Shown here piece after piece: positions 1 to 64,000 of a DNA stretch of 64,000 nt. The position numbers were made by a program, and so were the translations under genes. The stretch is from an uncultured virus (IMG/VR IMGVR_UViG_3300006803_000022) (lineage: Duplodnaviria > Heunggongvirae > Uroviricota > Caudoviricetes), in the IMG/VR virus record IMGVR_UViG_3300006803_000022; one strand, given 5' to 3'. Positions within the stretch are counted from its first letter, which is position 1; every line of letters starts with the position of its first letter. A model generated the notes under the pieces. The model saw only the letters and a program-made list of their open reading frames with translations, was not told the origin of the DNA and searched no databases.

Positions 1-13
1 AAGATACTGATTG

Positions 14-331
14 TCACAGTTTAAGCTCCTTCTGTAGCTCATTAAGTGTTACCTGCTCCTGTTCTTCTGTCCATGCCCTTAAGCAATGGAGTGCGTACAG
101 TCTTTCAGCGTTGAACAGGATGCTTTCGATGACCTCGAGTGCAACGCATAGGTTACAGTTGGAGAGCAGGAGTATGTTCTGCAGCTGCTCGTACGTTGAG
201 GCTCTGATGAAGTGTATGAAGTGTTCGTTCATCATCTGGATTGGATCAGTGCCATCATCTTCGACAGCATTAAGTATCTGATCGATGAGTTGCCCTGCTC
301 TCTTGTTGCAGCGGTATTGGTACAGGTTCAT
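14..331 (-). CDS. hypothetical early protein
   Basis: 105-aa ORF in a tightly packed minus-strand run; AGGA RBS upstream. Confidence 0.6.
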   Translation of the reverse strand: MNLYQYRCNKRAGQLIDQILNAVEDDGTDPIQMMNEHFIHFIRASTYEQLQNILLLSNCNLCVALEVIESILFNAERLYALHCLRAWTEEQEQVTLNELQKELKL

Positions 332-341
332 TCTATGGTCC

Positions 342-569
342 TTACATTAATACGAGTTGCTTGAGATCAGGTGCTGCTGCTTCGATGATGTGTGCGATCT
401 CTTCGAAGCGCACTTGGTCACATGATATCTTCATCTCTGGGATATCTAAGTGATACTCATCATCGTTTAGCTTTACGATCTGGCAAGGTTGATCATGGAA
501 GGTGACGTAGCATTCGTCCGATCCAAAGATCTCGGTGATGTCTTCGGGTGTGATGTATGAGTCGATCAT
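342..569 (-). CDS. hypothetical acidic early protein
   Basis: 75-aa ORF abutting its neighbours. Confidence 0.6.
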   Translation of the reverse strand: MIDSYITPEDITEIFGSDECYVTFHDQPCQIVKLNDDEYHLDIPEMKISCDQVRFEEIAHIIEAAAPDLKQLVLM

Positions 570-570
570 C

Positions 571-768
571 TTACTTCTCCTGTTCCATCATTATCATGTA
601 CTCAAGCTGGTCGATGTCTGCTTCCATCCGCAGCATCTGACGCTCTGTTTCATTAGCCTCATCAGCTGTGCCATACTCAAGCTGTGACTCGAACCATTGT
701 GTGGCGAACTCATACTCTTCTTCGAGCTTGATGATCTGGTTCTTCCATTCTTTTACTTGATCGGTCAT
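571..768 (-). CDS. small acidic coiled-coil early protein, likely first gene of the minus arm
   Basis: Start re-assigned to ATG at 768 (MTDQVKEW), with AAAGGAC RBS upstream. Confidence 0.6.
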   Translation of the reverse strand: MTDQVKEWKNQIIKLEEEYEFATQWFESQLEYGTADEANETERQMLRMEADIDQLEYMIMMEQEK

Positions 769-790
769 TGGTCTCGTCCTTTCGGGTGAT

Positions 791-1441
791 GTGAGGTGGC
801 TGACCTTCACGATGACAACGTCAGCCTTGATGAGACACCCACTGGGACAGCAGGACTCATTGGTAGTGTGATGCGTTACTGTGGTGGTGCATCAGTCCAA
901 CCCATGCGGTTCACTCACATGGTAGAGTCGTGTAGTCTATGCCTTTGCTTATCGGGCAGGCTCACCACGTATGATACTAACTATGCCCTCACTGCTTGCG
1001 GCACGTGGCGGCATCAGCTAGGTCGTGACTCGATTGAATCAAGGAGAGTGTAGTCAGTATCTCACTCAACCCAAAGGCGTTAGCCGCTCTTACTTTGGGA
1101 GTGGGGCTGGCTGCTTGGTGATGTGGTCAGAGTGTGTGGTGGTGTGGTCAGAGTGTGGTGTGAGTCTGCCATCAGCACACCCACTACACTCTCAATGACG
1201 CACAGTCCACGCTATCAGCACCCACCACCATGAGTCATAGGTACTAACAGTAGCAGTCAGAGTGTGGTGAGTGTACCCTCTACTTCACAGTACACACTGG
1301 CTACCGCTGAGCCACGGTCGAGTGATGACCATCAGCTACTGAGTGTGTCATGTGCGAGAGGGTACCCCCTTCTGGTGGTGCATCTGAAACTAGGGGGTGG
1401 GGCAAGTAGTGTGATGTGTAGTGAGTATATATTGTTTTTTT
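791..1441 (+). ncRNA. candidate large structured non-coding RNA or structured terminal region
   Basis: Many nested helices whose G.U wobbles work only on the + strand; no credible ORF; ends at a run of 7 T (1435-1441). Confidence 0.4.
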
Positions 1442-1518
1442 CTCTCTCACAGCCTTAGAGGTATATAGCTAGGATCCGCTACCGATATAACCGTAGGAGG
1501 GGTAGTAGTATATATACA

Positions 1519-1562
1519 CCACACTCTAACAACACTCTAATCACACTCTAACCACACTCTAA
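1519..1562. repeat. 4 x 11-bp tandem repeat (nnACACTCTAA)
   Basis: ccacactctaa caacactctaa tcacactctaa ccacactctaa. Confidence 0.9.
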
Positions 1563-1839
1563 CAAACAATCCACAGCAGGTCTAACCAACATCTCACTGC
1601 CTAGCAAATGCATAGTTTGATAGGTACACCTTAGAGGCCACACGTGTCCTATACAGCACGAATTCCACCCGTAACGTGCTATATATGACCCATTATTCTT
1701 CTCCTTTTGCCACCCTTCCCTGCAACCCTAGAGTGTAATCAGGCTCTTACAGAGGCCATCTGAGTGTACACATTCCTTAATCTGCATGTGATCAGATAAC
1801 CACTAGGTGTAGTATACCACTACTTTTCTTATCTACATA

Positions 1840-1860
1840 TAGCTATGTCCCCTTAAGGGG
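1840..1860 (+). promoter_or_regulatory. putative phage RNAP promoter (variant)
   Basis: TAGCTATGTCCCCTTAAGGGG, 19/21 identical to the copies at 2056 and 54495. Confidence 0.65.
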
Positions 1861-2055
1861 CACCCGTCAGAAAGTGATATAGAGTAATATATATGTAGTA
1901 GGTAGTGATGTAGAGTAGTATATCATAAGTATAAGAAGGATGTTATATGAGTGTATTCAGTACCCAAATATACTCTACACCGTAAGATTTCAATATATAC
2001 GCTACAGCGTAGGTAGACACAACATATAGTGGTTTACCAGAAGTAAGGCACTAAA

Positions 2056-2076
2056 TAGCTATGTCCCCTTATAGGG
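2056..2076 (+). promoter_or_regulatory. putative phage RNAP late promoter
   Basis: TAGCTATGTCCCCTTATAGGG, identical to 54495-54515; T7-style TATA/GGG start; directly upstream of the late operon. Confidence 0.75.
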
Positions 2077-2109
2077 ATCCCAATTCCCTTTTACACAGGA
2101 GTACTCAAG

Positions 2110-2226
2110 ATGGATAAACTTAAAGCAAAATGGGAAGAGGCCACAAAAGTACAGAAGGCTATGGCAGTCTTTGTGGTACTGGTAATCGTGCTCAGTCTAG
2201 CAAGCGGTGGTGTAGCCGTAAGCTGA
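2110..2226 (+). CDS. 38-aa single-pass membrane protein (absent from ORF track)
   Basis: AGGAG RBS; MDKLKAKWEEATKVQKAMAVFVVLVIVLSLASGGVAVS. Confidence 0.7.
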   Translation: MDKLKAKWEEATKVQKAMAVFVVLVIVLSLASGGVAVS

Positions 2227-2306
2227 ATCCGTGCACATGCGGTAAGAGAAAATAAGGGTGGTAGAGTTTACTACGAATTTACTCTGCTACCCAATACGAG
2301 GGTAAC

Positions 2307-2558
2307 ATGCTAGATCAATACCTATGCAAATGTATCGAATGCAGAACATTCTTCTCATGCGATAATGAGTTTATCAACCGCTGCTTCACTTGTGAGGAAG
2401 CCAAATATAGAATAGAAGAGGACAGTGATACATTGGAAGACGCCTTGGTGGAAGCCGAAGCTGATCTGATGAAGGCTAATGAAAGGATTGATCTCCTTCT
2501 GGAGATTCTTGTATCCTTTGGGCATGCCTCCAGGATTTCCGATATACACAACATGTAA
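2307..2558 (+). CDS. small Zn-finger/coiled-coil protein
   Basis: CIEC...CFTC motif; GAGG RBS; abuts TerL. Confidence 0.65.
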   Translation: MLDQYLCKCIECRTFFSCDNEFINRCFTCEEAKYRIEEDSDTLEDALVEAEADLMKANERIDLLLEILVSFGHASRISDIHNM

Positions 2559-2560
2559 TA

Positions 2561-4219
2561 ATGGACAATAGAAAAAAGCTAGCTATAGCGAAGGAGAAGT
2601 GGCGTCGGGAGAAAGAAACCCTCTACGAGTCAGACTACAGAACCTTTGCCAAAGAGCAGATCAAGATTAGACCTAAGGATGTAACCAAAGGTCTTGTATC
2701 GTTCCAGTTCAATGAAGCTCAGGATAGAATCCACGAGGCTATCGAGGAACAGAGAACGAGGACAGGGAAAGTGAGGGCTATTATCCTCAAGGCTCGGCAA
2801 CAGGGTATATCTACCTACTGTACCGGGCGAGTGTTTTGGAAAACCAAATATATGCCCCTTTCCCGGTCTGTAGTAATGGCTCATGATGGGGCCACGTCTG
2901 ACGCTCTATTCCAGATGTCTAAGAATGTTCATGCCAATTTGAACGTAGTATTCCAACCAGAGATTTCTAAATCGAATGCTAAGGAGATTGTATTTGTTGA
3001 ACGTAAAAGAGACGAAGCGGGCGTCGAGTATAAAGAAGAACGTGGCTACCGACTGTACACAGCTGGCTCACCGGAAGCAGGTCGTGGCACTACGCCTACG
3101 GTCGCACATCTTTCGGAAGTTGCTTTCTGGCAGTTCGATGATAAGATTCTTGCTGGTATGTTTCAGGGCATCCCGAATGCTCCCGGCACAGAAGTAATCC
3201 TAGAGAGTACCGCCAACGGTATCTCAGGTGAATTCTACCGTCTGTGGAAGAACGCAGAGGCAGGAAAGAACGAATATGTACCTATCTTCATCCCATGGTT
3301 TATCACATCAGAGTATGTTCTGGACGCACCAGACTACTTTGAGTATACTGAGGATGAAGCCGAGTATGCAGAAAAATACGATCTGACAAGAGAACAGATG
3401 TACTGGAGAAGAATGAAGATCGGTGAATCCGGTACTATCAAGTTTCAACAGGAATACCCTGCAACAGCAGAGGAAGCATTTGTATCTTCCGGATCGAACG
3501 TGTTTGATGTACCAAAACTAAATGAGTATGTCACAACACAACCTATAAGTCGAAGGCGTCTTATAGAGGGTACTACCTACTTCGACATAGACCCAGCAGG
3601 AGAACTCACAGTTTTCCGTAACCACAAGCATCAAGATAAGTTTATCATTGGTGCTGATGTTGCTATGGGTGTAGGTCTAGATAGGTCTGTGGCTGTCGTC
3701 ATGGACTCAGAAAGAGAGGTCGTTGCTAAATATAGCACTGACCGTATTGATCCTACTAGATATGGTGAGATACTCTTCTACTTGGGTCGCATGTACAATC
3801 ATGCACTACTTATAGTGGAGAGCAACTCTATGGGCGTAGCTACACTAGCTAAGCTCAAGGATATGCGCTACCCTAACTTATACTACCAGACTAACCTGCA
3901 AAAGATCTCAGATGAAGAGACTGACAGACTGGGCTTCAAGACTTCGGTCGGTACAAAGCCAGCTATCATCGCTAATCTGAAGAACGCACTGAAGAACTTA
4001 GAGATCAAGATCCCAGATGAAAATATCATCAAGGAATTGAAGGAATACATTGTAACCGATACTGGAAAGTACGAAGCCATGCAAGGCTGTTATGATGACT
4101 CAGTGATGGCCTTAGCCTTTTGCCTAGAAGCGTATCGAACGCATCAGCATAGATTAAGTGCGACCAGACAAGGTCACATGACTACCGCTTTTGTACCCGA
4201 CGACTCAGTCTGGTTCTGA
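2561..4219 (+). CDS. terL: terminase large subunit
   Basis: LKARQQGIST Walker A, HLSEVAFW Walker B, ESTANG coupling motif, GADVAMG and DDSVMA nuclease motifs. Confidence 0.95.
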   Translation: MDNRKKLAIAKEKWRREKETLYESDYRTFAKEQIKIRPKDVTKGLVSFQFNEAQDRIHEAIEEQRTRTGKVRAIILKARQQGISTYCTGRVFWKTKYMPLSRSVVMAHDGATSDALFQMSKNVHANLNVVFQPEISKSNAKEIVFVERKRDEAGVEYKEERGYRLYTAGSPEAGRGTTPTVAHLSEVAFWQFDDKILAGMFQGIPNAPGTEVILESTANGISGEFYRLWKNAEAGKNEYVPIFIPWFITSEYVLDAPDYFEYTEDEAEYAEKYDLTREQMYWRRMKIGESGTIKFQQEYPATAEEAFVSSGSNVFDVPKLNEYVTTQPISRRRLIEGTTYFDIDPAGELTVFRNHKHQDKFIIGADVAMGVGLDRSVAVVMDSEREVVAKYSTDRIDPTRYGEILFYLGRMYNHALLIVESNSMGVATLAKLKDMRYPNLYYQTNLQKISDEETDRLGFKTSVGTKPAIIANLKNALKNLEIKIPDENIIKELKEYIVTDTGKYEAMQGCYDDSVMALAFCLEAYRTHQHRLSATRQGHMTTAFVPDDSVWF

Positions 4220-4304
4220 ATAGGTACAATACACGTCCTCAGTCGTTGTGAGGGGGCGGCTGTATTGTTACTCCCCCTCACTTAATAACATAAGAGGACA
4301 TCAT

Positions 4305-4889
4305 ATGAAATACTTCGGAGACGAAGGAAAAGAATACCTCATTGAACACTTATTCTTTGGGTCACTACCCGAGTTTCAATCTGATCCCTTGATCATCCTT
4401 GTAGACAAATGTCTGGAACAGGATGTAGTCATGGTTGAGCAGATTGCCTATGTACTCGCCACAGCCTACCACGAATCGAATAGGTTCAAGGCTAAAGAAG
4501 AGTATAGAAAGGGTATGGGAAAGCGCTACGGAATCGAGAATTGGATCTGGAGCAACAAGAAAGAGTCCTACCATGGACGAGGCTGGGTCCAATTGACTTG
4601 GCTAGGCAACTACGGAAAGATGTCTGCTCATTTATCTTGTACACTGAATAAGCCTGTGGATCTCATAAATGATCCAGATCTTATCATAAAGGACGATAGG
4701 ATCAATGCTTACATCACTGTAGTAGGTATGAAGCGAGGTATGTTCACTGGCAAGAAGCTGGCGAACTACATCAATGAAGACAGTACCGACTACGTTAATG
4801 CCAGACGTATAGTAAATGGAATGGACAAGGCCGACCTCATTGCAGGTTACGCCAAACACTTTGAAGAGGCCTTAAGAAATGGACCCTAA
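4305..4889 (+). CDS. glycoside hydrolase family 19 endolysin
   Basis: AYVLATAYHES, YHGRGWVQLTWxxNY, ARRIVNG; start at ATG 4305 after GAGGA. Confidence 0.85.
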   Translation: MKYFGDEGKEYLIEHLFFGSLPEFQSDPLIILVDKCLEQDVVMVEQIAYVLATAYHESNRFKAKEEYRKGMGKRYGIENWIWSNKKESYHGRGWVQLTWLGNYGKMSAHLSCTLNKPVDLINDPDLIIKDDRINAYITVVGMKRGMFTGKKLANYINEDSTDYVNARRIVNGMDKADLIAGYAKHFEEALRNGP

Positions 4890-5175
4890 TAGAAAGCAAG
4901 GACTTCTAGATAACCTCTTAGCTCCACTAGGACAACAGATTGTAAACCCTGACAACCAAGTCACGGACATGATGGACCCAGTGAAAGCAGCTGAGAGAAA
5001 AAGAAGAGAAGAAGAAGAGCGTAAACGTATGGAGGCAGCAGCTATCGAAGCAAAGTACCTATCTGGTATGGAAGCCGCAGCTGCTCAACCCGCTCAGAAG
5101 AAATCAAACTGGAACCCATTTGTATGGATGTTCGGTCAGCCTGATGGTTCTACCAAGGGTGTACTGAGCGAATAG
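4879..5175 (+). CDS. hypothetical protein
   Basis: 98-aa ORF overlapping the lysin end. Confidence 0.6.
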   Translation: MDPNRKQGLLDNLLAPLGQQIVNPDNQVTDMMDPVKAAERKRREEEERKRMEAAAIEAKYLSGMEAAAAQPAQKKSNWNPFVWMFGQPDGSTKGVLSE

Positions 5176-5184
5176 GAGAATTAA

Positions 5185-7410
5185 ATGTCTGATAAACTTA
5201 CAGACGAAGAGTTTCTGGCAGAGATTGACCAGTTGCGGGGAACCGTATCGGAATATCAGCTAGGATCAAGTTCTCTTGAGGACGTACGTAATCAGGCTAC
5301 CTACGAGTATGCAGGGATGGCTATCGGTCACCTACAAGCTCAAGGTGTTTCCACGATTGTCGATACCTCAACTACGGAAGTAGTAGATGGGTATACAGCT
5401 ATCATCTCAGAACTCCTCTTCGACAATAACAAGATTGCAAGATTCAAACCATCTTCACTCGATCCAAAGATTGCATCGGTTACGAAGAAGGCAGAAGACT
5501 TGACTAACCACGAGATCTTTACCGCTAACGAAGGCTGGCTCAAACTGAACAGCTGGGCGAAGGCAGGTCTACTCTGGAAGAACTCCATCATCCGTTGGGA
5601 TTGGTGTGAGGACTACTGCTACGAATATGAAGAGTTTGACGAGATCGACGAGGCTACTCTAGATCAGATGCTTGGTGATGACAATGTAGAACTAATCGGA
5701 GACCTGATAGCAGAAGATAATGCTGTCGAGGGTGAAGAGGGTGTTGAGTACAGTGTCGTATACCGAGATGTAAAGATCAAGAGAAAGGAAGATAAAAGCG
5801 GCGTCAGATTTGATGTCGTACCTCATGAGAACTTCTCAATCGATAGGAACGCTAAGTCCCTAGATGAGTTCTCTTATATTGGTATCGAAGAGGATGACGT
5901 ATCTAAGTCAGACCTTCGTAAGCGTCACCCAGATGTATTCACGAAGAAGTTCAAGAAGTGGGAAGATCTGGACGGTGGCTTCTATCGCCACCATGCAGAA
6001 CGTACTGCTCGTAAGGACGTAACTGGTGAGACGTACAATTCCAATCTTGACAAGAAGCTATCGAACCTAGACGAAAACACCACGTTCCTCGTAACCGAGT
6101 GCTGGCTATTCGCAGATAGGGACGGAGACGGGATCGCAGAGATGCGTCACGTAATCTTCTCCGGTGATATGCTAATCCTTGACGAGTATGCAGATCAAGT
6201 AAACCTTGCATCGCTCTGCCCTATCGAGATCCCATATGAATTTTATGGACTGTCGATGGCAGACATCACAAGGTCGTCTACTCTTACATCGACCGCGATC
6301 CTTCGTGGCTTTGTAGAGAATGTCTACCTGACTAACTTCTCCCCGCGCCTAGCGGATCCCAATGTAGTTGATTTTGCTGCGCTTCAGAACATGAAGCCCA
6401 AGTCGATCATCCCTACTGTTGGTAATCCTACTGGTTCGGTTCAGATGCTGCAGCCAGAGAATATCGCTCCCGGCACAGTACCGCTACTGCAACAGATGCA
6501 GATCAACAAAGAACAGGCTAACGGTCTATCCAAAGCAGCACAAGGTCTCAACGATGACCTATATGTCTCTGGAAACTCCGAAGCTAAGCTTGCAAAGGTC
6601 CAATCTGCTGCTCAGACTCGTATTCAACACGTTGCAAGACGTTTTGTACAGACTGGTATTAAGCGGTTCGTCAAGGGAGTATACAACGAAATTCGGAAGA
6701 ATGCTTCTGGAAGTCGTGGATATCTCGACCGTGACGGCATCTACGGCGAAGTAGCCATGCTTGACCTTCCTAAATCCATCCATATCGATGTTGAAGCCAA
6801 CCTAGGTGAGAACTCTAACGACAATCTACGTATGAAGTACGAGATGGTCGGCGGTATCATCTCTAGACTGGCTGAAGGTGGTCGTGGAGTGGTTATCAAA
6901 GAGACAGCAGACGCTAAATTGGCATCTATGGCTATCGTAGCTCTAGATTTGGACCCTATGGACTTCATTGAAGACTATAACAGCCCAGATTTCGAACAGA
7001 AAGCTCAAGAAGCTCGTGAAATGGCGAATGCAGCTGAGAACAGACGTCTCAAGATGGAAGAACTCAAGACAAACTATGACATTCTGGCCAAAGAGGCTAA
7101 TGCTAGGCTCCTTGCAACACAAGCAGATAATGCTATGCAGGACAACGCCAAGCAACTGGCTGTCACAATGGATACTCACTATCAGAACTGGGCTGAACTG
7201 GCTCTCAAAGCTGATAAGGAGGGAACTCCGCGTCCACAACCACCAGAAATCGCTTCGCTCATCAAAGCAGCTTACGAATTGATTGGTAACTATGGACCAT
7301 CTAATGCTTCCGGTATTCAAGGAAGACTTAAGGAGCTATCTATGCAACATTCTAACGATGCTATAGGTAATGTTGAAAGTCAGCAGCAGAAAGAGCAGAT
7401 GGAACAATAA
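5185..7410 (+). CDS. portal protein (phiEco32/SU10-type)
   Basis: 741 aa; position; ECWLFADRDGDGIAE, PIEIPYEFYGLSMAD and ILRGFVENVYL motifs typical of these portals. Confidence 0.88.
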   Translation: MSDKLTDEEFLAEIDQLRGTVSEYQLGSSSLEDVRNQATYEYAGMAIGHLQAQGVSTIVDTSTTEVVDGYTAIISELLFDNNKIARFKPSSLDPKIASVTKKAEDLTNHEIFTANEGWLKLNSWAKAGLLWKNSIIRWDWCEDYCYEYEEFDEIDEATLDQMLGDDNVELIGDLIAEDNAVEGEEGVEYSVVYRDVKIKRKEDKSGVRFDVVPHENFSIDRNAKSLDEFSYIGIEEDDVSKSDLRKRHPDVFTKKFKKWEDLDGGFYRHHAERTARKDVTGETYNSNLDKKLSNLDENTTFLVTECWLFADRDGDGIAEMRHVIFSGDMLILDEYADQVNLASLCPIEIPYEFYGLSMADITRSSTLTSTAILRGFVENVYLTNFSPRLADPNVVDFAALQNMKPKSIIPTVGNPTGSVQMLQPENIAPGTVPLLQQMQINKEQANGLSKAAQGLNDDLYVSGNSEAKLAKVQSAAQTRIQHVARRFVQTGIKRFVKGVYNEIRKNASGSRGYLDRDGIYGEVAMLDLPKSIHIDVEANLGENSNDNLRMKYEMVGGIISRLAEGGRGVVIKETADAKLASMAIVALDLDPMDFIEDYNSPDFEQKAQEAREMANAAENRRLKMEELKTNYDILAKEANARLLATQADNAMQDNAKQLAVTMDTHYQNWAELALKADKEGTPRPQPPEIASLIKAAYELIGNYGPSNASGIQGRLKELSMQHSNDAIGNVESQQQKEQMEQ

Positions 7411-7412
7411 AC

Positions 7413-7769
7413 ATGGACACCGAGGACACCAAAGAAACATTTCGGAACCGCTTCTTCTACCCTATGTACAAACAGGGATATATGGAACAAGCGGACCGGA
7501 GACCCCACCTACAGAATATTATGGCCGCACGTGGTGAACAAGCCACAAGGAAGAAAGATGAAATCTTCGATGAGGCGTATGCAGAGATTCTAATGGATCT
7601 CTTCATTAGGTGGTCCCAAACAGAGCTACATGAAACAGAGTTTCGTGAGAGCTTGTATCAAAACACTTTAGCCCTAGGCGCAGTAAAGATGAAGCTAGCA
7701 GAGTACGAGATGTACGGACGCAATGCTCCATTTCTAGGACCAGAAAAAGAGGACGACGATGAGAAGTAA
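7413..7769 (+). CDS. hypothetical head-module protein
   Basis: 118-aa ORF between portal and scaffold. Confidence 0.6.
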   Translation: MDTEDTKETFRNRFFYPMYKQGYMEQADRRPHLQNIMAARGEQATRKKDEIFDEAYAEILMDLFIRWSQTELHETEFRESLYQNTLALGAVKMKLAEYEMYGRNAPFLGPEKEDDDEK

Positions 7770-8097
7770 AGTAAAAACTGGTGTTGTTGACATCGGCACA
7801 TTGGAACGAGCAATTGAGAATACCCACAAGGTACTCAAGACCGTAATTCAGAATGCGTCGAAGAACATCACGAATGCACAAGCAATGAAAGGGAATACTT
7901 CCGCTCTCGTCGCTGATCTCAATGCAATGGAAGCACTCTACGCCGATGAAGTAGAAGTTGCCGAAGCTAAAGAGAATGAAAGGGTGAAGGCACTCGCCGC
8001 TGCTAAGAGAGCAGCCGAAGCCAAAGAGAAAGCCCCAAAGATCACCAAGCCTCAAGAAGTAGAGGCTGTAACGCCTTCTGCTGTTGAAGCAAACTAG
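7759..8097 (+). CDS. hypothetical head-module protein
   Basis: 112-aa ORF; GAGG RBS. Confidence 0.6.
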   Translation: MRSKVKTGVVDIGTLERAIENTHKVLKTVIQNASKNITNAQAMKGNTSALVADLNAMEALYADEVEVAEAKENERVKALAAAKRAAEAKEKAPKITKPQEVEAVTPSAVEAN

Positions 8098-8110
8098 AAG
8101 GTAAAATAAT

Positions 8111-9220
8111 ATGGCACGATCAGAACTCGCTCTACCCGAAGGAATTTCGGATGACCAGAATTCAGATATCGACGTTGATTCAGCGTTGGATGACTTACTT
8201 GATAATTCCGATATGTTACAGGAAGCAGGTATTTCTACCCGAGATGACGATGAAGAAGCAGACGCGGACAACGCTGAAGAGGAAAACGACCTCCTCGAAG
8301 ATGAGTCCGGTGACGAAGAAGATAAAGCCGAAGGTAATGACGGCACTGACGAAGATCCTGAAGACGACGATGACTCCGCTAAGGACTCTACCGAAGAAGA
8401 AGGGGAAGACGACAGTGACGACGGAGAGATAGACTGGGACTTCAAGGTACCTGTAAAGGTAGACGGTGAAGATTCAGAACTAGAACTCGCAGAACTCGTA
8501 AAGGGTTATCAGACCAGCCAGCATTTGTCGAAGAAAGGTCGAGATTTGGCCGACGAACGTAAGGCGTTTGAAGCAGAAAGAACAACAGAAACTGAACGGC
8601 TGGTTGAAACAGCCAAGATTCTGCAAGCTCAAAACACCTACCAAGAAACTGAGTTGTCCAAAGAATACGCTGAACTTGATAAAGAACTTAAAGCCGCCAA
8701 GAAGGATGGTGATAAGTACAAGCAAGAGGAGATTGCAGAGAAAGTAGAAGAGGTGAAAGCCTCATACTGGAAAGCTCGTCAGACTCGTGAAAAGATTGAG
8801 GAAGGTCTCAAGTCTCATGAAGAATCGTCATACCAGAAATACTTAGAAGATGGTATGGCTAAATTCAACGAAGAGATCACAGACTACGTCCCAGACTTTA
8901 ACGAAGAAAAAGCAGTCAAGCTCAGGGAATTTGCTGTCTCGAAAGGAATCTCTGAAGAAGTTCTTGCTACTCTTATTGATGCGAAAATCATAGGAGCGCT
9001 GAATGAATTCATGGAAATCTCAGAGAAAGCCTCGAAGGGAAGTGCTAAGCGCAAGGTTGCGCCTAAACGAAGTCCTTCTCAAACCAAAAAGACAAAACCA
9101 GCCTCTGTTAAGCAGAGTGAAAAGAGACGGGCAACGTCCAAACGGATTCAAAGCGGAGACGCAGATGACTCCGATGTAGATGACGCTCTCGATTCTCTTG
9201 TTGGTAAATACTTCGGATAA
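8111..9220 (+). CDS. capsid scaffolding protein
   Basis: Very acidic N-terminus, VKVDGEDSELELAELVKGYQ motif, coiled coil, basic C-terminus; precedes the MCP. Confidence 0.85.
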   Translation: MARSELALPEGISDDQNSDIDVDSALDDLLDNSDMLQEAGISTRDDDEEADADNAEEENDLLEDESGDEEDKAEGNDGTDEDPEDDDDSAKDSTEEEGEDDSDDGEIDWDFKVPVKVDGEDSELELAELVKGYQTSQHLSKKGRDLADERKAFEAERTTETERLVETAKILQAQNTYQETELSKEYAELDKELKAAKKDGDKYKQEEIAEKVEEVKASYWKARQTREKIEEGLKSHEESSYQKYLEDGMAKFNEEITDYVPDFNEEKAVKLREFAVSKGISEEVLATLIDAKIIGALNEFMEISEKASKGSAKRKVAPKRSPSQTKKTKPASVKQSEKRRATSKRIQSGDADDSDVDDALDSLVGKYFG

Positions 9221-9248
9221 ACCGAAGATAACCCTAGAGGTATAACTA

Positions 9249-10292
9249 ATGGCTACTGGAAACTACAAAACGGGAGGCCCAAAGGCTGCTCTCGGCAACG
9301 GTGCAGGTGCTTCCGAACGTGAAGACCTGACGAACCTGATCTCGATGATCTCGCGTGAGGACACCCCTTTCACGGCATCTATCGGTAAGACTAAAGCTAA
9401 AGCGATTCTCCACGAATGGCAGACCGACGAACTTCGCGCTCCCGGTCTCAATGTTCGGGTGGAAGGCGTTGATTATGACGATATCACTGAAGGCCAAGTC
9501 TTCCGTACGCGTATCGGTAACTACACCCAGATCTTCGGTGAGAAGCTCTCGGTATCCAACACGAAGCAGCATGTTGATCAGGCTGGTGTTAAGGATGAAT
9601 TCAAGTACCAGATCAAGAAGAAAGGTACTGAGATGAAGCGTGACCTCGAGTACACGCTCGTACAAAGCTGGCAGGAAAAGCTGGGCACCGACCCACGCGC
9701 AATGGGTGCAGTACAATCGTACGCATCTGATGACCTCGTCTGGAACGCTGCACTTGGTGCATTCGAATCCGGTGGAGTCTTCGCTGGTAATGGTACTTTT
9801 GGTGCCGCAATCGCAGCTACTACCGAAGTAGCTATTGACCTTGCAGACATTGATGAAGTCCAGCAGAAGGTATATGAGGAAGGTGGTAAGTCCACTCGAG
9901 TCATGGTATCTCCTCTGAACCGTCGGAAGATCTCTGCAGCTGCTCAACTGGCCAACGCTAACGTCCGTCGTGACATTGGTGAGTCCGGTAAGCTCCGTCA
10001 GTCGGTTGACCTGTACGAGTCTGACTTCGGTGAAGTATTCATTGTTCCTAACTGGATCATGGGTCTCGCTGGTACGGCTGGTGCTGGTGCACTTGATGCC
10101 ACGGATTCGCCCGGTGACTTCACTGCGATCTGCTACGATCCAATGTGGTTCAACACGGCTACTCTGCGTCCTATGCAGGAAGTCGATGTAGGCGCAAGAG
10201 GTGACTCGACGATTGGTATGCTGATCGAAGAGTGTACTCTCGAGTGCAAGAACCCACGTGGCTTCGGGTTGATCATCGGTATTGGTGCATAA
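9249..10292 (+). CDS. major capsid protein (DUF5309/SU10-type)
   Basis: REDLTNLISMISREDTPF, HEWQTDEL, GNYTQIF, EMKRDLE, YESDFG. Confidence 0.92.
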   Translation: MATGNYKTGGPKAALGNGAGASEREDLTNLISMISREDTPFTASIGKTKAKAILHEWQTDELRAPGLNVRVEGVDYDDITEGQVFRTRIGNYTQIFGEKLSVSNTKQHVDQAGVKDEFKYQIKKKGTEMKRDLEYTLVQSWQEKLGTDPRAMGAVQSYASDDLVWNAALGAFESGGVFAGNGTFGAAIAATTEVAIDLADIDEVQQKVYEEGGKSTRVMVSPLNRRKISAAAQLANANVRRDIGESGKLRQSVDLYESDFGEVFIVPNWIMGLAGTAGAGALDATDSPGDFTAICYDPMWFNTATLRPMQEVDVGARGDSTIGMLIEECTLECKNPRGFGLIIGIGA

Positions 10293-10307
10293 AGCATCTA
10301 TCTATGA

Positions 10308-10342
10308 AGGGGGAGGTCCAAGTGATCTCCCCTATTCTTTTT
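10308..10342 (+). terminator. intrinsic terminator after the MCP
   Basis: GGGGAGGTC-caagt-GATCTCCCC followed by a T-rich tail. Confidence 0.7.
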
Positions 10343-10355
10343 CTATGAGGACATA

Positions 10356-10778
10356 ATGAAAACACTAGACGAACTACGAACTGAGGCTCTTGAAGAGCTT
10401 GCAGTTGAAGAGGCACAATTGAGAAGTCAGGGAGTCCTGAACCAATTTGATGCTAATGATTTCGGTGTATCCGGATATGAAACACAAGACAACTTCTCAA
10501 TTGAACAAGACATTAGCGGAATCCTAGAAGACGTAAGAATCGAAAGGGAAGACCGACGGGATGGATTGTATAAAGCAGAGAAAGGAACTAGAAAGTTCGC
10601 CACTGTACCAATGGCTGTACTCCTCGAATATCAACTTCAAAAAGGTGTTGACATTATGGACGGAGAGGTCTCATTGGACAAGTGGGAAATGGCTAAGTTT
10701 CGAATGTGGATACAGAAAACCCATCCCGAACTAATGGTTCGAGAGGCTGGGAAAACAAGGTTCCATACCGCAAGTTAG
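10356..10778 (+). CDS. hypothetical virion-module protein
   Basis: 140-aa ORF; GAGG RBS. Confidence 0.65.
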   Translation: MKTLDELRTEALEELAVEEAQLRSQGVLNQFDANDFGVSGYETQDNFSIEQDISGILEDVRIEREDRRDGLYKAEKGTRKFATVPMAVLLEYQLQKGVDIMDGEVSLDKWEMAKFRMWIQKTHPELMVREAGKTRFHTAS

Positions 10779-10787
10779 GAGACTTAG

Positions 10788-11630
10788 ATGACAACCTATA
10801 CTAAATTCGTGGACAACCTGCACAAGTATACGAACAGGGATTCTGGGGTACTACCCAATGACCTAATCCGTTTCTTTGCAGACTTGGCCTGTGATAATAT
10901 CTACAAGGACATCAGAGTAGCTCCACTTGAATATGTCTTTACTTATGACGCTCTCCTAGTGGAAACAGACAAGCTAGCTGTTCCCGGTGATGCCGCTTCT
11001 TTCATTCAATTGAGAAAGCTGGACGCTAATGGGGATATTGAATGCACCTACAACTCCAGATCAGATATGAGGTCCTTCCACACATCCAGTCACAAGAACT
11101 GGGCTGAAGGTCATTATACGAGGGAGGGTAACAACTTTGTTATCTACCCAAAAGGAGCAATAGGTGACGTATACGAGTTGTTCTACTACAGACGACTACC
11201 ATCAGTCTATGCAAGATATGCTCTTACTGATGATAACTATGCGTTAGGACTATTATATTTTGGAGCCACCGTCAACGACTGTGAAGCAGCTTTGCTAGCA
11301 GCCGAGGCAGACACAACGGTGACTGAAGATGCAACTACTGCCGATCCTCTCATTACTAATTCTATTACCTTCGTGGATGGAACTGGCGCGATCCCAGCAG
11401 GTTATTACGCTGGTATCCTCGCACCGAATTGGATTCGAGACGAGAACCAATCTATGCTCCTATACGGATCACTCAGAGAAGCGTACATCTACTTACAAGA
11501 CGAAGAAAGAGCACAACTCTATGAATCACTCTTTCGCGCTCAGGTATCTGAACTAAACGATGAAGACAAACGCTCCCGTATTAGTGGTGGTATTGCTACT
11601 ACCAGCTATAGCGGTGGCTATCTTCTATAG
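10788..11630 (+). CDS. head-tail adaptor (tail tubular A-like)
   Basis: Position; YELFYYRRLP and LLYGSLREAYIYL motifs. Confidence 0.7.
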   Translation: MTTYTKFVDNLHKYTNRDSGVLPNDLIRFFADLACDNIYKDIRVAPLEYVFTYDALLVETDKLAVPGDAASFIQLRKLDANGDIECTYNSRSDMRSFHTSSHKNWAEGHYTREGNNFVIYPKGAIGDVYELFYYRRLPSVYARYALTDDNYALGLLYFGATVNDCEAALLAAEADTTVTEDATTADPLITNSITFVDGTGAIPAGYYAGILAPNWIRDENQSMLLYGSLREAYIYLQDEERAQLYESLFRAQVSELNDEDKRSRISGGIATTSYSGGYLL

Positions 11631-11639
11631 GAGAATAAC

Positions 11640-12113
11640 ATGGCATTTGAAGCAGAGGTAGATGTCCCAGCAGTTGGGGGATCATTCGCAGGATCTACCA
11701 CACAAAGGGGTAGAACTCCCGGTGGTAGGTTTAACGGCGACGGCATCTCTGGCTTTGTACAATCAAAGCTGTCCGAGACCACTCTATGGATTGGACCGAA
11801 TGCCCCAGCTGGAGATTCCTACCTTCTCTGGATGGACACAGATACTAACATTCTATATGTTAAGAACGCAGGGGTTTGGGTAGCGGCCGAAGCTCAAGCA
11901 GCATTACATTGGGATGACTATGCAATAAACTGGTCAGCTACGCCTACTCTGGCGGGGACCACTACTGAGGGCGACGTGTACTTGTACACATACGATAATG
12001 GTACTGCATACAGGCTTGTACCTACAGACGGCATTTCTTCTGATGGGTTTTACCAAACCTTCTCAGGTAGTGTCCTATCAGATTTAATAATAGAAAGAGG
12101 ATTAGTAATATAA
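11640..12113 (+). CDS. short tail-associated protein
   Basis: N-terminal ~65 aa homologous to the N-terminus of the 17058 fibre. Confidence 0.65.
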   Translation: MAFEAEVDVPAVGGSFAGSTTQRGRTPGGRFNGDGISGFVQSKLSETTLWIGPNAPAGDSYLLWMDTDTNILYVKNAGVWVAAEAQAALHWDDYAINWSATPTLAGTTTEGDVYLYTYDNGTAYRLVPTDGISSDGFYQTFSGSVLSDLIIERGLVI

Positions 12114-12138
12114 CCTCTAATAACAGGAGAAAAAGCAT

Positions 12139-14070
12139 ATGGCTTTTGTAGCAGCTGACTGGTCTCTCGCCCTAAACGGTAACATCCGTTATATTGGTGA
12201 TGACCATAACGGAGCCGCACCATCTTACACGACGGTTATCGAACTCCACAGAGAGATCCAAGCCTTCGCAGATGATGCTGCAGCTTCCGGTGATGACTTG
12301 GTTGACATCACAAGTGATACCCCGTCTGAAAGATCGACGGATAACATTATTACCCTTATCAACGGGTACAACATTGATGCTGCCGCAGCAGAGCACATCT
12401 ACGACGGTACTGTAGCGCAAGGCGCTGGTGCAGAGCGTTGGGACGGTGTTACTAACTTTGGTAACCCAGAAGTAGAACTCGGCATCATTCAGGACGGAGC
12501 AGTCCTATCAGACGACTGGTGGAACCTCGGTGGTTTCCATGGTACTGTAACAGGTGGCTCAACGTCCACACTAGTAGACACTGGCTCTGGCTGGACTGTA
12601 GACGAGTGGGTAGGTTACGTTGTTCGTAACACGACTGACGGATCACAAGGTCTTATCACATCTAACACAGCAGACACACTGACCATCACTAACCTGATGT
12701 ATGGTGGTACTGCTAACACTAACGCAGCCTCTGATGTATTCTACATTGCTAAAGGCCTAAACGCCTCAGCTACCGACGGTATCTCGCACAGATTCATGAT
12801 CAAGACTATCACTGGAAGTGCTTCTATCGACGGACGTAAAGTCATCGGATTTGCTCGTACATTTGGTAACACGTATTCCGAGTTCTCGATTAACGCTGCT
12901 GCATCAGGTATTAACGTGCTTGCTGTATCTGACGGTAACGACTTGAACAACGCAACGCTTCCTAATGCTTTGTATAGCTCTGTAAGCTCTTTGTTCATCT
13001 CACCGTTTACTACTATCTCTAACACCACTGTTGGTTATGCTAACCTCGACGTCAACAATGACGCCGCAGACGAATTCTTCTACTCCGAATGGAACAGAGG
13101 AACAGCATCTATCAACCAGTTCTATGAGTACTCTAAGTACGTAACACGTTACAAGGGTGAGACAGGAACTCTTTATGGACTTGCTCCAGATCTGTTCCGT
13201 GGTATCACTCATGAACTGACTATTACTGGTATTGGTGGAACTTGGGTAGAACCAGAAGCAGTCTCTTGGACTGGCGGAACTGGACAACTACTCGCAGTAG
13301 ATAACGTAGCTGGTGCCTCGACTACCACTATGTGGATCCAAGTACTTACAGGATCCGCACCAACTTCCGGTACTATTACTGGTAACGGTGCTGCTACTGG
13401 TACTGTGTCTGCAGCTACAGCACGAGCCTTGTCGTACCCATTCTCGGGTCAGTCAACTGGTTCGGCTCTTATCGGTGCCTACGGACTTGGTCTGGAAACA
13501 AGTGATCTTTCAGCTTCTGACCTCCTTCGTGCTCTTGACAACTTGACCTATCAGCCGCCTAACAACGTTACGTTTAGCGTTGGTGGACTTGTGGTCGGTG
13601 AAGACAGAGTTCTTGTTACCCCAGAGTCTGGTGGTGGAATTGACACTACTCAGCTTCTGACGAACGCTACACTTAACGGTGCAGCAGTAGCTACGGTTGT
13701 AGCATCTACATCTATTCCAACGGACACCCCGACTTCGGGAGTTATCCGTGTTGTTAACGATCAAGGTTTTGAGGTGTTCCTACCTTACGACAGTTATACA
13801 GGATCTACGTTTACTCTGACAAGCACTTATGACTTCTCAGGTGTAGACGAGAACGACACAGCAACAGCTGGGAACGGACTATATATAGGATATATCGATA
13901 AGTTAGCAGGGGCTACAACGGAGAGCTTTACGGTAGTTTACGACGCCGATAGACCACTCTTCATTCGGGTGCGCGATGGTGCAGGAACTCCTATCAAGAC
14001 TTTTGAGACTACTGGCTCGCTTAGCTCAGCTGGCGGTTCAGTCACTGCAATTCGTACTCCAGACGCTTAG
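12139..14070 (+). CDS. G/T/S-rich virion appendage protein
   Basis: 643 aa, beta-rich; AGGAG RBS; lies in the tail block. Confidence 0.7.
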   Translation: MAFVAADWSLALNGNIRYIGDDHNGAAPSYTTVIELHREIQAFADDAAASGDDLVDITSDTPSERSTDNIITLINGYNIDAAAAEHIYDGTVAQGAGAERWDGVTNFGNPEVELGIIQDGAVLSDDWWNLGGFHGTVTGGSTSTLVDTGSGWTVDEWVGYVVRNTTDGSQGLITSNTADTLTITNLMYGGTANTNAASDVFYIAKGLNASATDGISHRFMIKTITGSASIDGRKVIGFARTFGNTYSEFSINAAASGINVLAVSDGNDLNNATLPNALYSSVSSLFISPFTTISNTTVGYANLDVNNDAADEFFYSEWNRGTASINQFYEYSKYVTRYKGETGTLYGLAPDLFRGITHELTITGIGGTWVEPEAVSWTGGTGQLLAVDNVAGASTTTMWIQVLTGSAPTSGTITGNGAATGTVSAATARALSYPFSGQSTGSALIGAYGLGLETSDLSASDLLRALDNLTYQPPNNVTFSVGGLVVGEDRVLVTPESGGGIDTTQLLTNATLNGAAVATVVASTSIPTDTPTSGVIRVVNDQGFEVFLPYDSYTGSTFTLTSTYDFSGVDENDTATAGNGLYIGYIDKLAGATTESFTVVYDADRPLFIRVRDGAGTPIKTFETTGSLSSAGGSVTAIRTPDA

Positions 14071-14104
14071 GGAGATAATTGAAAGACTACTAGGAGGTAT
14101 TAGT

Positions 14105-15673
14105 ATGTCAACTGTAACACTAAACGGCTCTCGGGTCAACGACGCTGACACTAATACCGGCTGGTCGAACTTAGGAGGTGGGGGACCTTCCCCCGCTTCC
14201 GAAGCTCAGCTAAGATATCAGGGAGCAGGTGCTGTTAACCGTAAGGTTACCACTACTGCTTCATTGACAGGAGTACAATACGATGCTGGAAGCACCATAG
14301 ATATGACTGGTGCTTCCTTCCCCCTCTGGCTATTCAAGGGGAAAGTAGCAGACGCTGGTGACCTGAATACGACCTATGGCCTACAGGCTGCAATCGGTTC
14401 AGGATCTGGTGCCGCATATCAATACAACCTATCAGGTTCTGGGGCTAATAACCCAGCATATGATAGTGGTTACTCTTCTCAGGGTGGATTGGCAGAAGGA
14501 TATGTTATCACTGCTATCAACCCCAACATAGCTCAGTGGAGGGAAGCCACAGTTGGATCTCCCGTACTCACTGCTGTAGACTACTACGGCATTGCCGCAC
14601 AGCTAGTTGTTGGTGGAGCTAAATCAGAGAACGTCGCTCTGGATGCTATCGACGTAGGCTTAGGCCTAGACTATACGGGTACATCGTTCACCTTTCAAGA
14701 TGGGGTAACGACAGACCAAGAGAACACATCTAACCGATGGGGATTTGCCTGTGCTAACGGCTCTGACCTTCAGTTTAGGGGTGTTCACACAGTTGGTGCT
14801 GGTGGTGTTTTAACATCAGGTACTGACACATCATCTGTAAGATTTCCGGATGGATATCATGGTACTGGCGATGCTGGTATTGAAGTTGACCTATCTAATG
14901 CGTCAACCATCCTCACGTTCAATGGTTCCTACGTTGGCCTCGGAGCGCTATATACCGCTGACGACACCCGACCTGATCTTCTTGTTACTGGTACATCTGG
15001 TACACTAGATATCGGTGGAGACTTTCTGAACTTCAATGCTATAACACTGACGTCAGCTGTAACAGTAGCTGATGCAACCCTAGAATTCGTTTCTCTTACT
15101 CCCTCCACGGCTGACATAGATAACTCTACCCTAGGTGTGGACACTGCTGCCAGTACTGCTGGTACTACTGATCCATCCTTCGCCAATATGGCGGGTATAC
15201 GTTGGGTACAGCTAGGTGTTGGACACGCCATTGAGATAACGTCTACGGGTACATATACACTCGACGCAACAACATTTATAGGGTTCGGTGCGGACGCATC
15301 AACATCTGCCGCCATATACAATAACTCTGGTGGTCTGGTAACACTCAATGTTGTTAACGGAGGTGGAACTCCCACCGTGACCAATGGTTCCGGTGCTTCT
15401 ACTACCATTAATAACGCAGCAGCTATAAGCCTAACAGGACTTATCGCAGGATCTCGTGTATACATCGAGAACACTACGGACAGCGTTGTATTATTCAATG
15501 AGATCGAGGCTACAACCGCCTTCGCTGACAGTGTTAACTACACAGCCGACAAAGCTTTACTTGTGAAGGTCAGAAATGCATCTGGCGTAACAAAGTATAA
15601 ACCATTTGAGACTACTGGTACTCTGACGAGTGCAGGTTTCTCTCTGGTTGTAAATCAGGAACTGGACGAATGA
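14105..15673 (+). CDS. virion appendage protein (beta-helix-like middle)
   Basis: Start at ATG 14105 after AGGAGG; C-terminus similar to that of the 12139 protein. Confidence 0.7.
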   Translation: MSTVTLNGSRVNDADTNTGWSNLGGGGPSPASEAQLRYQGAGAVNRKVTTTASLTGVQYDAGSTIDMTGASFPLWLFKGKVADAGDLNTTYGLQAAIGSGSGAAYQYNLSGSGANNPAYDSGYSSQGGLAEGYVITAINPNIAQWREATVGSPVLTAVDYYGIAAQLVVGGAKSENVALDAIDVGLGLDYTGTSFTFQDGVTTDQENTSNRWGFACANGSDLQFRGVHTVGAGGVLTSGTDTSSVRFPDGYHGTGDAGIEVDLSNASTILTFNGSYVGLGALYTADDTRPDLLVTGTSGTLDIGGDFLNFNAITLTSAVTVADATLEFVSLTPSTADIDNSTLGVDTAASTAGTTDPSFANMAGIRWVQLGVGHAIEITSTGTYTLDATTFIGFGADASTSAAIYNNSGGLVTLNVVNGGGTPTVTNGSGASTTINNAAAISLTGLIAGSRVYIENTTDSVVLFNEIEATTAFADSVNYTADKALLVKVRNASGVTKYKPFETTGTLTSAGFSLVVNQELDE

Positions 15674-15897
15674 CCGAGGATGAAAGAAGAGAACGAGAGA
15701 TTGCCGTCAAGACTGTCACACATGACAATGTCTTAAAGCTGGTATCAGCAGTAAGAGATGAAAGAGAATTGAGGGCAGTCCTACAAGCTAGGGTGGTAGC
15801 CCTTGAGAACACCGTACAGCAAATGGTTACGAGAGTAATGAATGCTGAACAGAAAGCCAATGTGGCTATGGCGGTGGCACAGCAAGGGAGGCTCTAA
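15670..15897 (+). CDS. small coiled-coil protein
   Basis: ATGA/TAATG coupling with both neighbours. Confidence 0.65.
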   Translation: MTEDERREREIAVKTVTHDNVLKLVSAVRDERELRAVLQARVVALENTVQQMVTRVMNAEQKANVAMAVAQQGRL

Positions 15898-17045
15898 TGG
15901 CCATAACAATTGATTGGGGTACACGGATTATATCTGTACCTAAAGCTGATCTGCTTCTAGTTCAGTCGATGCCTACAGAGATTAGGCAACTCGACCTAGA
16001 CGCTTTTAGGCTAGAGCTTAAGTCTCTTGAAGATGATCCTGCTGGTATGCCATTTCCTATTACGCATAATCACGTAGCCCCTATCACAGTTGGAGGGGTT
16101 ACCCTCGCCAGAGTCGTTGAGATGCTTAACGGATATACGGTTACTTTCGAGGATGGTCAGTACGCTGTTAACCTCGTTGGATCCAACTCTAATGTTGGTG
16201 ACGTTGTAAACGTTAACCAAGTATCCATTCGTTCTGCTAACTCTGCTGGTCTTACCTTTTCTGAGCAGATCAATGACCAGAGTTTCATCGGTGCAGCTGT
16301 TTACGTAGATGTTGCTGAGGGTCAGTCCGGTACCTCGTTTCCTAGGGGTACACCAACAAGCCCTGTAAACAACCTTACAGACGCATTATCTATTGCAGAT
16401 ATAAGGTCTCTACAGAATGTTATTCTCACTGGGTTCGTTACAGCCAATGGAACTCATACACTAGACTTTCATAATTTCGATGCGGGAGCAGGAGCGTCTA
16501 ATGTTATCCTTCTTTCCGGAGCATCAACTGTTAACTCGTCTTTCGAGAGGTTGATCCTTGTGGGTGCTCAAGCTGGACTATCTAGGATCAACAACTGTAT
16601 CCTCGGAGTTGACGGCCTCGGTGGACTTACAGAGGTAGAAGGAAGAATCGTAGACTCTATAGTTAACACAGTAGCAGGAATAACCCAATACACCGCTGGT
16701 GCAGGGTGCCTTCTCGATAACTGTGCCTTCATCGCCCCAGACTCGCCACAGATTGAATTCAATGCGAATGGTAAGGGTTTTGGAATGCGGTCGTGCACTG
16801 GTAACATCCTGATAACTAATCAGACTGTTTCTGAGGAGCTAGAACTAAACTTTGCTGGAGCAAGGGTAGAGATAGCATCCTCTTGTACTGCTGGAACTCT
16901 TAACATCTCTGGTAACGCGACAGTAGTCGATAACTCAGGTGTTGGTTGTACAGTGGTGGACAAGACTCTGGACATCAATCAGAACACTATTAACCAAGGC
17001 GTACAGAAGGCTTCACTTCTTATACCTCACACAACAGACTTATAA
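15897..17045 (+). CDS. virion appendage protein with beta-helix-like C-terminus
   Basis: 382 aa, translationally coupled. Confidence 0.65.
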   Translation: MAITIDWGTRIISVPKADLLLVQSMPTEIRQLDLDAFRLELKSLEDDPAGMPFPITHNHVAPITVGGVTLARVVEMLNGYTVTFEDGQYAVNLVGSNSNVGDVVNVNQVSIRSANSAGLTFSEQINDQSFIGAAVYVDVAEGQSGTSFPRGTPTSPVNNLTDALSIADIRSLQNVILTGFVTANGTHTLDFHNFDAGAGASNVILLSGASTVNSSFERLILVGAQAGLSRINNCILGVDGLGGLTEVEGRIVDSIVNTVAGITQYTAGAGCLLDNCAFIAPDSPQIEFNANGKGFGMRSCTGNILITNQTVSEELELNFAGARVEIASSCTAGTLNISGNATVVDNSGVGCTVVDKTLDINQNTINQGVQKASLLIPHTTDL

Positions 17046-17057
17046 CAGGAGCATAAT

Positions 17058-19082
17058 ATGGCCAAAGTTAATGTACCAGCACCGGGCGGCACGTTCGCAG
17101 GTGCAACCACTGACCGTGGTCGTACTCCCGGTGGAAGATTCAATGGAGATGGTATCTCTGGTTTCGTTCCACAGATTCTACAAGATAGCATCTTATGGAT
17201 CGGACCTAATCCACCGACAGGTAGTCAGTACATCCTTTGGATCAATACTGAGGATGCCCGTTGGTACGGTAAATGGAACGATGGAGACTCACTACAGTGG
17301 GTTGACCTGTCCCTACCCTTCGGAGAAGGACTACCCGGCCCACAGGGCGTACAGGGAGCCAGAGGACTAACAGGTCCTATCGGCATCGGTATACCTACCG
17401 GTGGTGCTACTAACGAGATTCTTGTTAAGATTGATGGCACAGACTACAACACCACTTGGGGTGTTCGCCCTCTGGATGGACTGAATGTACTTACGGGTAT
17501 AGCAGTCCCCTCAGATGTAGGTGATGGTGTAGACGGTGAGCACTACATTAACACATCTACATGGGAGATCTTTGGTCCCAAAGCTGGAGGAGCATGGCCA
17601 GCTGGTGTAAGTCTGATCGGACCGCAAGGTGCTACGGGCTTGACCGGAACGTCAACTCTAACTGGAGTCATCGATCCTACCACAGAAGGTAATGACGGTG
17701 ATGTCTATATCAACACTGCTACCTATGACCACTTCGGTCCAAAGGCTGCAGGTGTTTGGCCAGCAGGGGTATCTCTCCTCGGCACTGACGGCAACACTGT
17801 TCTTAACGGTGTAGTCGCCCCTACGACAGAAGGTGTAGATGGAGACTTCTTCATCGACACTGCGCTGAATGATATATACGGACCTAAAGCTGGCGGATCA
17901 TGGGCCGGGGGAACCTCACTAGTTGGTCCCCAAGGTACATCGACTCTGACTGGAGTCATCGATCCTACCACAGAGGGTAATGACGGTGATGTCTATATCA
18001 ACACTGCTACCTATGACCACTTCGGTCCAAAGGCTGCAGGTGTGTGGCCAGCTGGTGTATCATTACTAGGTACTGATGGAAACACCGTACTTAATGGTGT
18101 AATCGCCCCTACGACAGAAGGTGTAGATGGAGACTTCTACATTGACACTGCTCTTGACCAGATATACGGACCTAAAGCCGCTGGTGTATGGGGTTCTGCT
18201 ACTGATCTTTTCGGAGCAGATGGACTAGGCGTACCCGCTGGTGGTACCACAGATCAGGTTCTCTCTAAGATCGATGGAACAGACAACAACACATACTGGG
18301 CAACCCCAGCTGTAGCACTACCTGCTGGTGGTACTACTGATCAGGTTCTGGCTAAGGTGTCAGCAGCTGACGGTGATGCTGACTGGGTCTCCGTTGTTAA
18401 CGTACTGGGAGGTGCTGCAGCTTACGACTTCAGAATAACATTCCAGACCGCTCCAACCGCATCTGAGGTCCTTGAAAGGATCATAGTAGCAAGGGAGATC
18501 ACCTTCACTGGTAACTTTGCTAACTCGGTTGGACTAGTTGGTACTAATCCTACAGCAACCTTTGACATAGATGTTCAGGATGATGCTGTATCGATTGGCA
18601 CCATATCCATATCTACTGGTGGTGTCCTAACATTCACCACTACCTCTGGAACAGACAAGATAGTTGCAGCAGGATCAGAATTAGAGTTCATTGCTCCTGT
18701 TGGAGTAGATGCGACCATAGCAGATGTAGACATATCCGTAGCTGGTGAGGCTGTTGGCGCTCTTAGTAATGTCAATGTTCTCATCGCTGGTACAGATATA
18801 ACAGCAAGTCAAAACGTGACAGATGACCTCCTTGTCGGTAACACATGGCAAGACGTTGATCCATCTGGTGGTAACATAACCCTCACTACGGTTATAGGTA
18901 CTACAGGGGATCAACCAGTAACCTTTGAGAACGTGGACGTTACGAACAACGTACTATTCGTTGCTGGTGCAAGCACAACTATCAATTCGCTGAATGGACT
19001 TACACTACCCCCGGGTGGAGTAGCTGTCCTGATGCCTAAAGGGGGCGGTGTTTACAGACTTATTGGAGACGTCACGGTATGA
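17058..19082 (+). CDS. tail fibre with collagen-like and GxDGDxYINT repeats
   Basis: GxY triplets, five PxxxGxDG(D/E)x(Y/F)I(N/D)T...(Y/F)GPK..G.W repeats, GGTTDQVL.K motifs. Confidence 0.8.
   Translation: MAKVNVPAPGGTFAGATTDRGRTPGGRFNGDGISGFVPQILQDSILWIGPNPPTGSQYILWINTEDARWYGKWNDGDSLQWVDLSLPFGEGLPGPQGVQGARGLTGPIGIGIPTGGATNEILVKIDGTDYNTTWGVRPLDGLNVLTGIAVPSDVGDGVDGEHYINTSTWEIFGPKAGGAWPAGVSLIGPQGATGLTGTSTLTGVIDPTTEGNDGDVYINTATYDHFGPKAAGVWPAGVSLLGTDGNTVLNGVVAPTTEGVDGDFFIDTALNDIYGPKAGGSWAGGTSLVGPQGTSTLTGVIDPTTEGNDGDVYINTATYDHFGPKAAGVWPAGVSLLGTDGNTVLNGVIAPTTEGVDGDFYIDTALDQIYGPKAAGVWGSATDLFGADGLGVPAGGTTDQVLSKIDGTDNNTYWATPAVALPAGGTTDQVLAKVSAADGDADWVSVVNVLGGAAAYDFRITFQTAPTASEVLERIIVAREITFTGNFANSVGLVGTNPTATFDIDVQDDAVSIGTISISTGGVLTFTTTSGTDKIVAAGSELEFIAPVGVDATIADVDISVAGEAVGALSNVNVLIAGTDITASQNVTDDLLVGNTWQDVDPSGGNITLTTVIGTTGDQPVTFENVDVTNNVLFVAGASTTINSLNGLTLPPGGVAVLMPKGGGVYRLIGDVTV
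17661..18178 (+). repeat. near-identical intragenic duplication, 288-bp period
   Basis: 17661-17890 matches 17949-18178 (actggagtcatcgatcctaccacaga...). Confidence 0.9.
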
Positions 19083-19708
19083 ATATTGTATTTTCTATCG
19101 GAGTACTTGGTCAGCAATCGTATGTGACACCCTTAATTTCTGGCATGCCCAGCGCTAGGTATTTCCGTATCGACAATGTGTCGTATGTAGGTGGAAATCC
19201 ACAGATCTACTACATGGCCTTTCTAGATGGTGGGACAAAACTAATCCCATCGTCTATTACAACTATAGCTGGTGATAGCACAACAACCCTCTCAACTAAT
19301 CAAAATAACCTATCCGAGATTATAGCAACATATACCTACTACGACTTCGACTTCGGAGTTGATGTAGCTCCAGACGAGATTATAATCAAGTTCAATGAAC
19401 AAGACATAGATTACATATCCTCGTTTGATGTCAGTGTATCCCCAGACAATATAGTCTGGACTAAGATAGGAGATGTTACAGTTACAGAAAGCTTTGCAGC
19501 TGGTGACTTATTCGACGGTGAGAGCTTATACTTCAACTTTGGAGTTGAGTCTGGAGTAATGGCACAGCCAGCACCTTATGTAGTACTCGCAGCTAGTGCC
19601 AATGCTCTAATAGCACAATCACACGACGCATACACTATACTCGGTGGGTATGACAAAGGTGTAGCAGCACAATCACACGATGCATACGTCATCACAAAAC
19701 CAGTATAG
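19079..19708 (+). CDS. tail protein with possible discoidin/F5-8-like domain
   Basis: ARYFRI and FDVSVSPDNIVWT motifs. Confidence 0.55.
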   Translation: MNIVFSIGVLGQQSYVTPLISGMPSARYFRIDNVSYVGGNPQIYYMAFLDGGTKLIPSSITTIAGDSTTTLSTNQNNLSEIIATYTYYDFDFGVDVAPDEIIIKFNEQDIDYISSFDVSVSPDNIVWTKIGDVTVTESFAAGDLFDGESLYFNFGVESGVMAQPAPYVVLAASANALIAQSHDAYTILGGYDKGVAAQSHDAYVITKPV

Positions 19709-19717
19709 GAGAATAGC

Positions 19718-20707
19718 ATGACTATAACATTCGTGACTAATAATATAGAAGACTTTCAAGGTGGATTACATACTACCACATCGACTTATTTCGACGCTAC
19801 TTATACAGATAGGGCCATTTATGAAAACTCCCCGACGAACTCAACACAACCTCTAAGTATAGGTCATAATGTTGATGTTTCAGCGGCCGCTTCAGTATCT
19901 CTTCACTTCGACTTCTATGGTCCACTATCTAACAGCTCGGTAGCTGATGGTGATTGGGGTAGGTTCAGATCGCCTGATGGATCACTTATGGTGTACCTTG
20001 ATTTCCTAGACGGTAATGTACGGTGCAACTGCTACAACGCTGCAGGATCAAGCGCTACTGGTGGAAGCAGTCCAATAATTGACGGATCAGTAAACTCGTA
20101 CGATCTTATATACGAGGACGATGGAGTTAACTGCACGGCTACCCTATATCAAAACGAGACGATTATAAGCACATCTACACTAGCAGCCGCTGGTGGAAAG
20201 AAGATGCCTGTTAGTATGCAGTTTGCTCATAACGATATGTTCGGTACTCCCGGGGTATTCGCCTACAGCCAGATCATATTTGCACATGATGAGTCTACAG
20301 TTGGTATGAAATTAGAGAGACTAGTTGCTGATACTATTGGATTCTATACCGACATGTCCGCTACCATAACAGAGATAAATGATTATGATAGAGGTACTGG
20401 TTGGTCTAGTGGTACGGCTACTGATAAGAACTCATTCAACCTACCCACATATACAACACCTGCTGGTAGGCTCATTCACTCACTCAATGCTCAGACAACA
20501 CTTAGGATCGGTACTACCGGACCACAGAACATACGTCAGTTCTTGAGGATTGGTGGAACTGACTATGCTGCTGCTGCTGACTACACTCCTACAGCACACC
20601 AATTTGGTAAGCATTGTGACTCTTGGACTACTGATCCCTCTACAGCTGTAGCATGGACTGGTGCAGGAGTATCCGCTGCTGAGATGGGATTCGAGGCTAA
20701 AACCTAA
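19718..20707 (+). CDS. tail-associated lectin-like protein
   Basis: 329 aa; C-terminal WTTDPSTAVAWT motif. Confidence 0.55.
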   Translation: MTITFVTNNIEDFQGGLHTTTSTYFDATYTDRAIYENSPTNSTQPLSIGHNVDVSAAASVSLHFDFYGPLSNSSVADGDWGRFRSPDGSLMVYLDFLDGNVRCNCYNAAGSSATGGSSPIIDGSVNSYDLIYEDDGVNCTATLYQNETIISTSTLAAAGGKKMPVSMQFAHNDMFGTPGVFAYSQIIFAHDESTVGMKLERLVADTIGFYTDMSATITEINDYDRGTGWSSGTATDKNSFNLPTYTTPAGRLIHSLNAQTTLRIGTTGPQNIRQFLRIGGTDYAAAADYTPTAHQFGKHCDSWTTDPSTAVAWTGAGVSAAEMGFEAKT

Positions 20708-21198
20708 TGTTACTCAATCCACCAAGATATAAATACCCACTGTATGGACTAATAGCTCTAAGCACAGAGTTGGTGGCCTTCAGGTTAATCAAGACGGCTG
20801 CACCTAACGAGACAGCGTCTGTTGTTGATGTACCTGTCAAGGTTACATACAACGTGACTGAGTTTGATACACACACAGCTGTATCATCTAGTATATTCAC
20901 AGTACCGGCAGCTGCCAATGGAAGACCTATGCAGTTCAGTTCTGGTATCTACTTCGGACTAAGCGAACAACCAGAAACATCTGTACAGGTATCAACCAAT
21001 GGTGGAGGATCGTGGTCATTTATATCCCGATACCGTGATCAGAATGTTGATTACTTCTCGGCAATAACTCCATTGGTCAAAGTCACAACAGGTCATCAAT
21101 ATAGATCTGTCCTTCTGGTAGACGATGGTTCAGCTAATGCTGTAGCAGATGCTCTCGGTGGTAAGCTGACACACTTCTCAGGACACACAGTAAAATGA
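20707..21198 (+). CDS. C1q/TNF-like jelly-roll protein (1 domain)
   Basis: VTYNVTEFDT...FTVPA...G pattern. Confidence 0.5.
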   Translation: MLLNPPRYKYPLYGLIALSTELVAFRLIKTAAPNETASVVDVPVKVTYNVTEFDTHTAVSSSIFTVPAAANGRPMQFSSGIYFGLSEQPETSVQVSTNGGGSWSFISRYRDQNVDYFSAITPLVKVTTGHQYRSVLLVDDGSANAVADALGGKLTHFSGHTVK

Positions 21199-22436
21199 CA
21201 CAATTTAGATATCAACGAACAGTAAATGCTTCATACACAGGAAACTACAATACGGTCTGGGATGACAAGATATTCGACCCAGATGGTGTGGTTAGTGGTG
21301 CTACCTTCACAGTACCTGCCTCATGGAACGGTAAGTACATGTGCTTATACTACTGCCATCGTACAACCGCAAACATATCTGGTTTCCTTGGACTACAATA
21401 CAAGCCGAGTGGGGGTGCGTGGCAACTACTTAACTACTCAGAGATGACTGCATCTCCCGGGGATCACATCGGTTCTGGTGTATTACTTGCCAATACAGGA
21501 GATCAGTATAGGACTTACGCTGGTGGAAGCGCTACCGTGCTAGGATCAGTACGACATTCCTTCTCTGGTCACCTACTTGGTGAAGACTGGCATGTGCATG
21601 AAGCGTTCAAAGCAAGTGCTGCCAGCACTCAATCTGTTAGTGATACGGTCCTTACACGAATGACTACGCTAACTAATATAGAGTTTGATGATACTGGTGA
21701 CGTTAGTGGTAGTGTATTCATAGTACCCCCTGAACTAGATGGGGGATTCGGAGTATTCACTGCCTCAGTACTTTCAACATCATCAAGTGAGGAGAGTATA
21801 GCTATATTCGCGATTGTATCTACTGATGATGGGGCATCCTACCCTACCGCTAACTCTTACGGACAGGGTGATATCACTGATGGAGTAGCATGCATAGCAT
21901 CTACTGGTGTAGTTAGGCTAAAAGAAGGTGAAAGGTGGGGTGCCGTAGTGTACAACGTCACAACTGGTATGACAATTAAAGCTGACAGCATATCCTCTCT
22001 ATCAGGATTCGTCTGGATACCTCGTCGCACTCCTACCCTTATCGCAAACTATAACCTCCGTAGAGATGGGACTAACTTCAATGCTGGGAACGGTGTGTAT
22101 CTGGCGATAGACTACGAGAATATCATCGAGGATCCTTCAGGACTTCTGTCAAGTGGTGCTACGACTATAACGGCACCAGAAGGAGCAGTGTATGCTATTG
22201 CTTCTGCACAGACTCGTAATAACAGTGTGGGGGCTGGCTACAATAGTCTGGAAATTCGTAAAAATGGGACATCCATTGGTAGACAAGGTATACACAACTC
22301 AGACTATGCTACACTGTTAGTATCCTCACTATGCACATGTTCTGAGGGTGATACATTTCAATCTCTTATCATTGCTGATAGTGCTTCTACTAATGTTCAG
22401 CAAGATACAAAATTCTCGGTGGCATTCTATGGTTAA
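21195..22436 (+). CDS. C1q/TNF-like protein (about 3 domains)
   Basis: Three repeats of (F/E)D..G..S...(F/I)(T/I)(V/A)P. Confidence 0.5.
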   Translation: MTQFRYQRTVNASYTGNYNTVWDDKIFDPDGVVSGATFTVPASWNGKYMCLYYCHRTTANISGFLGLQYKPSGGAWQLLNYSEMTASPGDHIGSGVLLANTGDQYRTYAGGSATVLGSVRHSFSGHLLGEDWHVHEAFKASAASTQSVSDTVLTRMTTLTNIEFDDTGDVSGSVFIVPPELDGGFGVFTASVLSTSSSEESIAIFAIVSTDDGASYPTANSYGQGDITDGVACIASTGVVRLKEGERWGAVVYNVTTGMTIKADSISSLSGFVWIPRRTPTLIANYNLRRDGTNFNAGNGVYLAIDYENIIEDPSGLLSSGATTITAPEGAVYAIASAQTRNNSVGAGYNSLEIRKNGTSIGRQGIHNSDYATLLVSSLCTCSEGDTFQSLIIADSASTNVQQDTKFSVAFYG

Positions 22437-23241
22437 AGGTGTAATACTAACAAGAACGACCGACTGGGCAACAGTCGATGATGTTGTAACTCAATGTCCT
22501 TGGACAACTGAAACCAAGTACGGTGATGCCTCCGGATTCGATTATTGGACCTCGGGTGCAACAGCAACACTACCAGTAGATGGAAGTGCTTCACACTACG
22601 AGGTATTCTCATTCGCTGAATCACTGAATACGTCAAGTGAGACCTACTATTTGGGTACCGTAGGTACCAATATCGAATGGTACGGTATCTTGCAAGACAG
22701 TGCAGGACCGGGAAAAGGAACCAGATCAGGTCTAGTACCTTATGTTTCTGGTAACACTGCAGCCCTACAGTTCAGAAGCTTTGGATCACAGCACTTCCTA
22801 TTCGAGAAAGAGTCTCTGCATTTAGCTATTCTGGTAGACCCAACACCTATGGCAGTTGCATCCACCGGATCAGCTATCCAGACGAACCTAGGGTCAGTCC
22901 CAACTTCACTCACAGTGATTAAACCAACTATAGGGTACGATCCAGAAGGTGTGTACGATATATCTACAGGCTTCTTCACGGCACCCTATGGATCTACATT
23001 CGTGGTACCCAGTATAAACTTCTCATCTACACCTTATGAGGCGGATGACACAACTACCGCACTGTACAAAAACGGTGTTCAGGTAGGGACTTATGAAGAG
23101 GGTAACTCAGGAAGATCACCATCTATCGGGTGTTGGGGACTTTGGCCGACTGTAGAGGGAGACACATGGTCTTTCAGAGTCAGTAAGCCAACTTCAGCAG
23201 TAACATATGACAGCTTCTTTGCCAGCTGTGAATTCTACTAA
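22429..23241 (+). CDS. C1q/TNF-like protein (about 2 domains)
   Basis: YDPEGVYDISTGFFTAP; start re-assigned to ATG 22429. Confidence 0.5.
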   Translation: MVKGVILTRTTDWATVDDVVTQCPWTTETKYGDASGFDYWTSGATATLPVDGSASHYEVFSFAESLNTSSETYYLGTVGTNIEWYGILQDSAGPGKGTRSGLVPYVSGNTAALQFRSFGSQHFLFEKESLHLAILVDPTPMAVASTGSAIQTNLGSVPTSLTVIKPTIGYDPEGVYDISTGFFTAPYGSTFVVPSINFSSTPYEADDTTTALYKNGVQVGTYEEGNSGRSPSIGCWGLWPTVEGDTWSFRVSKPTSAVTYDSFFASCEFY

Positions 23242-23253
23242 AATAAGGAGGCC

Positions 23254-23724
23254 ATGATGGCATCATTTAACTTCCCGGCTAGTCCGATAACAGGAGTCAT
23301 CACACTAAACGTAGACTCTGGTGTAACCTATCAGTGGCAAGCAGCAGGGTATTGGAAGTCAATCAAGTATGATGACCCAAGTCTAGTGCCTCCTATGTTT
23401 TGCTTTAGGCAATCAGGACCTCCGGCCAACGACACGATACGTCTACTGAGGGCTTTCATCCCCAGTGGCTATCGTGTGGACCTTAGTACCTTCGAGTACT
23501 CCCTATCTGCTAACCCTGCTTCTGGTCAAAACTTTGACCTGCTGGTTAATGGAGTAAGGAGTACCGATCAGATAACCGTATCTAGCGGTGGTGTGGTCAA
23601 TGTAGTTGATACTCGTGGTCCTTATGATGGACCGCTGGAACTAACACTATACGCAGAGCTATCTGCACCAATTGATGCTACTTTCGGTACGCTGACAGTA
23701 GTAACAGAGATGGAGATAATCTAA
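23254..23724 (+). CDS. tail fibre-associated protein
   Basis: FNFPASP...GVTYQW...WK N-terminal motif. Confidence 0.55.
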   Translation: MMASFNFPASPITGVITLNVDSGVTYQWQAAGYWKSIKYDDPSLVPPMFCFRQSGPPANDTIRLLRAFIPSGYRVDLSTFEYSLSANPASGQNFDLLVNGVRSTDQITVSSGGVVNVVDTRGPYDGPLELTLYAELSAPIDATFGTLTVVTEMEII

Positions 23725-25361
23725 TGGTAGAGGGACCAATCACAGGGACAGAAATCAATTTCCCTAATCTACCTGTAGTTGATGAGGAGTTCCAAGCAAC
23801 TAATAAGTTTGTCTATCAATGGACAGACGAGAATAGGTGGAAGAACATACACAGACCACTAGTAGTCTCTGACAATCTTTGGGGTACTACAGATGATCCC
23901 GATGCGGACGACTGGGTAAAGGATGTTGTACCTGTTAATGTATCCGGTGGTGGTTTCAATGTACTACCATTCACCTCTAAGACAGAGCCAAAGTTTGACG
24001 CTTACAGTGGCAGTGTTACCGCGCTGTACATGGTGCAGGAACGACCGGGTGAGAGTGAGTATACCTTCCCTTATGAATGGGTGCAGGGTAATGCACAGTA
24101 TATGAATGGTAGATTTCTACACCAACCACTTCTTATAGATAATACCTTCTGGTACATCAACATAACCTTCCTCGACATCGCTCCATCCTCAGAGGCTAGA
24201 GTGGTGATGCCAGTACATGACTTAGGTGATCCATCTAAGCTTGACGAGGTAACATTCAAACTTACTGTTAGCTGCAAGCATGTATGGTTAGGTGGACTAG
24301 ACTCAGTACCCTTCCAGAATGAGTTCTCTATCTATGGTAGAAGATTAGATGGAACGAGTAACGCGGTATCTGGTGGTGCAGCTGGTGACTTTGGGACTAT
24401 GCAGAGAAATCAGAGAATCGAAGGATTGTCAATTCAGTGTAATTTCCCCGCGACAAATATAGGGGAGCAGTACTGGGTAGTCTTCGAATTAAGCCAAGAC
24501 CCTAGCTTCTACTACTATGATGTTATCGCTGAGATCGAGGATCCGTACGGTCCGGCTAACCCAAACTTCTATCCAGTGGGGTTCTCAACGAACTCATCTA
24601 TGGATAGATCAATGGTCACGTTCGAGGGTGATCCCCTTGCAGCTAGTATACCACCACCAAAGCTACTTCAGCTTAGGCACAATGAACCGGGCACCCTAGG
24701 GGATACGGTAACGGAACAGGTCTTTGATTCAACAACCTTCAGGGATGTTAATACAAAGGCGACAGAAGAGATCAAGTTCACAGCGATACACTGCCAAGAC
24801 TCCGGAGAAGGATTCGTTGGTGCAAGAGATGACACTAACACCTTAGAGTATAGACACATGAGAGTCCCTTATGATCTTTCTACTACTGGTGACACTGTGT
24901 TTGACGCAGAGATGGACTACGACTTTACAGACTTTGCCAGTGAAAGCCCAGTGCTTACAGGTGAAATCAAGGATATATCAGTAGACCCTAATGGGTTCTA
25001 TGTATATATACTACTCGACACTTCGATAAATAGATATATACTTAGCACAGCGTGGGATGTCAGTTCACTAGATCCAAATGTATTTACTACTTTGGACGTT
25101 TCTGGCTTTGACCCTACCATGTTCACTATGACCCTAGATGGTCGTATCGTCCTGCTTGGTAAATCTGGAGTATTGAAACAGATCATACTAGACAATCCGT
25201 GGGACTTCACGGGTGCTATAGACACAGGTACCGAAAGGGCTTTCGCAATCAACGATCCAGTTGGAATTACGGTATCACCTGATAACAAAACAATGCTAGT
25301 CCTAGATATACCAGCGGTATTAGACGGTGGGTACGAGTTAATCAGCTTTACCAAAGCTTAG
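23724..25361 (+). CDS. tail fibre/receptor-binding protein with C-terminal beta-propeller-like region
   Basis: INFPNLP...YQW...WK N-terminus; YILSTAWDVSS and LDNPWDFT repeats. Confidence 0.6.
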   Translation: MVEGPITGTEINFPNLPVVDEEFQATNKFVYQWTDENRWKNIHRPLVVSDNLWGTTDDPDADDWVKDVVPVNVSGGGFNVLPFTSKTEPKFDAYSGSVTALYMVQERPGESEYTFPYEWVQGNAQYMNGRFLHQPLLIDNTFWYINITFLDIAPSSEARVVMPVHDLGDPSKLDEVTFKLTVSCKHVWLGGLDSVPFQNEFSIYGRRLDGTSNAVSGGAAGDFGTMQRNQRIEGLSIQCNFPATNIGEQYWVVFELSQDPSFYYYDVIAEIEDPYGPANPNFYPVGFSTNSSMDRSMVTFEGDPLAASIPPPKLLQLRHNEPGTLGDTVTEQVFDSTTFRDVNTKATEEIKFTAIHCQDSGEGFVGARDDTNTLEYRHMRVPYDLSTTGDTVFDAEMDYDFTDFASESPVLTGEIKDISVDPNGFYVYILLDTSINRYILSTAWDVSSLDPNVFTTLDVSGFDPTMFTMTLDGRIVLLGKSGVLKQIILDNPWDFTGAIDTGTERAFAINDPVGITVSPDNKTMLVLDIPAVLDGGYELISFTKA

Positions 25362-25369
25362 GAAAAATA

Positions 25370-25645
25370 ATGACCATTGAACCAGTAAAACTAAACACAG
25401 AGACAATCTTTGGGGATCTCATGATACGTCTGGGAAAGGTGGAGGAAGGACAGAATGAACTTATCAGAAAGAACTATGAGTTCGATAAGGAACTGTCCAA
25501 ACTAGAGATAGATCTAAAGTACATCAGAGAGGGACTCGACCAGACCAAGGGTGGCATCAACAAGCTGCTCTGGGGTATCGCGGGTGTCTTCATCACAACT
25601 GTCGTCAGCTTTGTACTACAAGGCGGTTATACAGTTGTAAATTGA
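25370..25645 (+). CDS. XhlA-like holin/membrane protein
   Basis: Coiled coil plus C-terminal TM helix. Confidence 0.55.
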   Translation: MTIEPVKLNTETIFGDLMIRLGKVEEGQNELIRKNYEFDKELSKLEIDLKYIREGLDQTKGGINKLLWGIAGVFITTVVSFVLQGGYTVVN

Positions 25646-25655
25646 GGTAACACAT

Positions 25656-26099
25656 ATGTACCTACCAATACTATCACCTATCCTAGAAGTAATCGGATCC
25701 CTTGGGGGTTCGTGGATAGAGAAACAGAAGGTTATAGCAGAAGGATCTATAGCGATTGCCAGAGCGAGAGCAGAGGCAAAAGCACACATACAGATCACTA
25801 AAGCTACAGCCGAGATCGAATGGGAAAAGACGATGGCTCAGGCCTCGGAAGGATCGTGGAAGGATGAACTATGGACTATCTTCTTTGTCCTCATCCTAGC
25901 CCTATCCTTCATTCCCGGCATGGATCCCTACATACAACAGGGCTTCGACAATATAGCTACTCTTCCAGATTGGTTTGGTTACGCTGTAATGCTAGCAATA
26001 TCTGCAGCATTTGGTAAGAACATCGTGAAAGACTTCACGTCTCTATCCAACAACAGAAAACATCCAATGCCAGAGAATGCTAATCAGATAATTAAATAG
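25656..26099 (+). CDS. holin (GTA 3TM-like)
   Basis: SWKDELWT motif, TM helices, LPDWF. Confidence 0.7.
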   Translation: MYLPILSPILEVIGSLGGSWIEKQKVIAEGSIAIARARAEAKAHIQITKATAEIEWEKTMAQASEGSWKDELWTIFFVLILALSFIPGMDPYIQQGFDNIATLPDWFGYAVMLAISAAFGKNIVKDFTSLSNNRKHPMPENANQIIK

Positions 26100-26108
26100 G
26101 AGAAAGGA

Positions 26109-27878
26109 ATGCCAATTGCACCCCTTGAGAATATCGGACTTGGTGGTTTACTAACCGACATGCCGAAAGAGTCCCTTGATCTCACTTACTGGGACACTGG
26201 CCTTGATATGCGCTCCTATGAGGGTGCGCTTAGAGGCGTACCTGACTTCGATACAAATGCAGCTTCCGTAAGGCTCTATCAGAATGCATCTGATGGTGTT
26301 GACTACACGACCAACGAGGTAAGTATCAAGCCCCTAGAGATAGCCCAGTGGACTTCCGCTGGAACAGATCAGGTGGATATCCTTACCATTGGAGTCGATG
26401 AGCTTGATGTGGGTACTATCTACCTAACAGGACAAGGCTTCGACCCAGCTGTGGTAACAGAGCTTAACAAGGTAACTGCGTTTTCATACGATCCCAAGTT
26501 CGGGATACAGGCGTTTGTGTTCAACGAGATCGCTGTATTAAACACGACAACAGCACAACCCATGTACTCCTTTGACAAAGAGAACTTCTACACCATTCCC
26601 AACTGGTTTGGTGAATCTACTGGAGCGGATATCACAAACGTATCCCAGTACACAGTCTATCAAGTATCGATTGTAACTACAGACGACTGGTCTTCCATTG
26701 GTGGACCGACAAAGGTTGTGGTTGGTACTGTGTTTACTGCTACAGTTACAGATGCTGATATCTCTGCACTAGGTTCAGTAAAAACAATGAACCACTACTC
26801 GTGCAAGAAGATGACAAAGTATAACGGTAGGCTAGTCGCCTTGAACCTGTTCAATGATTTGAACGATGGTGATCCGGCTAACGATATCAGATCTCCAATC
26901 GAGATCGCATACTCATCTTCCGTATCAGATATTGGAACGATCATTGACCTAGAATGGTACGCAAGCTTTAGGAATACTGCTGGCAACCTGTTCCTCACAC
27001 AGACACCCGGTAGGGTAGTCGATGCCAAACAGCTTGGTGAGTTCCTGATGGTCTACAAGACCGATGCCGTTATCCGGCTGCAGGACACAGGGGAACCGTT
27101 GTTCCTTGTCGGGGATACTGCCTTCCTAGATGATGGCGTTTTGTCGGAGGGTTGTATAGCGGACATTGGTTCTAACAGACACTTTGTCGTTGGACAGTTC
27201 GGTATCTACATACACTCTGGTGGTCCGGATAAGGAAGTCATCAGTAACAATAAGGTTGAGACATTCTTCTATGGAGATCTCCCAGCCTCAATTGCTGACC
27301 GTAACCTGACATTCGTATTCCATAACTCAATCGATAAGGAAGTGTGGACATGCTATAGGCATGCAGCAGCAGCTACAGGTGGCACCTACAAAGGGTGTAC
27401 CCGAGCACTGGTGTACAACTATGAGCAGGGCACATGGTACCTAAGAACTTTGCCAAATGTCACTACTCTGATCGAGACTGAGATCGAGGGTGCAGTACGC
27501 ATCTTTGCCTCATCGGTTGATGTAGAAGCTAACTCCGCATCAGTGGGTACACTGTATGAACTCTCTAGCACTCTTGTGCCTGATGGGTATGTACAATGGA
27601 CTTCTCGTGGTCTTGGTAACGTAAATCAAGTAAAGGCTGTTGATGGCTTATGGCCTACATCAGAGAACGAGTTTGATATTCGTATTGTATCTGCTGCTAC
27701 TCCTGCTCCTCCTGACGTTGGGGCTTCGACACCAAGGAGATACGATCCTGATACTTCTTATAAAGTAGACTTCCGAGAACTGGGTAGATACTACTCCGTC
27801 CGTTTCGCAATGAATGGATCAGTTGACCCTAGGATCTCTGCAGTCCTCTCAGACTCAAGAATGTCAGGGGAAAGGTAA
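26109..27878 (+). CDS. tail nozzle / tubular protein B
   Basis: 589 aa; GLGGLLTDMP N-terminus, propeller repeats, DFRELGRYYSVRF C-terminus. Confidence 0.7.
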   Translation: MPIAPLENIGLGGLLTDMPKESLDLTYWDTGLDMRSYEGALRGVPDFDTNAASVRLYQNASDGVDYTTNEVSIKPLEIAQWTSAGTDQVDILTIGVDELDVGTIYLTGQGFDPAVVTELNKVTAFSYDPKFGIQAFVFNEIAVLNTTTAQPMYSFDKENFYTIPNWFGESTGADITNVSQYTVYQVSIVTTDDWSSIGGPTKVVVGTVFTATVTDADISALGSVKTMNHYSCKKMTKYNGRLVALNLFNDLNDGDPANDIRSPIEIAYSSSVSDIGTIIDLEWYASFRNTAGNLFLTQTPGRVVDAKQLGEFLMVYKTDAVIRLQDTGEPLFLVGDTAFLDDGVLSEGCIADIGSNRHFVVGQFGIYIHSGGPDKEVISNNKVETFFYGDLPASIADRNLTFVFHNSIDKEVWTCYRHAAAATGGTYKGCTRALVYNYEQGTWYLRTLPNVTTLIETEIEGAVRIFASSVDVEANSASVGTLYELSSTLVPDGYVQWTSRGLGNVNQVKAVDGLWPTSENEFDIRIVSAATPAPPDVGASTPRRYDPDTSYKVDFRELGRYYSVRFAMNGSVDPRISAVLSDSRMSGER

Positions 27879-28297
27879 TGGGATTAACTGTACAAATACC
27901 TACAAGTTTAGAAGGTGTGATATACAGGACGATGCAGAAATTGTCTAAAGCCGTGGGTGGTTGTGTGGTTCTCTATGAGAGAGCCAATGGAACCATCCCG
28001 GCTACGACGAACACTACATCGAACACTGGTACCTACACACTTGAAGACACTATAGAAATTGACACTGGCTATGTCCCCTTAAAGGAAGAGAGAGTCAACT
28101 CTCGGTGGGAAGCTAAGATTCTGAACGTGGCAGGTACCTTCAACGGTACTGATACTGCTGTCGGATTTCGATGCATCCCACTCGTATCCCCAGTAGAGAC
28201 TGACAGTATAATCATACTCGTCAACATCTATGGGAAGAACATGACAGACTACGCCAACTTAACCGCAGATTGGGTTCTGCAAGAACTAGACAGATAA
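27878..28297 (+). CDS. hypothetical tail protein
   Basis: TAATG-coupled 139-aa ORF. Confidence 0.6.
   Translation: MGLTVQIPTSLEGVIYRTMQKLSKAVGGCVVLYERANGTIPATTNTTSNTGTYTLEDTIEIDTGYVPLKEERVNSRWEAKILNVAGTFNGTDTAVGFRCIPLVSPVETDSIIILVNIYGKNMTDYANLTADWVLQELDR
28066..28086 (+). promoter_or_regulatory. putative internal phage promoter upstream of the ejection-protein genes
   Basis: TGGCTATGTCCCCTTAAAGGA, 18/21 match to the consensus. Confidence 0.5.
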
Positions 28298-28308
28298 TCG
28301 AGGACACG

Positions 28309-28815
28309 ATGACAAAACAATTACTTCGAGTAAATATAGAGAGACTATATGAGGTTCTTCCTTATGTAGACAAGTACATTAAGCCAGCATACCACACAGG
28401 TATTGGCGAGCAGTCATGGGAATCACTCATAGGTCGAGCTTTCCTTGGAGATGTAATCTTCTGGTTAGCTTTCGACGACGGTGTCGTTGTAGGCGCTGGC
28501 TCAACAGAAGTAATAGACTTCGACGGATACAGATGTGTCCACGTAATAACATCCAGTACAGATACTGGTAACGGCTTTTGGGACTACCACTATGCCTTCG
28601 AAGAGTACGCTCGTCAAATTGGCGCTAAGCATGTACAATTCTGGGGTAGGAAAGGTTGGTCACGAGTAGTCGATAAGATTACAGGACAGTTGTACGGCGA
28701 GAAGTACAAAGAAGTCTATCGTGTCTTTTCAATGGAGATCAAATATGAATCCGACAATGATGATGCTGAACCCGATCATGCGCCACATGAACCACTGGGA
28801 AGTGGCTCCCCGTAA
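28309..28815 (+). CDS. GNAT-like morphogenesis protein
   Basis: YARQIGAKHVQFWGRKGWSRV; usual position before podovirus ejection proteins. Confidence 0.6.
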   Translation: MTKQLLRVNIERLYEVLPYVDKYIKPAYHTGIGEQSWESLIGRAFLGDVIFWLAFDDGVVVGAGSTEVIDFDGYRCVHVITSSTDTGNGFWDYHYAFEEYARQIGAKHVQFWGRKGWSRVVDKITGQLYGEKYKEVYRVFSMEIKYESDNDDAEPDHAPHEPLGSGSP

Positions 28816-29521
28816 GGGCGGTGGTGGATCGAGTGATTCAACTACTACCAGTAGCTCTAAGACAGTTATTGATGACCAGTTCAGACCACACGTCGATCAG
28901 GGACTAGCAGACCTCAAGTCTGTCTATGACTCTGGTGGACTTGGCATGGTAGCTGGTGCTTCCGATCTACAACTGGAAGCTTTTGATGCAGCCAGTGGCT
29001 CAGCGTACAAAGGCCTAGACGTAATCGATGAAGCAAGAGGAACGTACAGAGACGCTATGTCTGGTGAGGGGATGTTTGATCCTGCTCAGATCGATGACTT
29101 GGAGAGGGCTGCTATAGACCAATCCAGTCGTGAACGTGGTGTGATGAACGACAACATGGCCTCGTCCGGACTAATGGGTGGATCCCGTGCAGCTATTGCT
29201 GCTGGTGATCAAGACGCTCAGTTGTCTAACGCGCTAGCTGGTCTCAAGTATGACCAAATGAACAAGACACAAGAAAGATCTATGTGGGGTGCTGAGTCAC
29301 TCTCTGCTTCTGGTAATCAGGAAGCTGATCTATTCACACAGAATATTAGAAACATCGGAGAACTTGGTGGTGTGCAACGTGGTATCGAACAAGAATACCT
29401 AGATGCAGACGCTAAGGGACTAGAGAATTATCTCGCCGGAATGCAGACGTTTATGCCTATCATGTCATCTACTGAGCAGACCTCTGACACGAAACAGAAA
29501 AGTAAATCAGGAGGAAAGTAA
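28745..29521 (+). CDS. internal virion/ejection protein
   Basis: KGGGGSSDSTTT motif; helical A/Q/G-rich body; GGAG RBS. Confidence 0.65.
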   Translation: MNPTMMMLNPIMRHMNHWEVAPRKGGGGSSDSTTTSSSKTVIDDQFRPHVDQGLADLKSVYDSGGLGMVAGASDLQLEAFDAASGSAYKGLDVIDEARGTYRDAMSGEGMFDPAQIDDLERAAIDQSSRERGVMNDNMASSGLMGGSRAAIAAGDQDAQLSNALAGLKYDQMNKTQERSMWGAESLSASGNQEADLFTQNIRNIGELGGVQRGIEQEYLDADAKGLENYLAGMQTFMPIMSSTEQTSDTKQKSKSGGK

Positions 29522-29910
29522 TGGGACGACGTAATTCAGCAGGACAGTCGGGTATTGCTCAAGGAGTATCGGCACCAATTAATGCGATAGTCAGAGCATC
29601 GGCTACAAAAGGACAACCCGGTGGTGGTAGGATCGAAACCAATCCATCAGCTAAGGGTGGTCGGGGTGCTCCGGGACAACGCGACAACGGGAATCAAGCA
29701 TCCGGAAGAGGACCTCTCTTTAACAACAGAGGCCAGCAACAGGTACAACAACCACAACCTATATCACCAGAAGCAAGACAGAGCGCCATCAATGAAAGAT
29801 TACTTGCAGCTAAAGCAGCTACAGGTCAGGGTTCAAACTTGAACGGAACGGCTAACGCACAAAGTACTGGTGTAGGTCGAGGTGAAGCAACAGTAAGAGG
29901 CGGTAAATAA
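29521..29910 (+). CDS. basic low-complexity internal virion protein
   Basis: Coupled ORF, G/Q/R-rich. Confidence 0.55.
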   Translation: MGRRNSAGQSGIAQGVSAPINAIVRASATKGQPGGGRIETNPSAKGGRGAPGQRDNGNQASGRGPLFNNRGQQQVQQPQPISPEARQSAINERLLAAKAATGQGSNLNGTANAQSTGVGRGEATVRGGK

Positions 29911-30356
29911 TGGCTTTCGAGAAACTAAAAGCAAACAGAATGGGAATGCCATCAGTAACTCCTCTTTCTCATAACCCCGGTTCCAACTCGGTACCTTCAC
30001 GACAGCCCGGTGCCGCAGAGAAGATCGGTATGGATGCAGCTTCAGCTGGAGCTAATGCTCTGGCCACCAAGGGAGCAGAGACTCTCTTCGCTAGTATGAC
30101 TGGTGGAGCAGGTACTACTGCCGCAGGTGGAGCCGCCGCTGCCGCTGCACCGTTAGCTACAGGAGCCGCTGCTGCAGGTACAGGAGCCGCTACAGCAGGT
30201 TTGGGTGCCGCAGGTACCGCAGCCGCAACAGGAGCCACTGCTGGTGGCTTTGGTGGGCTTGGAGCGCTAGGCGCTGCAGCTATGACGAACCCTATCACCG
30301 CACCGCTAGCCATTGGGGCAGCATTGATCGGTGGTAAGAAACTAATGGGGAAGTAA
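29910..30356 (+). CDS. Ala/Gly-rich ejection (membrane-channel) protein
   Basis: Coupled ORF with hydrophobic A/G tract. Confidence 0.6.
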   Translation: MAFEKLKANRMGMPSVTPLSHNPGSNSVPSRQPGAAEKIGMDAASAGANALATKGAETLFASMTGGAGTTAAGGAAAAAAPLATGAAAAGTGAATAGLGAAGTAAATGATAGGFGGLGALGAAAMTNPITAPLAIGAALIGGKKLMGK

Positions 30357-30357
30357 A

Positions 30358-31161
30358 ATGGAATATAGTGACTACGATAGGGACATCCTCATTAGGACTG
30401 TCCTAGGGGAAGCTGGTGGAGAATCGGGGGAAGGCCAACAGGCTGTAGCCCATGTCATTCTCAATAGAGCCAGAGACCCAAGGTGGCCTTCGTCTGTATC
30501 AGAAGTTGCTCTACAACCAAAGCAATTCTCAGCTTGGAATAAAGGATCGGGTGGTAACGCCCACGTTAATATTGGTCCCGGCTCTCCTGCATATGAAGCC
30601 GCTGGTGCACAAGTAGATGCTGTCCTCTCTGGACAATCTGCTGATGTAACTGGCGGAGCTACCCACTACTGGTCACCTGCTGGCATGGAAAAGCATGTAG
30701 CAGACGGTGAGCAGAACTACACAGTACCAAGGTGGGCTGCTGCAGAGACAGAAAGACGAGGTGGTCAGAACGCTCAGATCGGTGGACACATATTTACTGG
30801 TCAGACGGAAGACTATGAGGGGGGCGGTGTTCCTCCACAGTATGTCTATAATCCAGATGGGAAACCAGCTGACGTACCACCACCACAAGCAGAAGCACCA
30901 GAAGCTGAGGTACCCCCTATGGAGATCACAGGAGTTCCTGCTATTGATGGAGCTATCGAAGCAGGAGTAGGACAGGCTAAGGATGCGGCTATAGGGGAGG
31001 CAGTCAAGTACGTACTAGGTACTGGTGGCGGTGCCCCTAGGCTACAAGCCCCACCTATACCGTCTATGCCCACTAGTAGGGTACCTATGCCCAGACCAGT
31101 AAGAGGAATGGGTGATACCATCTTCAGAATCCAAAGACCCAAAGAGAGGGAAGAGAAATGA
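30358..31161 (+). CDS. virion-associated SleB/Hydrolase_2 lytic transglycosylase
   Basis: RTVLGEAGGE, AVAHVILNR, QFSAWN, TGGATHY, IGGHIF. Confidence 0.85.
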   Translation: MEYSDYDRDILIRTVLGEAGGESGEGQQAVAHVILNRARDPRWPSSVSEVALQPKQFSAWNKGSGGNAHVNIGPGSPAYEAAGAQVDAVLSGQSADVTGGATHYWSPAGMEKHVADGEQNYTVPRWAAAETERRGGQNAQIGGHIFTGQTEDYEGGGVPPQYVYNPDGKPADVPPPQAEAPEAEVPPMEITGVPAIDGAIEAGVGQAKDAAIGEAVKYVLGTGGGAPRLQAPPIPSMPTSRVPMPRPVRGMGDTIFRIQRPKEREEK

Positions 31162-33032
31162 CTAACTTTCTAGATGCTATTGGTAACATCTTCCAATTCG
31201 GAGAAGTGCCAATGCGAAAACAACCCTCCATTGTGAAACTAGGAGAGGGTGAAGAGCTTGTCATGGACACAAGTCCTAAGCCAGTTATGACACACGGACC
31301 TAACGGAATGTTCGGTGACACGTACGGAGGTGGCGATATGCCACACCCTGACCAGATGCCACCTACACCAGAAGAGACCATGGCTGCACACAGAAGTGAG
31401 TATGCAATGCCTAATCCTCTGGTGATGCAAGAAGAGCTTGCTGATGCTCAGATGCCGAATGGTCCTGACATGGGTGAATTATCTCCGGGGCTAAATGTAC
31501 CAAGTATATCTCCAGAGCTAAGTGAACCACCTATGCCCGGTATAGATCCTGAACTAAACGAGACAGTTCAAGAGATGGCTGGTAAGGATGGAGTGCCACC
31601 ACCAGAAGGGTACGAAGAGTATCAAGATGAAGATGGTAACACAAAGATCAGACGTATAGAAGGTGTTCCGGCAAATCCACAAGATCCTCATGCTGATGGA
31701 TACGGTATGGCAGCTACTAAGCCTGATGACAAAACACCAGCAGGTCAGAACGGTAAGCGTACTAAGGCTGCTGCTTGGAGCCTAAGAGAGCATGGTTCTC
31801 GTAACCCTGATGCCCTAGAAGCTCCTCTCACAGAGGAAGAGGCAGCAGCAGTTGATGAGGCTGTATCGGGAATGCCAACTGCTCCTGATCCAGATGCTCC
31901 ACCAAATGTAGATACTACACCACCTGCAAGGATCAGAACTCCCGATGGTAATGAAGTAGAGGTAACTCAGGAATCTGTTCAGCAAGTGGCAGAAGAAGAT
32001 CCATCAGGATTCTCTAAAGCCATGGGTTGGGTCACACGTACTTTTGGTGTTACTGGTCAAGACTTGGCTAGATTTGCCGCACTCTACGCTGGTTCTCGTC
32101 TTGCTGGTTATGACCATGAAGGTTCCATGTCTTGGAGCTTCGAGGTAGCTGGTGAAGATCTACAAGAGAGACGTAGGCTACACACCACAATGGCTAACAC
32201 TGGTAAGTACACTCCAGCAAGTATGGAAGAGTACAGAAAGTCTGGTGACTTCTCAAAGCTCAAAGCTGTTACTGATCCTAAAGATCAAGTTAAAGTAGAC
32301 AGGACTTCGCCGAAGCTTACCAGAGATGGTAGCAAGATCGTATATCCCGCCACCCTTCCAAATGGATCTAAGGTTCATGTTGATGCGAATGGTAACCCGT
32401 ACTCTGGCTTCGTAAGGGATCCAGAAGATCCAGAATCTAATCGTGAGGTGTATGAAGAGTATGAGCCAAAGGTTGCATCAATAGCAAAAGAGATTACTGC
32501 TCCCGGTGTAGGTAGAGATGGTAAGAAATTACCTGACTGGTATACAGGAAGTGAGACTGAGGATGCTGCTCTGGCAACAGAGTTCGCACTCGCATGGGCT
32601 ATAGAGGAAGGTATACCACCTAACTCAGCTGCGTTCGGTAACATCGTTGGCGGCGCGTACAAGCAAGCCCGTAGATGGGCGCAAGCTTCTGGTAATACCG
32701 TTGAGTCTATCCAACCATTCCTCGATCAGCAGAAGGTGTACATCACCTCCAGTGACGCATGGGCTGGTGCATTGCAGAACCCTGACGGTAGTAAACTTGA
32801 TGTCGAACAGTTCGGACAAATATCTAACAACCTGATGGGAATTCTGTCACAGGACCCATTGTTCAAGGAAGCTGCTAAGAGAGCAGACAAAGGAACGATG
32901 CTTAGTTGGGCTATGAAAGCTCTATACGCAGACTATGAAGCTCTACCACAAGAGCAGAAGGATGTGTACGCTAGGCAAGGTGGCTTTAAGGGCTTCCTAG
33001 AAGAAGCAACACTTAACCCATTTGATAACTAG
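31158..33032 (+). CDS. internal virion protein
   Basis: 624 aa; Pro/acid-rich N-terminus; in the ejection cluster. Confidence 0.65.
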   Translation: MTNFLDAIGNIFQFGEVPMRKQPSIVKLGEGEELVMDTSPKPVMTHGPNGMFGDTYGGGDMPHPDQMPPTPEETMAAHRSEYAMPNPLVMQEELADAQMPNGPDMGELSPGLNVPSISPELSEPPMPGIDPELNETVQEMAGKDGVPPPEGYEEYQDEDGNTKIRRIEGVPANPQDPHADGYGMAATKPDDKTPAGQNGKRTKAAAWSLREHGSRNPDALEAPLTEEEAAAVDEAVSGMPTAPDPDAPPNVDTTPPARIRTPDGNEVEVTQESVQQVAEEDPSGFSKAMGWVTRTFGVTGQDLARFAALYAGSRLAGYDHEGSMSWSFEVAGEDLQERRRLHTTMANTGKYTPASMEEYRKSGDFSKLKAVTDPKDQVKVDRTSPKLTRDGSKIVYPATLPNGSKVHVDANGNPYSGFVRDPEDPESNREVYEEYEPKVASIAKEITAPGVGRDGKKLPDWYTGSETEDAALATEFALAWAIEEGIPPNSAAFGNIVGGAYKQARRWAQASGNTVESIQPFLDQQKVYITSSDAWAGALQNPDGSKLDVEQFGQISNNLMGILSQDPLFKEAAKRADKGTMLSWAMKALYADYEALPQEQKDVYARQGGFKGFLEEATLNPFDN

Positions 33033-33041
33033 GAGAACGTA

Positions 33042-36000
33042 ATGGAACCCATTATCGACACTACAAAGATTCTGGAGAGTATTCCAGAGACTCGTCTTAA
33101 TGAACGCTACCGCTTCATAGACGGCGATACCCTCCGTGATGAAGATACTGGTAAATCCATTCGAATTCAGGGATATGATGTCCCAGAGACATTCAAGCCA
33201 AGAGATCCCAATAAGGAATTCGACGCAGCAGGTAGTCAGGCTCATGCAGAGCTTGCCCGCCTAGCTCGTGAGAAAGGATTCTCAGAGGTTCAGATCAGTG
33301 GTCAGCAGGATAAGTATAACCGTGAACTCGGTGACCTGTACAACCCACAGACTGGTGAGAGATTCTCACACTACGTCCTAGAGAATGGACTTGGTGACCT
33401 CGCTTGGTTCTCTGACGACAGTCACAAACAGGCTAAGGCCGTTGGTGTATCTAAGCAACTGTATGGGGAGAAGAGACTAGCTGATGAGGATGAGGCTTTC
33501 ACGAACATCATGGCCGCTAACGGTGGTTCATTTGATTGGAAGACTCTAGCCGATACAGAACAAGAGTATGACTCAGACATTCACTACGGTACTGGGATCA
33601 GAAGACTTAATCGTACTATCGACAATAAAGCAATGAAGCAATTCAGTACCTCTTTTGACACTGCCCTTATGGGTGTTGCTGAGAGCTACTACGGATTCAA
33701 GCAGATGGTCGGTGCTGTGATGGGTAATACAGAGATTGAGCGTTCAGGTTCTATCGGAGTAGCTGCCCAACGTGGTAAGATGCAGAACCAACCAAAGGTA
33801 ACAATCGACATCTCAGATGTTGATGGAATAGGTGACTTTGTTGATTACACAGCTAACAATGCTGCTATGTCTATACCCTATATGGCCAACACTATTATGG
33901 CAGCAGGTGCGGGATCAGTGGCTGGAGCCGCTATTGGTGGTCCTGTCGGCGCTGTCGTTGGTGGTGTTGTCGGTTTGGCATCACCCACCGCTATATATGC
34001 TGGTCAGGTGTACAATGGTCAGGATGAGAAGAACGCTAAAGTAGCTTTTACTTCTGGTCTTGCACAAGCTACACTAGATCGACTAGGCCTCAAGGGTATC
34101 ACTACAGGTGGTAAGTCCCTCAAGGGAATCTTGGGTGAAGCAGAAGCTAAACTGATAGCTAAGGGCATGTCTAGGAAAGCAGCACAAGAGAAAGTTGTAG
34201 CTGCATCTAAGAGAGAACTAGCGGGGTTTTTCGATGATGGACTGGCAATGGCTGCTAAACAGCTTACAGCAAGAAATACTACTCGTACTATTCTCAATCG
34301 TGCTGCAAAAGGTCTTGGGTCTGAGGCAGTCACTGAGGCTGCTCAGGAAAGTCTGGCACAAATTGGTGAACAGTACGACGAGGATAACTTTGGGATCTTT
34401 GATCACGACGGTTTCAACGACGAGTTCCTCAATCGCATCACCAACGCAGCGGTTGCTGGTGGTACGCTTGGTGGGGCATTTGGCGGCGCTGGGGGCATTC
34501 GTGAAGTGGGTGGCTGGGCCGATGTTAAACATCAACTAGGTAAACCTAAGGATGCTTTCGAAGATGGTCTAGCACAAAAAGAAGAAGGTGGTGGTACTAT
34601 CGAACAGCGCATGAACCGTATGCAACGTGACGATCAGGACACCAAAGACATCGCTATCCGTACATCAGACTATAGAGACTCTAAGGCCGCTAAGTCTTTC
34701 GACGAGAAGGCTCTGGAGACTATTACTAAAGTTCCATTCCTTTGGCGTGGTATGATGCGGGCTAGAGCAGACAAAGACTCTCAGCACAGATCACCAGCTT
34801 ACAGACTCCTAGTGGGTATGATGGGTGGTCATCTGGGTAGGGTCTTCTCTGGTGCTAACTATGAAGAAGATGCTGCGATGGGTCTGTTGAAGCACAAGAA
34901 GCACGTCGGCATGGAAGATAAGCATTGGTATCAAGGATTCAATGGTATCAGAAATGACGGTAAGGCTCGTGAAGCTTTCAACAAGAAAAGAGAGAAGGTC
35001 AATGCAGACTACCTGAACTGGTTTGAGAACAATCATAATCGTAAGACTGGTGAGATAAATCCAAATGCTGAGTATGATTGGAGTCAGTGGGATGGTGATA
35101 CCATTATGCACAAGGACCTGATTTCTAAGGACGCTATGAAGAACGTCTGGCAAGAACTAGCTGAAGCTCAGAACAACATGTCTCAGAGCATGCTTGCTTC
35201 TCAGAACTTCTGGTGGATGAAGAACACCAAGAAGGGAGAGAAAGCTACTCCTAAGTTTAGGAACTTGAACAACTACCTTATGAAGTTCAAGGCTATGCGT
35301 AAGGATGAGGTTGGTAAGCAAAGGGGTAAGTTTGAGCAACTGATTAGGTCAGAGTATGGCATGTCAGCAAGTCAAGCTACTGAGCTTGCCACACGTATTC
35401 TGGAGAAGGAACCGCTGGATGGTATAGACGACAACGTCTTCAACCTACTTCACCAAGGTGTTCCTGCTACAGCAGCTAAGAAAAGAACTATGGCTCTCTC
35501 AGAGAATCCTAAGTTCAAGGAGTTCTTCCATTCTGATATGTTCCATAACCAACATGAAGCAGCACGTTCAGCTGCTAGGTTCGAGACATATCACAAGATG
35601 ATTGGTAAGGATAACTGGAGGCTGGCTAAGCTACTTGATGATGCACAGAGCGATGGAGTACCCAAGAACATAGTCGATGAACTATCTATGGGTGTTCAGA
35701 GCTACCTAGAGGCTCAGTCAGGTAACTACAAGCGACCTGCTCCCGGCTCATGGGGAGAACGTGCACTAGGAGTACAGAAGTTTGCATTGACTTGGTCTTT
35801 GCTAACCGCTCTACCTCTGTCAGCACTCTCTTCTACTGTTGAGTTAGCTCTTGTAACGAGGGCATTAACCAACGAGCAGATCTTTGGACGTAAAGGATCG
35901 CTATCAGAGATGGGATTGCAACTCTCCAAGATGATTGGGCGTGGAACGATCCGCGTGGGTCACCAGCTTTGGTCTGGACAGGAGTACATCCCTGATAGTC

Positions 36001-36947
36001 TAGAGCAGCGTACGTTGGCTAGGCTAGGTTTCAACCAGCAGGAGACAGGTGCAGCTACCACGGTGGGTGCTACTGAGACTTCTGACTGGGCTAGGAACCG
36101 TATCGATAGGTTCTTTCAGTATAATGGTCTTCAAGGTCTGACCAATACTACTCGTTCTATCAGAGCATCACAATTTACTGATGCTACGAATGCTTATATT
36201 GACACGATCTTTAATGGTGAACCTGACACAGAAGAAGTTAGGTATGCCAGAGAGCAACTGAGAAACTTAGGTCTCGATGTAGATGTCTACATGGATCTGA
36301 TGACTACTCCAGAGTCAGCCATGTCTGAAAAGATGGCTAACGATCTATCGAAGATGGAAGATCTGGCTATGTACACTTGGGTAAACCAAGCTGTCGCATT
36401 ACCGGGTGCAGCTAACCGACCTCTGTTCTACCAAGATCCGAGATTGTTCCTGTTCACACAGTTCAACGGTTACATTGCAACCTTCACTGCTAACCACTTA
36501 CCACAACTCTGGTCGCAATACATTGGCCGTGGCAAGCCATCACTTAAGTTCAACACCTTCGCCATGATGGTCACTATGATCTTCCTTGGTTATGCTTCTC
36601 AGTATTTGAAGGACTGGCTAAAGTATGGAGAACCTACTACATATCTAAACTCCAATGAGAAGTTGAGACGTGCTGTTAACTCTTCGGGCATGCTCGGACA
36701 GGGTGAACGCGCACTTAACTTCATCTGGCCAACCTTTGAGAGACAGGCTAGTAACCCAGTGGAAGCTATAGCAGGTATGGCATTTGATGAGATGCCCGCT
36801 ATGTCTCCACTAGAAAGGATATACAAGTCCGCTGACGCTTTCTACGAAGGCGATACCCAGAAGGGTAAATATAACGCTATGAGAGCGGCACCAGTCATTG
36901 GTCCGTTACAAGGCCTAGCCAAATGGGCTACAGGTGTTGAATATTAA
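33042..36947 (+). CDS. large ejection protein with N-terminal SNase (thermonuclease) domain
   Basis: FIDGDTL..IRIQGYDVPE..DKYNRELG..LENGLG; Gly-rich hydrophobic segments. Confidence 0.75.
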   Translation: MEPIIDTTKILESIPETRLNERYRFIDGDTLRDEDTGKSIRIQGYDVPETFKPRDPNKEFDAAGSQAHAELARLAREKGFSEVQISGQQDKYNRELGDLYNPQTGERFSHYVLENGLGDLAWFSDDSHKQAKAVGVSKQLYGEKRLADEDEAFTNIMAANGGSFDWKTLADTEQEYDSDIHYGTGIRRLNRTIDNKAMKQFSTSFDTALMGVAESYYGFKQMVGAVMGNTEIERSGSIGVAAQRGKMQNQPKVTIDISDVDGIGDFVDYTANNAAMSIPYMANTIMAAGAGSVAGAAIGGPVGAVVGGVVGLASPTAIYAGQVYNGQDEKNAKVAFTSGLAQATLDRLGLKGITTGGKSLKGILGEAEAKLIAKGMSRKAAQEKVVAASKRELAGFFDDGLAMAAKQLTARNTTRTILNRAAKGLGSEAVTEAAQESLAQIGEQYDEDNFGIFDHDGFNDEFLNRITNAAVAGGTLGGAFGGAGGIREVGGWADVKHQLGKPKDAFEDGLAQKEEGGGTIEQRMNRMQRDDQDTKDIAIRTSDYRDSKAAKSFDEKALETITKVPFLWRGMMRARADKDSQHRSPAYRLLVGMMGGHLGRVFSGANYEEDAAMGLLKHKKHVGMEDKHWYQGFNGIRNDGKAREAFNKKREKVNADYLNWFENNHNRKTGEINPNAEYDWSQWDGDTIMHKDLISKDAMKNVWQELAEAQNNMSQSMLASQNFWWMKNTKKGEKATPKFRNLNNYLMKFKAMRKDEVGKQRGKFEQLIRSEYGMSASQATELATRILEKEPLDGIDDNVFNLLHQGVPATAAKKRTMALSENPKFKEFFHSDMFHNQHEAARSAARFETYHKMIGKDNWRLAKLLDDAQSDGVPKNIVDELSMGVQSYLEAQSGNYKRPAPGSWGERALGVQKFALTWSLLTALPLSALSSTVELALVTRALTNEQIFGRKGSLSEMGLQLSKMIGRGTIRVGHQLWSGQEYIPDSLEQRTLARLGFNQQETGAATTVGATETSDWARNRIDRFFQYNGLQGLTNTTRSIRASQFTDATNAYIDTIFNGEPDTEEVRYAREQLRNLGLDVDVYMDLMTTPESAMSEKMANDLSKMEDLAMYTWVNQAVALPGAANRPLFYQDPRLFLFTQFNGYIATFTANHLPQLWSQYIGRGKPSLKFNTFAMMVTMIFLGYASQYLKDWLKYGEPTTYLNSNEKLRRAVNSSGMLGQGERALNFIWPTFERQASNPVEAIAGMAFDEMPAMSPLERIYKSADAFYEGDTQKGKYNAMRAAPVIGPLQGLAKWATGVEY

Positions 36948-36959
36948 TAGGAGAATTAA

Positions 36960-39900
36960 ATGTCAAAAGTAGGAATGGGTAAAGCTGCATCTGATCTGCA
37001 GGGTGGCCAAACCCCAACCGCTGCTGATTCCACACGCTCAACGCTGTCAGCAGCACTAGGCAATATTGTGGACGGCATGGAGATCCCGAAGGTAGAAGAA
37101 ACACCTTCTGGTCTTCCAAATGCTGATACTTCTATATACTCAGAAGGAGCAGGTTTCACCCCAGAAGGTGACCTGCTTCCTCTGGATGAACGTGCTGCGC
37201 TTGCCGATCAAGGGATGATGAATCCTGAATTTACTGATTGGCAGGATGCTGGCACCCAAAGGTATCAAGCAGAACAACAAGCAAGCGCTCCTATTGAAGC
37301 AATGGTAAGTACCCCAGATAGGGAGAACTCCGTCAATATGATGGCTAGGGCTGAGCACTTTTCTAAGCAGATAGACAAGGCCAGTAATCCAGACGCTTAC
37401 ACGATCAACTGGCACCCCAAATCCAGTGTTCGTGATGACTATGTAAACCTAAACAAGAAGATCGCCAACAGCCAATCACTAGTGGAAAAAACAGAACTCC
37501 TTCAACAAAGGGAGCAGCTAGTAAAGAACCAAGGTGAAACTGAGAACACTCTGTCTCAGACTATCAACACCAAACTGAATGCTGTTGTAGAAGATCCAAA
37601 TACAGGAATGACTTCTATAGATCCTGACTTCGGTCGTGTAGTCTCTATGGCTACTGAGAACTCCTTGGACAATGCGTTCATGGGGAACAAAGACGTAGAC
37701 GAAGATATGGAAAATAGTATGACTGAAGACGAGCGAGGCAATGCCATCGCCGTTGACAAGATCAATCCAGCTGACCTAGCTACTCAGACAGGCCGTCAGA
37801 TCCACAAGTGGTGGGTTGCGGAGAAGAAAGCTAATGGTCAACCTGTTGCAGACACTCTCACAGATCAGGAAGCTAAGGATCTCGGCGCTACAGGACTTAT
37901 GTCCTACGCTGGTGCCTTTCCTGACATGCTTGGTGTAGACTACACTAAGGGTGGTCGTGATGCTGATGGTAATCCTAATGCAGAAGGCATGAGGTTTGTC
38001 CTAAAGGATGAAGGAAGAAGAAGTCTGGAAGCTAACAGAGATACTCGTAAGCGTATCTTCGACACTCGTACAGAGCCAAGCAGAACTGCTAAACCAGCAG
38101 GACTCACAGGTGACAGTGCGAAGGAGAAGCCCGCTATCAGAGGTCGTAAGAACCTCGAATCTGACGACAAGGCCTATGCATCCTTGGAGACAGTAGAGGA
38201 ATCTCTGAGTAACCAGAACAGTGTCAACCACATCGTTGACAACCGTCGTTCCCGTATAGCACTTGCACTGCTACTTCCTTCTCTCTACGGAGAGATAGGT
38301 GACCCTACTAACGTCTTTGGAGACGCATTCGGTATGGGCAGTGTTGCTTATGATACTATTGTTAAAGAGCAGATGACTCTCCACAACATGCCAGAAGACA
38401 AGGCCAACAACTTCGCAATGAATGTTATTCAGAGCAAGAAGAAGGCTATGGCTAGAGAGATACAGGCTATCGCAAAGAACATGGGTGTGCCTAACTACCT
38501 TACCTACGCTATGCAACCACTGACTGGGCGTACTATGGCTCAGCAAACGGACTTCAACCCAACGAGGAAGAAGATCGTACGGTTTGTTACAAGGTCGATG
38601 CACCCTGCGGTGATCAGATCTGCTGCTGGTAGGTTGTACGACAACTACATGAACATCATGGCTCTTTCTTTTGGTGCTGATTCTTTTCTTCCTAGAGGGA
38701 GAATGAGGGATCTTAACAACAACAAACAGAAGTACCGTGACTGGGGTATATCTCTTAGAGACAATCTAGAGACAGCATTCCCAGAGGCTATGTTCTTGCA
38801 AGGCACTGAGGCTATCAGAGAAGGACAACAAGTCCCAGACCCTAGCCAGCAGCTTCTACTCTTTCAGAGGGGACTAGCTCCTGATCTTATGGAGTACCTG
38901 ACCAAGAAGGGTGAAGACGCCCCTATGGCTATGGATGCCCTGATAGACTTTGCGAACTTCTGGGATAACATGGATGCAGGTAAGCCCCATAAGACACACG
39001 TCAATGCTTATATTGATGGTAAGACTAATGGTATTGCGAACCAAGCTATCATGTTGGGTATCCGTAAGCTTGCCTTCAAGGTAGGACTACTAAGAAGTGA
39101 TGGTTCCGAGACAGCTATTGAAGGTGGCGACGTACGTGACCGTATGGCTGAGCTTATTACCGCTAGACTGGACGAGGGTACGATCCCTGTGATACCTATG
39201 AACAGGTTGCAGGATGGTAAAGATGGTATTCTACTCAAGGTACTTAAGAAACTAGGTGCTGACCGTACGATCAACAAACAGATTTCCATGATCTTCCCAT
39301 ACGGGAAAGAGATTACTGGGATGAAGGGAGAGATCGCTAAGCTAATCCCTGAGATTCGTTCTAAGGATAAGTTGTTAGATCAGAACATGAGTGAACTTGA
39401 GGCCGCTGGTATCAAGACCAGTGAGATCGTGGCAGCAGCACATGACAACGTCGTGTACTCGCTCTTCGACATCTTTGGTGAGGATACCTTCAAGACAAGA
39501 TCAATCATGAGACACGTAGGTTTCCTACACGCTCTCACAGATTCCCTGTTTTCAATCAGAGGACCAGTAGGTCATCGTATTAACATGGGTGATCGTAGGA
39601 TTGATCCTAGTACCACTAAGACTACCTCTGTCTCGGTCAAGAATACGGCTCAGGATCAGAACAAGAACATGACTATGAAGCTGAATGTGTCAGATCAGTA
39701 TCTTTCCTCGGCTTCCAATAAGCCTAGCGATCTAGATCCTCGCGGAGACGTGGGTGGTCATGCTCGTGGACAGGCTCAGGTCATCCCCACACAGTCCTAC
39801 GACGCTGCTGTGGTACTACGTTCTTCTTCTGGTAAGACTTGGGATAAGTTGAAGGCTTCACACCCTGCTGCTGAACCCTATTTCTTACAGATCTATGACG

Positions 39901-40571
39901 CCTACAAGGTAGACGTACATAACTTTGATGTACTTTCTGAGGAGGTCAACAACAACTGGTTTGACCTAACGACGAAAGACTACTCATTTCTTGAAGAGGC
40001 TCAGAAAGAATTGGACACGTTGTCTAACTCCTTCGAAGCTCGAATGAAGGCTGACCCAACTCGTGAGTATTCCCTCGAAGGCGATGGAACATTCTCTTAC
40101 CTCGGTAGGATTATGGATCCAGAAGCTAAGAGAAATACTGATGGGAAGGTGATCTATACTCGTAAGGCTGCTAAGGTTTTCGCTGCGTCTATATTTCCTA
40201 TGGACCCTGACGGAAACTTTATGGGTCGAACGGATTATAAGGCCAACCCTAAGAGCCGTAAGACACCTGCAATCATCATGGAAGAGTACAATAACTTCCT
40301 GAATGATCAAGCTGGTGCATTGCAAACTCTTATGACAAAGGCTATCAACGGTGCGGGTAAAAAGAATCTGAGAGTAGGTGAAATTCCTAGCTCAATTAAT
40401 TCTATGGAAGCTCTCGCAGTTTTTGAAGCAGTGACAAGATTCTCCCACAGTAAAGCTCGTCTAGGCTCCCTTGTACAAAGGACCAACAAGAACCGTGCAG
40501 CGCTGAGAGCAGAAACTATTGCTCAGAAAATCCGAACAGGCTTTGGCGCGTTGCAATTCTGGGCGCATTGA
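36960..40571 (+). CDS. putative virion-encapsidated single-subunit RNA polymerase (N4 vRNAP-like)
   Basis: LTGR; motif A YIDGKTNG; motif B RTINKQISMIFPYG; PTQSYDA; motif C LQIYDAY. Confidence 0.8.
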   Translation: MSKVGMGKAASDLQGGQTPTAADSTRSTLSAALGNIVDGMEIPKVEETPSGLPNADTSIYSEGAGFTPEGDLLPLDERAALADQGMMNPEFTDWQDAGTQRYQAEQQASAPIEAMVSTPDRENSVNMMARAEHFSKQIDKASNPDAYTINWHPKSSVRDDYVNLNKKIANSQSLVEKTELLQQREQLVKNQGETENTLSQTINTKLNAVVEDPNTGMTSIDPDFGRVVSMATENSLDNAFMGNKDVDEDMENSMTEDERGNAIAVDKINPADLATQTGRQIHKWWVAEKKANGQPVADTLTDQEAKDLGATGLMSYAGAFPDMLGVDYTKGGRDADGNPNAEGMRFVLKDEGRRSLEANRDTRKRIFDTRTEPSRTAKPAGLTGDSAKEKPAIRGRKNLESDDKAYASLETVEESLSNQNSVNHIVDNRRSRIALALLLPSLYGEIGDPTNVFGDAFGMGSVAYDTIVKEQMTLHNMPEDKANNFAMNVIQSKKKAMAREIQAIAKNMGVPNYLTYAMQPLTGRTMAQQTDFNPTRKKIVRFVTRSMHPAVIRSAAGRLYDNYMNIMALSFGADSFLPRGRMRDLNNNKQKYRDWGISLRDNLETAFPEAMFLQGTEAIREGQQVPDPSQQLLLFQRGLAPDLMEYLTKKGEDAPMAMDALIDFANFWDNMDAGKPHKTHVNAYIDGKTNGIANQAIMLGIRKLAFKVGLLRSDGSETAIEGGDVRDRMAELITARLDEGTIPVIPMNRLQDGKDGILLKVLKKLGADRTINKQISMIFPYGKEITGMKGEIAKLIPEIRSKDKLLDQNMSELEAAGIKTSEIVAAAHDNVVYSLFDIFGEDTFKTRSIMRHVGFLHALTDSLFSIRGPVGHRINMGDRRIDPSTTKTTSVSVKNTAQDQNKNMTMKLNVSDQYLSSASNKPSDLDPRGDVGGHARGQAQVIPTQSYDAAVVLRSSSGKTWDKLKASHPAAEPYFLQIYDAYKVDVHNFDVLSEEVNNNWFDLTTKDYSFLEEAQKELDTLSNSFEARMKADPTREYSLEGDGTFSYLGRIMDPEAKRNTDGKVIYTRKAAKVFAASIFPMDPDGNFMGRTDYKANPKSRKTPAIIMEEYNNFLNDQAGALQTLMTKAINGAGKKNLRVGEIPSSINSMEALAVFEAVTRFSHSKARLGSLVQRTNKNRAALRAETIAQKIRTGFGALQFWAH

Positions 40572-40610
40572 ATCGGCTGTCGATGTCGGTTGCCATAAGA
40601 GTGTAATGAG

Positions 40611-40667
40611 AAAAAAAAGAGACCACTACCTATACCCATAAGGGCGTAAGTAGTGGTCTTTTTTATT
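40611..40667. terminator. bidirectional terminator between the converging arms
   Basis: A8-G-AGACCACTAC...GTAGTGGTCT-TTTTT. Confidence 0.85.
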
Positions 40668-40891
40668 TAAGGTTTCGCTCGTTTTCCGATGTTACTAGCT
40701 ACGTCTGCCAGTTCACGTTCAGGCTTTGCAGCTTCTGCCATGACACGCTTAGCGACAGCGTTCAGTTCCCTCAGGTCCTCTGGACGAGGCTGACGGCCTT
40801 TGCCAACAGTAAATCCTTGTTCTAATCCAGAAGTAAAAGCTCCTAACATAAGAGCATCCAGAGTCATCTCTGCTTTCTTCTCATCAATCAT
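40667..40891 (-). CDS. hypothetical protein
   Basis: 74-aa ORF ending at the terminator. Confidence 0.6.
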   Translation of the reverse strand: MIDEKKAEMTLDALMLGAFTSGLEQGFTVGKGRQPRPEDLRELNAVAKRVMAEAAKPERELADVASNIGKRAKP

Positions 40892-41180
40892 TAAGCATAC
40901 CCTTAGAGGCCAACAGACCGTTGATCTCTCCTAGCTTAAGGTTACGAATAGAGAGTGCTTTAGTATGTGCTTCACTCTCTCGTAGACCATTCTCTACGAA
41001 TGATGCTACGTTGTCCTCGTATGCACGATCAAGCATGAACTCGTTGATACCGGGCGTGTGTGCCAAACGGTGAGGCATGTTGAATGCTTCCACGTAGTCC
41101 ATGTCGTTTACATCTAGTCCTTTCAGGGCTGAGACATTGTAGTTAATTCGATCATCATGATCCATTTTCTCGTTATTCAT
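40884..41180 (-). CDS. hypothetical protein
   Basis: 98-aa ORF overlapping the next gene. Confidence 0.6.
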   Translation of the reverse strand: MNNEKMDHDDRINYNVSALKGLDVNDMDYVEAFNMPHRLAHTPGINEFMLDRAYEDNVASFVENGLRESEAHTKALSIRNLKLGEINGLLASKGMLND

Positions 41181-41284
41181 CTTTATTCTCTCTAGTTTTG
41201 TGGGCTGACACTACGTCAGCTGTCCACTGAGCGGCTATAGCTATCAATTATGATAGACCATAGCCTACAGAGGCTACAGGCTCT

Positions 41285-43666
41285 CTATGCGAAGAAATAG
41301 TCTGAGTCTCTTACTTGGGCAATCTCTAGATCACCTCGTGTTGGCTGCTCTACGGTGAGTCCTTTGGTGTCACTCAGTATAGCTTCCTCGATATAGTCAT
41401 AGAAATTGTCCTCATCATACATCACAATGAAGCACTCTTTGGTAAGATCTATAAGCTCGGCTACGTCAGAGGCGTGTGTTGCGAATGCATCGTGTACTGC
41501 TGCGAAGGCTCCATCCCAGTTATCAATAATGATAGCCATGTGTGAGCCGTCCATAGAGTGTGTGAAGTTAGGACTGATGCCACTCATGAAGCCACGCATG
41601 TTTGGTATTTCTGTCTTCTCATAAGCGACATGGTTGATTCGTCCAACCCCATTGATCGTTCCCTTGCACTTAATCGACCTCTGGATATAGTTCTCGTATA
41701 TAACGTGGAAACCAGAGGGTGTAGTCCATCTGATGTCTCTAGCACCATTACCTTCAATGAGGGTTGATGTGTAGTCATCCAGTGAGAGTACGAGGCCGTT
41801 GAGTTCTTGAAGGTCTTCATCTGTCTTATTCCTTTTGTACTTCAGGGTTTTGATCTTGGCCTTCAGAGCTTTGAGGCTCTTGTTTCCAATCTTCCCGTGT
41901 ATGAAATACGCGTAAGTTCCAATCTCGTACGCTGCCAGCTTCTGTAAGAAGGACATAGTCTCTAGTGGTCCCGGGCATACTTTATTAATAGCAGTGATAA
42001 GATTATGTGACAACTTGTTGCAGTCATCCACATTGATCCCATAGGTTTCAGTGAAGTCCTCTTGGTAGCAATCGGCATACATGTTGGTAGCCATTGTCTT
42101 CTGACCTGCTGAGTACGCTCTGGTCATGCTTCCACGCTTACTAATTCCTTTCCTGATGTGCTTCATAGGCATCTGCTTCTCGGCAAACCATTCAGGCATT
42201 AGGTGTATCAGTTCCTTAGCAGTAGATACATAGAAATCCTTTTGTATTTCAGACGGTACGAGGCCCACCAGTGAACCAGTTTTAGAATCCTTTGACATCG
42301 CACCAAGGTGCTGCCATCCGTTGTTTGAACCATCAATCTGGATTGGGAGTCTTGAGTTGAATCCTGTGGGATCAGTAAGATACCCGCACCACTCCACACA
42401 GCATGCATAGAAACTAACAGGTTTCTCGGCTGATAGATCGATTTCTTCTTCTTCAACATATCTAATAATCCTATCTAGGTTGTTCTCTGTCCAGTTGGCT
42501 CTGTCGTTGAGAGTCATCTTGTCCACAGATATAGTATCAAGACCTTCTTCTTTTAGGTACTCGACGTAGTCTGTTTCACACCATGCAGGTATAGCTGAGA
42601 CATGGTAGGATTCATTGAATGAGACTGCTGTATGTATGGCCAGCCACTTACGACCTTCGTCAGTGATTGGTTTCCCTTCTTTGAATTCGATGATACCACG
42701 TGCAGCATCTGTCCCTTGGAAATTGAAGAATGACTCGACATAGTAGAACCTACCTCTGTAATCCAACTCTATCGTCTGATAGAATTCTGGCTCACCTCTT
42801 AGGAGTTGGGCCTTTTGCATTGTGTATTCGAAGGCAGTCTTCTTGGACTGCTTCTTGAGTGCAACCAGTTTCAGGTTCCACATTGTTGCTTCTTTGACGT
42901 ACTTGTCTTTCTTCTTATCAAGATCAGTAGAGGGTTTACCTTTAGCTTTGTTCTTTGCCATACGCCATGCGTAGTAGGCATCATCCATAGCCTTCTTGTT
43001 ACCTTCTTTTGGTACCTCTACTTTACCTTCCGTGATAAAGAGATTCTTGTTGCTCTCCACTGCTCTGAGTACTGGAATGTTTATCCTGAGCGGGATCCCC
43101 TGCAGCTTATCCACAGCGGAGATGTGTTGTCCATCTCTGACGATCTCCCATTCTTCTCTTGTGTACTTGTCTCTCTTAAGCACTCTACGATTTGGAAATC
43201 TAGGTGGTTCGAACGTAGTGCCTCGTAGATCCTTCTTAGTTCTGACCAGAGGGTATTCAGAAATGTCTGACCATCTGGTCTCAAGGTGTACCACATATGG
43301 AGCATCCTTATTGAATTCGGAGAAGGCAGGATCTCTGTACACATTGATGTAGTTGAGTGCGTACAAGGCTTCTACGAATAGATCACCTAACCTTACCTTC
43401 TGGTCGAACGGTGCATCATCTACTCCCATCATGAGAAGGATGCGGTTACCGATACTTGTAGAGATCTGTGTTAGCTTAGCCATACCGGGGATATCGCTAC
43501 GCTGCATACAGGCCATGATGTTCTGTATCGAGGAGTTGATGTAATCGTCAAGGTCATTGTCTGACTTGTCGAAACGTAGTATCGTCGCACCAGTACCCCC
43601 TGACTTTCCAGACAGAGGACTGATACGATCTATCTTCTTTTGAATGTAGTCCTTTATGTCTTTCAT
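41285..43666 (-). CDS. T7-like monomeric DNA-directed RNA polymerase
   Basis: DYRGRFY, QIDGSNNGWQH, KRGSMTRAY, SPNFTHSMDGSH, AVHDAF. Confidence 0.95.
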   Translation of the reverse strand: MKDIKDYIQKKIDRISPLSGKSGGTGATILRFDKSDNDLDDYINSSIQNIMACMQRSDIPGMAKLTQISTSIGNRILLMMGVDDAPFDQKVRLGDLFVEALYALNYINVYRDPAFSEFNKDAPYVVHLETRWSDISEYPLVRTKKDLRGTTFEPPRFPNRRVLKRDKYTREEWEIVRDGQHISAVDKLQGIPLRINIPVLRAVESNKNLFITEGKVEVPKEGNKKAMDDAYYAWRMAKNKAKGKPSTDLDKKKDKYVKEATMWNLKLVALKKQSKKTAFEYTMQKAQLLRGEPEFYQTIELDYRGRFYYVESFFNFQGTDAARGIIEFKEGKPITDEGRKWLAIHTAVSFNESYHVSAIPAWCETDYVEYLKEEGLDTISVDKMTLNDRANWTENNLDRIIRYVEEEEIDLSAEKPVSFYACCVEWCGYLTDPTGFNSRLPIQIDGSNNGWQHLGAMSKDSKTGSLVGLVPSEIQKDFYVSTAKELIHLMPEWFAEKQMPMKHIRKGISKRGSMTRAYSAGQKTMATNMYADCYQEDFTETYGINVDDCNKLSHNLITAINKVCPGPLETMSFLQKLAAYEIGTYAYFIHGKIGNKSLKALKAKIKTLKYKRNKTDEDLQELNGLVLSLDDYTSTLIEGNGARDIRWTTPSGFHVIYENYIQRSIKCKGTINGVGRINHVAYEKTEIPNMRGFMSGISPNFTHSMDGSHMAIIIDNWDGAFAAVHDAFATHASDVAELIDLTKECFIVMYDEDNFYDYIEEAILSDTKGLTVEQPTRGDLEIAQVRDSDYFFA

Positions 43667-43667
43667 T

Positions 43668-43853
43668 CTATTCCTTTGGGTATCTTAGTTCGTTAACCTC
43701 ATTCTCGGACAGTCCATAGATGTACTGCTTTCTTCCTTTTCCGAAAGTCCATGTACCGAATCCATCTTTGAACCATGCCACAAACGTGTTCTCATCTACT
43801 CTGGCTACTATGTTAGCAACCACAAGCTTATCTCTGATTGCATCTGTGATCAT
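43668..43853 (-). CDS. hypothetical protein
   Basis: ATGA-coupled start at 43853 (MITDAIRD). Confidence 0.55.
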   Translation of the reverse strand: MITDAIRDKLVVANIVARVDENTFVAWFKDGFGTWTFGKGRKQYIYGLSENEVNELRYPKE

Positions 43854-44350
43854 TTCAGCACTTCCTCTATGTGTAGTGGTGTGTATCCTGTCTTCTCTAC
43901 ACACACATTCACATGACGTTTGGTGGGACTAAGCTTCTCGTGTATATGTCCATGCACATTGAACTCTACCTTGCGGATAGAATCCTCATGCACTGGTACA
44001 TGTGTCAGCAGCATGTTGTGTTCCTTGAAGAGCCTCCACATCATTACCTTCTGGAAGAACCCACCACAGGCCATGAATCTAACATCATCATGGTTACCCA
44101 CAACAAGTCTCTTAGATCCCATGAGGCGTGGCCATGTCTTCTTGAACCACTCCTTGTCTCCAAAGAATACATCTCCAAGATGGTAGACTTTATCTCCCGG
44201 TCGGACCACAGCGTTCCAGTTCTGAATGATTGTCTCATTCATCTCTTGGACATTGTCGAAGGCTCTTACCTTATCACCCTTCTCATCCATGAAGTTTAGC
44301 ATGTTTGAATGATTAAGGTGTGTATCGCTTATGATCCATATGTTACTCAT
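43850..44350 (-). CDS. calcineurin-like metallophosphoesterase
   Basis: SDTH, LGD, GNHD, THVP, HGHIH. Confidence 0.9.
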   Translation of the reverse strand: MSNIWIISDTHLNHSNMLNFMDEKGDKVRAFDNVQEMNETIIQNWNAVVRPGDKVYHLGDVFFGDKEWFKKTWPRLMGSKRLVVGNHDDVRFMACGGFFQKVMMWRLFKEHNMLLTHVPVHEDSIRKVEFNVHGHIHEKLSPTKRHVNVCVEKTGYTPLHIEEVLK

Positions 44351-46146
44351 AGACCCATCCTTTCTTTCATCTTGTCGATTGATACAGCATCTGCTGCTTT
44401 GAATAGACTCTCTACACTTGCTACGGCTGTAGCAGATATAGCTTCTAACCTTCTTGTTGTCTTGTTGAAGAATGAAGAACCAGCTTCACCAGTATTACCA
44501 GTGAATCGAGCTTTCAATACTCGGAATCTGATAGTGTTCTTACTACGTTCATCCTCTGCGATCATGTTCCTAGCAAATGCAACGATATCGAATGATACCT
44601 GCTTGATAGATCCTGATCCTTTGATGTCGTCTAGTGATGCCATGTGACCTTCTTCGAAGCTCTTGCCGCCAGCACCAGTCTTTCTCAGGTGTGAGATGAC
44701 ACCTAGCCACACAGGGAACTGCTTGACTAACTTGAGTAGGTCACTCATCATTTTGTCTACTGCTTCATTCCCAGTAAATCCCTCGTTGCCTTCGGAGACA
44801 GCGATAGTAATGTGGTCAAGTATAATGTGAGTACAACCCATTGCAGATAGTGCGCGGAGTTTGTTAATGAGACTTTCATCTCCAACAGATCCTTGGTGAT
44901 CGAGCACAATGACTCTCTCAGATGCGAATAGAGTTTCATAGGCTTCACGTTGTCGTACTTCATCATTCTTACTTACTTCATCCTCTTGGAAGTTCGTGAG
45001 CATAGCCATCTCAATGAACTTCTCTACAGTCTCACCTACATCTTCTTCAAGGCTTACGATACCTAGCTTAGTATCTGGTTGAGCGATGATGTGTAGCATG
45101 ATCTCTTTTGTAACAGTTGACTTACCAGAACCAGTACCAGAGGTGAATAGAACAATCTCATTCAACCTCATACCCTTTAGGAGTGTGTTCAGTCCTGATA
45201 GGCAGTCTGGGTATGGTAGGCATACCTTGTCCTTACGGTCCTTGAATCTGTTCCAGAGTTCTTCTCCCTTCACAAATCCAGCTGGCATGAACGGTTGTGC
45301 ATTGAAGATCTGATTGATTATGTACTCAGGCTTCTCTGCTCGTAGGGCGTCATTGGCATCCTTGTACTTAGTACATCCTACGATGACAGCCTTGGGTCCG
45401 ATAGCCTTAGCATACCGCTCCATAGAGTCCAACCCTGCGCCTGTCTTATCACGGTCAGGCCACAGGATTACTTTCTCGAAGGACATGATCCAATCGAGGT
45501 TGTTCATGAAGATTTGATCTACGTTCACATTGAACAGGGATACTACAGGGAATCGCTTACCCCCATACTTTAGGTGGTATGCTTGCTGTACTGCACAACA
45601 GTCATCTTCTCCCTCAGTGATTACCAGCATTCTACCACCAGCCTCGAACAAGTTCTGTCCGAATAGCTGGCAGTCTTTTCTATTCATGATCTGGGTGTCA
45701 CCCTTCATGTAGAATGCTTTATTCTGGTCCTCAGAACCATCATGCTTTTCTTTGTAAGCATTCAGCTTCCCGTTACGATACCAAGGGTAGTATCTTGCAC
45801 CCGGTGTACCATCCTCTTTTATTCTTGAATGAACACCATAGAACTCATAGATGTAGTTGTAGATGCCTCTCGGCTTTGATCCACGTATCGGCAGTGTCTG
45901 GATCTGCTCTAGCTTCTCAATGATTTCTTCGAAGTCTACTTCTTCTATCTCACGGCTTTTGAAGCCGCCCGGTGTGTCGCCATAGAACCATGTCTTGTTA
46001 CAGGCTCCATAGCAGGTGTAGTGATCGTCATAGTACCCCATGCTATCTGAGGAGCCACAAGTTTCACACTCATGTCTCCCCCTCAGTAGCTGCGGGTTCT
46101 TTATTGTCGGGTTGTCCATTATTTTTATTGTCTCGGCAATTATCAT
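44347..46146 (-). CDS. T7 gp4-like primase-helicase
   Basis: CxxC Zn finger, TEGEDD TOPRIM, KDAND, SGTGSGKST, ILDHIT, KGSGSIKQ. Confidence 0.95.
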   Translation of the reverse strand: MIIAETIKIMDNPTIKNPQLLRGRHECETCGSSDSMGYYDDHYTCYGACNKTWFYGDTPGGFKSREIEEVDFEEIIEKLEQIQTLPIRGSKPRGIYNYIYEFYGVHSRIKEDGTPGARYYPWYRNGKLNAYKEKHDGSEDQNKAFYMKGDTQIMNRKDCQLFGQNLFEAGGRMLVITEGEDDCCAVQQAYHLKYGGKRFPVVSLFNVNVDQIFMNNLDWIMSFEKVILWPDRDKTGAGLDSMERYAKAIGPKAVIVGCTKYKDANDALRAEKPEYIINQIFNAQPFMPAGFVKGEELWNRFKDRKDKVCLPYPDCLSGLNTLLKGMRLNEIVLFTSGTGSGKSTVTKEIMLHIIAQPDTKLGIVSLEEDVGETVEKFIEMAMLTNFQEDEVSKNDEVRQREAYETLFASERVIVLDHQGSVGDESLINKLRALSAMGCTHIILDHITIAVSEGNEGFTGNEAVDKMMSDLLKLVKQFPVWLGVISHLRKTGAGGKSFEEGHMASLDDIKGSGSIKQVSFDIVAFARNMIAEDERSKNTIRFRVLKARFTGNTGEAGSSFFNKTTRRLEAISATAVASVESLFKAADAVSIDKMKERMGL

Positions 46147-46684
46147 TATGCCAACGGGCGAGATTAGCTATATCACATTCAAATCCACAGTGTGCACATG
46201 GCAACCGTGGGAGATTGTAGGCTCTCTCTCTGAGCTTATCCCTTGTACTCTGGGCTACGACCTTCGGTGGTAGGAACTTGATTGCTCCTATCGCCTTGTT
46301 GTAATACTTCCTATTCCCATCTGGTAGCACTTCTGTGAGTACATCCATATCAAACTGAAGTTTTGTCTCTGTGTAGGTCAGTTCAGCTTGTGTTTCACAT
46401 TCACATAGAACGATGAACTCAAACTTATCCTTTCCAGTCTTAGAGATGTCTTCGTTGAGGTCAGCAGAAGAACCAGTATAGTCCCTCCACTTCATCTCTG
46501 TGAACTTCTTTCGCTTCCTCTTATACCCTTTAAGTGGTGGTAGAGTAGTTAATGAGAAGTACTTCTTCTTTCCTATGTATGCTCTCTGAGTTTCTTTATT
46601 AAGGATGAGGTATACAAATCCCTGATGTGTCTTAGGACTCATCTCTCTTTCGAAAGACCAGTGTCCATTATCAAACTGGCTCAT
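46070..46684 (-). CDS. GIY-YIG (Seg-like) endonuclease with C-terminal Zn finger
   Basis: GFVYLI...YIGKK, WRDYTGSS, CAHC...WH..NC. Confidence 0.8.
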   Translation of the reverse strand: MSQFDNGHWSFEREMSPKTHQGFVYLILNKETQRAYIGKKKYFSLTTLPPLKGYKRKRKKFTEMKWRDYTGSSADLNEDISKTGKDKFEFIVLCECETQAELTYTETKLQFDMDVLTEVLPDGNRKYYNKAIGAIKFLPPKVVAQSTRDKLRERAYNLPRLPCAHCGFECDIANLARWHNDNCRDNKNNGQPDNKEPAATEGET

Positions 46685-47414
46685 CTTTCAGCCAAGTCGT
46701 GTATTGGAAGGTGTCATCAAGCCACCGTCGCATATAAATCAGGTTGCAGTTCTTATACAATTTGTCACTCCATAGTGTACCATACTCAGGCTTGTACAAC
46801 TCGATGACTCTTTCCATCATCCGTTTCTTACTAAGTCCTAGTAGCTCTTTCTTTGCTTTCACAGGACCGATGCCTCTGATACCAAAGATATTATCAGTAG
46901 TGTCACCAGTCAGAAGTTGACAGGCAAATCTGTAGTCTCCTTCTTTCTGGTCTATAAACTTCCACTTCTTCTCTTCACTCAGTGGCTTATCTTTAGTGCC
47001 ACCATAGTTGAAGTGAGTGCCGGGGAACTGTAGTAGGTCTTTATCGATACCTGCTATGATCCATGGGATGCCTTCTTGTTGAGCTTCATAAGCCCAAGCA
47101 ATCACCTGATCGTCAGCTTCCCATCCATGACAACTGATTGCACCTAGTTCCAGAGCGTACTCTGCTAGCATGTTCAGTCGTCTCTTTTGTTCTGGCTCAG
47201 GGGCTGGCCTGTTACCCTTATAGTCTGGGTCGATATCAAATCGGAAGTTACCGATACCCTTGATAGCTACGAAATCTTTGTCCGAGAACGTCTGGACTCT
47301 GATGTAATCCAGACGCTCCCTGTATCGATCCCGCATTGTTTTGTCACTGACCTTACCGTAGGTTGCCCTGTACAGTAATGAGTCTGCGTCTATAAATACG
47401 TGTCTATCGTCCAT
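46671..47414 (-). CDS. 5'-3' exonuclease (T7 gp6-like)
   Basis: IDADSL, YKGNR, EADD, DKDL, GDTTDNIFGI.GIG. Confidence 0.9.
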   Translation of the reverse strand: MDDRHVFIDADSLLYRATYGKVSDKTMRDRYRERLDYIRVQTFSDKDFVAIKGIGNFRFDIDPDYKGNRPAPEPEQKRRLNMLAEYALELGAISCHGWEADDQVIAWAYEAQQEGIPWIIAGIDKDLLQFPGTHFNYGGTKDKPLSEEKKWKFIDQKEGDYRFACQLLTGDTTDNIFGIRGIGPVKAKKELLGLSKKRMMERVIELYKPEYGTLWSDKLYKNCNLIYMRRWLDDTFQYTTWLKDEPV

Positions 47415-47422
47415 GATTTCCT

Positions 47423-47626
47423 TTAGTTCAAATTACGTTGCTTGTATTCAGCGTATTGGTAGTCTTTGAAGATTGTCCTAGCACCCTCTGGGTGTGTTAA
47501 GATCAGTGTCGAGTTACTCATCAATTCGATGTCATCTACTGCAGTGTACTCTACTGACCGTTCTGAATCTACGTGTACTACCACGTACTCATACTTGCTT
47601 TTTTCTGTTCTACTACTAGTGAACAT
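47423..47626 (-). CDS. hypothetical protein
   Basis: 67-aa ORF overlapping the pol end. Confidence 0.5.
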   Translation of the reverse strand: MFTSSRTEKSKYEYVVVHVDSERSVEYTAVDDIELMSNSTLILTHPEGARTIFKDYQYAEYKQRNLN

Positions 47627-49466
47627 CTGCGTAAGTCCTTCCTATACATGGATCGCCACCATCCATTATTGTTATGCCCATCATCTTAGGGCCTTCTTTG
47701 AAACCTTCTTTCAGGATCTCACCTGCACGTTTAGCTTGGTCTTCCTTCACAGCGAATGCATCTTCGTCATGGTAGAAGATAAGAGGATAAGCATCAATGC
47801 CTTCTTCTCTCATTTTCTTATCTGCGTAGTACATAGCTGATACACATGAGGCTTTCTCAATGTCTTGTAGCAATGAGTTTAGCGCTTTCCGTGGTTCATC
47901 TACGAACAGGATGTTACCCATGATACCAAAGATAAATCCATTGTTCTCATTCCACTCTTGTTCAAGACGTTCATTGGTTTCTTGGAACTCTGGTAGCTTC
48001 TCACAGAAGTTGTCGATCATCTCCTGAGCATCCTTCTCTGGTATCTGGAACTCTTTGGCTAGGCCAAATGCTTTAGATCCAAATAGGATACGGTAGATGA
48101 ATACCTTAGCCATCTTTCGAGTACATCCTACCATGTCGGCGTTGTACTGGTGCATGTCTTTGTTGATAACGATCTCTGTGTATTCGTCGTTACCCATGAC
48201 ATGACAAGCTCCTCGTAGCTGGTTACCTGCTGAGTCACAGCCTACCACTACACGGTCTTCTTCTACTGTCAGAGTTGATCGGATCTCTTTACCATAAGCT
48301 ACCTTATCGTCATTGCTAGGTAGGTTAACAATACCAGTATGTCTTACTCGGAATGTTGGTGTTCCGATAGTCCACATACCACCATTGATACGACCGTCCC
48401 CTCGCTTCTCTGCAAGTGTGTTGAAGCCTTCTAGGAAGCTCTTCCTGTGGCGTAGCATGTAGTATTCTGATACACCCTTACCAACTTCTCCCAATGCCTC
48501 TAGAGCAGGTCCCTCGAGCTTCGGAGATACATTCCTCCAGTAGCCCGATGCCTTACTTCTATTCCATTCATCAGGAACCCAACCTTCTTGATCCATCAGG
48601 TATTCTTTTACGTCTGCCATTTGACCCATAGTGACCTTCTCGGTCCTGAATCTTTGGAAGTGTTCGTTAGGTTTGATGGGTGGGTTAGGTAGTAGGGCGT
48701 CCTTGGTCTCGATCTTTACTCCAAGGTACTCTGTCAGCAGCCGGGCAGTGGTAGCGTTATACAGCCCTTTTGCAGTGTACTTGGGTGTCTTAGGAGCCTT
48801 GTCGATCCATACTCTTTTTGTTCCTAGCTTTGGCTCAATCATTCTCTCGACCTTCTTCATCTTCTTGTCGATGTCAGCGATTGTCTTATCTGCTAGTTCT
48901 TTGTCGTATACCCATCCCTTCTGCATATCCATATTCGCTCTACCGATATACATCTCAAGCTCTATACGCTTAGAGTAGAGAGGGTTTCTTTTGATGAGTG
49001 CTAGAGCTTCTGCGTGGACCTTGTCGTACACCTTACGGTTTACTCGTACGTCCTGCTTACAGTAGCTAAGCATCTCTCTGTTGTAATGTGACCAATCATC
49101 ATAATCACCCTTCTTGATACCGAGGTGTTCTCCCCAGCCTTTCAATCCGTGAAGGTGTGATCTCTTGTAGCAATTCAATAAGGACAATAGCCATGTGTCG
49201 GTTACCTTAGCATTAGGGTCTAACTCAAATCCGTAGATCTTCTTTAGTGCTAGGAAGTCATAACCGAACAGGTTGTGTCCGATGTGGTTCTTTGTCTGGT
49301 AGAGTAGCTCCAACCCATAGTCCATATCTGGTAAGGACTTATCGTAGTCGGAGAATGCAAATTCTGTCTCTGTGTCGTGGTCAGTGGCACATAGCATCCA
49401 TACATCTGTTAGGGTGTCTAGTAAGCCATTGCCTTCTATATCCCATACTAGGTTATTAATCTTCAT
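47616..49466 (-). CDS. polA: family A DNA polymerase with 3'-5' exonuclease
   Basis: DIE, HN...YD, YCKQDV exonuclease motifs; DSAGNQLR, RKMAKVFIY, YHDE. Confidence 0.93.
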   Translation of the reverse strand: MKINNLVWDIEGNGLLDTLTDVWMLCATDHDTETEFAFSDYDKSLPDMDYGLELLYQTKNHIGHNLFGYDFLALKKIYGFELDPNAKVTDTWLLSLLNCYKRSHLHGLKGWGEHLGIKKGDYDDWSHYNREMLSYCKQDVRVNRKVYDKVHAEALALIKRNPLYSKRIELEMYIGRANMDMQKGWVYDKELADKTIADIDKKMKKVERMIEPKLGTKRVWIDKAPKTPKYTAKGLYNATTARLLTEYLGVKIETKDALLPNPPIKPNEHFQRFRTEKVTMGQMADVKEYLMDQEGWVPDEWNRSKASGYWRNVSPKLEGPALEALGEVGKGVSEYYMLRHRKSFLEGFNTLAEKRGDGRINGGMWTIGTPTFRVRHTGIVNLPSNDDKVAYGKEIRSTLTVEEDRVVVGCDSAGNQLRGACHVMGNDEYTEIVINKDMHQYNADMVGCTRKMAKVFIYRILFGSKAFGLAKEFQIPEKDAQEMIDNFCEKLPEFQETNERLEQEWNENNGFIFGIMGNILFVDEPRKALNSLLQDIEKASCVSAMYYADKKMREEGIDAYPLIFYHDEDAFAVKEDQAKRAGEILKEGFKEGPKMMGITIMDGGDPCIGRTYADVH

Positions 49467-49581
49467 CTTTTCTGAATACCTCCACTAGTAGTTTGTGTGG
49501 TTCAAATACCATGATGAACATATAGGCCGCAAATATCATAGATACGATTATGTGCGTCCCTACTTTGTCTTCTGATTCCAC
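49456..49581 (-). CDS. 41-aa membrane protein (absent from ORF track)
   Basis: GTG start after AAGGA; MESEDKVGTHIIVSMIFAAYMFIMVFEPH... Confidence 0.45.
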   Translation of the reverse strand: MESEDKVGTHIIVSMIFAAYMFIMVFEPHKLLVEVFRKDED

Positions 49582-49715
49582 TTGCTTTCCTTTCTATTGG
49601 AGCAAGGTGGGCATGTATCACATTCATCCTCAACGTCTGATAGACGGAGACGACTGTATACTTTCCCACAGGTTGTACACGCGTAGTGCACAAATCCATT
49701 TAGTTTTAATGTCAT
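49560..49715 (-). CDS. 51-aa Zn-ribbon protein (absent from ORF track)
   Basis: YACTTCGKVY...CPPCS; fills the gap between RNR and pol. Confidence 0.55.
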   Translation of the reverse strand: MTLKLNGFVHYACTTCGKVYSRLRLSDVEDECDTCPPCSNRKESKWNQKTK

Positions 49716-49725
49716 ATTGTTGGAT

Positions 49726-49747
49726 GGGCCAGCCCGTAGGCCAGCCC
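49726..49747 (-). other. cUACGg-capped hairpin after the RNR gene
   Basis: GGGCUGGCC-UACG-GGCUGGCCC on the minus strand; no U tract. Confidence 0.6.
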
Positions 49748-49755
49748 TTCACTCT

Positions 49756-51669
49756 CTAGTTAATGTCAACGATCTCACAAGCACCAGCAGAACATGCCAG
49801 TGTCTGTGAACCAGAAGTGTTGTCCTCAAACTCAAACTGAGACAGTTCGCCCCAATTGATTGAGTGAGGCATCTTAGCTCTAGCTTCGTTATACTGTTCT
49901 TCTGTTATCTCCTGATAAGGAGCTTGTTCGTAGGTGTTGTCGTCTGTCGGTAGGAAAGATACACCTGACATCTCATCGAAGTTCTTGTAGACATAGGCAC
50001 CTACCTCCATCCATTCATGGGATTTAACATCAATAGTAACAGAAGGTTTGTGTTCACACCAATTTCTTTGGTAGTGTGTCCAGAACTCTAGTTGTTCAAT
50101 GGCAGTCATATCGTTCCTGAATACTGCATCCTTCGGTGCTATGATAGGGAAGGAGAATACAGTAGTCTGGTCTGGTTTCATTACACAAGGCTCCGATGGA
50201 ACCCCGCTGTACTTCATGAACGCTGTGAGTGGATCTTTGTTATCACCTCTGACAGTGCGGATATAGTACGGCGAATGTCTCCGGTGGATACCTGACGAGG
50301 AATCCGTGAGTTGAGAAACCGTCCCGGAAGGTTTAACGCAGGTAATTGCGGCTGCTGCTGGAATTCCGAGTAGCTCTGCATACTGCTTGTTAACCTTCTC
50401 TGCGTGTAGTCGCAAGAGGTCAAGGTCGGTAGCAGTGGCGCTGCGAAGGTACGGACTGTCCATGATACCAGTGATGGAGACTCCAAGCAGGGATTCTTCT
50501 TGTGTGTTCTCTCTCCAAATGTCACGAAGGTAAGGAAAGTCAGTGAGCGAAGCTTGGACAGTGCCCAAGATTGCAGCGATCTCAACTTTCTTCTTGAGTG
50601 TTGAGAAGGTGTCTTCGTGTCGTGCAACGACTTCAGAGAGGTTGCAGAATTGATAAGGTCGTAGTATAATCTCGGAGCAGGGATTTGTTCCGAATGGGAT
50701 GCATTGCACGTCTTCTGCAACGTATTTTGATTTTCTTTTTCCATACTTTTCCACTTGTTTTACAGCAGCTTGGCGGTTAAAGATGCCTCTCTCTCCAGAT
50801 TTGGATGCAACGAGTGCTTGCCATTCTGCAATGAAAGATTCCATGTCGGGTTTTTCTGTGTAGCATGTACTGTTGTTAGCTAATGCTCTTTGCTTGTTGT
50901 TCACATACCAAGCACCTGACTTAGCTTCACGCATACGACCATCTGATAGGTTGCTGAGTGAGATCATGGCTGATCGTCTTACACCACCTACTACAACTAC
51001 TTCACCGATCTTACACATCATGTCATGGCATTCTAGTGAGTTCAGCTTACGTCCTGCAGCTTCTTTAAAGGTGTGTATCACAAAGTTGAATAGCTCTACT
51101 AGTGGCGCTGGGCCTGATGCCCTGCCACCGAATGTCTTTAGTCTTGCTCCTGCTGGTCGTACTTTGGATACGTCCCACATTGGGATGGTACCTACATAGA
51201 GGCAATCAATAAGACTTCTCAGGGCGTCTGACCATCCTTCTTTAGAGTCTTCTACTTGGATCAGGCTTCCTGTCTGGTTGATATGTTCTGGGACTGTCGG
51301 TAGCTTTGTAATGTCTTGTCTTTCTACTGTGAATCCTACACCAGTACCACAGAGTAGTATGAACATTGCTTCGTCGAATGAACGTGTGCTGTCGCAAGAT
51401 ATGTATGCACAATTGAATGCACATGTATTATCTCTGAGTAGAGCAGGTCCAGCGGTCATCATAGCTCGCATAGATGGCATAGTCTGTAGTGTGTAGATAT
51501 ACATCTCGACCTCTTCGATGATCTTAGGATCTACCAGATGCCCAAGTCGAGGAATCACTACATTCTCCATGTATCGCTTTACGGTTTCCCGCCAGTCTTC
51601 TCTCCTGTTTTCTTCTTCTATCCATCGTGCGTATCTGCTGATGGCAATGAATTGTTGATAGTCGTCCAT
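49756..51669 (-). CDS. nrdJ: class II (adenosylcobalamin-dependent) ribonucleotide reductase
   Basis: FNCAY, GTNPCSEI, TCVKPSGTVSQL, C-terminal CSAGAC; no beta subunit gene in the window. Confidence 0.9.
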   Translation of the reverse strand: MDDYQQFIAISRYARWIEEENRREDWRETVKRYMENVVIPRLGHLVDPKIIEEVEMYIYTLQTMPSMRAMMTAGPALLRDNTCAFNCAYISCDSTRSFDEAMFILLCGTGVGFTVERQDITKLPTVPEHINQTGSLIQVEDSKEGWSDALRSLIDCLYVGTIPMWDVSKVRPAGARLKTFGGRASGPAPLVELFNFVIHTFKEAAGRKLNSLECHDMMCKIGEVVVVGGVRRSAMISLSNLSDGRMREAKSGAWYVNNKQRALANNSTCYTEKPDMESFIAEWQALVASKSGERGIFNRQAAVKQVEKYGKRKSKYVAEDVQCIPFGTNPCSEIILRPYQFCNLSEVVARHEDTFSTLKKKVEIAAILGTVQASLTDFPYLRDIWRENTQEESLLGVSITGIMDSPYLRSATATDLDLLRLHAEKVNKQYAELLGIPAAAAITCVKPSGTVSQLTDSSSGIHRRHSPYYIRTVRGDNKDPLTAFMKYSGVPSEPCVMKPDQTTVFSFPIIAPKDAVFRNDMTAIEQLEFWTHYQRNWCEHKPSVTIDVKSHEWMEVGAYVYKNFDEMSGVSFLPTDDNTYEQAPYQEITEEQYNEARAKMPHSINWGELSQFEFEDNTSGSQTLACSAGACEIVDIN

Positions 51670-51676
51670 TCTTTCT

Positions 51677-51934
51677 TTATGCCTCTGTTTTGGGTTCTTG
51701 TTTTTGTTTATTTTTGAAGTGTTTTACTGTGTCTTCGTATCCACCGATCAGTTCTTTGTTCAGGAATACTTGTGGGACCGTGCTCAGTCCTTTCTTAGAG
51801 AGCAGTTCTAGCGCTTCTGGGTTACCTTTTATAGAAACCACGTCAAACTCATACCCGTTGGTGGCTAGGAACTTGATTACCTTTACACACCACTGGCATT
51901 TTAATGCTGTGAATACTGTATATCTATTGCTCAT
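51677..51934 (-). CDS. glutaredoxin
   Basis: CQWC, TVPQVF, IGGY. Confidence 0.9.
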   Translation of the reverse strand: MSNRYTVFTALKCQWCVKVIKFLATNGYEFDVVSIKGNPEALELLSKKGLSTVPQVFLNKELIGGYEDTVKHFKNKQKQEPKTEA

Positions 51935-52668
51935 AGTTCCTCCATCATTGGGAATATCTTTGTGAGAGCTTGTGCTACTGCCTTGGCTATCATCATGTGT
52001 TCTTTCTGAGTTCCGTTTCCTTTACGGAGATCTGCGTAGTGAATCCAACTGCGGATAGAACCATTGACGAACATAGTTGTCGTGGTCAGTCCTTCGGGAA
52101 GGATCTTTCTGGCCGTCTCTTTGGCCAATCCTTTATTGAGGGCTTTTTGGTAGGTGAATTCAGCGTAGTCAGCCACATCCTTTTGAGCATCTTCCCACCA
52201 AGACCTGAGTAGGATCCTTTCAGATGTTTCAAGATCTGATTCTGAAATATCGATTGAGTTCTGACGGTTCTTTGGATCTTGTAACCTCGCTTCTGACAAC
52301 ACTAGTTGAATGCTTTGATCCTCTCCAGTAAGAGCAGCAGCATATCGCTGACTGAACTCTTGGAACCTGAATGTCGGGTGTCTGATTATCTGTCGGCCGA
52401 TGTCTCTAGTTGTCTCAAGACGTAGTACTGCGTTCACCATTTCTAATGGAGACCAGTGTGAGTGCTTCATCAGGTATCTGATCAGCTTTTCAGAGTTCTC
52501 TAGGTCTTCTTGTTTAGCAGAGGATGGGTTAGACACCTTTGCACAGTAGGCTATCAGGCTTTGTGCATCACACAGGTCTATCCCATAGTCTGGATCTACC
52601 TGCGTGTATGCCACTAGCTTAGCGTCTACTATTTCTTCGTATTTCTTTCTTTCAATAGGCTCAAACAT
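51931..52668 (-). CDS. thyX: flavin-dependent thymidylate synthase
   Basis: HWSPLE, RHPTFRFQEFSQRY, ARKILP, TQKEH. Confidence 0.93.
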   Translation of the reverse strand: MFEPIERKKYEEIVDAKLVAYTQVDPDYGIDLCDAQSLIAYCAKVSNPSSAKQEDLENSEKLIRYLMKHSHWSPLEMVNAVLRLETTRDIGRQIIRHPTFRFQEFSQRYAAALTGEDQSIQLVLSEARLQDPKNRQNSIDISESDLETSERILLRSWWEDAQKDVADYAEFTYQKALNKGLAKETARKILPEGLTTTTMFVNGSIRSWIHYADLRKGNGTQKEHMMIAKAVAQALTKIFPMMEEL

Positions 52669-53083
52669 TAGGTTCTACCTTATACTTGTACTTCCTAGCC
52701 AGCATCTTTAAGGTCTCGATGTCTTTCTTTTCGATCATGGCTTCAGTAAGGGATTGCCGTTCTTCAATAGCTTTAGCTAATTCCTTATCCCTCTTCATGA
52801 ACTCCTCGTACTCTTTCTTTAGTCGGTTTTTCATAGCTTCTGCTGTTTCCTGATACTTTATCACTATGTCAAAGCCGAGGTCATGCTCGTAGTCTGAGGT
52901 GGAAAGGAATATACCTGTAGACTCAAATCCATGTTGTCTATCTTTACTTCCATTGACTAGCGTCAAGTAGTGGAAGAATTCACCTATAGGCGTGTATTCT
53001 GATTCCGATGAGTACAGTACGTCTTCGTATGTATGCCTTGTCGCGTTAAGCTCCATGTACCAATCTAAGTCTCGGTCTATCAT
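52661..53083 (-). CDS. hypothetical protein
   Basis: 140-aa coupled ORF. Confidence 0.6.
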   Translation of the reverse strand: MIDRDLDWYMELNATRHTYEDVLYSSESEYTPIGEFFHYLTLVNGSKDRQHGFESTGIFLSTSDYEHDLGFDIVIKYQETAEAMKNRLKKEYEEFMKRDKELAKAIEERQSLTEAMIEKKDIETLKMLARKYKYKVEPNV

Positions 53084-53625
53084 TAGTCTTCCTTTCTATC
53101 GAATAAGTTAAGGAACGTGTACGGGTGGAATAGCATTGTCATGTCGGCTGGTGAGAAGTTTGGTCCTTTGAGAACCTTTCCATCTTCACGTCGTAACACC
53201 AGTCCGTGCTGGTCTAGCTTAGACATGTTGCTTCTGTGTGTCTCCATGAACGCCATGTAGATTTGGTTCTGTGTGAATACACACGTAGTTAATGGGATCA
53301 CATACCGATTGATCATTTCGATGATGTCGCGCAGCTTATAGGTATCGAAGTCTAGTTCATCTTCTTCGATCATAGCCAACAGTCCTTCTAGGATGTAGAT
53401 TACATCTGCTGTCTCTTTCAGGAGGTTGGGTGTTATACCGTGCTTTACGATCTCTTCCATGAACTCGTATGCTTCTTCTGCCAATAGATCAACGTATAGA
53501 GGGATGTTCTTTTCGACTTCGTATGTCTTATGGAACTCTTCAATTCCCCATACTACTTCAAGGTAGTTCGTGTGTGACGTTACTAGGGTCCGGATAGTGT
53601 CTGAGATGTTGCTACGTGTAAGCAT
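53083..53625 (-). CDS. MazG-like NTP pyrophosphohydrolase
   Basis: EEAYE, KETAD, HRSNMSK, REDGKVLKGP. Confidence 0.85.
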   Translation of the reverse strand: MLTRSNISDTIRTLVTSHTNYLEVVWGIEEFHKTYEVEKNIPLYVDLLAEEAYEFMEEIVKHGITPNLLKETADVIYILEGLLAMIEEDELDFDTYKLRDIIEMINRYVIPLTTCVFTQNQIYMAFMETHRSNMSKLDQHGLVLRREDGKVLKGPNFSPADMTMLFHPYTFLNLFDRKED

Positions 53626-54124
53626 TTTCTGCTACCTTTCTATTGTTGATGAGTCTGGTGATCATCTTTACTTGATTTCGTGTTACTGCTAGGGACATTC
53701 CGTTGTCGATTACATAGTCGTGTCCGTATACAGCTAGGTTGCAGCTATCTTCTGGCTCTTGTGGTAGCCCTCTTCCGGAAGCGTCTACCCAGATGGTTGC
53801 ATCGAAGTGTTCTTTCGTTTGTTCGAACTCCCACCGTGACCTGTGTCCCACATACATATCACCTTCTGCAAGGCACATGTCTACAAAGTAGCTTGGACAG
53901 TACTTGGTCTCTCTTCGGATGAAGTCGAACCATACTTTCCTGTGGTTTACCCGGTCTTGATAGCACTCCTCAATGGAGTCATATGGTCCTAATACTTTTA
54001 GTTCCATAATCAGTCTCGCGTAGATGTGTGATGCACTCACTTTTACTAGGTTGGCCTCTTCACAGAATAGATCTGCTACTGTGTCCTTGCCATGTTGTGC
54101 ATAACCGTTAATGTTTAGTTTCAT
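53612..54124 (-). CDS. deoxynucleoside monophosphate kinase-like P-loop protein
   Basis: GYAQHGKDT; IWVDAS, DYVIDN. Confidence 0.75.
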   Translation of the reverse strand: MKLNINGYAQHGKDTVADLFCEEANLVKVSASHIYARLIMELKVLGPYDSIEECYQDRVNHRKVWFDFIRRETKYCPSYFVDMCLAEGDMYVGHRSRWEFEQTKEHFDATIWVDASGRGLPQEPEDSCNLAVYGHDYVIDNGMSLAVTRNQVKMITRLINNRKVAENAYT

Positions 54125-54429
54125 GCATCAGTCCTCATTAATTCTTTTACTTCCGGAGAAGTGTATCCTGTGTAGTATGTCTCTACCTTTCGGATACAGT
54201 AGATATCATGGTCAGCCCCTATTCGGGACATCCAAGACGCAATGTAAGCGAAGTCCTTTCGGATATCCTTTGATCGGTCCATGTGAACCGTGAACGTAAG
54301 CCCATCTGGCTCGAAGGAGAACTCTTCGATGTTGTTCATCTTTGAGTACTCCCCGAGCATGGCTAGTTCTACGTCGCTGAAGTCATCAACCATGACGATT
54401 TCGTAGTTTACTTTTTCATTATCTGTCAT
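54121..54429 (-). CDS. hypothetical protein
   Basis: 102-aa ORF; AGGA RBS. Confidence 0.6.
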   Translation of the reverse strand: MTDNEKVNYEIVMVDDFSDVELAMLGEYSKMNNIEEFSFEPDGLTFTVHMDRSKDIRKDFAYIASWMSRIGADHDIYCIRKVETYYTGYTSPEVKELMRTDA

Positions 54430-54494
54430 GTTTTTCCTAACGCCTATATGGGGGCAGTAAATGTAGTGTGTGTATTCTCTTCATGTACTATATG

Positions 54495-54515
54495 TAGCTA
54501 TGTCCCCTTATAGGG
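54495..54515 (+). promoter_or_regulatory. putative phage RNAP late promoter
   Basis: Exact copy of 2056-2076, upstream of the lone + gene. Confidence 0.75.
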
Positions 54516-54566
54516 CGCAAGCCCCAATCAGAGTGTAATATGCATAATATACTAGGAGAACGTAAT

Positions 54567-54980
54567 ATGAGTAATGGAATGGGAAAGCATCCAAACTCTT
54601 TGAAGAACCTTACACCTATTAAGGATTCTGAGAGAGCTAGAGAGATGCAGCTTAAGTCAGCTGAATCCCGTAAGGCCAACAACACTATGGCAAAGAGGCT
54701 CAACAAGTCTATCAGGGATTGGAACAGGATGAAGGATCGGTTGGATATGTCCAATGCACCTTCTGCTCTTGAGTTCCTGAGATTTAGAATGTTTGAGTTG
54801 ATGTCCGATGGTAAGTATGTAGAGGCCCAAGATCTTGCGAAAGAGCTAGTAGAGTTTGAAACTCCTAAGCTGTCTCGTGTAGATCAGACGAACCATAACT
54901 ACGACATGTCAGAAATGTCTGACGAAGAACTAGAATCAGAATTGATCAAGTTCGATGTGGTAGTTGGTGGAAAGAAGTAA
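54567..54980 (+). CDS. putative terminase small subunit
   Basis: HPNSLKNLTP..SERAREM N-terminus, PKLSRVDQ and MSDEELE C-terminus; AGGAG RBS. Confidence 0.6.
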   Translation: MSNGMGKHPNSLKNLTPIKDSERAREMQLKSAESRKANNTMAKRLNKSIRDWNRMKDRLDMSNAPSALEFLRFRMFELMSDGKYVEAQDLAKELVEFETPKLSRVDQTNHNYDMSEMSDEELESELIKFDVVVGGKK

Positions 54981-54982
54981 TG

Positions 54983-55014
54983 AGAGCGACCCTATATGGG
55001 TCGTTCTTTTTTTA
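54983..55014 (+). terminator. intrinsic terminator
   Basis: AGAGCGACCC-tatat-GGGTCGTTCT-T6. Confidence 0.85.
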
Positions 55015-55209
55015 TTTGATTACCACTTCGACGAACTTGTACTCTTCCATCTCTCCTTTCACGTCTTCCTTAGTCATAAATGGGAAGTCATCCTTGATGT
55101 GTTTCTTCACGGCTTTCCGTGCATCTTTGGTATTTGTATATACACCCCATACTTCGGTATCGTAGTCCACGACCACACATACCTTCAGCTCAATGTCCCA
55201 TTTAGCCAT
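55012..55209 (-). CDS. hypothetical protein
   Basis: 65-aa ORF; AGGAGG RBS. Confidence 0.6.
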   Translation of the reverse strand: MAKWDIELKVCVVVDYDTEVWGVYTNTKDARKAVKKHIKDDFPFMTKEDVKGEMEEYKFVEVVIK

Positions 55210-55402
55210 CGATATCCTCCTTAATCTTTCTCACAGAGGTGAACACTTTATGTCCACCCGTTAGTCCAAGTGATGCTTTTAAGACAGCGTCATCTTTGTC
55301 ATCCAATGTAGGTCGAATCTCATATTTCTGCTTGAGAAGTACATCTGTGTGTACATCGTCAGGTCCGAGTACGACTTCTTGGTATACTGTTAGTTCATAC
55401 AT
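55202..55402 (-). CDS. hypothetical protein
   Basis: 66-aa coupled ORF. Confidence 0.55.
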   Translation of the reverse strand: MYELTVYQEVVLGPDDVHTDVLLKQKYEIRPTLDDKDDAVLKASLGLTGGHKVFTSVRKIKEDIDG

Positions 55403-56112
55403 TATGTGTCCACAACAAATCCAGAGCGATCTTTCTTTGCTGGTCCTTTTGCTTTTAGTCCTACGATTGATTTCTTTGGATCTAGGAAACGTAGGTCATC
55501 CTTGTCACCGTCAATTACTTTCCAGTTAAGGAACTTCTTTGGGAACTTGTCATTTCTGAACACTACAGCGATGTTCATCCCGGCGGTCTTGGCTGCTCCA
55601 GCCATGTCACTGTACTTCTTGTCGGCGTTAGAATATGACCATGTGAGATGGTAATTCTTGATGTCTTTAGTTTTCCTATTCCCGATTTTTGTGTAATCGT
55701 AGAACGTGGTATCACTAAACTCATTGAAGATGTTTTTCTTTTCATTCTCCCACCTGATATCCGATGTTCCATTGAGTCTGATAGCTGGTGTCACACCATG
55801 CTTCTCACAGAACTTGTGGAACTTGTCGGCGTCTTTAAAGAGTTGATCGAGGAAACCTTGTCGGTCTTCGAAGTACCACTTGGTTTTACGGATACGTGCC
55901 TTCTGGATATTAGAGAAGACACCACGTCCTGCTAGGTTGAGGCAGGGCGCGTGACACTTAGCTAGTTCAGCCATAGCACACACGTTCCCAACTCCACTCA
56001 GTTTGAATGGAGCTAGGTACATGATCGCTGTCAGGTATTCATCATCACCCTTTACAGTCTTAGCATTCGATCCAGCGTTAATAGTCTTAGAAGAGAAAGT
56101 CAGTTTTGTCAT
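55402..56112 (-). CDS. GP88-like conserved phage protein
   Basis: VC..A....C...CL, IRLNGTSD, FYDYTK, YHLTWS, DGDKDDLRFLD. Confidence 0.7.
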   Translation of the reverse strand: MTKLTFSSKTINAGSNAKTVKGDDEYLTAIMYLAPFKLSGVGNVCAMAELAKCHAPCLNLAGRGVFSNIQKARIRKTKWYFEDRQGFLDQLFKDADKFHKFCEKHGVTPAIRLNGTSDIRWENEKKNIFNEFSDTTFYDYTKIGNRKTKDIKNYHLTWSYSNADKKYSDMAGAAKTAGMNIAVVFRNDKFPKKFLNWKVIDGDKDDLRFLDPKKSIVGLKAKGPAKKDRSGFVVDT

Positions 56113-56348
56113 TACCATGCCTTTACTTTTGAGACATCGACAGACATACTAACTATCGGCCTATGACCACAGTCTGAGTCTAGAGAGAACACTAGCCAGT
56201 CCTCTACATTTTCACCTTCTTTGTAGGATTCTTCAAGGTATGCTTGCATCTTTTCATAATCTGTCCAGACGTATGCATCCGTAGTTTTGAATTGTTCGAG
56301 TTCAGTCATGTTAGGTATGGTAATGTACATTGGTTTCCTTTCTACCAA
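56112..56348 (-). CDS. hypothetical protein
   Basis: ORF; true start probably ATG 56330. Confidence 0.55.
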   Translation of the reverse strand: MVERKPMYITIPNMTELEQFKTTDAYVWTDYEKMQAYLEESYKEGENVEDWLVFSLDSDCGHRPIVSMSVDVSKVKAW

Positions 56349-56380
56349 AATAAAGTGGAAGGAGCCGTTAAGCTCCCTCC
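56347..56380 (-). terminator. intrinsic terminator after rIIB
   Basis: GGAGGGAGC-ttaacg-GCTCCTTCC-acTTTATTTT on the minus strand. Confidence 0.7.
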
Positions 56381-56386
56381 GTTATT

Positions 56387-57613
56387 TTAAAGTTTACCGT
56401 ATTCGTCTTGGATATGCTCCACGACATCTGTCAGCTGGTCCGAATCAGGCTCATACTTGGAGATGAAGTCAGTGAGTGACAGTTCACCAGTGCCAATCAT
56501 CTTAGCAACACCAGCTGAGGTCCAGTGGAACGGAGTAGGCCGTTCTTCTCTTACCTCTGGTGTCGCGTGGGTGTTGATACCCTCGCAGTAGTATCCGTCC
56601 ATGTATCCTTCTTTGAATACATCGTAGAATACAGATCCTACTTCGGTATTGAGGAATGCTTCTCCAACTTCTGCATAGAGTCCTGTGCAGCTATCAGACA
56701 TACCAGCGCTGTAGCCCAAGTCGTAGGCGTCATCGCTTAGCTCTTCATCCTCATCGAGTGATTCACAATCGGACAGCCAGTCCTCATCGAACCAGTCCCA
56801 ATCAATGTCATCATCCCATTCGTGATCGAGATACTCATTGTCGTCAGTGACGTACAGGGTGTCAGGGAACGCGTGTTCACATTCTTCCTGTGGGATTTCA
56901 CCGACGATCATGTATCCTTCTGCACGACCTTTAGCGTTGTTGTAGTCCGATGGAATGGATACAACATGAGCAGGATTGATCTCTACGATTACGACCTTAC
57001 CTTGTGAACCCATATAGCTTGGCAGGTAGTCCCAAGAACAGAAGTGTAGTCCTTGTGAACAGGTACGGCTTCGGTCGTCATCTACCTTGTTACGAGGCAT
57101 ACTGACGTAGGTACCAATGTCGTTACGGAATGGTACACCACCGGGAGCAGGGTGATACGAGCAGTAGTCATCCTGTACCTTCTTATAGGCAAGGAAGTTA
57201 CCACGTTCTGTGATGGGCATACGTCCACGCTCTAGCCACAGGAACAGTTCATCCACGGCATGCTTGGCCGGGTTGTTCTGCAGGTTCTCGACAAACATTG
57301 CCCAAGGGCGAATGTCTAGACCTTGCTCTAGCATTTGTAGCATACGGTCTGCCAGTAGTCCGTGTACTGCTTCACCCTTGTAGGTTACTCCCTCATCCCC
57401 TACAGATACGTTACCGTACTGCCTGAGTTGTTTACTGATACGACGATTGGTATCGAGAAGCTCACGAATTTCCTTGGCAGTTAGTGTGCCTAGTCCGTCC
57501 ACGATTTCAGTAAACGCCGGGTGAGTATCATCAACTTGGGTTGGAACCCCGCCAATTACTACTGTTAGTGTAGCTTTCCCGGCAACTTCATTTAGAATAA
57601 ATTGATATTGCAT
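56387..57613 (-). CDS. rIIB: rIIB-like protein
   Basis: ITERGNFLAYKKV, MPRNKVDDD...CSQGLH, INPAHVVSIPSDY. Confidence 0.9.
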   Translation of the reverse strand: MQYQFILNEVAGKATLTVVIGGVPTQVDDTHPAFTEIVDGLGTLTAKEIRELLDTNRRISKQLRQYGNVSVGDEGVTYKGEAVHGLLADRMLQMLEQGLDIRPWAMFVENLQNNPAKHAVDELFLWLERGRMPITERGNFLAYKKVQDDYCSYHPAPGGVPFRNDIGTYVSMPRNKVDDDRSRTCSQGLHFCSWDYLPSYMGSQGKVVIVEINPAHVVSIPSDYNNAKGRAEGYMIVGEIPQEECEHAFPDTLYVTDDNEYLDHEWDDDIDWDWFDEDWLSDCESLDEDEELSDDAYDLGYSAGMSDSCTGLYAEVGEAFLNTEVGSVFYDVFKEGYMDGYYCEGINTHATPEVREERPTPFHWTSAGVAKMIGTGELSLTDFISKYEPDSDQLTDVVEHIQDEYGKL

Positions 57614-57623
57614 GTTGTTTCCT

Positions 57624-59978
57624 TTATGTATGTTTGTCAGCGATGTGCTGCTTTATGGCTGTGATAAGTAACTGAGAGTTGTGATAAGTGTTATACTCTT
57701 TGGTCAAGTAATGGAGTATAGGGTCTTTCTCTAAGTAATCTATTACAGGTGTTTTACTAGCAGAAGTCTTAGCCAGCTTTTGTAGCCTTTCTACATCATT
57801 CTTCATCCATTTAGAGAGATCCATAGGAATGTTAGTTCTAGAACTATAGTCATCTCTATTAGGTGAATCTTTAACAATGAGCGTCAGGCCTTTAGGTACG
57901 ACAGTCTCCTTTTTCCATAACCCTTGAAGCTTACAATGAAGTGTATATTCTTCGTTAGCTGACTTATTGTCGTCTCCTGTTACTACAAGTTGTTCCCAGC
58001 CTTTGGTCTTCGTTTTCCACTCTTTGATCATGAAGTCCTTAGCTGATTCTGTCCACTGGGGGTTGTCCTTTGCAAAGCTCAGAGTGGTTTGGTTGATTAC
58101 GAAGATCGCCGTTTGACGACCTACCCACTCACATATTGTTCTGCATACTTGCTTGTAGCTCATTGGTTCTTCTTCTGCCAGCATCTCTTTCTCAGTCCAG
58201 TAGAAGTTATTACTCAATGAGTATACTACTGGCATGACTTGAGGTGCTACACTGAAGTCGATTACTCGGTACTTGTTAGATTCAGATGTGTAGGCATAGT
58301 TGTCCCCATAGATTACTCTCATTTTCTTTACAAGAGTATTAGGCTTTACTGACTTACCGTTAATGGATATTGCTTTAGCTAGCTCTTGCTTCTTAGCAGT
58401 ATGTGCCCACGTTACATTATTAGGCTTGTCGTGATAGATACCTTTAAGGAACTTCTTGGCATCTTCTAGAGTCTTTACTTTTACCCAGATGAAGTTTTCT
58501 TCTCCGGCCATAGTGTTCTTCCAGAAGTACCTGATCTGCTTGGTAACATTTTTGATACCAGCAGTTTCAAGCTCGTCTGCTACTTCTACGAATACTTTCT
58601 TCTCACCTACTTCATCACAAGGTAACACGAAGTCAAACTTAGCATTCTTGTTGTCTCTGTGTCTGAAGTTGAAGGATGTTTTCATAGTTCCGAACTTGTC
58701 TTGATAATAGCTATCAGACTCTAGTCTAACTTGACCATCTACAGTTTCTGAAGACATTACACCTTGCGTCTTGTTGTAGTAGTTACCACGTTTAGTACAT
58801 TCACCGATGACCTCATCTGGAGTTTCTCGGATAATCATACGTCTTGATATGACTTCACCTTTCCAATGACGCTCATTGATGTTCAATATACTATCTATCG
58901 AACGAGACCAGTTGTTGACGTTTTTGTCGGTGTTAACCCGAGAGTAAAGCATCCTAGCTTCTTTCAGGGATTTGCAGTTCTCGTAGGCTTTGTTAAGGTC
59001 TTCTTCAACCTTCCCTATCACTTCAACAGCTTTACTTACGATATTGTCACAAGTCATATCGTTGTACTGTAGTTCTTCCCTACTGGTTGTCATTGTAATC
59101 TCACCGATGTTGAACTTAATCAAGCAATCAGTACCAGTCAGTAGTCGTTCTACTTTACCCCTTAAATCTGTTGACCTATCAGAATCTAGTTTTCTGATTC
59201 GTCTAGCCATTGATGGGTCATTAAGGTCAATGGGATAAGCTACACTTCCTTGTATAGCCCATGACTTACCTACTTCGTAACCGAAGCTTTTAGACTTCTC
59301 TGTAGCAAAGATCTTCCAGCCATCACCTTCCATCAATAGATTAGCATTGTCTATTGCTCTGTAGTCCTCAGTCTTTCGAATGACGTTAGGTTGTGGTTCG
59401 AAGCCTCTCAGTTGTCGGGATGCTTCCTTGTTGAAGCCGCCTACATCTTCGAGCTTAACAGCGTATGATACTCGCATACCCCGCTCTTCTTTAGATGGTG
59501 TTGTAGAGACAAGAGAAGTCTTAGGTTTTCCTGCCTCTCCAATATAACATACATAGTTTCTTTCTTCATCATGCAACCAACATGTCACATTAAATGTATT
59601 GGTATATGCAAATGCACTCTTTGATCCTAACCCGAGGCAACCTGTCTCTTCGTTAGTATCTCTCTTGGTAGATTCTCCTAGAACGGTGAACACCTCAAAC
59701 ACTTCTCTGTGTGAGAGAGATGATCCGTAGTCACGCACTTCGAAGATAGGGTTAGCTCGTGTAGGTAGGCCAATGTCGAATGGCTTATCTAGGTTACCAC
59801 GACGCGCATGTCCATCTCTGGCGTTAGTTGAGTACTCTCTGATACCTGCTCCCATCTTGTTGGAGTAGATACCGTTGATCAAGTTGTCGAACATTAGTCC
59901 GTCAAGCTTAGCGGTGAAATCAACAGTGTCCTTCATCCCGCTGGATATTACACTGACTTTCTTTTCTTCGAGTAGCAT
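57624..59978 (-). CDS. rIIA: rIIA-like protein (GHKL ATPase N-terminus)
   Basis: IREYSTNARD, VRDYG, STK, GCLGLGSKSAFAY, SREELQY. Confidence 0.9.
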   Translation of the reverse strand: MLLEEKKVSVISSGMKDTVDFTAKLDGLMFDNLINGIYSNKMGAGIREYSTNARDGHARRGNLDKPFDIGLPTRANPIFEVRDYGSSLSHREVFEVFTVLGESTKRDTNEETGCLGLGSKSAFAYTNTFNVTCWLHDEERNYVCYIGEAGKPKTSLVSTTPSKEERGMRVSYAVKLEDVGGFNKEASRQLRGFEPQPNVIRKTEDYRAIDNANLLMEGDGWKIFATEKSKSFGYEVGKSWAIQGSVAYPIDLNDPSMARRIRKLDSDRSTDLRGKVERLLTGTDCLIKFNIGEITMTTSREELQYNDMTCDNIVSKAVEVIGKVEEDLNKAYENCKSLKEARMLYSRVNTDKNVNNWSRSIDSILNINERHWKGEVISRRMIIRETPDEVIGECTKRGNYYNKTQGVMSSETVDGQVRLESDSYYQDKFGTMKTSFNFRHRDNKNAKFDFVLPCDEVGEKKVFVEVADELETAGIKNVTKQIRYFWKNTMAGEENFIWVKVKTLEDAKKFLKGIYHDKPNNVTWAHTAKKQELAKAISINGKSVKPNTLVKKMRVIYGDNYAYTSESNKYRVIDFSVAPQVMPVVYSLSNNFYWTEKEMLAEEEPMSYKQVCRTICEWVGRQTAIFVINQTTLSFAKDNPQWTESAKDFMIKEWKTKTKGWEQLVVTGDDNKSANEEYTLHCKLQGLWKKETVVPKGLTLIVKDSPNRDDYSSRTNIPMDLSKWMKNDVERLQKLAKTSASKTPVIDYLEKDPILHYLTKEYNTYHNSQLLITAIKQHIADKHT

Positions 59979-60004
59979 GATTACCCTTTCTAGGTTAAGT
60001 TAAA

Positions 60005-60394
60005 TTAAGCGTGTTGAAGATTAGGTGATACGAGTGCTTTCACACTGGACACCGTACGGTTCAACAGACCTTTGGTCTTGTTCTTAGCAGCACGTAGGCG
60101 GTAACGATGCATAGCATCTGTGTCACGCTGTACGTACACGTCGAAGAACTCACAGTTATCATCGTTCACAGAGTATGTGTTCTGAGGTCCACTAGCGATA
60201 GGGCTACGACCACGTCCACGAATGCGGAGATAGTGTGGTTCAAGTCCAGCAGCTTCGCGGTGCTTCTGATCGATGTTGTGACGCTTAACTGAGTCATTGA
60301 GCTTGATATACTCTGGGTCAGTCTTTGAGTCCACTGAGAAACGATAGTTGAGGACACGTTGGTCCTTGCGTGTTGTTACACGATATACACTCAT
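60005..60394 (-). CDS. hypothetical basic protein
   Basis: 129-aa ORF; AAGGA RBS. Confidence 0.65.
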   Translation of the reverse strand: MSVYRVTTRKDQRVLNYRFSVDSKTDPEYIKLNDSVKRHNIDQKHREAAGLEPHYLRIRGRGRSPIASGPQNTYSVNDDNCEFFDVYVQRDTDAMHRYRLRAAKNKTKGLLNRTVSSVKALVSPNLQHA

Positions 60395-60410
60395 TGGTAT
60401 TCCTTTTCTA

Positions 60411-60450
60411 TAAAAGTTGAAGGCGGTACACAGTTATCTATGCACCGCCT
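60411..60450 (-). terminator. hairpin/terminator after SSB
   Basis: AGGCGGTGCATAG-ataa-CTGTGTACCGCCT then tcaacTTTT on the minus strand. Confidence 0.6.
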
Positions 60451-60457
60451 ATGGGTT

Positions 60458-60985
60458 TTAGAACAATTCTTCTTGTACTGCTTCACCGCCTGACGATTCT
60501 ACAGTTCCAAGGTTCGCGAAATCAACGGTTTCCATTGATCCTTCGTACCACTTGATAGTGGCTCGTGGGATCTGCAACGCTGTTAGCGATGTGGATACGC
60601 CAGATCCGTGAGTGTTGTTGTAATGTCCCTGCCACACAATAACATTGCCACGAGATTCGTTACCGATCTTGTTGCGCTCTTCTTGTGTATAGGCTTTGAG
60701 ATTCTCATCAACTACACGTACTGGCTCTTGCTCTTCTCCGTCCTTCTTGTGAACTTTGCGGTTAAGTGATACCACCCATTCAGTAGGAAGTTTCGTAGAG
60801 GTTCCGTTGTGGCGAACCGAGAGATGTTCCCGCTCCCATTCTTCTGCCTTTGTAGGGTCGGTCGTCTTCATGGATACTTCCCACTGAAGTCGGTCCTTGT
60901 ACATTACAGGCTTGTTCTTGAAGTAGTTAAGCTCCACGTCTTTGAATAGGTATTGACGAGCGCCTTCGAATTGAGTCTTTTCCAT
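60458..60985 (-). CDS. single-stranded DNA-binding protein (gp2.5-like)
   Basis: PVRVVD...IGNESRGNV...LTALQI; acidic tail ending in Phe. Confidence 0.7.
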   Translation of the reverse strand: MEKTQFEGARQYLFKDVELNYFKNKPVMYKDRLQWEVSMKTTDPTKAEEWEREHLSVRHNGTSTKLPTEWVVSLNRKVHKKDGEEQEPVRVVDENLKAYTQEERNKIGNESRGNVIVWQGHYNNTHGSGVSTSLTALQIPRATIKWYEGSMETVDFANLGTVESSGGEAVQEELF

Positions 60986-61045
60986 TTGGTATTGCCTTCT
61001 TGATACGAGTGTTTGCTTATGCTGGCTACTCGAAGCCTGTTAAGT

Positions 61046-61282
61046 TTAGATTACCCATCCCATGATCATCCCGAGTGGGACAACGAAGATGCCAATAACC
61101 GATAGTCCATCAGCAATTGTAATCGGATCAGTGATCTGAAATACGTTGATGATATTCATGACCCAGCCTGAGGCGGCTAGTAAGAATAGAGTTATAAACG
61201 ATAGTGATAGGATAAGCCCAAAGGTTTTTCCCAGTGATTCACCTAGGGATTTTGCCCATCTTTGGTTCTTTGATAATGTCAT
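61046..61282 (-). CDS. membrane protein
   Basis: Two hydrophobic helices; GWVMNI and IGIFVVPLG. Confidence 0.65.
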   Translation of the reverse strand: MTLSKNQRWAKSLGESLGKTFGLILSLSFITLFLLAASGWVMNIINVFQITDPITIADGLSVIGIFVVPLGMIMGWVI

Positions 61283-61425
61283 TACATATCCTTTAGTTTT
61301 ATTTGATTTACGATTACTTCGATGTTATACCGTAGGATTCCTAGATCGTCTAGATCCTTGTCGGTTAGAGACATGAGTTCTCTTCGTGTTCGTTTCCGTG
61401 CTTTCCACAGTTTGTATAGTTTCAT
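61282..61425 (-). CDS. DUF1127 (YjiS-like) small protein (absent from ORF track)
   Basis: MKLYKLWKARKRTRRELMSLTDKDLDDLGILRYNIEVIVNQIKLKDM; coupled at both ends. Confidence 0.8.
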   Translation of the reverse strand: MKLYKLWKARKRTRRELMSLTDKDLDDLGILRYNIEVIVNQIKLKDM

Positions 61426-61553
61426 GTTACCTTGTCTAGTCCGAGCATTATACTTTCGTACATTTCCCAGTCTTCCGCTATTGCTGCTTGATCTAGTAGT
61501 TCGTATAAGCTTTCGATATACTCTTCATCATCTAACAACTGCTCATCATTCAT
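61422..61553 (-). CDS. 43-aa acidic protein (absent from ORF track)
   Basis: MNDEQLLDDEEYIESLYELLDQAAIAEDWEMYESIMLGLDKVT; ATGA overlaps on both sides. Confidence 0.65.
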   Translation of the reverse strand: MNDEQLLDDEEYIESLYELLDQAAIAEDWEMYESIMLGLDKVT

Positions 61554-61744
61554 AGTGGGTTCCAATCTGGGTCTAGCCTGTTGTAAATTGTTTCTCTCGT
61601 TACTCTTACTACGGCTATATTTCTTACTTTCTTGTTACTGATACGTTCCATGGCCTCTTGTTCTGTCGGGATTCGATCAAAGAGGAGTGTCTGTTGTCCT
61701 GTCATGTCGATCAGGTACACTTGGTAGTATCGTTCATTCAGCAT
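61550..61744 (-). CDS. hypothetical protein
   Basis: Start at ATG 61744 after AGGGGA. Confidence 0.55.
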   Translation of the reverse strand: MLNERYYQVYLIDMTGQQTLLFDRIPTEQEAMERISNKKVRNIAVVRVTRETIYNRLDPDWNPL

Positions 61745-61946
61745 TGTCGGCTTCCCCTGTTCGGATTTCACGTTTGTGTATCTTGTCTAAGAGTTTCTGT
61801 CGGAAGTCATGGCAATCACAGCAGCCACATTGCATGCGCTTACTCTTCTTACCTTTCATCTTGACTCCCCCTGCGGATGGGTGAATTGGTCCTTTCGTGG
61901 AGCGGTGCTTTTGATTACGACCACTTCCGTATACTTGGGATTTCAT
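61734..61946 (-). CDS. small basic Cys-rich protein
   Basis: Start at ATG 61946 after AAGGA; CGCCDC. Confidence 0.55.
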   Translation of the reverse strand: MKSQVYGSGRNQKHRSTKGPIHPSAGGVKMKGKKSKRMQCGCCDCHDFRQKLLDKIHKREIRTGEADNAE

Positions 61947-61961
61947 ATCACTTCCTTTTGT

Positions 61962-62037
61962 TGGCAGCATCGCTCGGATTCGAACCGAGGACCTAGGGCT
62001 TAGAAGGCACTTGCTCTATCCGCTGAGCTACGACGCT
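61962..62037 (-). tRNA. tRNA-Arg(UCU)
   Basis: 76-nt cloverleaf, anticodon loop CU-UCU-AA, GGUUCGAAUCC, encoded CCA; one U-C mismatch in the anticodon stem. Confidence 0.92.
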
Positions 62038-62045
62038 ATAGGTTA

Positions 62046-62150
62046 TGACGCGACTAGGATTTGAACCTAGACTCCGGACGGGTAAAAGAACTCAGTATAC
62101 AATTGCTGCAGGTTTACCGTTCCCGGGTGCTACCGTTACACTACCGCGTC
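62046..62150 (-). ncRNA. tRNA-like RNA with an extended (~53-nt) anticodon arm
   Basis: Acceptor GACGCGG/UCGCGUC, D arm GUGU-AACGGUA-GCAC, T arm CUAGG-UUCAAAU-CCUAG; no encoded CCA. Confidence 0.75.
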
Positions 62151-62157
62151 ATATTTC

Positions 62158-62379
62158 TTACTCGTAATATTCTAACTCAAGCCTACGAAATGCATCGTCA
62201 ATTGATTTAGCAGGAATCTCAACGAATCCTTGTGGTGACCTGCGTCCTAAGAGTGGGATTACCATGTCGGCGTATAGTTGAAACACTTGAAAGCCTCCTG
62301 ATCTTGTCTTACGCACTACATTAAGTGCTGGCTTCGGTGCTTTGTACTCGAACTTCTTCTTTTTCATAGTCTTGTCCAT
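62158..62379 (-). CDS. hypothetical protein
   Basis: 73-aa ORF. Confidence 0.55.
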   Translation of the reverse strand: MDKTMKKKKFEYKAPKPALNVVRKTRSGGFQVFQLYADMVIPLLGRRSPQGFVEIPAKSIDDAFRRLELEYYE

Positions 62380-62450
62380 ATATGGGAGAAATTAAGCGCA
62401 GCCCCCTCTACAGGGGACCACACACGCAATAACCCCAAGCGCGATAGCGC

Positions 62451-62777
62451 TCAGGTAGGGTCAGACGGTACGATTTGAACTGGGACGATTGTCAAGTTCT
62501 GTCCTTCAATGGCATGGCATTCAGAGTTATCATCCATAATGAAGTGTACCATGAAGTCTCCATTGTCTCGTGTGAAGATCTTAAGCAATGGTCGTTCATC
62601 ATCACCAACAAGATATACATTGTTGTAGCCAGCTCGTGCTGAATCCTGTGTCATAACAATTGAACTTTGACATGGCCCAATAGTTACTTGTTGTGCTCCG
62701 TACTCAGGCTCAGCCACTTGAGCTACTGCTGGTGTACATAGTGAGAGTGCTAGGAGTGTTGTGTATAGTAGTTTCAT
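62451..62777 (-). CDS. exported protein with signal peptide
   Basis: MKLLYTTLLALSLCTPAVA-Q. Confidence 0.65.
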   Translation of the reverse strand: MKLLYTTLLALSLCTPAVAQVAEPEYGAQQVTIGPCQSSIVMTQDSARAGYNNVYLVGDDERPLLKIFTRDNGDFMVHFIMDDNSECHAIEGQNLTIVPVQIVPSDPT

Positions 62778-63172
62778 CGTCTTATCCTTTTATCTATTTC
62801 TGTTAAGTAAGCTATCTGCCTAAGCAAATATGTGTTGAGGCCGGGTGCTTTCTCCGGTAGTTGAGATAGTCCTGAACCTAGTCCGTTCAGCGGGATGATT
62901 ACAGTACCACCCTTGGCGATCTTACCGAATACTGCAGAGAAGTCATTAAATATGATCTTAGATTGTTCCAAGAACTTCTCGTCATTGAAGAATGCATTCG
63001 GGTGGTTGGATGGAGACACTTTAGTTGCGATACCATGAGCGTTAGGTTCACCTCGCATCTCCTTCGCTTGACCACCCCTGCCGATACGATCTACGTTGTC
63101 ACCAAATAAGTACATGATGTCGGGGTTAGCCTGTAGATCATCTCTATAGATCCATCTTTGATAGATAATCAA
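62774..63172 (-). CDS. conserved phage protein (FGDN..GxGGQA family, possibly macro-like fold)
   Basis: YLFGDNVDRIGRGGQAKEMRGEPNAHGIATK. Confidence 0.6.
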   Translation of the reverse strand: MIIYQRWIYRDDLQANPDIMYLFGDNVDRIGRGGQAKEMRGEPNAHGIATKVSPSNHPNAFFNDEKFLEQSKIIFNDFSAVFGKIAKGGTVIIPLNGLGSGLSQLPEKAPGLNTYLLRQIAYLTEIDKRIRR

Positions 63173-63389
63173 TATTCCATTCCTTTATGATTTCTTTCAG
63201 TTTGTAAATCTCGGCCTCGGCTTTTTGCTGTGCTTCGTAAGCCTCTTGTGCTTGTCCAAGGTCAGCTAGAGATTGCATCTTGGCTTCTTTTAAGTCAGCT
63301 TCAAGCTCAGCGATGTATGCGAGAACTCTTGTTGAGGTGTAGAGTAAGTCAACCTCATCCTTGGTCATGACTTTATTAGCTTTTCCCAT
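63144..63389 (-). CDS. coiled-coil hypothetical protein
   Basis: ORF overlapping its neighbours; start may be 63368. Confidence 0.55.
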   Translation of the reverse strand: MGKANKVMTKDEVDLLYTSTRVLAYIAELEADLKEAKMQSLADLGQAQEAYEAQQKAEAEIYKLKEIIKEWNIDYLSKMDL

Positions 63390-63553
63390 GACTTCTCATC
63401 GAAGTGAGGGCATTCAGGGAATGAAGTATAAGAGATGGGCAGTCCGAATTCGGATGCTGCCTGTTGAATATCATTGCTGCTGAACCTGTCACAATCAGTC
63501 ATCTTACACTCTAGGTGACAGCAGTAGCTTCGATCTCTGTAACATAGTGCCAT
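63365..63553 (-). CDS. small Cys-rich protein
   Basis: MALCYRDRSYCCHLECKMTDCDR; AAGGA RBS. Confidence 0.6.
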   Translation of the reverse strand: MALCYRDRSYCCHLECKMTDCDRFSSNDIQQAASEFGLPISYTSFPECPHFDEKSWEKLIKS

Positions 63554-63626
63554 TGTGTTATCCTTTTCTACTTTGTCGGACCGTAACAGATCCATGCGAA
63601 GATTATGAGTAGACAGATCCAGAGCA

Positions 63627-63866
63627 TCATGCTGTGGTGTTCCAATCCTTCTTGATGGACAGTTCAAAGTTCATCTGTTCTGGCTTAGCTGAACATGAGA
63701 CTTTGTAGATCTCCATGCTGATATCAGCAGAAGTGACGCCATTCTCGTCAGAACCGTTGTCTTCTGCTACGACTGACATGTGCATCTTCAGCGTTTCTAG
63801 TTCATTGAAGATCTCTACTGCGTGAGTCTCCCAGTCGATTGCTAGGTACCTTGTCTTATTAGCCAT
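63627..63866 (-). CDS. hypothetical protein
   Basis: 79-aa ORF; AAGGA RBS. Confidence 0.55.
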   Translation of the reverse strand: MANKTRYLAIDWETHAVEIFNELETLKMHMSVVAEDNGSDENGVTSADISMEIYKVSCSAKPEQMNFELSIKKDWNTTA

Positions 63867-64000
63867 CTTTCTTTGTCCTTTATAAGTGCGTTCATGTCGA
63901 GTTCCTTAGATGAAGGGTGAGAGGAGAGCCAGCAGAACCAGCACTCCCCACATTATCCATACGATTACGTTCATTATGGCGAACGATTGCCGTGTGTACC

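Follow-up and report, generated by a model that had tools for sequence, protein, structure and literature searches.

Does an uncultured, short-tailed phage that carries genes for two single-subunit RNA polymerases (RNAPs), facing each other across two small open reading frames (ORFs), use both enzymes in succession, and which of them acts on which genes? The genes lie in a window of 64,000 nt, the whole stretch of DNA analysed here, about 2.4 kb of the genome being outside it (longest contig 66,434 nt). Judged by sequence and predicted structure, the phage possesses two RNAPs of its own, namely an ordinary T7-type enzyme of 793 aa and a hidden, cysteine-free second one of 1203 aa. This pair marks a widespread phage group with one cultured member, Roseobacter phage CRP-7 (MK613349), and the two types of gene converge in 80 of 80 related loci, as the initial annotation had described for the window (Table 1). 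A putative cascade, in which the 1203-aa enzyme is injected first and the 793-aa T7-type enzyme acts next, is the best explanation, and is held with moderate confidence.

Table 1. Position and strand of the features discussed in the text
Feature	Position	Strand	Remarks
Class L motif, head of late arm	1840..1860	+	
Class L motif, before terminase large subunit (TerL)	2056..2076	+	Kept before TerL in L012, L013
Head module	2561..11630	+	TerL, SU10-type portal, scaffold, SU10-type major capsid protein (MCP), adaptor
Class L motif, 1 mismatch, before ejection block	28066..28086	+	Within small ORF; equivalent site in G013
Six Cys-free ORFs, presumed ejection-protein block	28745..36947	+	258-266, 129, 148, 267, 624, 1301 aa
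1203-aa stand-alone single-subunit RNAP, candidate virion (injected) RNAP	36960..40571	+	Motifs, fold, Cys-free, last virion-arm gene
Inverted repeat, likely bidirectional terminator between arms	40611..40668	.	A run before, T run after
74-aa ORF	40667..40891	-	Matched in 3/80 loci, closest relatives only, one being the same virus
98-aa conserved ORF after T7-type RNAP	40884..41180	-	Matched in 34/80 loci and CRP-7 gp32
793-aa monomeric T7-type RNAP, CRP-7 gp30 clade	41285..43666	-	DYRGR, D445, K510/Y518, H725-D726; 10 Cys
Replication block upstream of T7-type RNAP	43850..51669	-	Phosphoesterase, primase-helicase, GIY-YIG nuclease, exonuclease, PolA, class II ribonucleotide reductase
Separate late unit in replication arm	54495..55008	+	Class L promoter, TerS-like ORF 54567-54980, terminator 54982-55008

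The 1203-aa polymerase and the presumed ejection block

Sequence searches of Pfam, PHROGs, PDB and annotated phages returned no match to the 1203-aa protein. A structure search with its model (residues 181-1203; pLDDT 90.1, pTM 0.89) matched only single-subunit polymerases, the top matches all being T7, mitochondrial or N4 RNAPs; the highest Z score was obtained with T7 RNAP (Z 26.1, rmsd 4.5, 540 aligned) and the longest class of alignment with N4 mini-vRNAP (Z 23.6, rmsd 6.1, 739 aligned). In the model, the protein has the right-hand, Pol A-type fold, and residues R524, D686, K773, Y781 and D980 of the D/TxxGR, A, B and C motifs are invariant in 118 of 118 relatives. The protein combines the predicted fold and the catalytic motifs of single-subunit (T7/N4/mitochondrial) RNA polymerases, in agreement with the vRNAP-like identity first assigned to it. 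The Z scores do not place N4 above T7, the fold therefore not separating the two ancestries, and family profiles of the 1203-aa protein found no match to N4 gp50/vRNAP; descent from the N4 enzyme is suggested by likeness of motifs, and neither fold nor profile settles it.

The lineage numbers 315 or more clusters (50% identity), and the 1203-aa family is almost devoid of cysteine (6 in 138,960 residues). When the same loci were compared, 59 distinct ORFs of the family (1,070-1,471 aa in length) held 5 cysteines in 71,195 residues versus 657 in 47,213 for 63 partner RNAPs; homologs of the upstream 1301-aa protein contained 3 in 61,966. This latter protein matches virion protein phrog_6958, and the 267-aa ORF of the same block is a cell-wall hydrolase (Hydrolase_2). 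Cysteine loss is a mark of Schitoviridae ejection proteins (PMC11445570). Gene position and cysteine loss support a virion location for the 1203-aa enzyme, which is very probably packaged in the particle. The protein diverges much faster than its 793-aa partner (median identity 26% versus 45%) and its CRP-7 counterpart, gp33, is barely alignable, as might be expected if the polymerase fold were a relic in a structural ejection protein, or if the enzyme were not packaged; however, the catalytic-motif residues are unchanged at 19-69% identity and cysteine has been lost almost totally across the family, making this explanation highly improbable.

The T7-type polymerase, its arm and the class L motifs

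The 793-aa protein matched Pfam RNA_pol (E 5e-55) and T7 RNAP (E 2e-33), is unsplit and is encoded distally, at the end of the arm with primase, exonuclease and PolA, all of which bears out the original description. Its identity to T7-like and phiKMV-like RNAPs is only 23-31% in local matches, and in a quick tree with seven references the 793-aa partners of the 1203-aa family were grouped with CRP-7 gp30 and set off by a long branch (support 100). Across 28 distinct loci, identity in one enzyme tracks identity in the other (rho 0.69, 0/2000 permutations). Some members may have no second-polymerase partner, since the loci L009 and L010, retrieved with the 793-aa protein as query, run into reductase genes and stop before a possible second polymerase could show.

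At the junction, the 98-aa and 74-aa ORFs extend the arm of the 793-aa gene on the same strand. The 98-aa protein, for which no known family and no usable family match was found, is possibly a cofactor. As for the bidirectional terminator placed here by the initial annotation, the inverted repeat with its flanking A and T runs makes it likely, it went unflagged in a simple terminator scan, and similar hairpins, judged by eye, stand at the corresponding place in five related loci and CRP-7.

T7-style promoters had been noted ahead of late genes, and a motif of this kind (class L) was found in the window in four copies where 0.54 would be expected (0/100 shuffles reached four); each copy lies on the late strand. 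Class L motifs occupy comparable positions in the window, in nine of ten near-complete relatives and in CRP-7, which carries five class L-like motifs, one just ahead of the gp30 gene. The TerS-like label of the ORF in the separate late unit, which found no family match, is presumptive. None of the four sites in the window faces the replication arm; in nine of the ten near-complete relatives and CRP-7, class L also aims into this arm, the nine including G011, whose sole early-direction copy precedes a TerS-like gene. Therefore, the 793-aa enzyme probably serves middle as well as late genes. The proposal of an injected early and a phage-encoded late RNAP consequently stands as regards the two polymerases, the virion location and the late promoters, and needs amendment in that the second enzyme looks middle-and-late.

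With good confidence, the class L promoters may be ascribed to the 793-aa enzyme. This assignment of enzyme to motif is based on likeness, and roles that are swapped or shared have to be considered: the 1203-aa enzyme would then read class L, and the 793-aa enzyme would serve middle genes, which in N4 are transcribed by N4 RNAPII, or produce replication primers. The TATAG-like end common to class L and some hairpin motifs (see below) would suit such an exchange, as would the motif ahead of the CRP-7 gp30 gene, a site open to an injected enzyme. Conversely, class L resembles the T7 promoter and, of the two enzymes, it is the 793-aa one that is T7-like, an injected enzyme acting on class L would switch on the late genes at once, and five relatives hold a second motif class for a second enzyme, all of which renders the exchange distinctly improbable.

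Early transcription and the proposed cascade

The second class is a hairpin-type motif, detected in five of the ten near-complete relatives and in the early arm only, by a scan that, as a control, also recovered the three sites of N4 at positions 96, 565 and 4554. G003 contains four copies of the identical 13-base hairpin of N4 P1, whose loop, like that of N4, is on the template strand, and in G008 and G011 hairpin motifs recur along the arm, beyond its head. The distance from hairpin to plausible start is unlike that of N4, and the palindromes of the relatives could instead be protein-binding sites. Searches for hairpin promoters in the window (about 2.4 kb of the genome lying outside) and the closest relatives yielded no repeated class, and the hairpin class was not found in G004-G007, G009 or CRP-7. 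A de novo intergenic scan returned nothing in G009 and, because of a mask, missed the known motif of the window. A conserved hairpin near 49725-49755, which fits an RNA tetraloop hairpin, was rejected as a promoter.

Transcription of the early genes by the injected 1203-aa enzyme is nonetheless probable; of the early step as originally proposed, the virion location is supported and an early promoter was not found in the window, so that the step rests on the relatives and the analogy with N4. The injected enzyme might instead act mainly as a DNA-entry motor or make a few first transcripts, with host RNAP reading the early arm up to the 793-aa gene, in the manner of phiKMV-like phages, and the 793-aa enzyme transcribing late genes. 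A candidate virion-enzyme promoter is present in neither the window nor six of the 11 comparison genomes, the 793-aa gene ends a 20-kb arm that holds terminator-like hairpins, and host RNAP is the motor for the ejectosome of T7 (PMC13434306), all of which accords with such a division. However, sigma-70-like sites are not enriched at the head of the arm (7 versus 4.9 +/- 2.2) and number 20 versus 34.7 +/- 6.1 in the arm, although the host may use other promoters, and the hairpin motifs of G008 and G011 are repeated along the arm rather than confined to its head; we therefore consider this division unlikely.

In the favoured cascade, the 1203-aa enzyme would enter the particle as the final member of the cysteine-free ejection block and be ejected into the cell along with the DNA, where it would transcribe the early arm up to and including the 793-aa gene; it may also help to draw DNA in. 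Freshly made 793-aa T7-type enzyme would then read double-stranded class L promoters, which would turn on the head genes, the ejection genes and the TerS-like gene, as well as the replication arm in most relatives. The virion polymerase of the following infection would come from the last late gene, and the common terminator would keep the two arms apart. It is tentatively suggested, as a possibility short of an expectation, that podophages of a widespread family, with genomes of 55-66 kb, need no host RNA polymerase at any stage, a free-standing 130-kDa injected enzyme working on hairpin promoters and a T7-type enzyme next reading double-stranded promoters of middle and late genes. If true, the free-standing enzyme together with its 1,300-aa neighbour, a distinct ejection protein, would correspond in unfused form to the 3,500-aa enzyme of N4 and show how an ejectosome acquired a polymerase.

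Relation to known phages

CRP-7 is the best cultured match for RNAP and MCP. Identities between window and CRP-7 are 39% (RNAP), 46% (MCP) and 55% (TerL), the RNAPs lie on one branch, and 17 of 22 tested window proteins match CRP-7 in similar order. The same order of genes is present there: primase, RNAP, two small ORFs and a converging, cysteine-free gene of 1235 aa. Its product, gp33, carries the label 'hypothetical' and is a remote match, significant in a one-way profile search (E 6e-6 in a set of 17 proteins, where 170 shuffles gave 0.4 at best) and in neither BLAST nor profile-profile comparison with the 1203-aa family. The genome had been viewed as a mosaic; because its layout is kept across ten relatives and CRP-7, it represents a stable lineage and not a fresh mosaic. 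The N4-like rIIA/B genes are not conserved, rIIA/rIIB being matched in none of these 11 genomes, CRP-7 included. The window genome shares core genes and layout with the CRP-7-type group, for which the available part of the source gives no formal definition (PMC6918029). Its standing as a new lineage is qualified in that this group was described in 2019; only one RNAP is named in the available part of that description (PMC6918029).

StenR_269, AltAD45, CRP-822-type and CHUG phages belong to other groups and were set aside. In phiKMV-like phages, a monomeric RNAP follows the replication genes. These and T7-like phages (Autographiviridae in records) share with the window a monomeric RNAP and T7-style promoters, and differ from it in that the window has converging arms, a second polymerase and an RNAP on a separate branch; the window genome is outside the T7-like phages, its RNAP not falling within their radiation and its genes not lying on one strand. 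LUZ24/phiEco32-type phages are not known to encode an RNAP of their own. The Kuravirus-like head was correctly recognised, being of the LUZ24/phiEco32 type (Bruynoghevirus, Kuravirus), with SU10-type portal, capsid and adaptor shared (PMC10386132) and an MCP about 33% identical to that of LUZ24. Contigs from RNA runs, which may hold DNA, cover parts of the late arm, and a break at 1357/1359 with higher depth in one DNA run (contigs of four runs) hints weakly at a terminal repeat.

Both N4 and Lactococcus phage KSY1 (Chopinvirus) are precedents for two phage polymerases, and a common lineage with KSY1 is not claimed. KSY1 has two published single-chain T7-like RNAP genes, gp014 and gp033 (PMC11476376), with 10 and 0 cysteines, respectively, and gp033 is a weak fold match to the 1203-aa model; KSY1 differs in its Gram-positive host, phi29-related virion, one-strand genes and lack of a T7-like replisome.

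A giant virion RNAP has been called a hallmark of Schitoviridae, and just two of the phage RNAPs that travel in the particle have had their structures solved (PMC13434306). The small stand-alone form, which Pfam, PHROGs and BLAST did not detect and which occurs in an unrelated lineage, would broaden this picture and bears on the origin of the N4 enzyme and the purpose of its extra 2,300 residues. Cultured CRP-7 permits direct tests, and the family is a source of new polymerase-promoter pairs. N4 gp50 (mini-vRNAP residues 998-2103; PDB 2PO4, 3C46) is, like the 1203-aa protein, cysteine-free and ends the ejection block, and the two are predicted to share their fold over the whole model; they are also alike in the motifs DGxTNG..N and NP..K.VR and in having an aromatic residue ahead of the Asp of motif C. 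N4 likewise has two phage polymerases, virion gp50 and RNAPII (gp15/gp16), and N4-like hairpins are present in some relatives of the window phage. In contrast, the 1203-aa protein lacks the large N- and C-terminal domains of the N4 enzyme and is about a third of its size; its family does not form the giant chain of the Schitoviridae vRNAP (2,842-3,820 aa; PMC10654107). The window genome is outside Schitoviridae, its second enzyme being one 793-aa chain with T7-style promoters and not a heterodimeric RNAPII, and its head, portal and MCP being of SU10/LUZ24 type rather than N4 type. Finally, N4 hands its late genes to host RNAP (PMC4496689), whereas the group represented by the window seems to use its own second enzyme.

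The converging polymerase genes and their surroundings

The window holds most of a podophage genome, the longest contig with the 1203-aa protein measuring 66,434 bases, and is organised as two converging arms of virion and replication genes. Both large ORFs, the two small ORFs between them and the inverted repeat at the junction lie where the initial annotation had placed them (see table). This repeat was not flagged by a simple terminator scan; hairpins with A and T runs were also seen by eye at the junctions of five related loci (L003, L004, L006, L007 and L008) and of Roseobacter phage CRP-7. Several related contigs stop 280–810 bases ahead of the first class L site (the T7-style promoter motif), and one DNA run displayed a break at 1357/1359 with greater depth beyond; the non-coding region at 811–1560 is therefore probably the genome end.

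From 93 confirmed IMG/VR loci the best 80 were retained. Each of the 80 has a homolog of the 793-aa polymerase in converging orientation, and 34 have a homolog of the 98-aa ORF; the pairing of the two polymerases is fixed. The loci are redundant, 62 having both full ORFs and 28 of these being distinct, and among those 28 the identity values of one enzyme correlate with those of the other (rho 0.69; 0 of 2000 permutations), as expected from kinship alone. The whole layout is kept in ten relatives of 46–61 kb, and the best-holding sequencing runs were labelled freshwater metagenome.

The 793-aa protein matches Pfam RNA_pol (E 5e-55) and T7 RNAP (E 2e-33), its polymerase motifs are intact and, judged by sequence, it is a plain single-chain T7-type polymerase, in agreement with the earlier description of an unsplit enzyme. 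Among the annotated phages searched, its sole near relative is CRP-7 gp30 (39%), the other matches listed lying at 23–31%. A quick tree, built from 25 rows of the family and seven references, set the family together with gp30 to one side of a long branch with a support of 100, closer to the T7-like references than to N4 gp16, part of the heterodimeric RNAPII; N4 gp16 and gp014 of Lactococcus phage KSY1 formed long branches.

Coordinates of features in the window and in related genomes
Feature	Position	Strand	Remark
Non-coding region	811-1560		short repeats (3 x 11 bases at 1520-1562); palindrome near 1355
Class L sites	1840, 2056, 28066, 54495	late	
Virion genes	2307-40571	+	
Tail/fibre genes	12139-25361		long stretch; 144-base repeats at 17523-18203
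Cys-free run	28721-40571		seven ORFs
1203-aa ORF	36960-40571	+	
Inverted repeat	40611-40668		arm junction
74-aa ORF	40667-40891	-	replication genes end at 40667
98-aa ORF	40884-41180	-	
793-aa RNAP	41285-43666	-	
Hairpin 3' of reductase gene	49725-49755		kept in L003, L004; transcribed strand UACG in window vs UUCG in L003/L004
Candidate TerS-like ORF	54567-54980		
rIIA/rIIB	56387-59978		
tRNA-Arg(TCT)	61962-62037		same tRNA reported for CRP-7 (available text of PMC6918029)
Extra 375-400 aa ORF	L003:12911-14038; L007:7818-9020		ligase-like by eye; between small ORFs and terminator
Tandem class L and hairpin motifs	G008:11720-11766; G011:668-714		ahead of TerS-like gene
CRP-7 promoter-like motifs	L001:2027, 7148, 14765, 38279; record 57229		18 bases
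KSY1 gp033	L131:15987-18449		

Fold and probable virion location of the 1203-aa protein

No match to the 1203-aa protein was found in Pfam, PHROGs, PDB sequences or annotated phages, and a profile search assigned it at least 315 clusters at 50% identity. In an alignment of 115 of the 150 matches listed (fragments and a few long ones omitted) with the window protein and two close relatives, R524, D686, K773, Y781 and D980 are kept in 118 of 118 rows, beside which the possibility that the protein represents a leftover polymerase fold appears very improbable. A predicted model of residues 181–1203, built from 60 aligned rows (pLDDT 90.1, pTM 0.89), matched T7 RNAP (Z 26.1, rmsd 4.5, 540 aligned), mitochondrial RNAP (Z 25.3) and N4 mini-vRNAP, the core of the giant virion RNAP gp50 (Z 23.6, rmsd 6.1, 739 aligned); the N4 chains gave the longest structural alignments (722–743), yet not the top Z. 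Together, the fold matches and the invariant motif residues identify the protein, at the level of a predicted model, as a polymerase of the T7/mitochondrial/N4 single-subunit superfamily. Leaning towards N4 are DGxTNG..N in motif A, an aromatic residue preceding the motif C Asp where T7 has His, and NP..K.VR downstream of the GR motif. The family profiles did not detect N4 gp50; descent from the N4 enzyme is plausible.

The 1203-aa ORF is the last of seven consecutive ORFs that lack cysteine altogether; among the others are those for a cell-wall hydrolase and for a 1301-aa protein that matches a virion family. In total, 6 Cys were counted among the 138,960 residues of the 1203-aa family. Within the same loci, the counts are 5 in 71,195 for 59 distinct ORFs of the family, 3 in 61,966 for 46 homologs of the 1301-aa protein and 657 in 47,213 for 63 partner RNAPs, every one of which contains Cys. 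Gp50, gp51 and gp52 of N4 lack cysteine, and the available text of PMC11445570 describes cysteine loss as a mark of Schitoviridae ejection proteins. Because it ends the Cys-free run and its family is nearly devoid of this residue, the 1203-aa protein is presumably located in the virion. CRP-7 has the same gene order, with a Cys-free 1235-aa 'hypothetical' protein (gp33) at the corresponding place; gp33 contains stretches resembling the motifs and weakly matches the profile of the 1203-aa family (E 6e-6 among 17 proteins; best of 170 shuffles 0.4), and reverse search, BLAST and profile-profile tests of this match were all non-significant.

Candidate promoter motifs

Class L consists of a 16-base motif with (T)AGG after it. 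The window has four such sites, all on the late strand, against 0.54 expected, in line with the proposal of T7-style promoters ahead of late genes; no copy in the window faces the replication arm. Relatives of the 74–75% RNAP-identity clade have exact copies ahead of TerL and at equivalent positions. The motif occurs in four of ten fragments searched, and an unrelated contig, L014, gave a chance match. A small unit of its own, made up of one ORF and a terminator, is headed by the site at 54495; this ORF, kept in 10/10 relatives, has no family match and may encode a TerS-like protein. More distant relatives have their own versions with a TATAG-like end, present in nine of ten genomes (not G009) and in CRP-7. 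These sit ahead of TerL, in the middle of the tail genes, ahead of the TerS-like gene and, in many cases, ahead of the portal gene. Each of the nine genomes, as well as CRP-7, has one to three copies facing the replication arm, the sole such copy in G011 preceding the TerS-like gene. Of five promoter-like motifs in CRP-7, none of which its record lists, three face the replication arm, one of them immediately ahead of gp30, and the remaining two point to late genes. We infer that class L is a promoter, probably read by the 793-aa enzyme; a swap of the roles of the two polymerases appears improbable.

Class E hairpins (stems closed by C-GNA-G) were sought with a scan that recovers the N4 sites at 96, 565 and 4554, the N4 promoter anatomy being that in the available text of PMC4496689. 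At the start of its early arm, near-complete relative G003 carries four copies of the 13-base hairpin that N4 has at position 96, with the loop on the template strand, and related hairpins were found in G002 (two), G010 (two), G011 (three, one with a paired stem change) and G008 (four), all within or heading the early arm; class L is also present in all five genomes. The spacing from hairpin to likely start is unlike that of N4, and these symmetric sites could be bound by protein dimers. In G008 and G011 the TerS-like gene is on the early strand, not antisense. Class E hairpins were not found in the window, G004–G007, G009 or CRP-7, and sigma-70-like sites were not enriched. Transcription of the early arm by host RNAP, with the virion enzyme serving mainly as an entry motor, seems unlikely.

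Proposed scheme and known systems

In the reading that we consider fairly probable, the injected 1203-aa enzyme would start the early arm, the 793-aa enzyme would next transcribe middle and late genes from class L, and the last late gene, encoding the 1203-aa enzyme, would supply the next particle. The phiKMV-like phages place their RNAP gene after the replication genes. LUZ24 and phiEco32 are not known to have an RNAP of their own.

The window phage differs from Schitoviridae in polymerase chain length, RNAPII form and head type, and belongs with the CRP-7-type group (PMC6918029). The suggested lineage is therefore not wholly new, although the available text of this source names one polymerase for the group. 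The suggested mixture of modules does not amount to a fresh mosaic. The head is of the LUZ24/phiEco32 (Kuravirus) type, a structural lineage treated in the available text of PMC10386132, the capsid protein being closest to CRP-7 (46%) and next mostly to LUZ24-type phages (about 33%). The rIIA/rIIB pair, unmatched in the 10 near-complete relatives and in CRP-7, represents a gain or retention in the window's sub-lineage.

KSY1 is a published case of a phage with two genes for single-chain polymerases (available text of PMC11476376). Its gp033 has 0 Cys in 820 aa vs 10 in gp014, and its record gives a phage-RNAP promoter at 736, ahead of gp014; on both counts gp033 may be a virion enzyme too. Further comparison drew on the available portions of PMC13434306, PMC10654107, PMC3821669, PMC12629253 and PMC10747016. 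No publication on this family's second polymerase was found in a search of mainly open-access literature, and the two-polymerase system, which is real and widespread, is apparently undescribed in the literature searched. Its likeness to N4 lies in the presumed virion step, and the system represents a variant of the N4 scheme.
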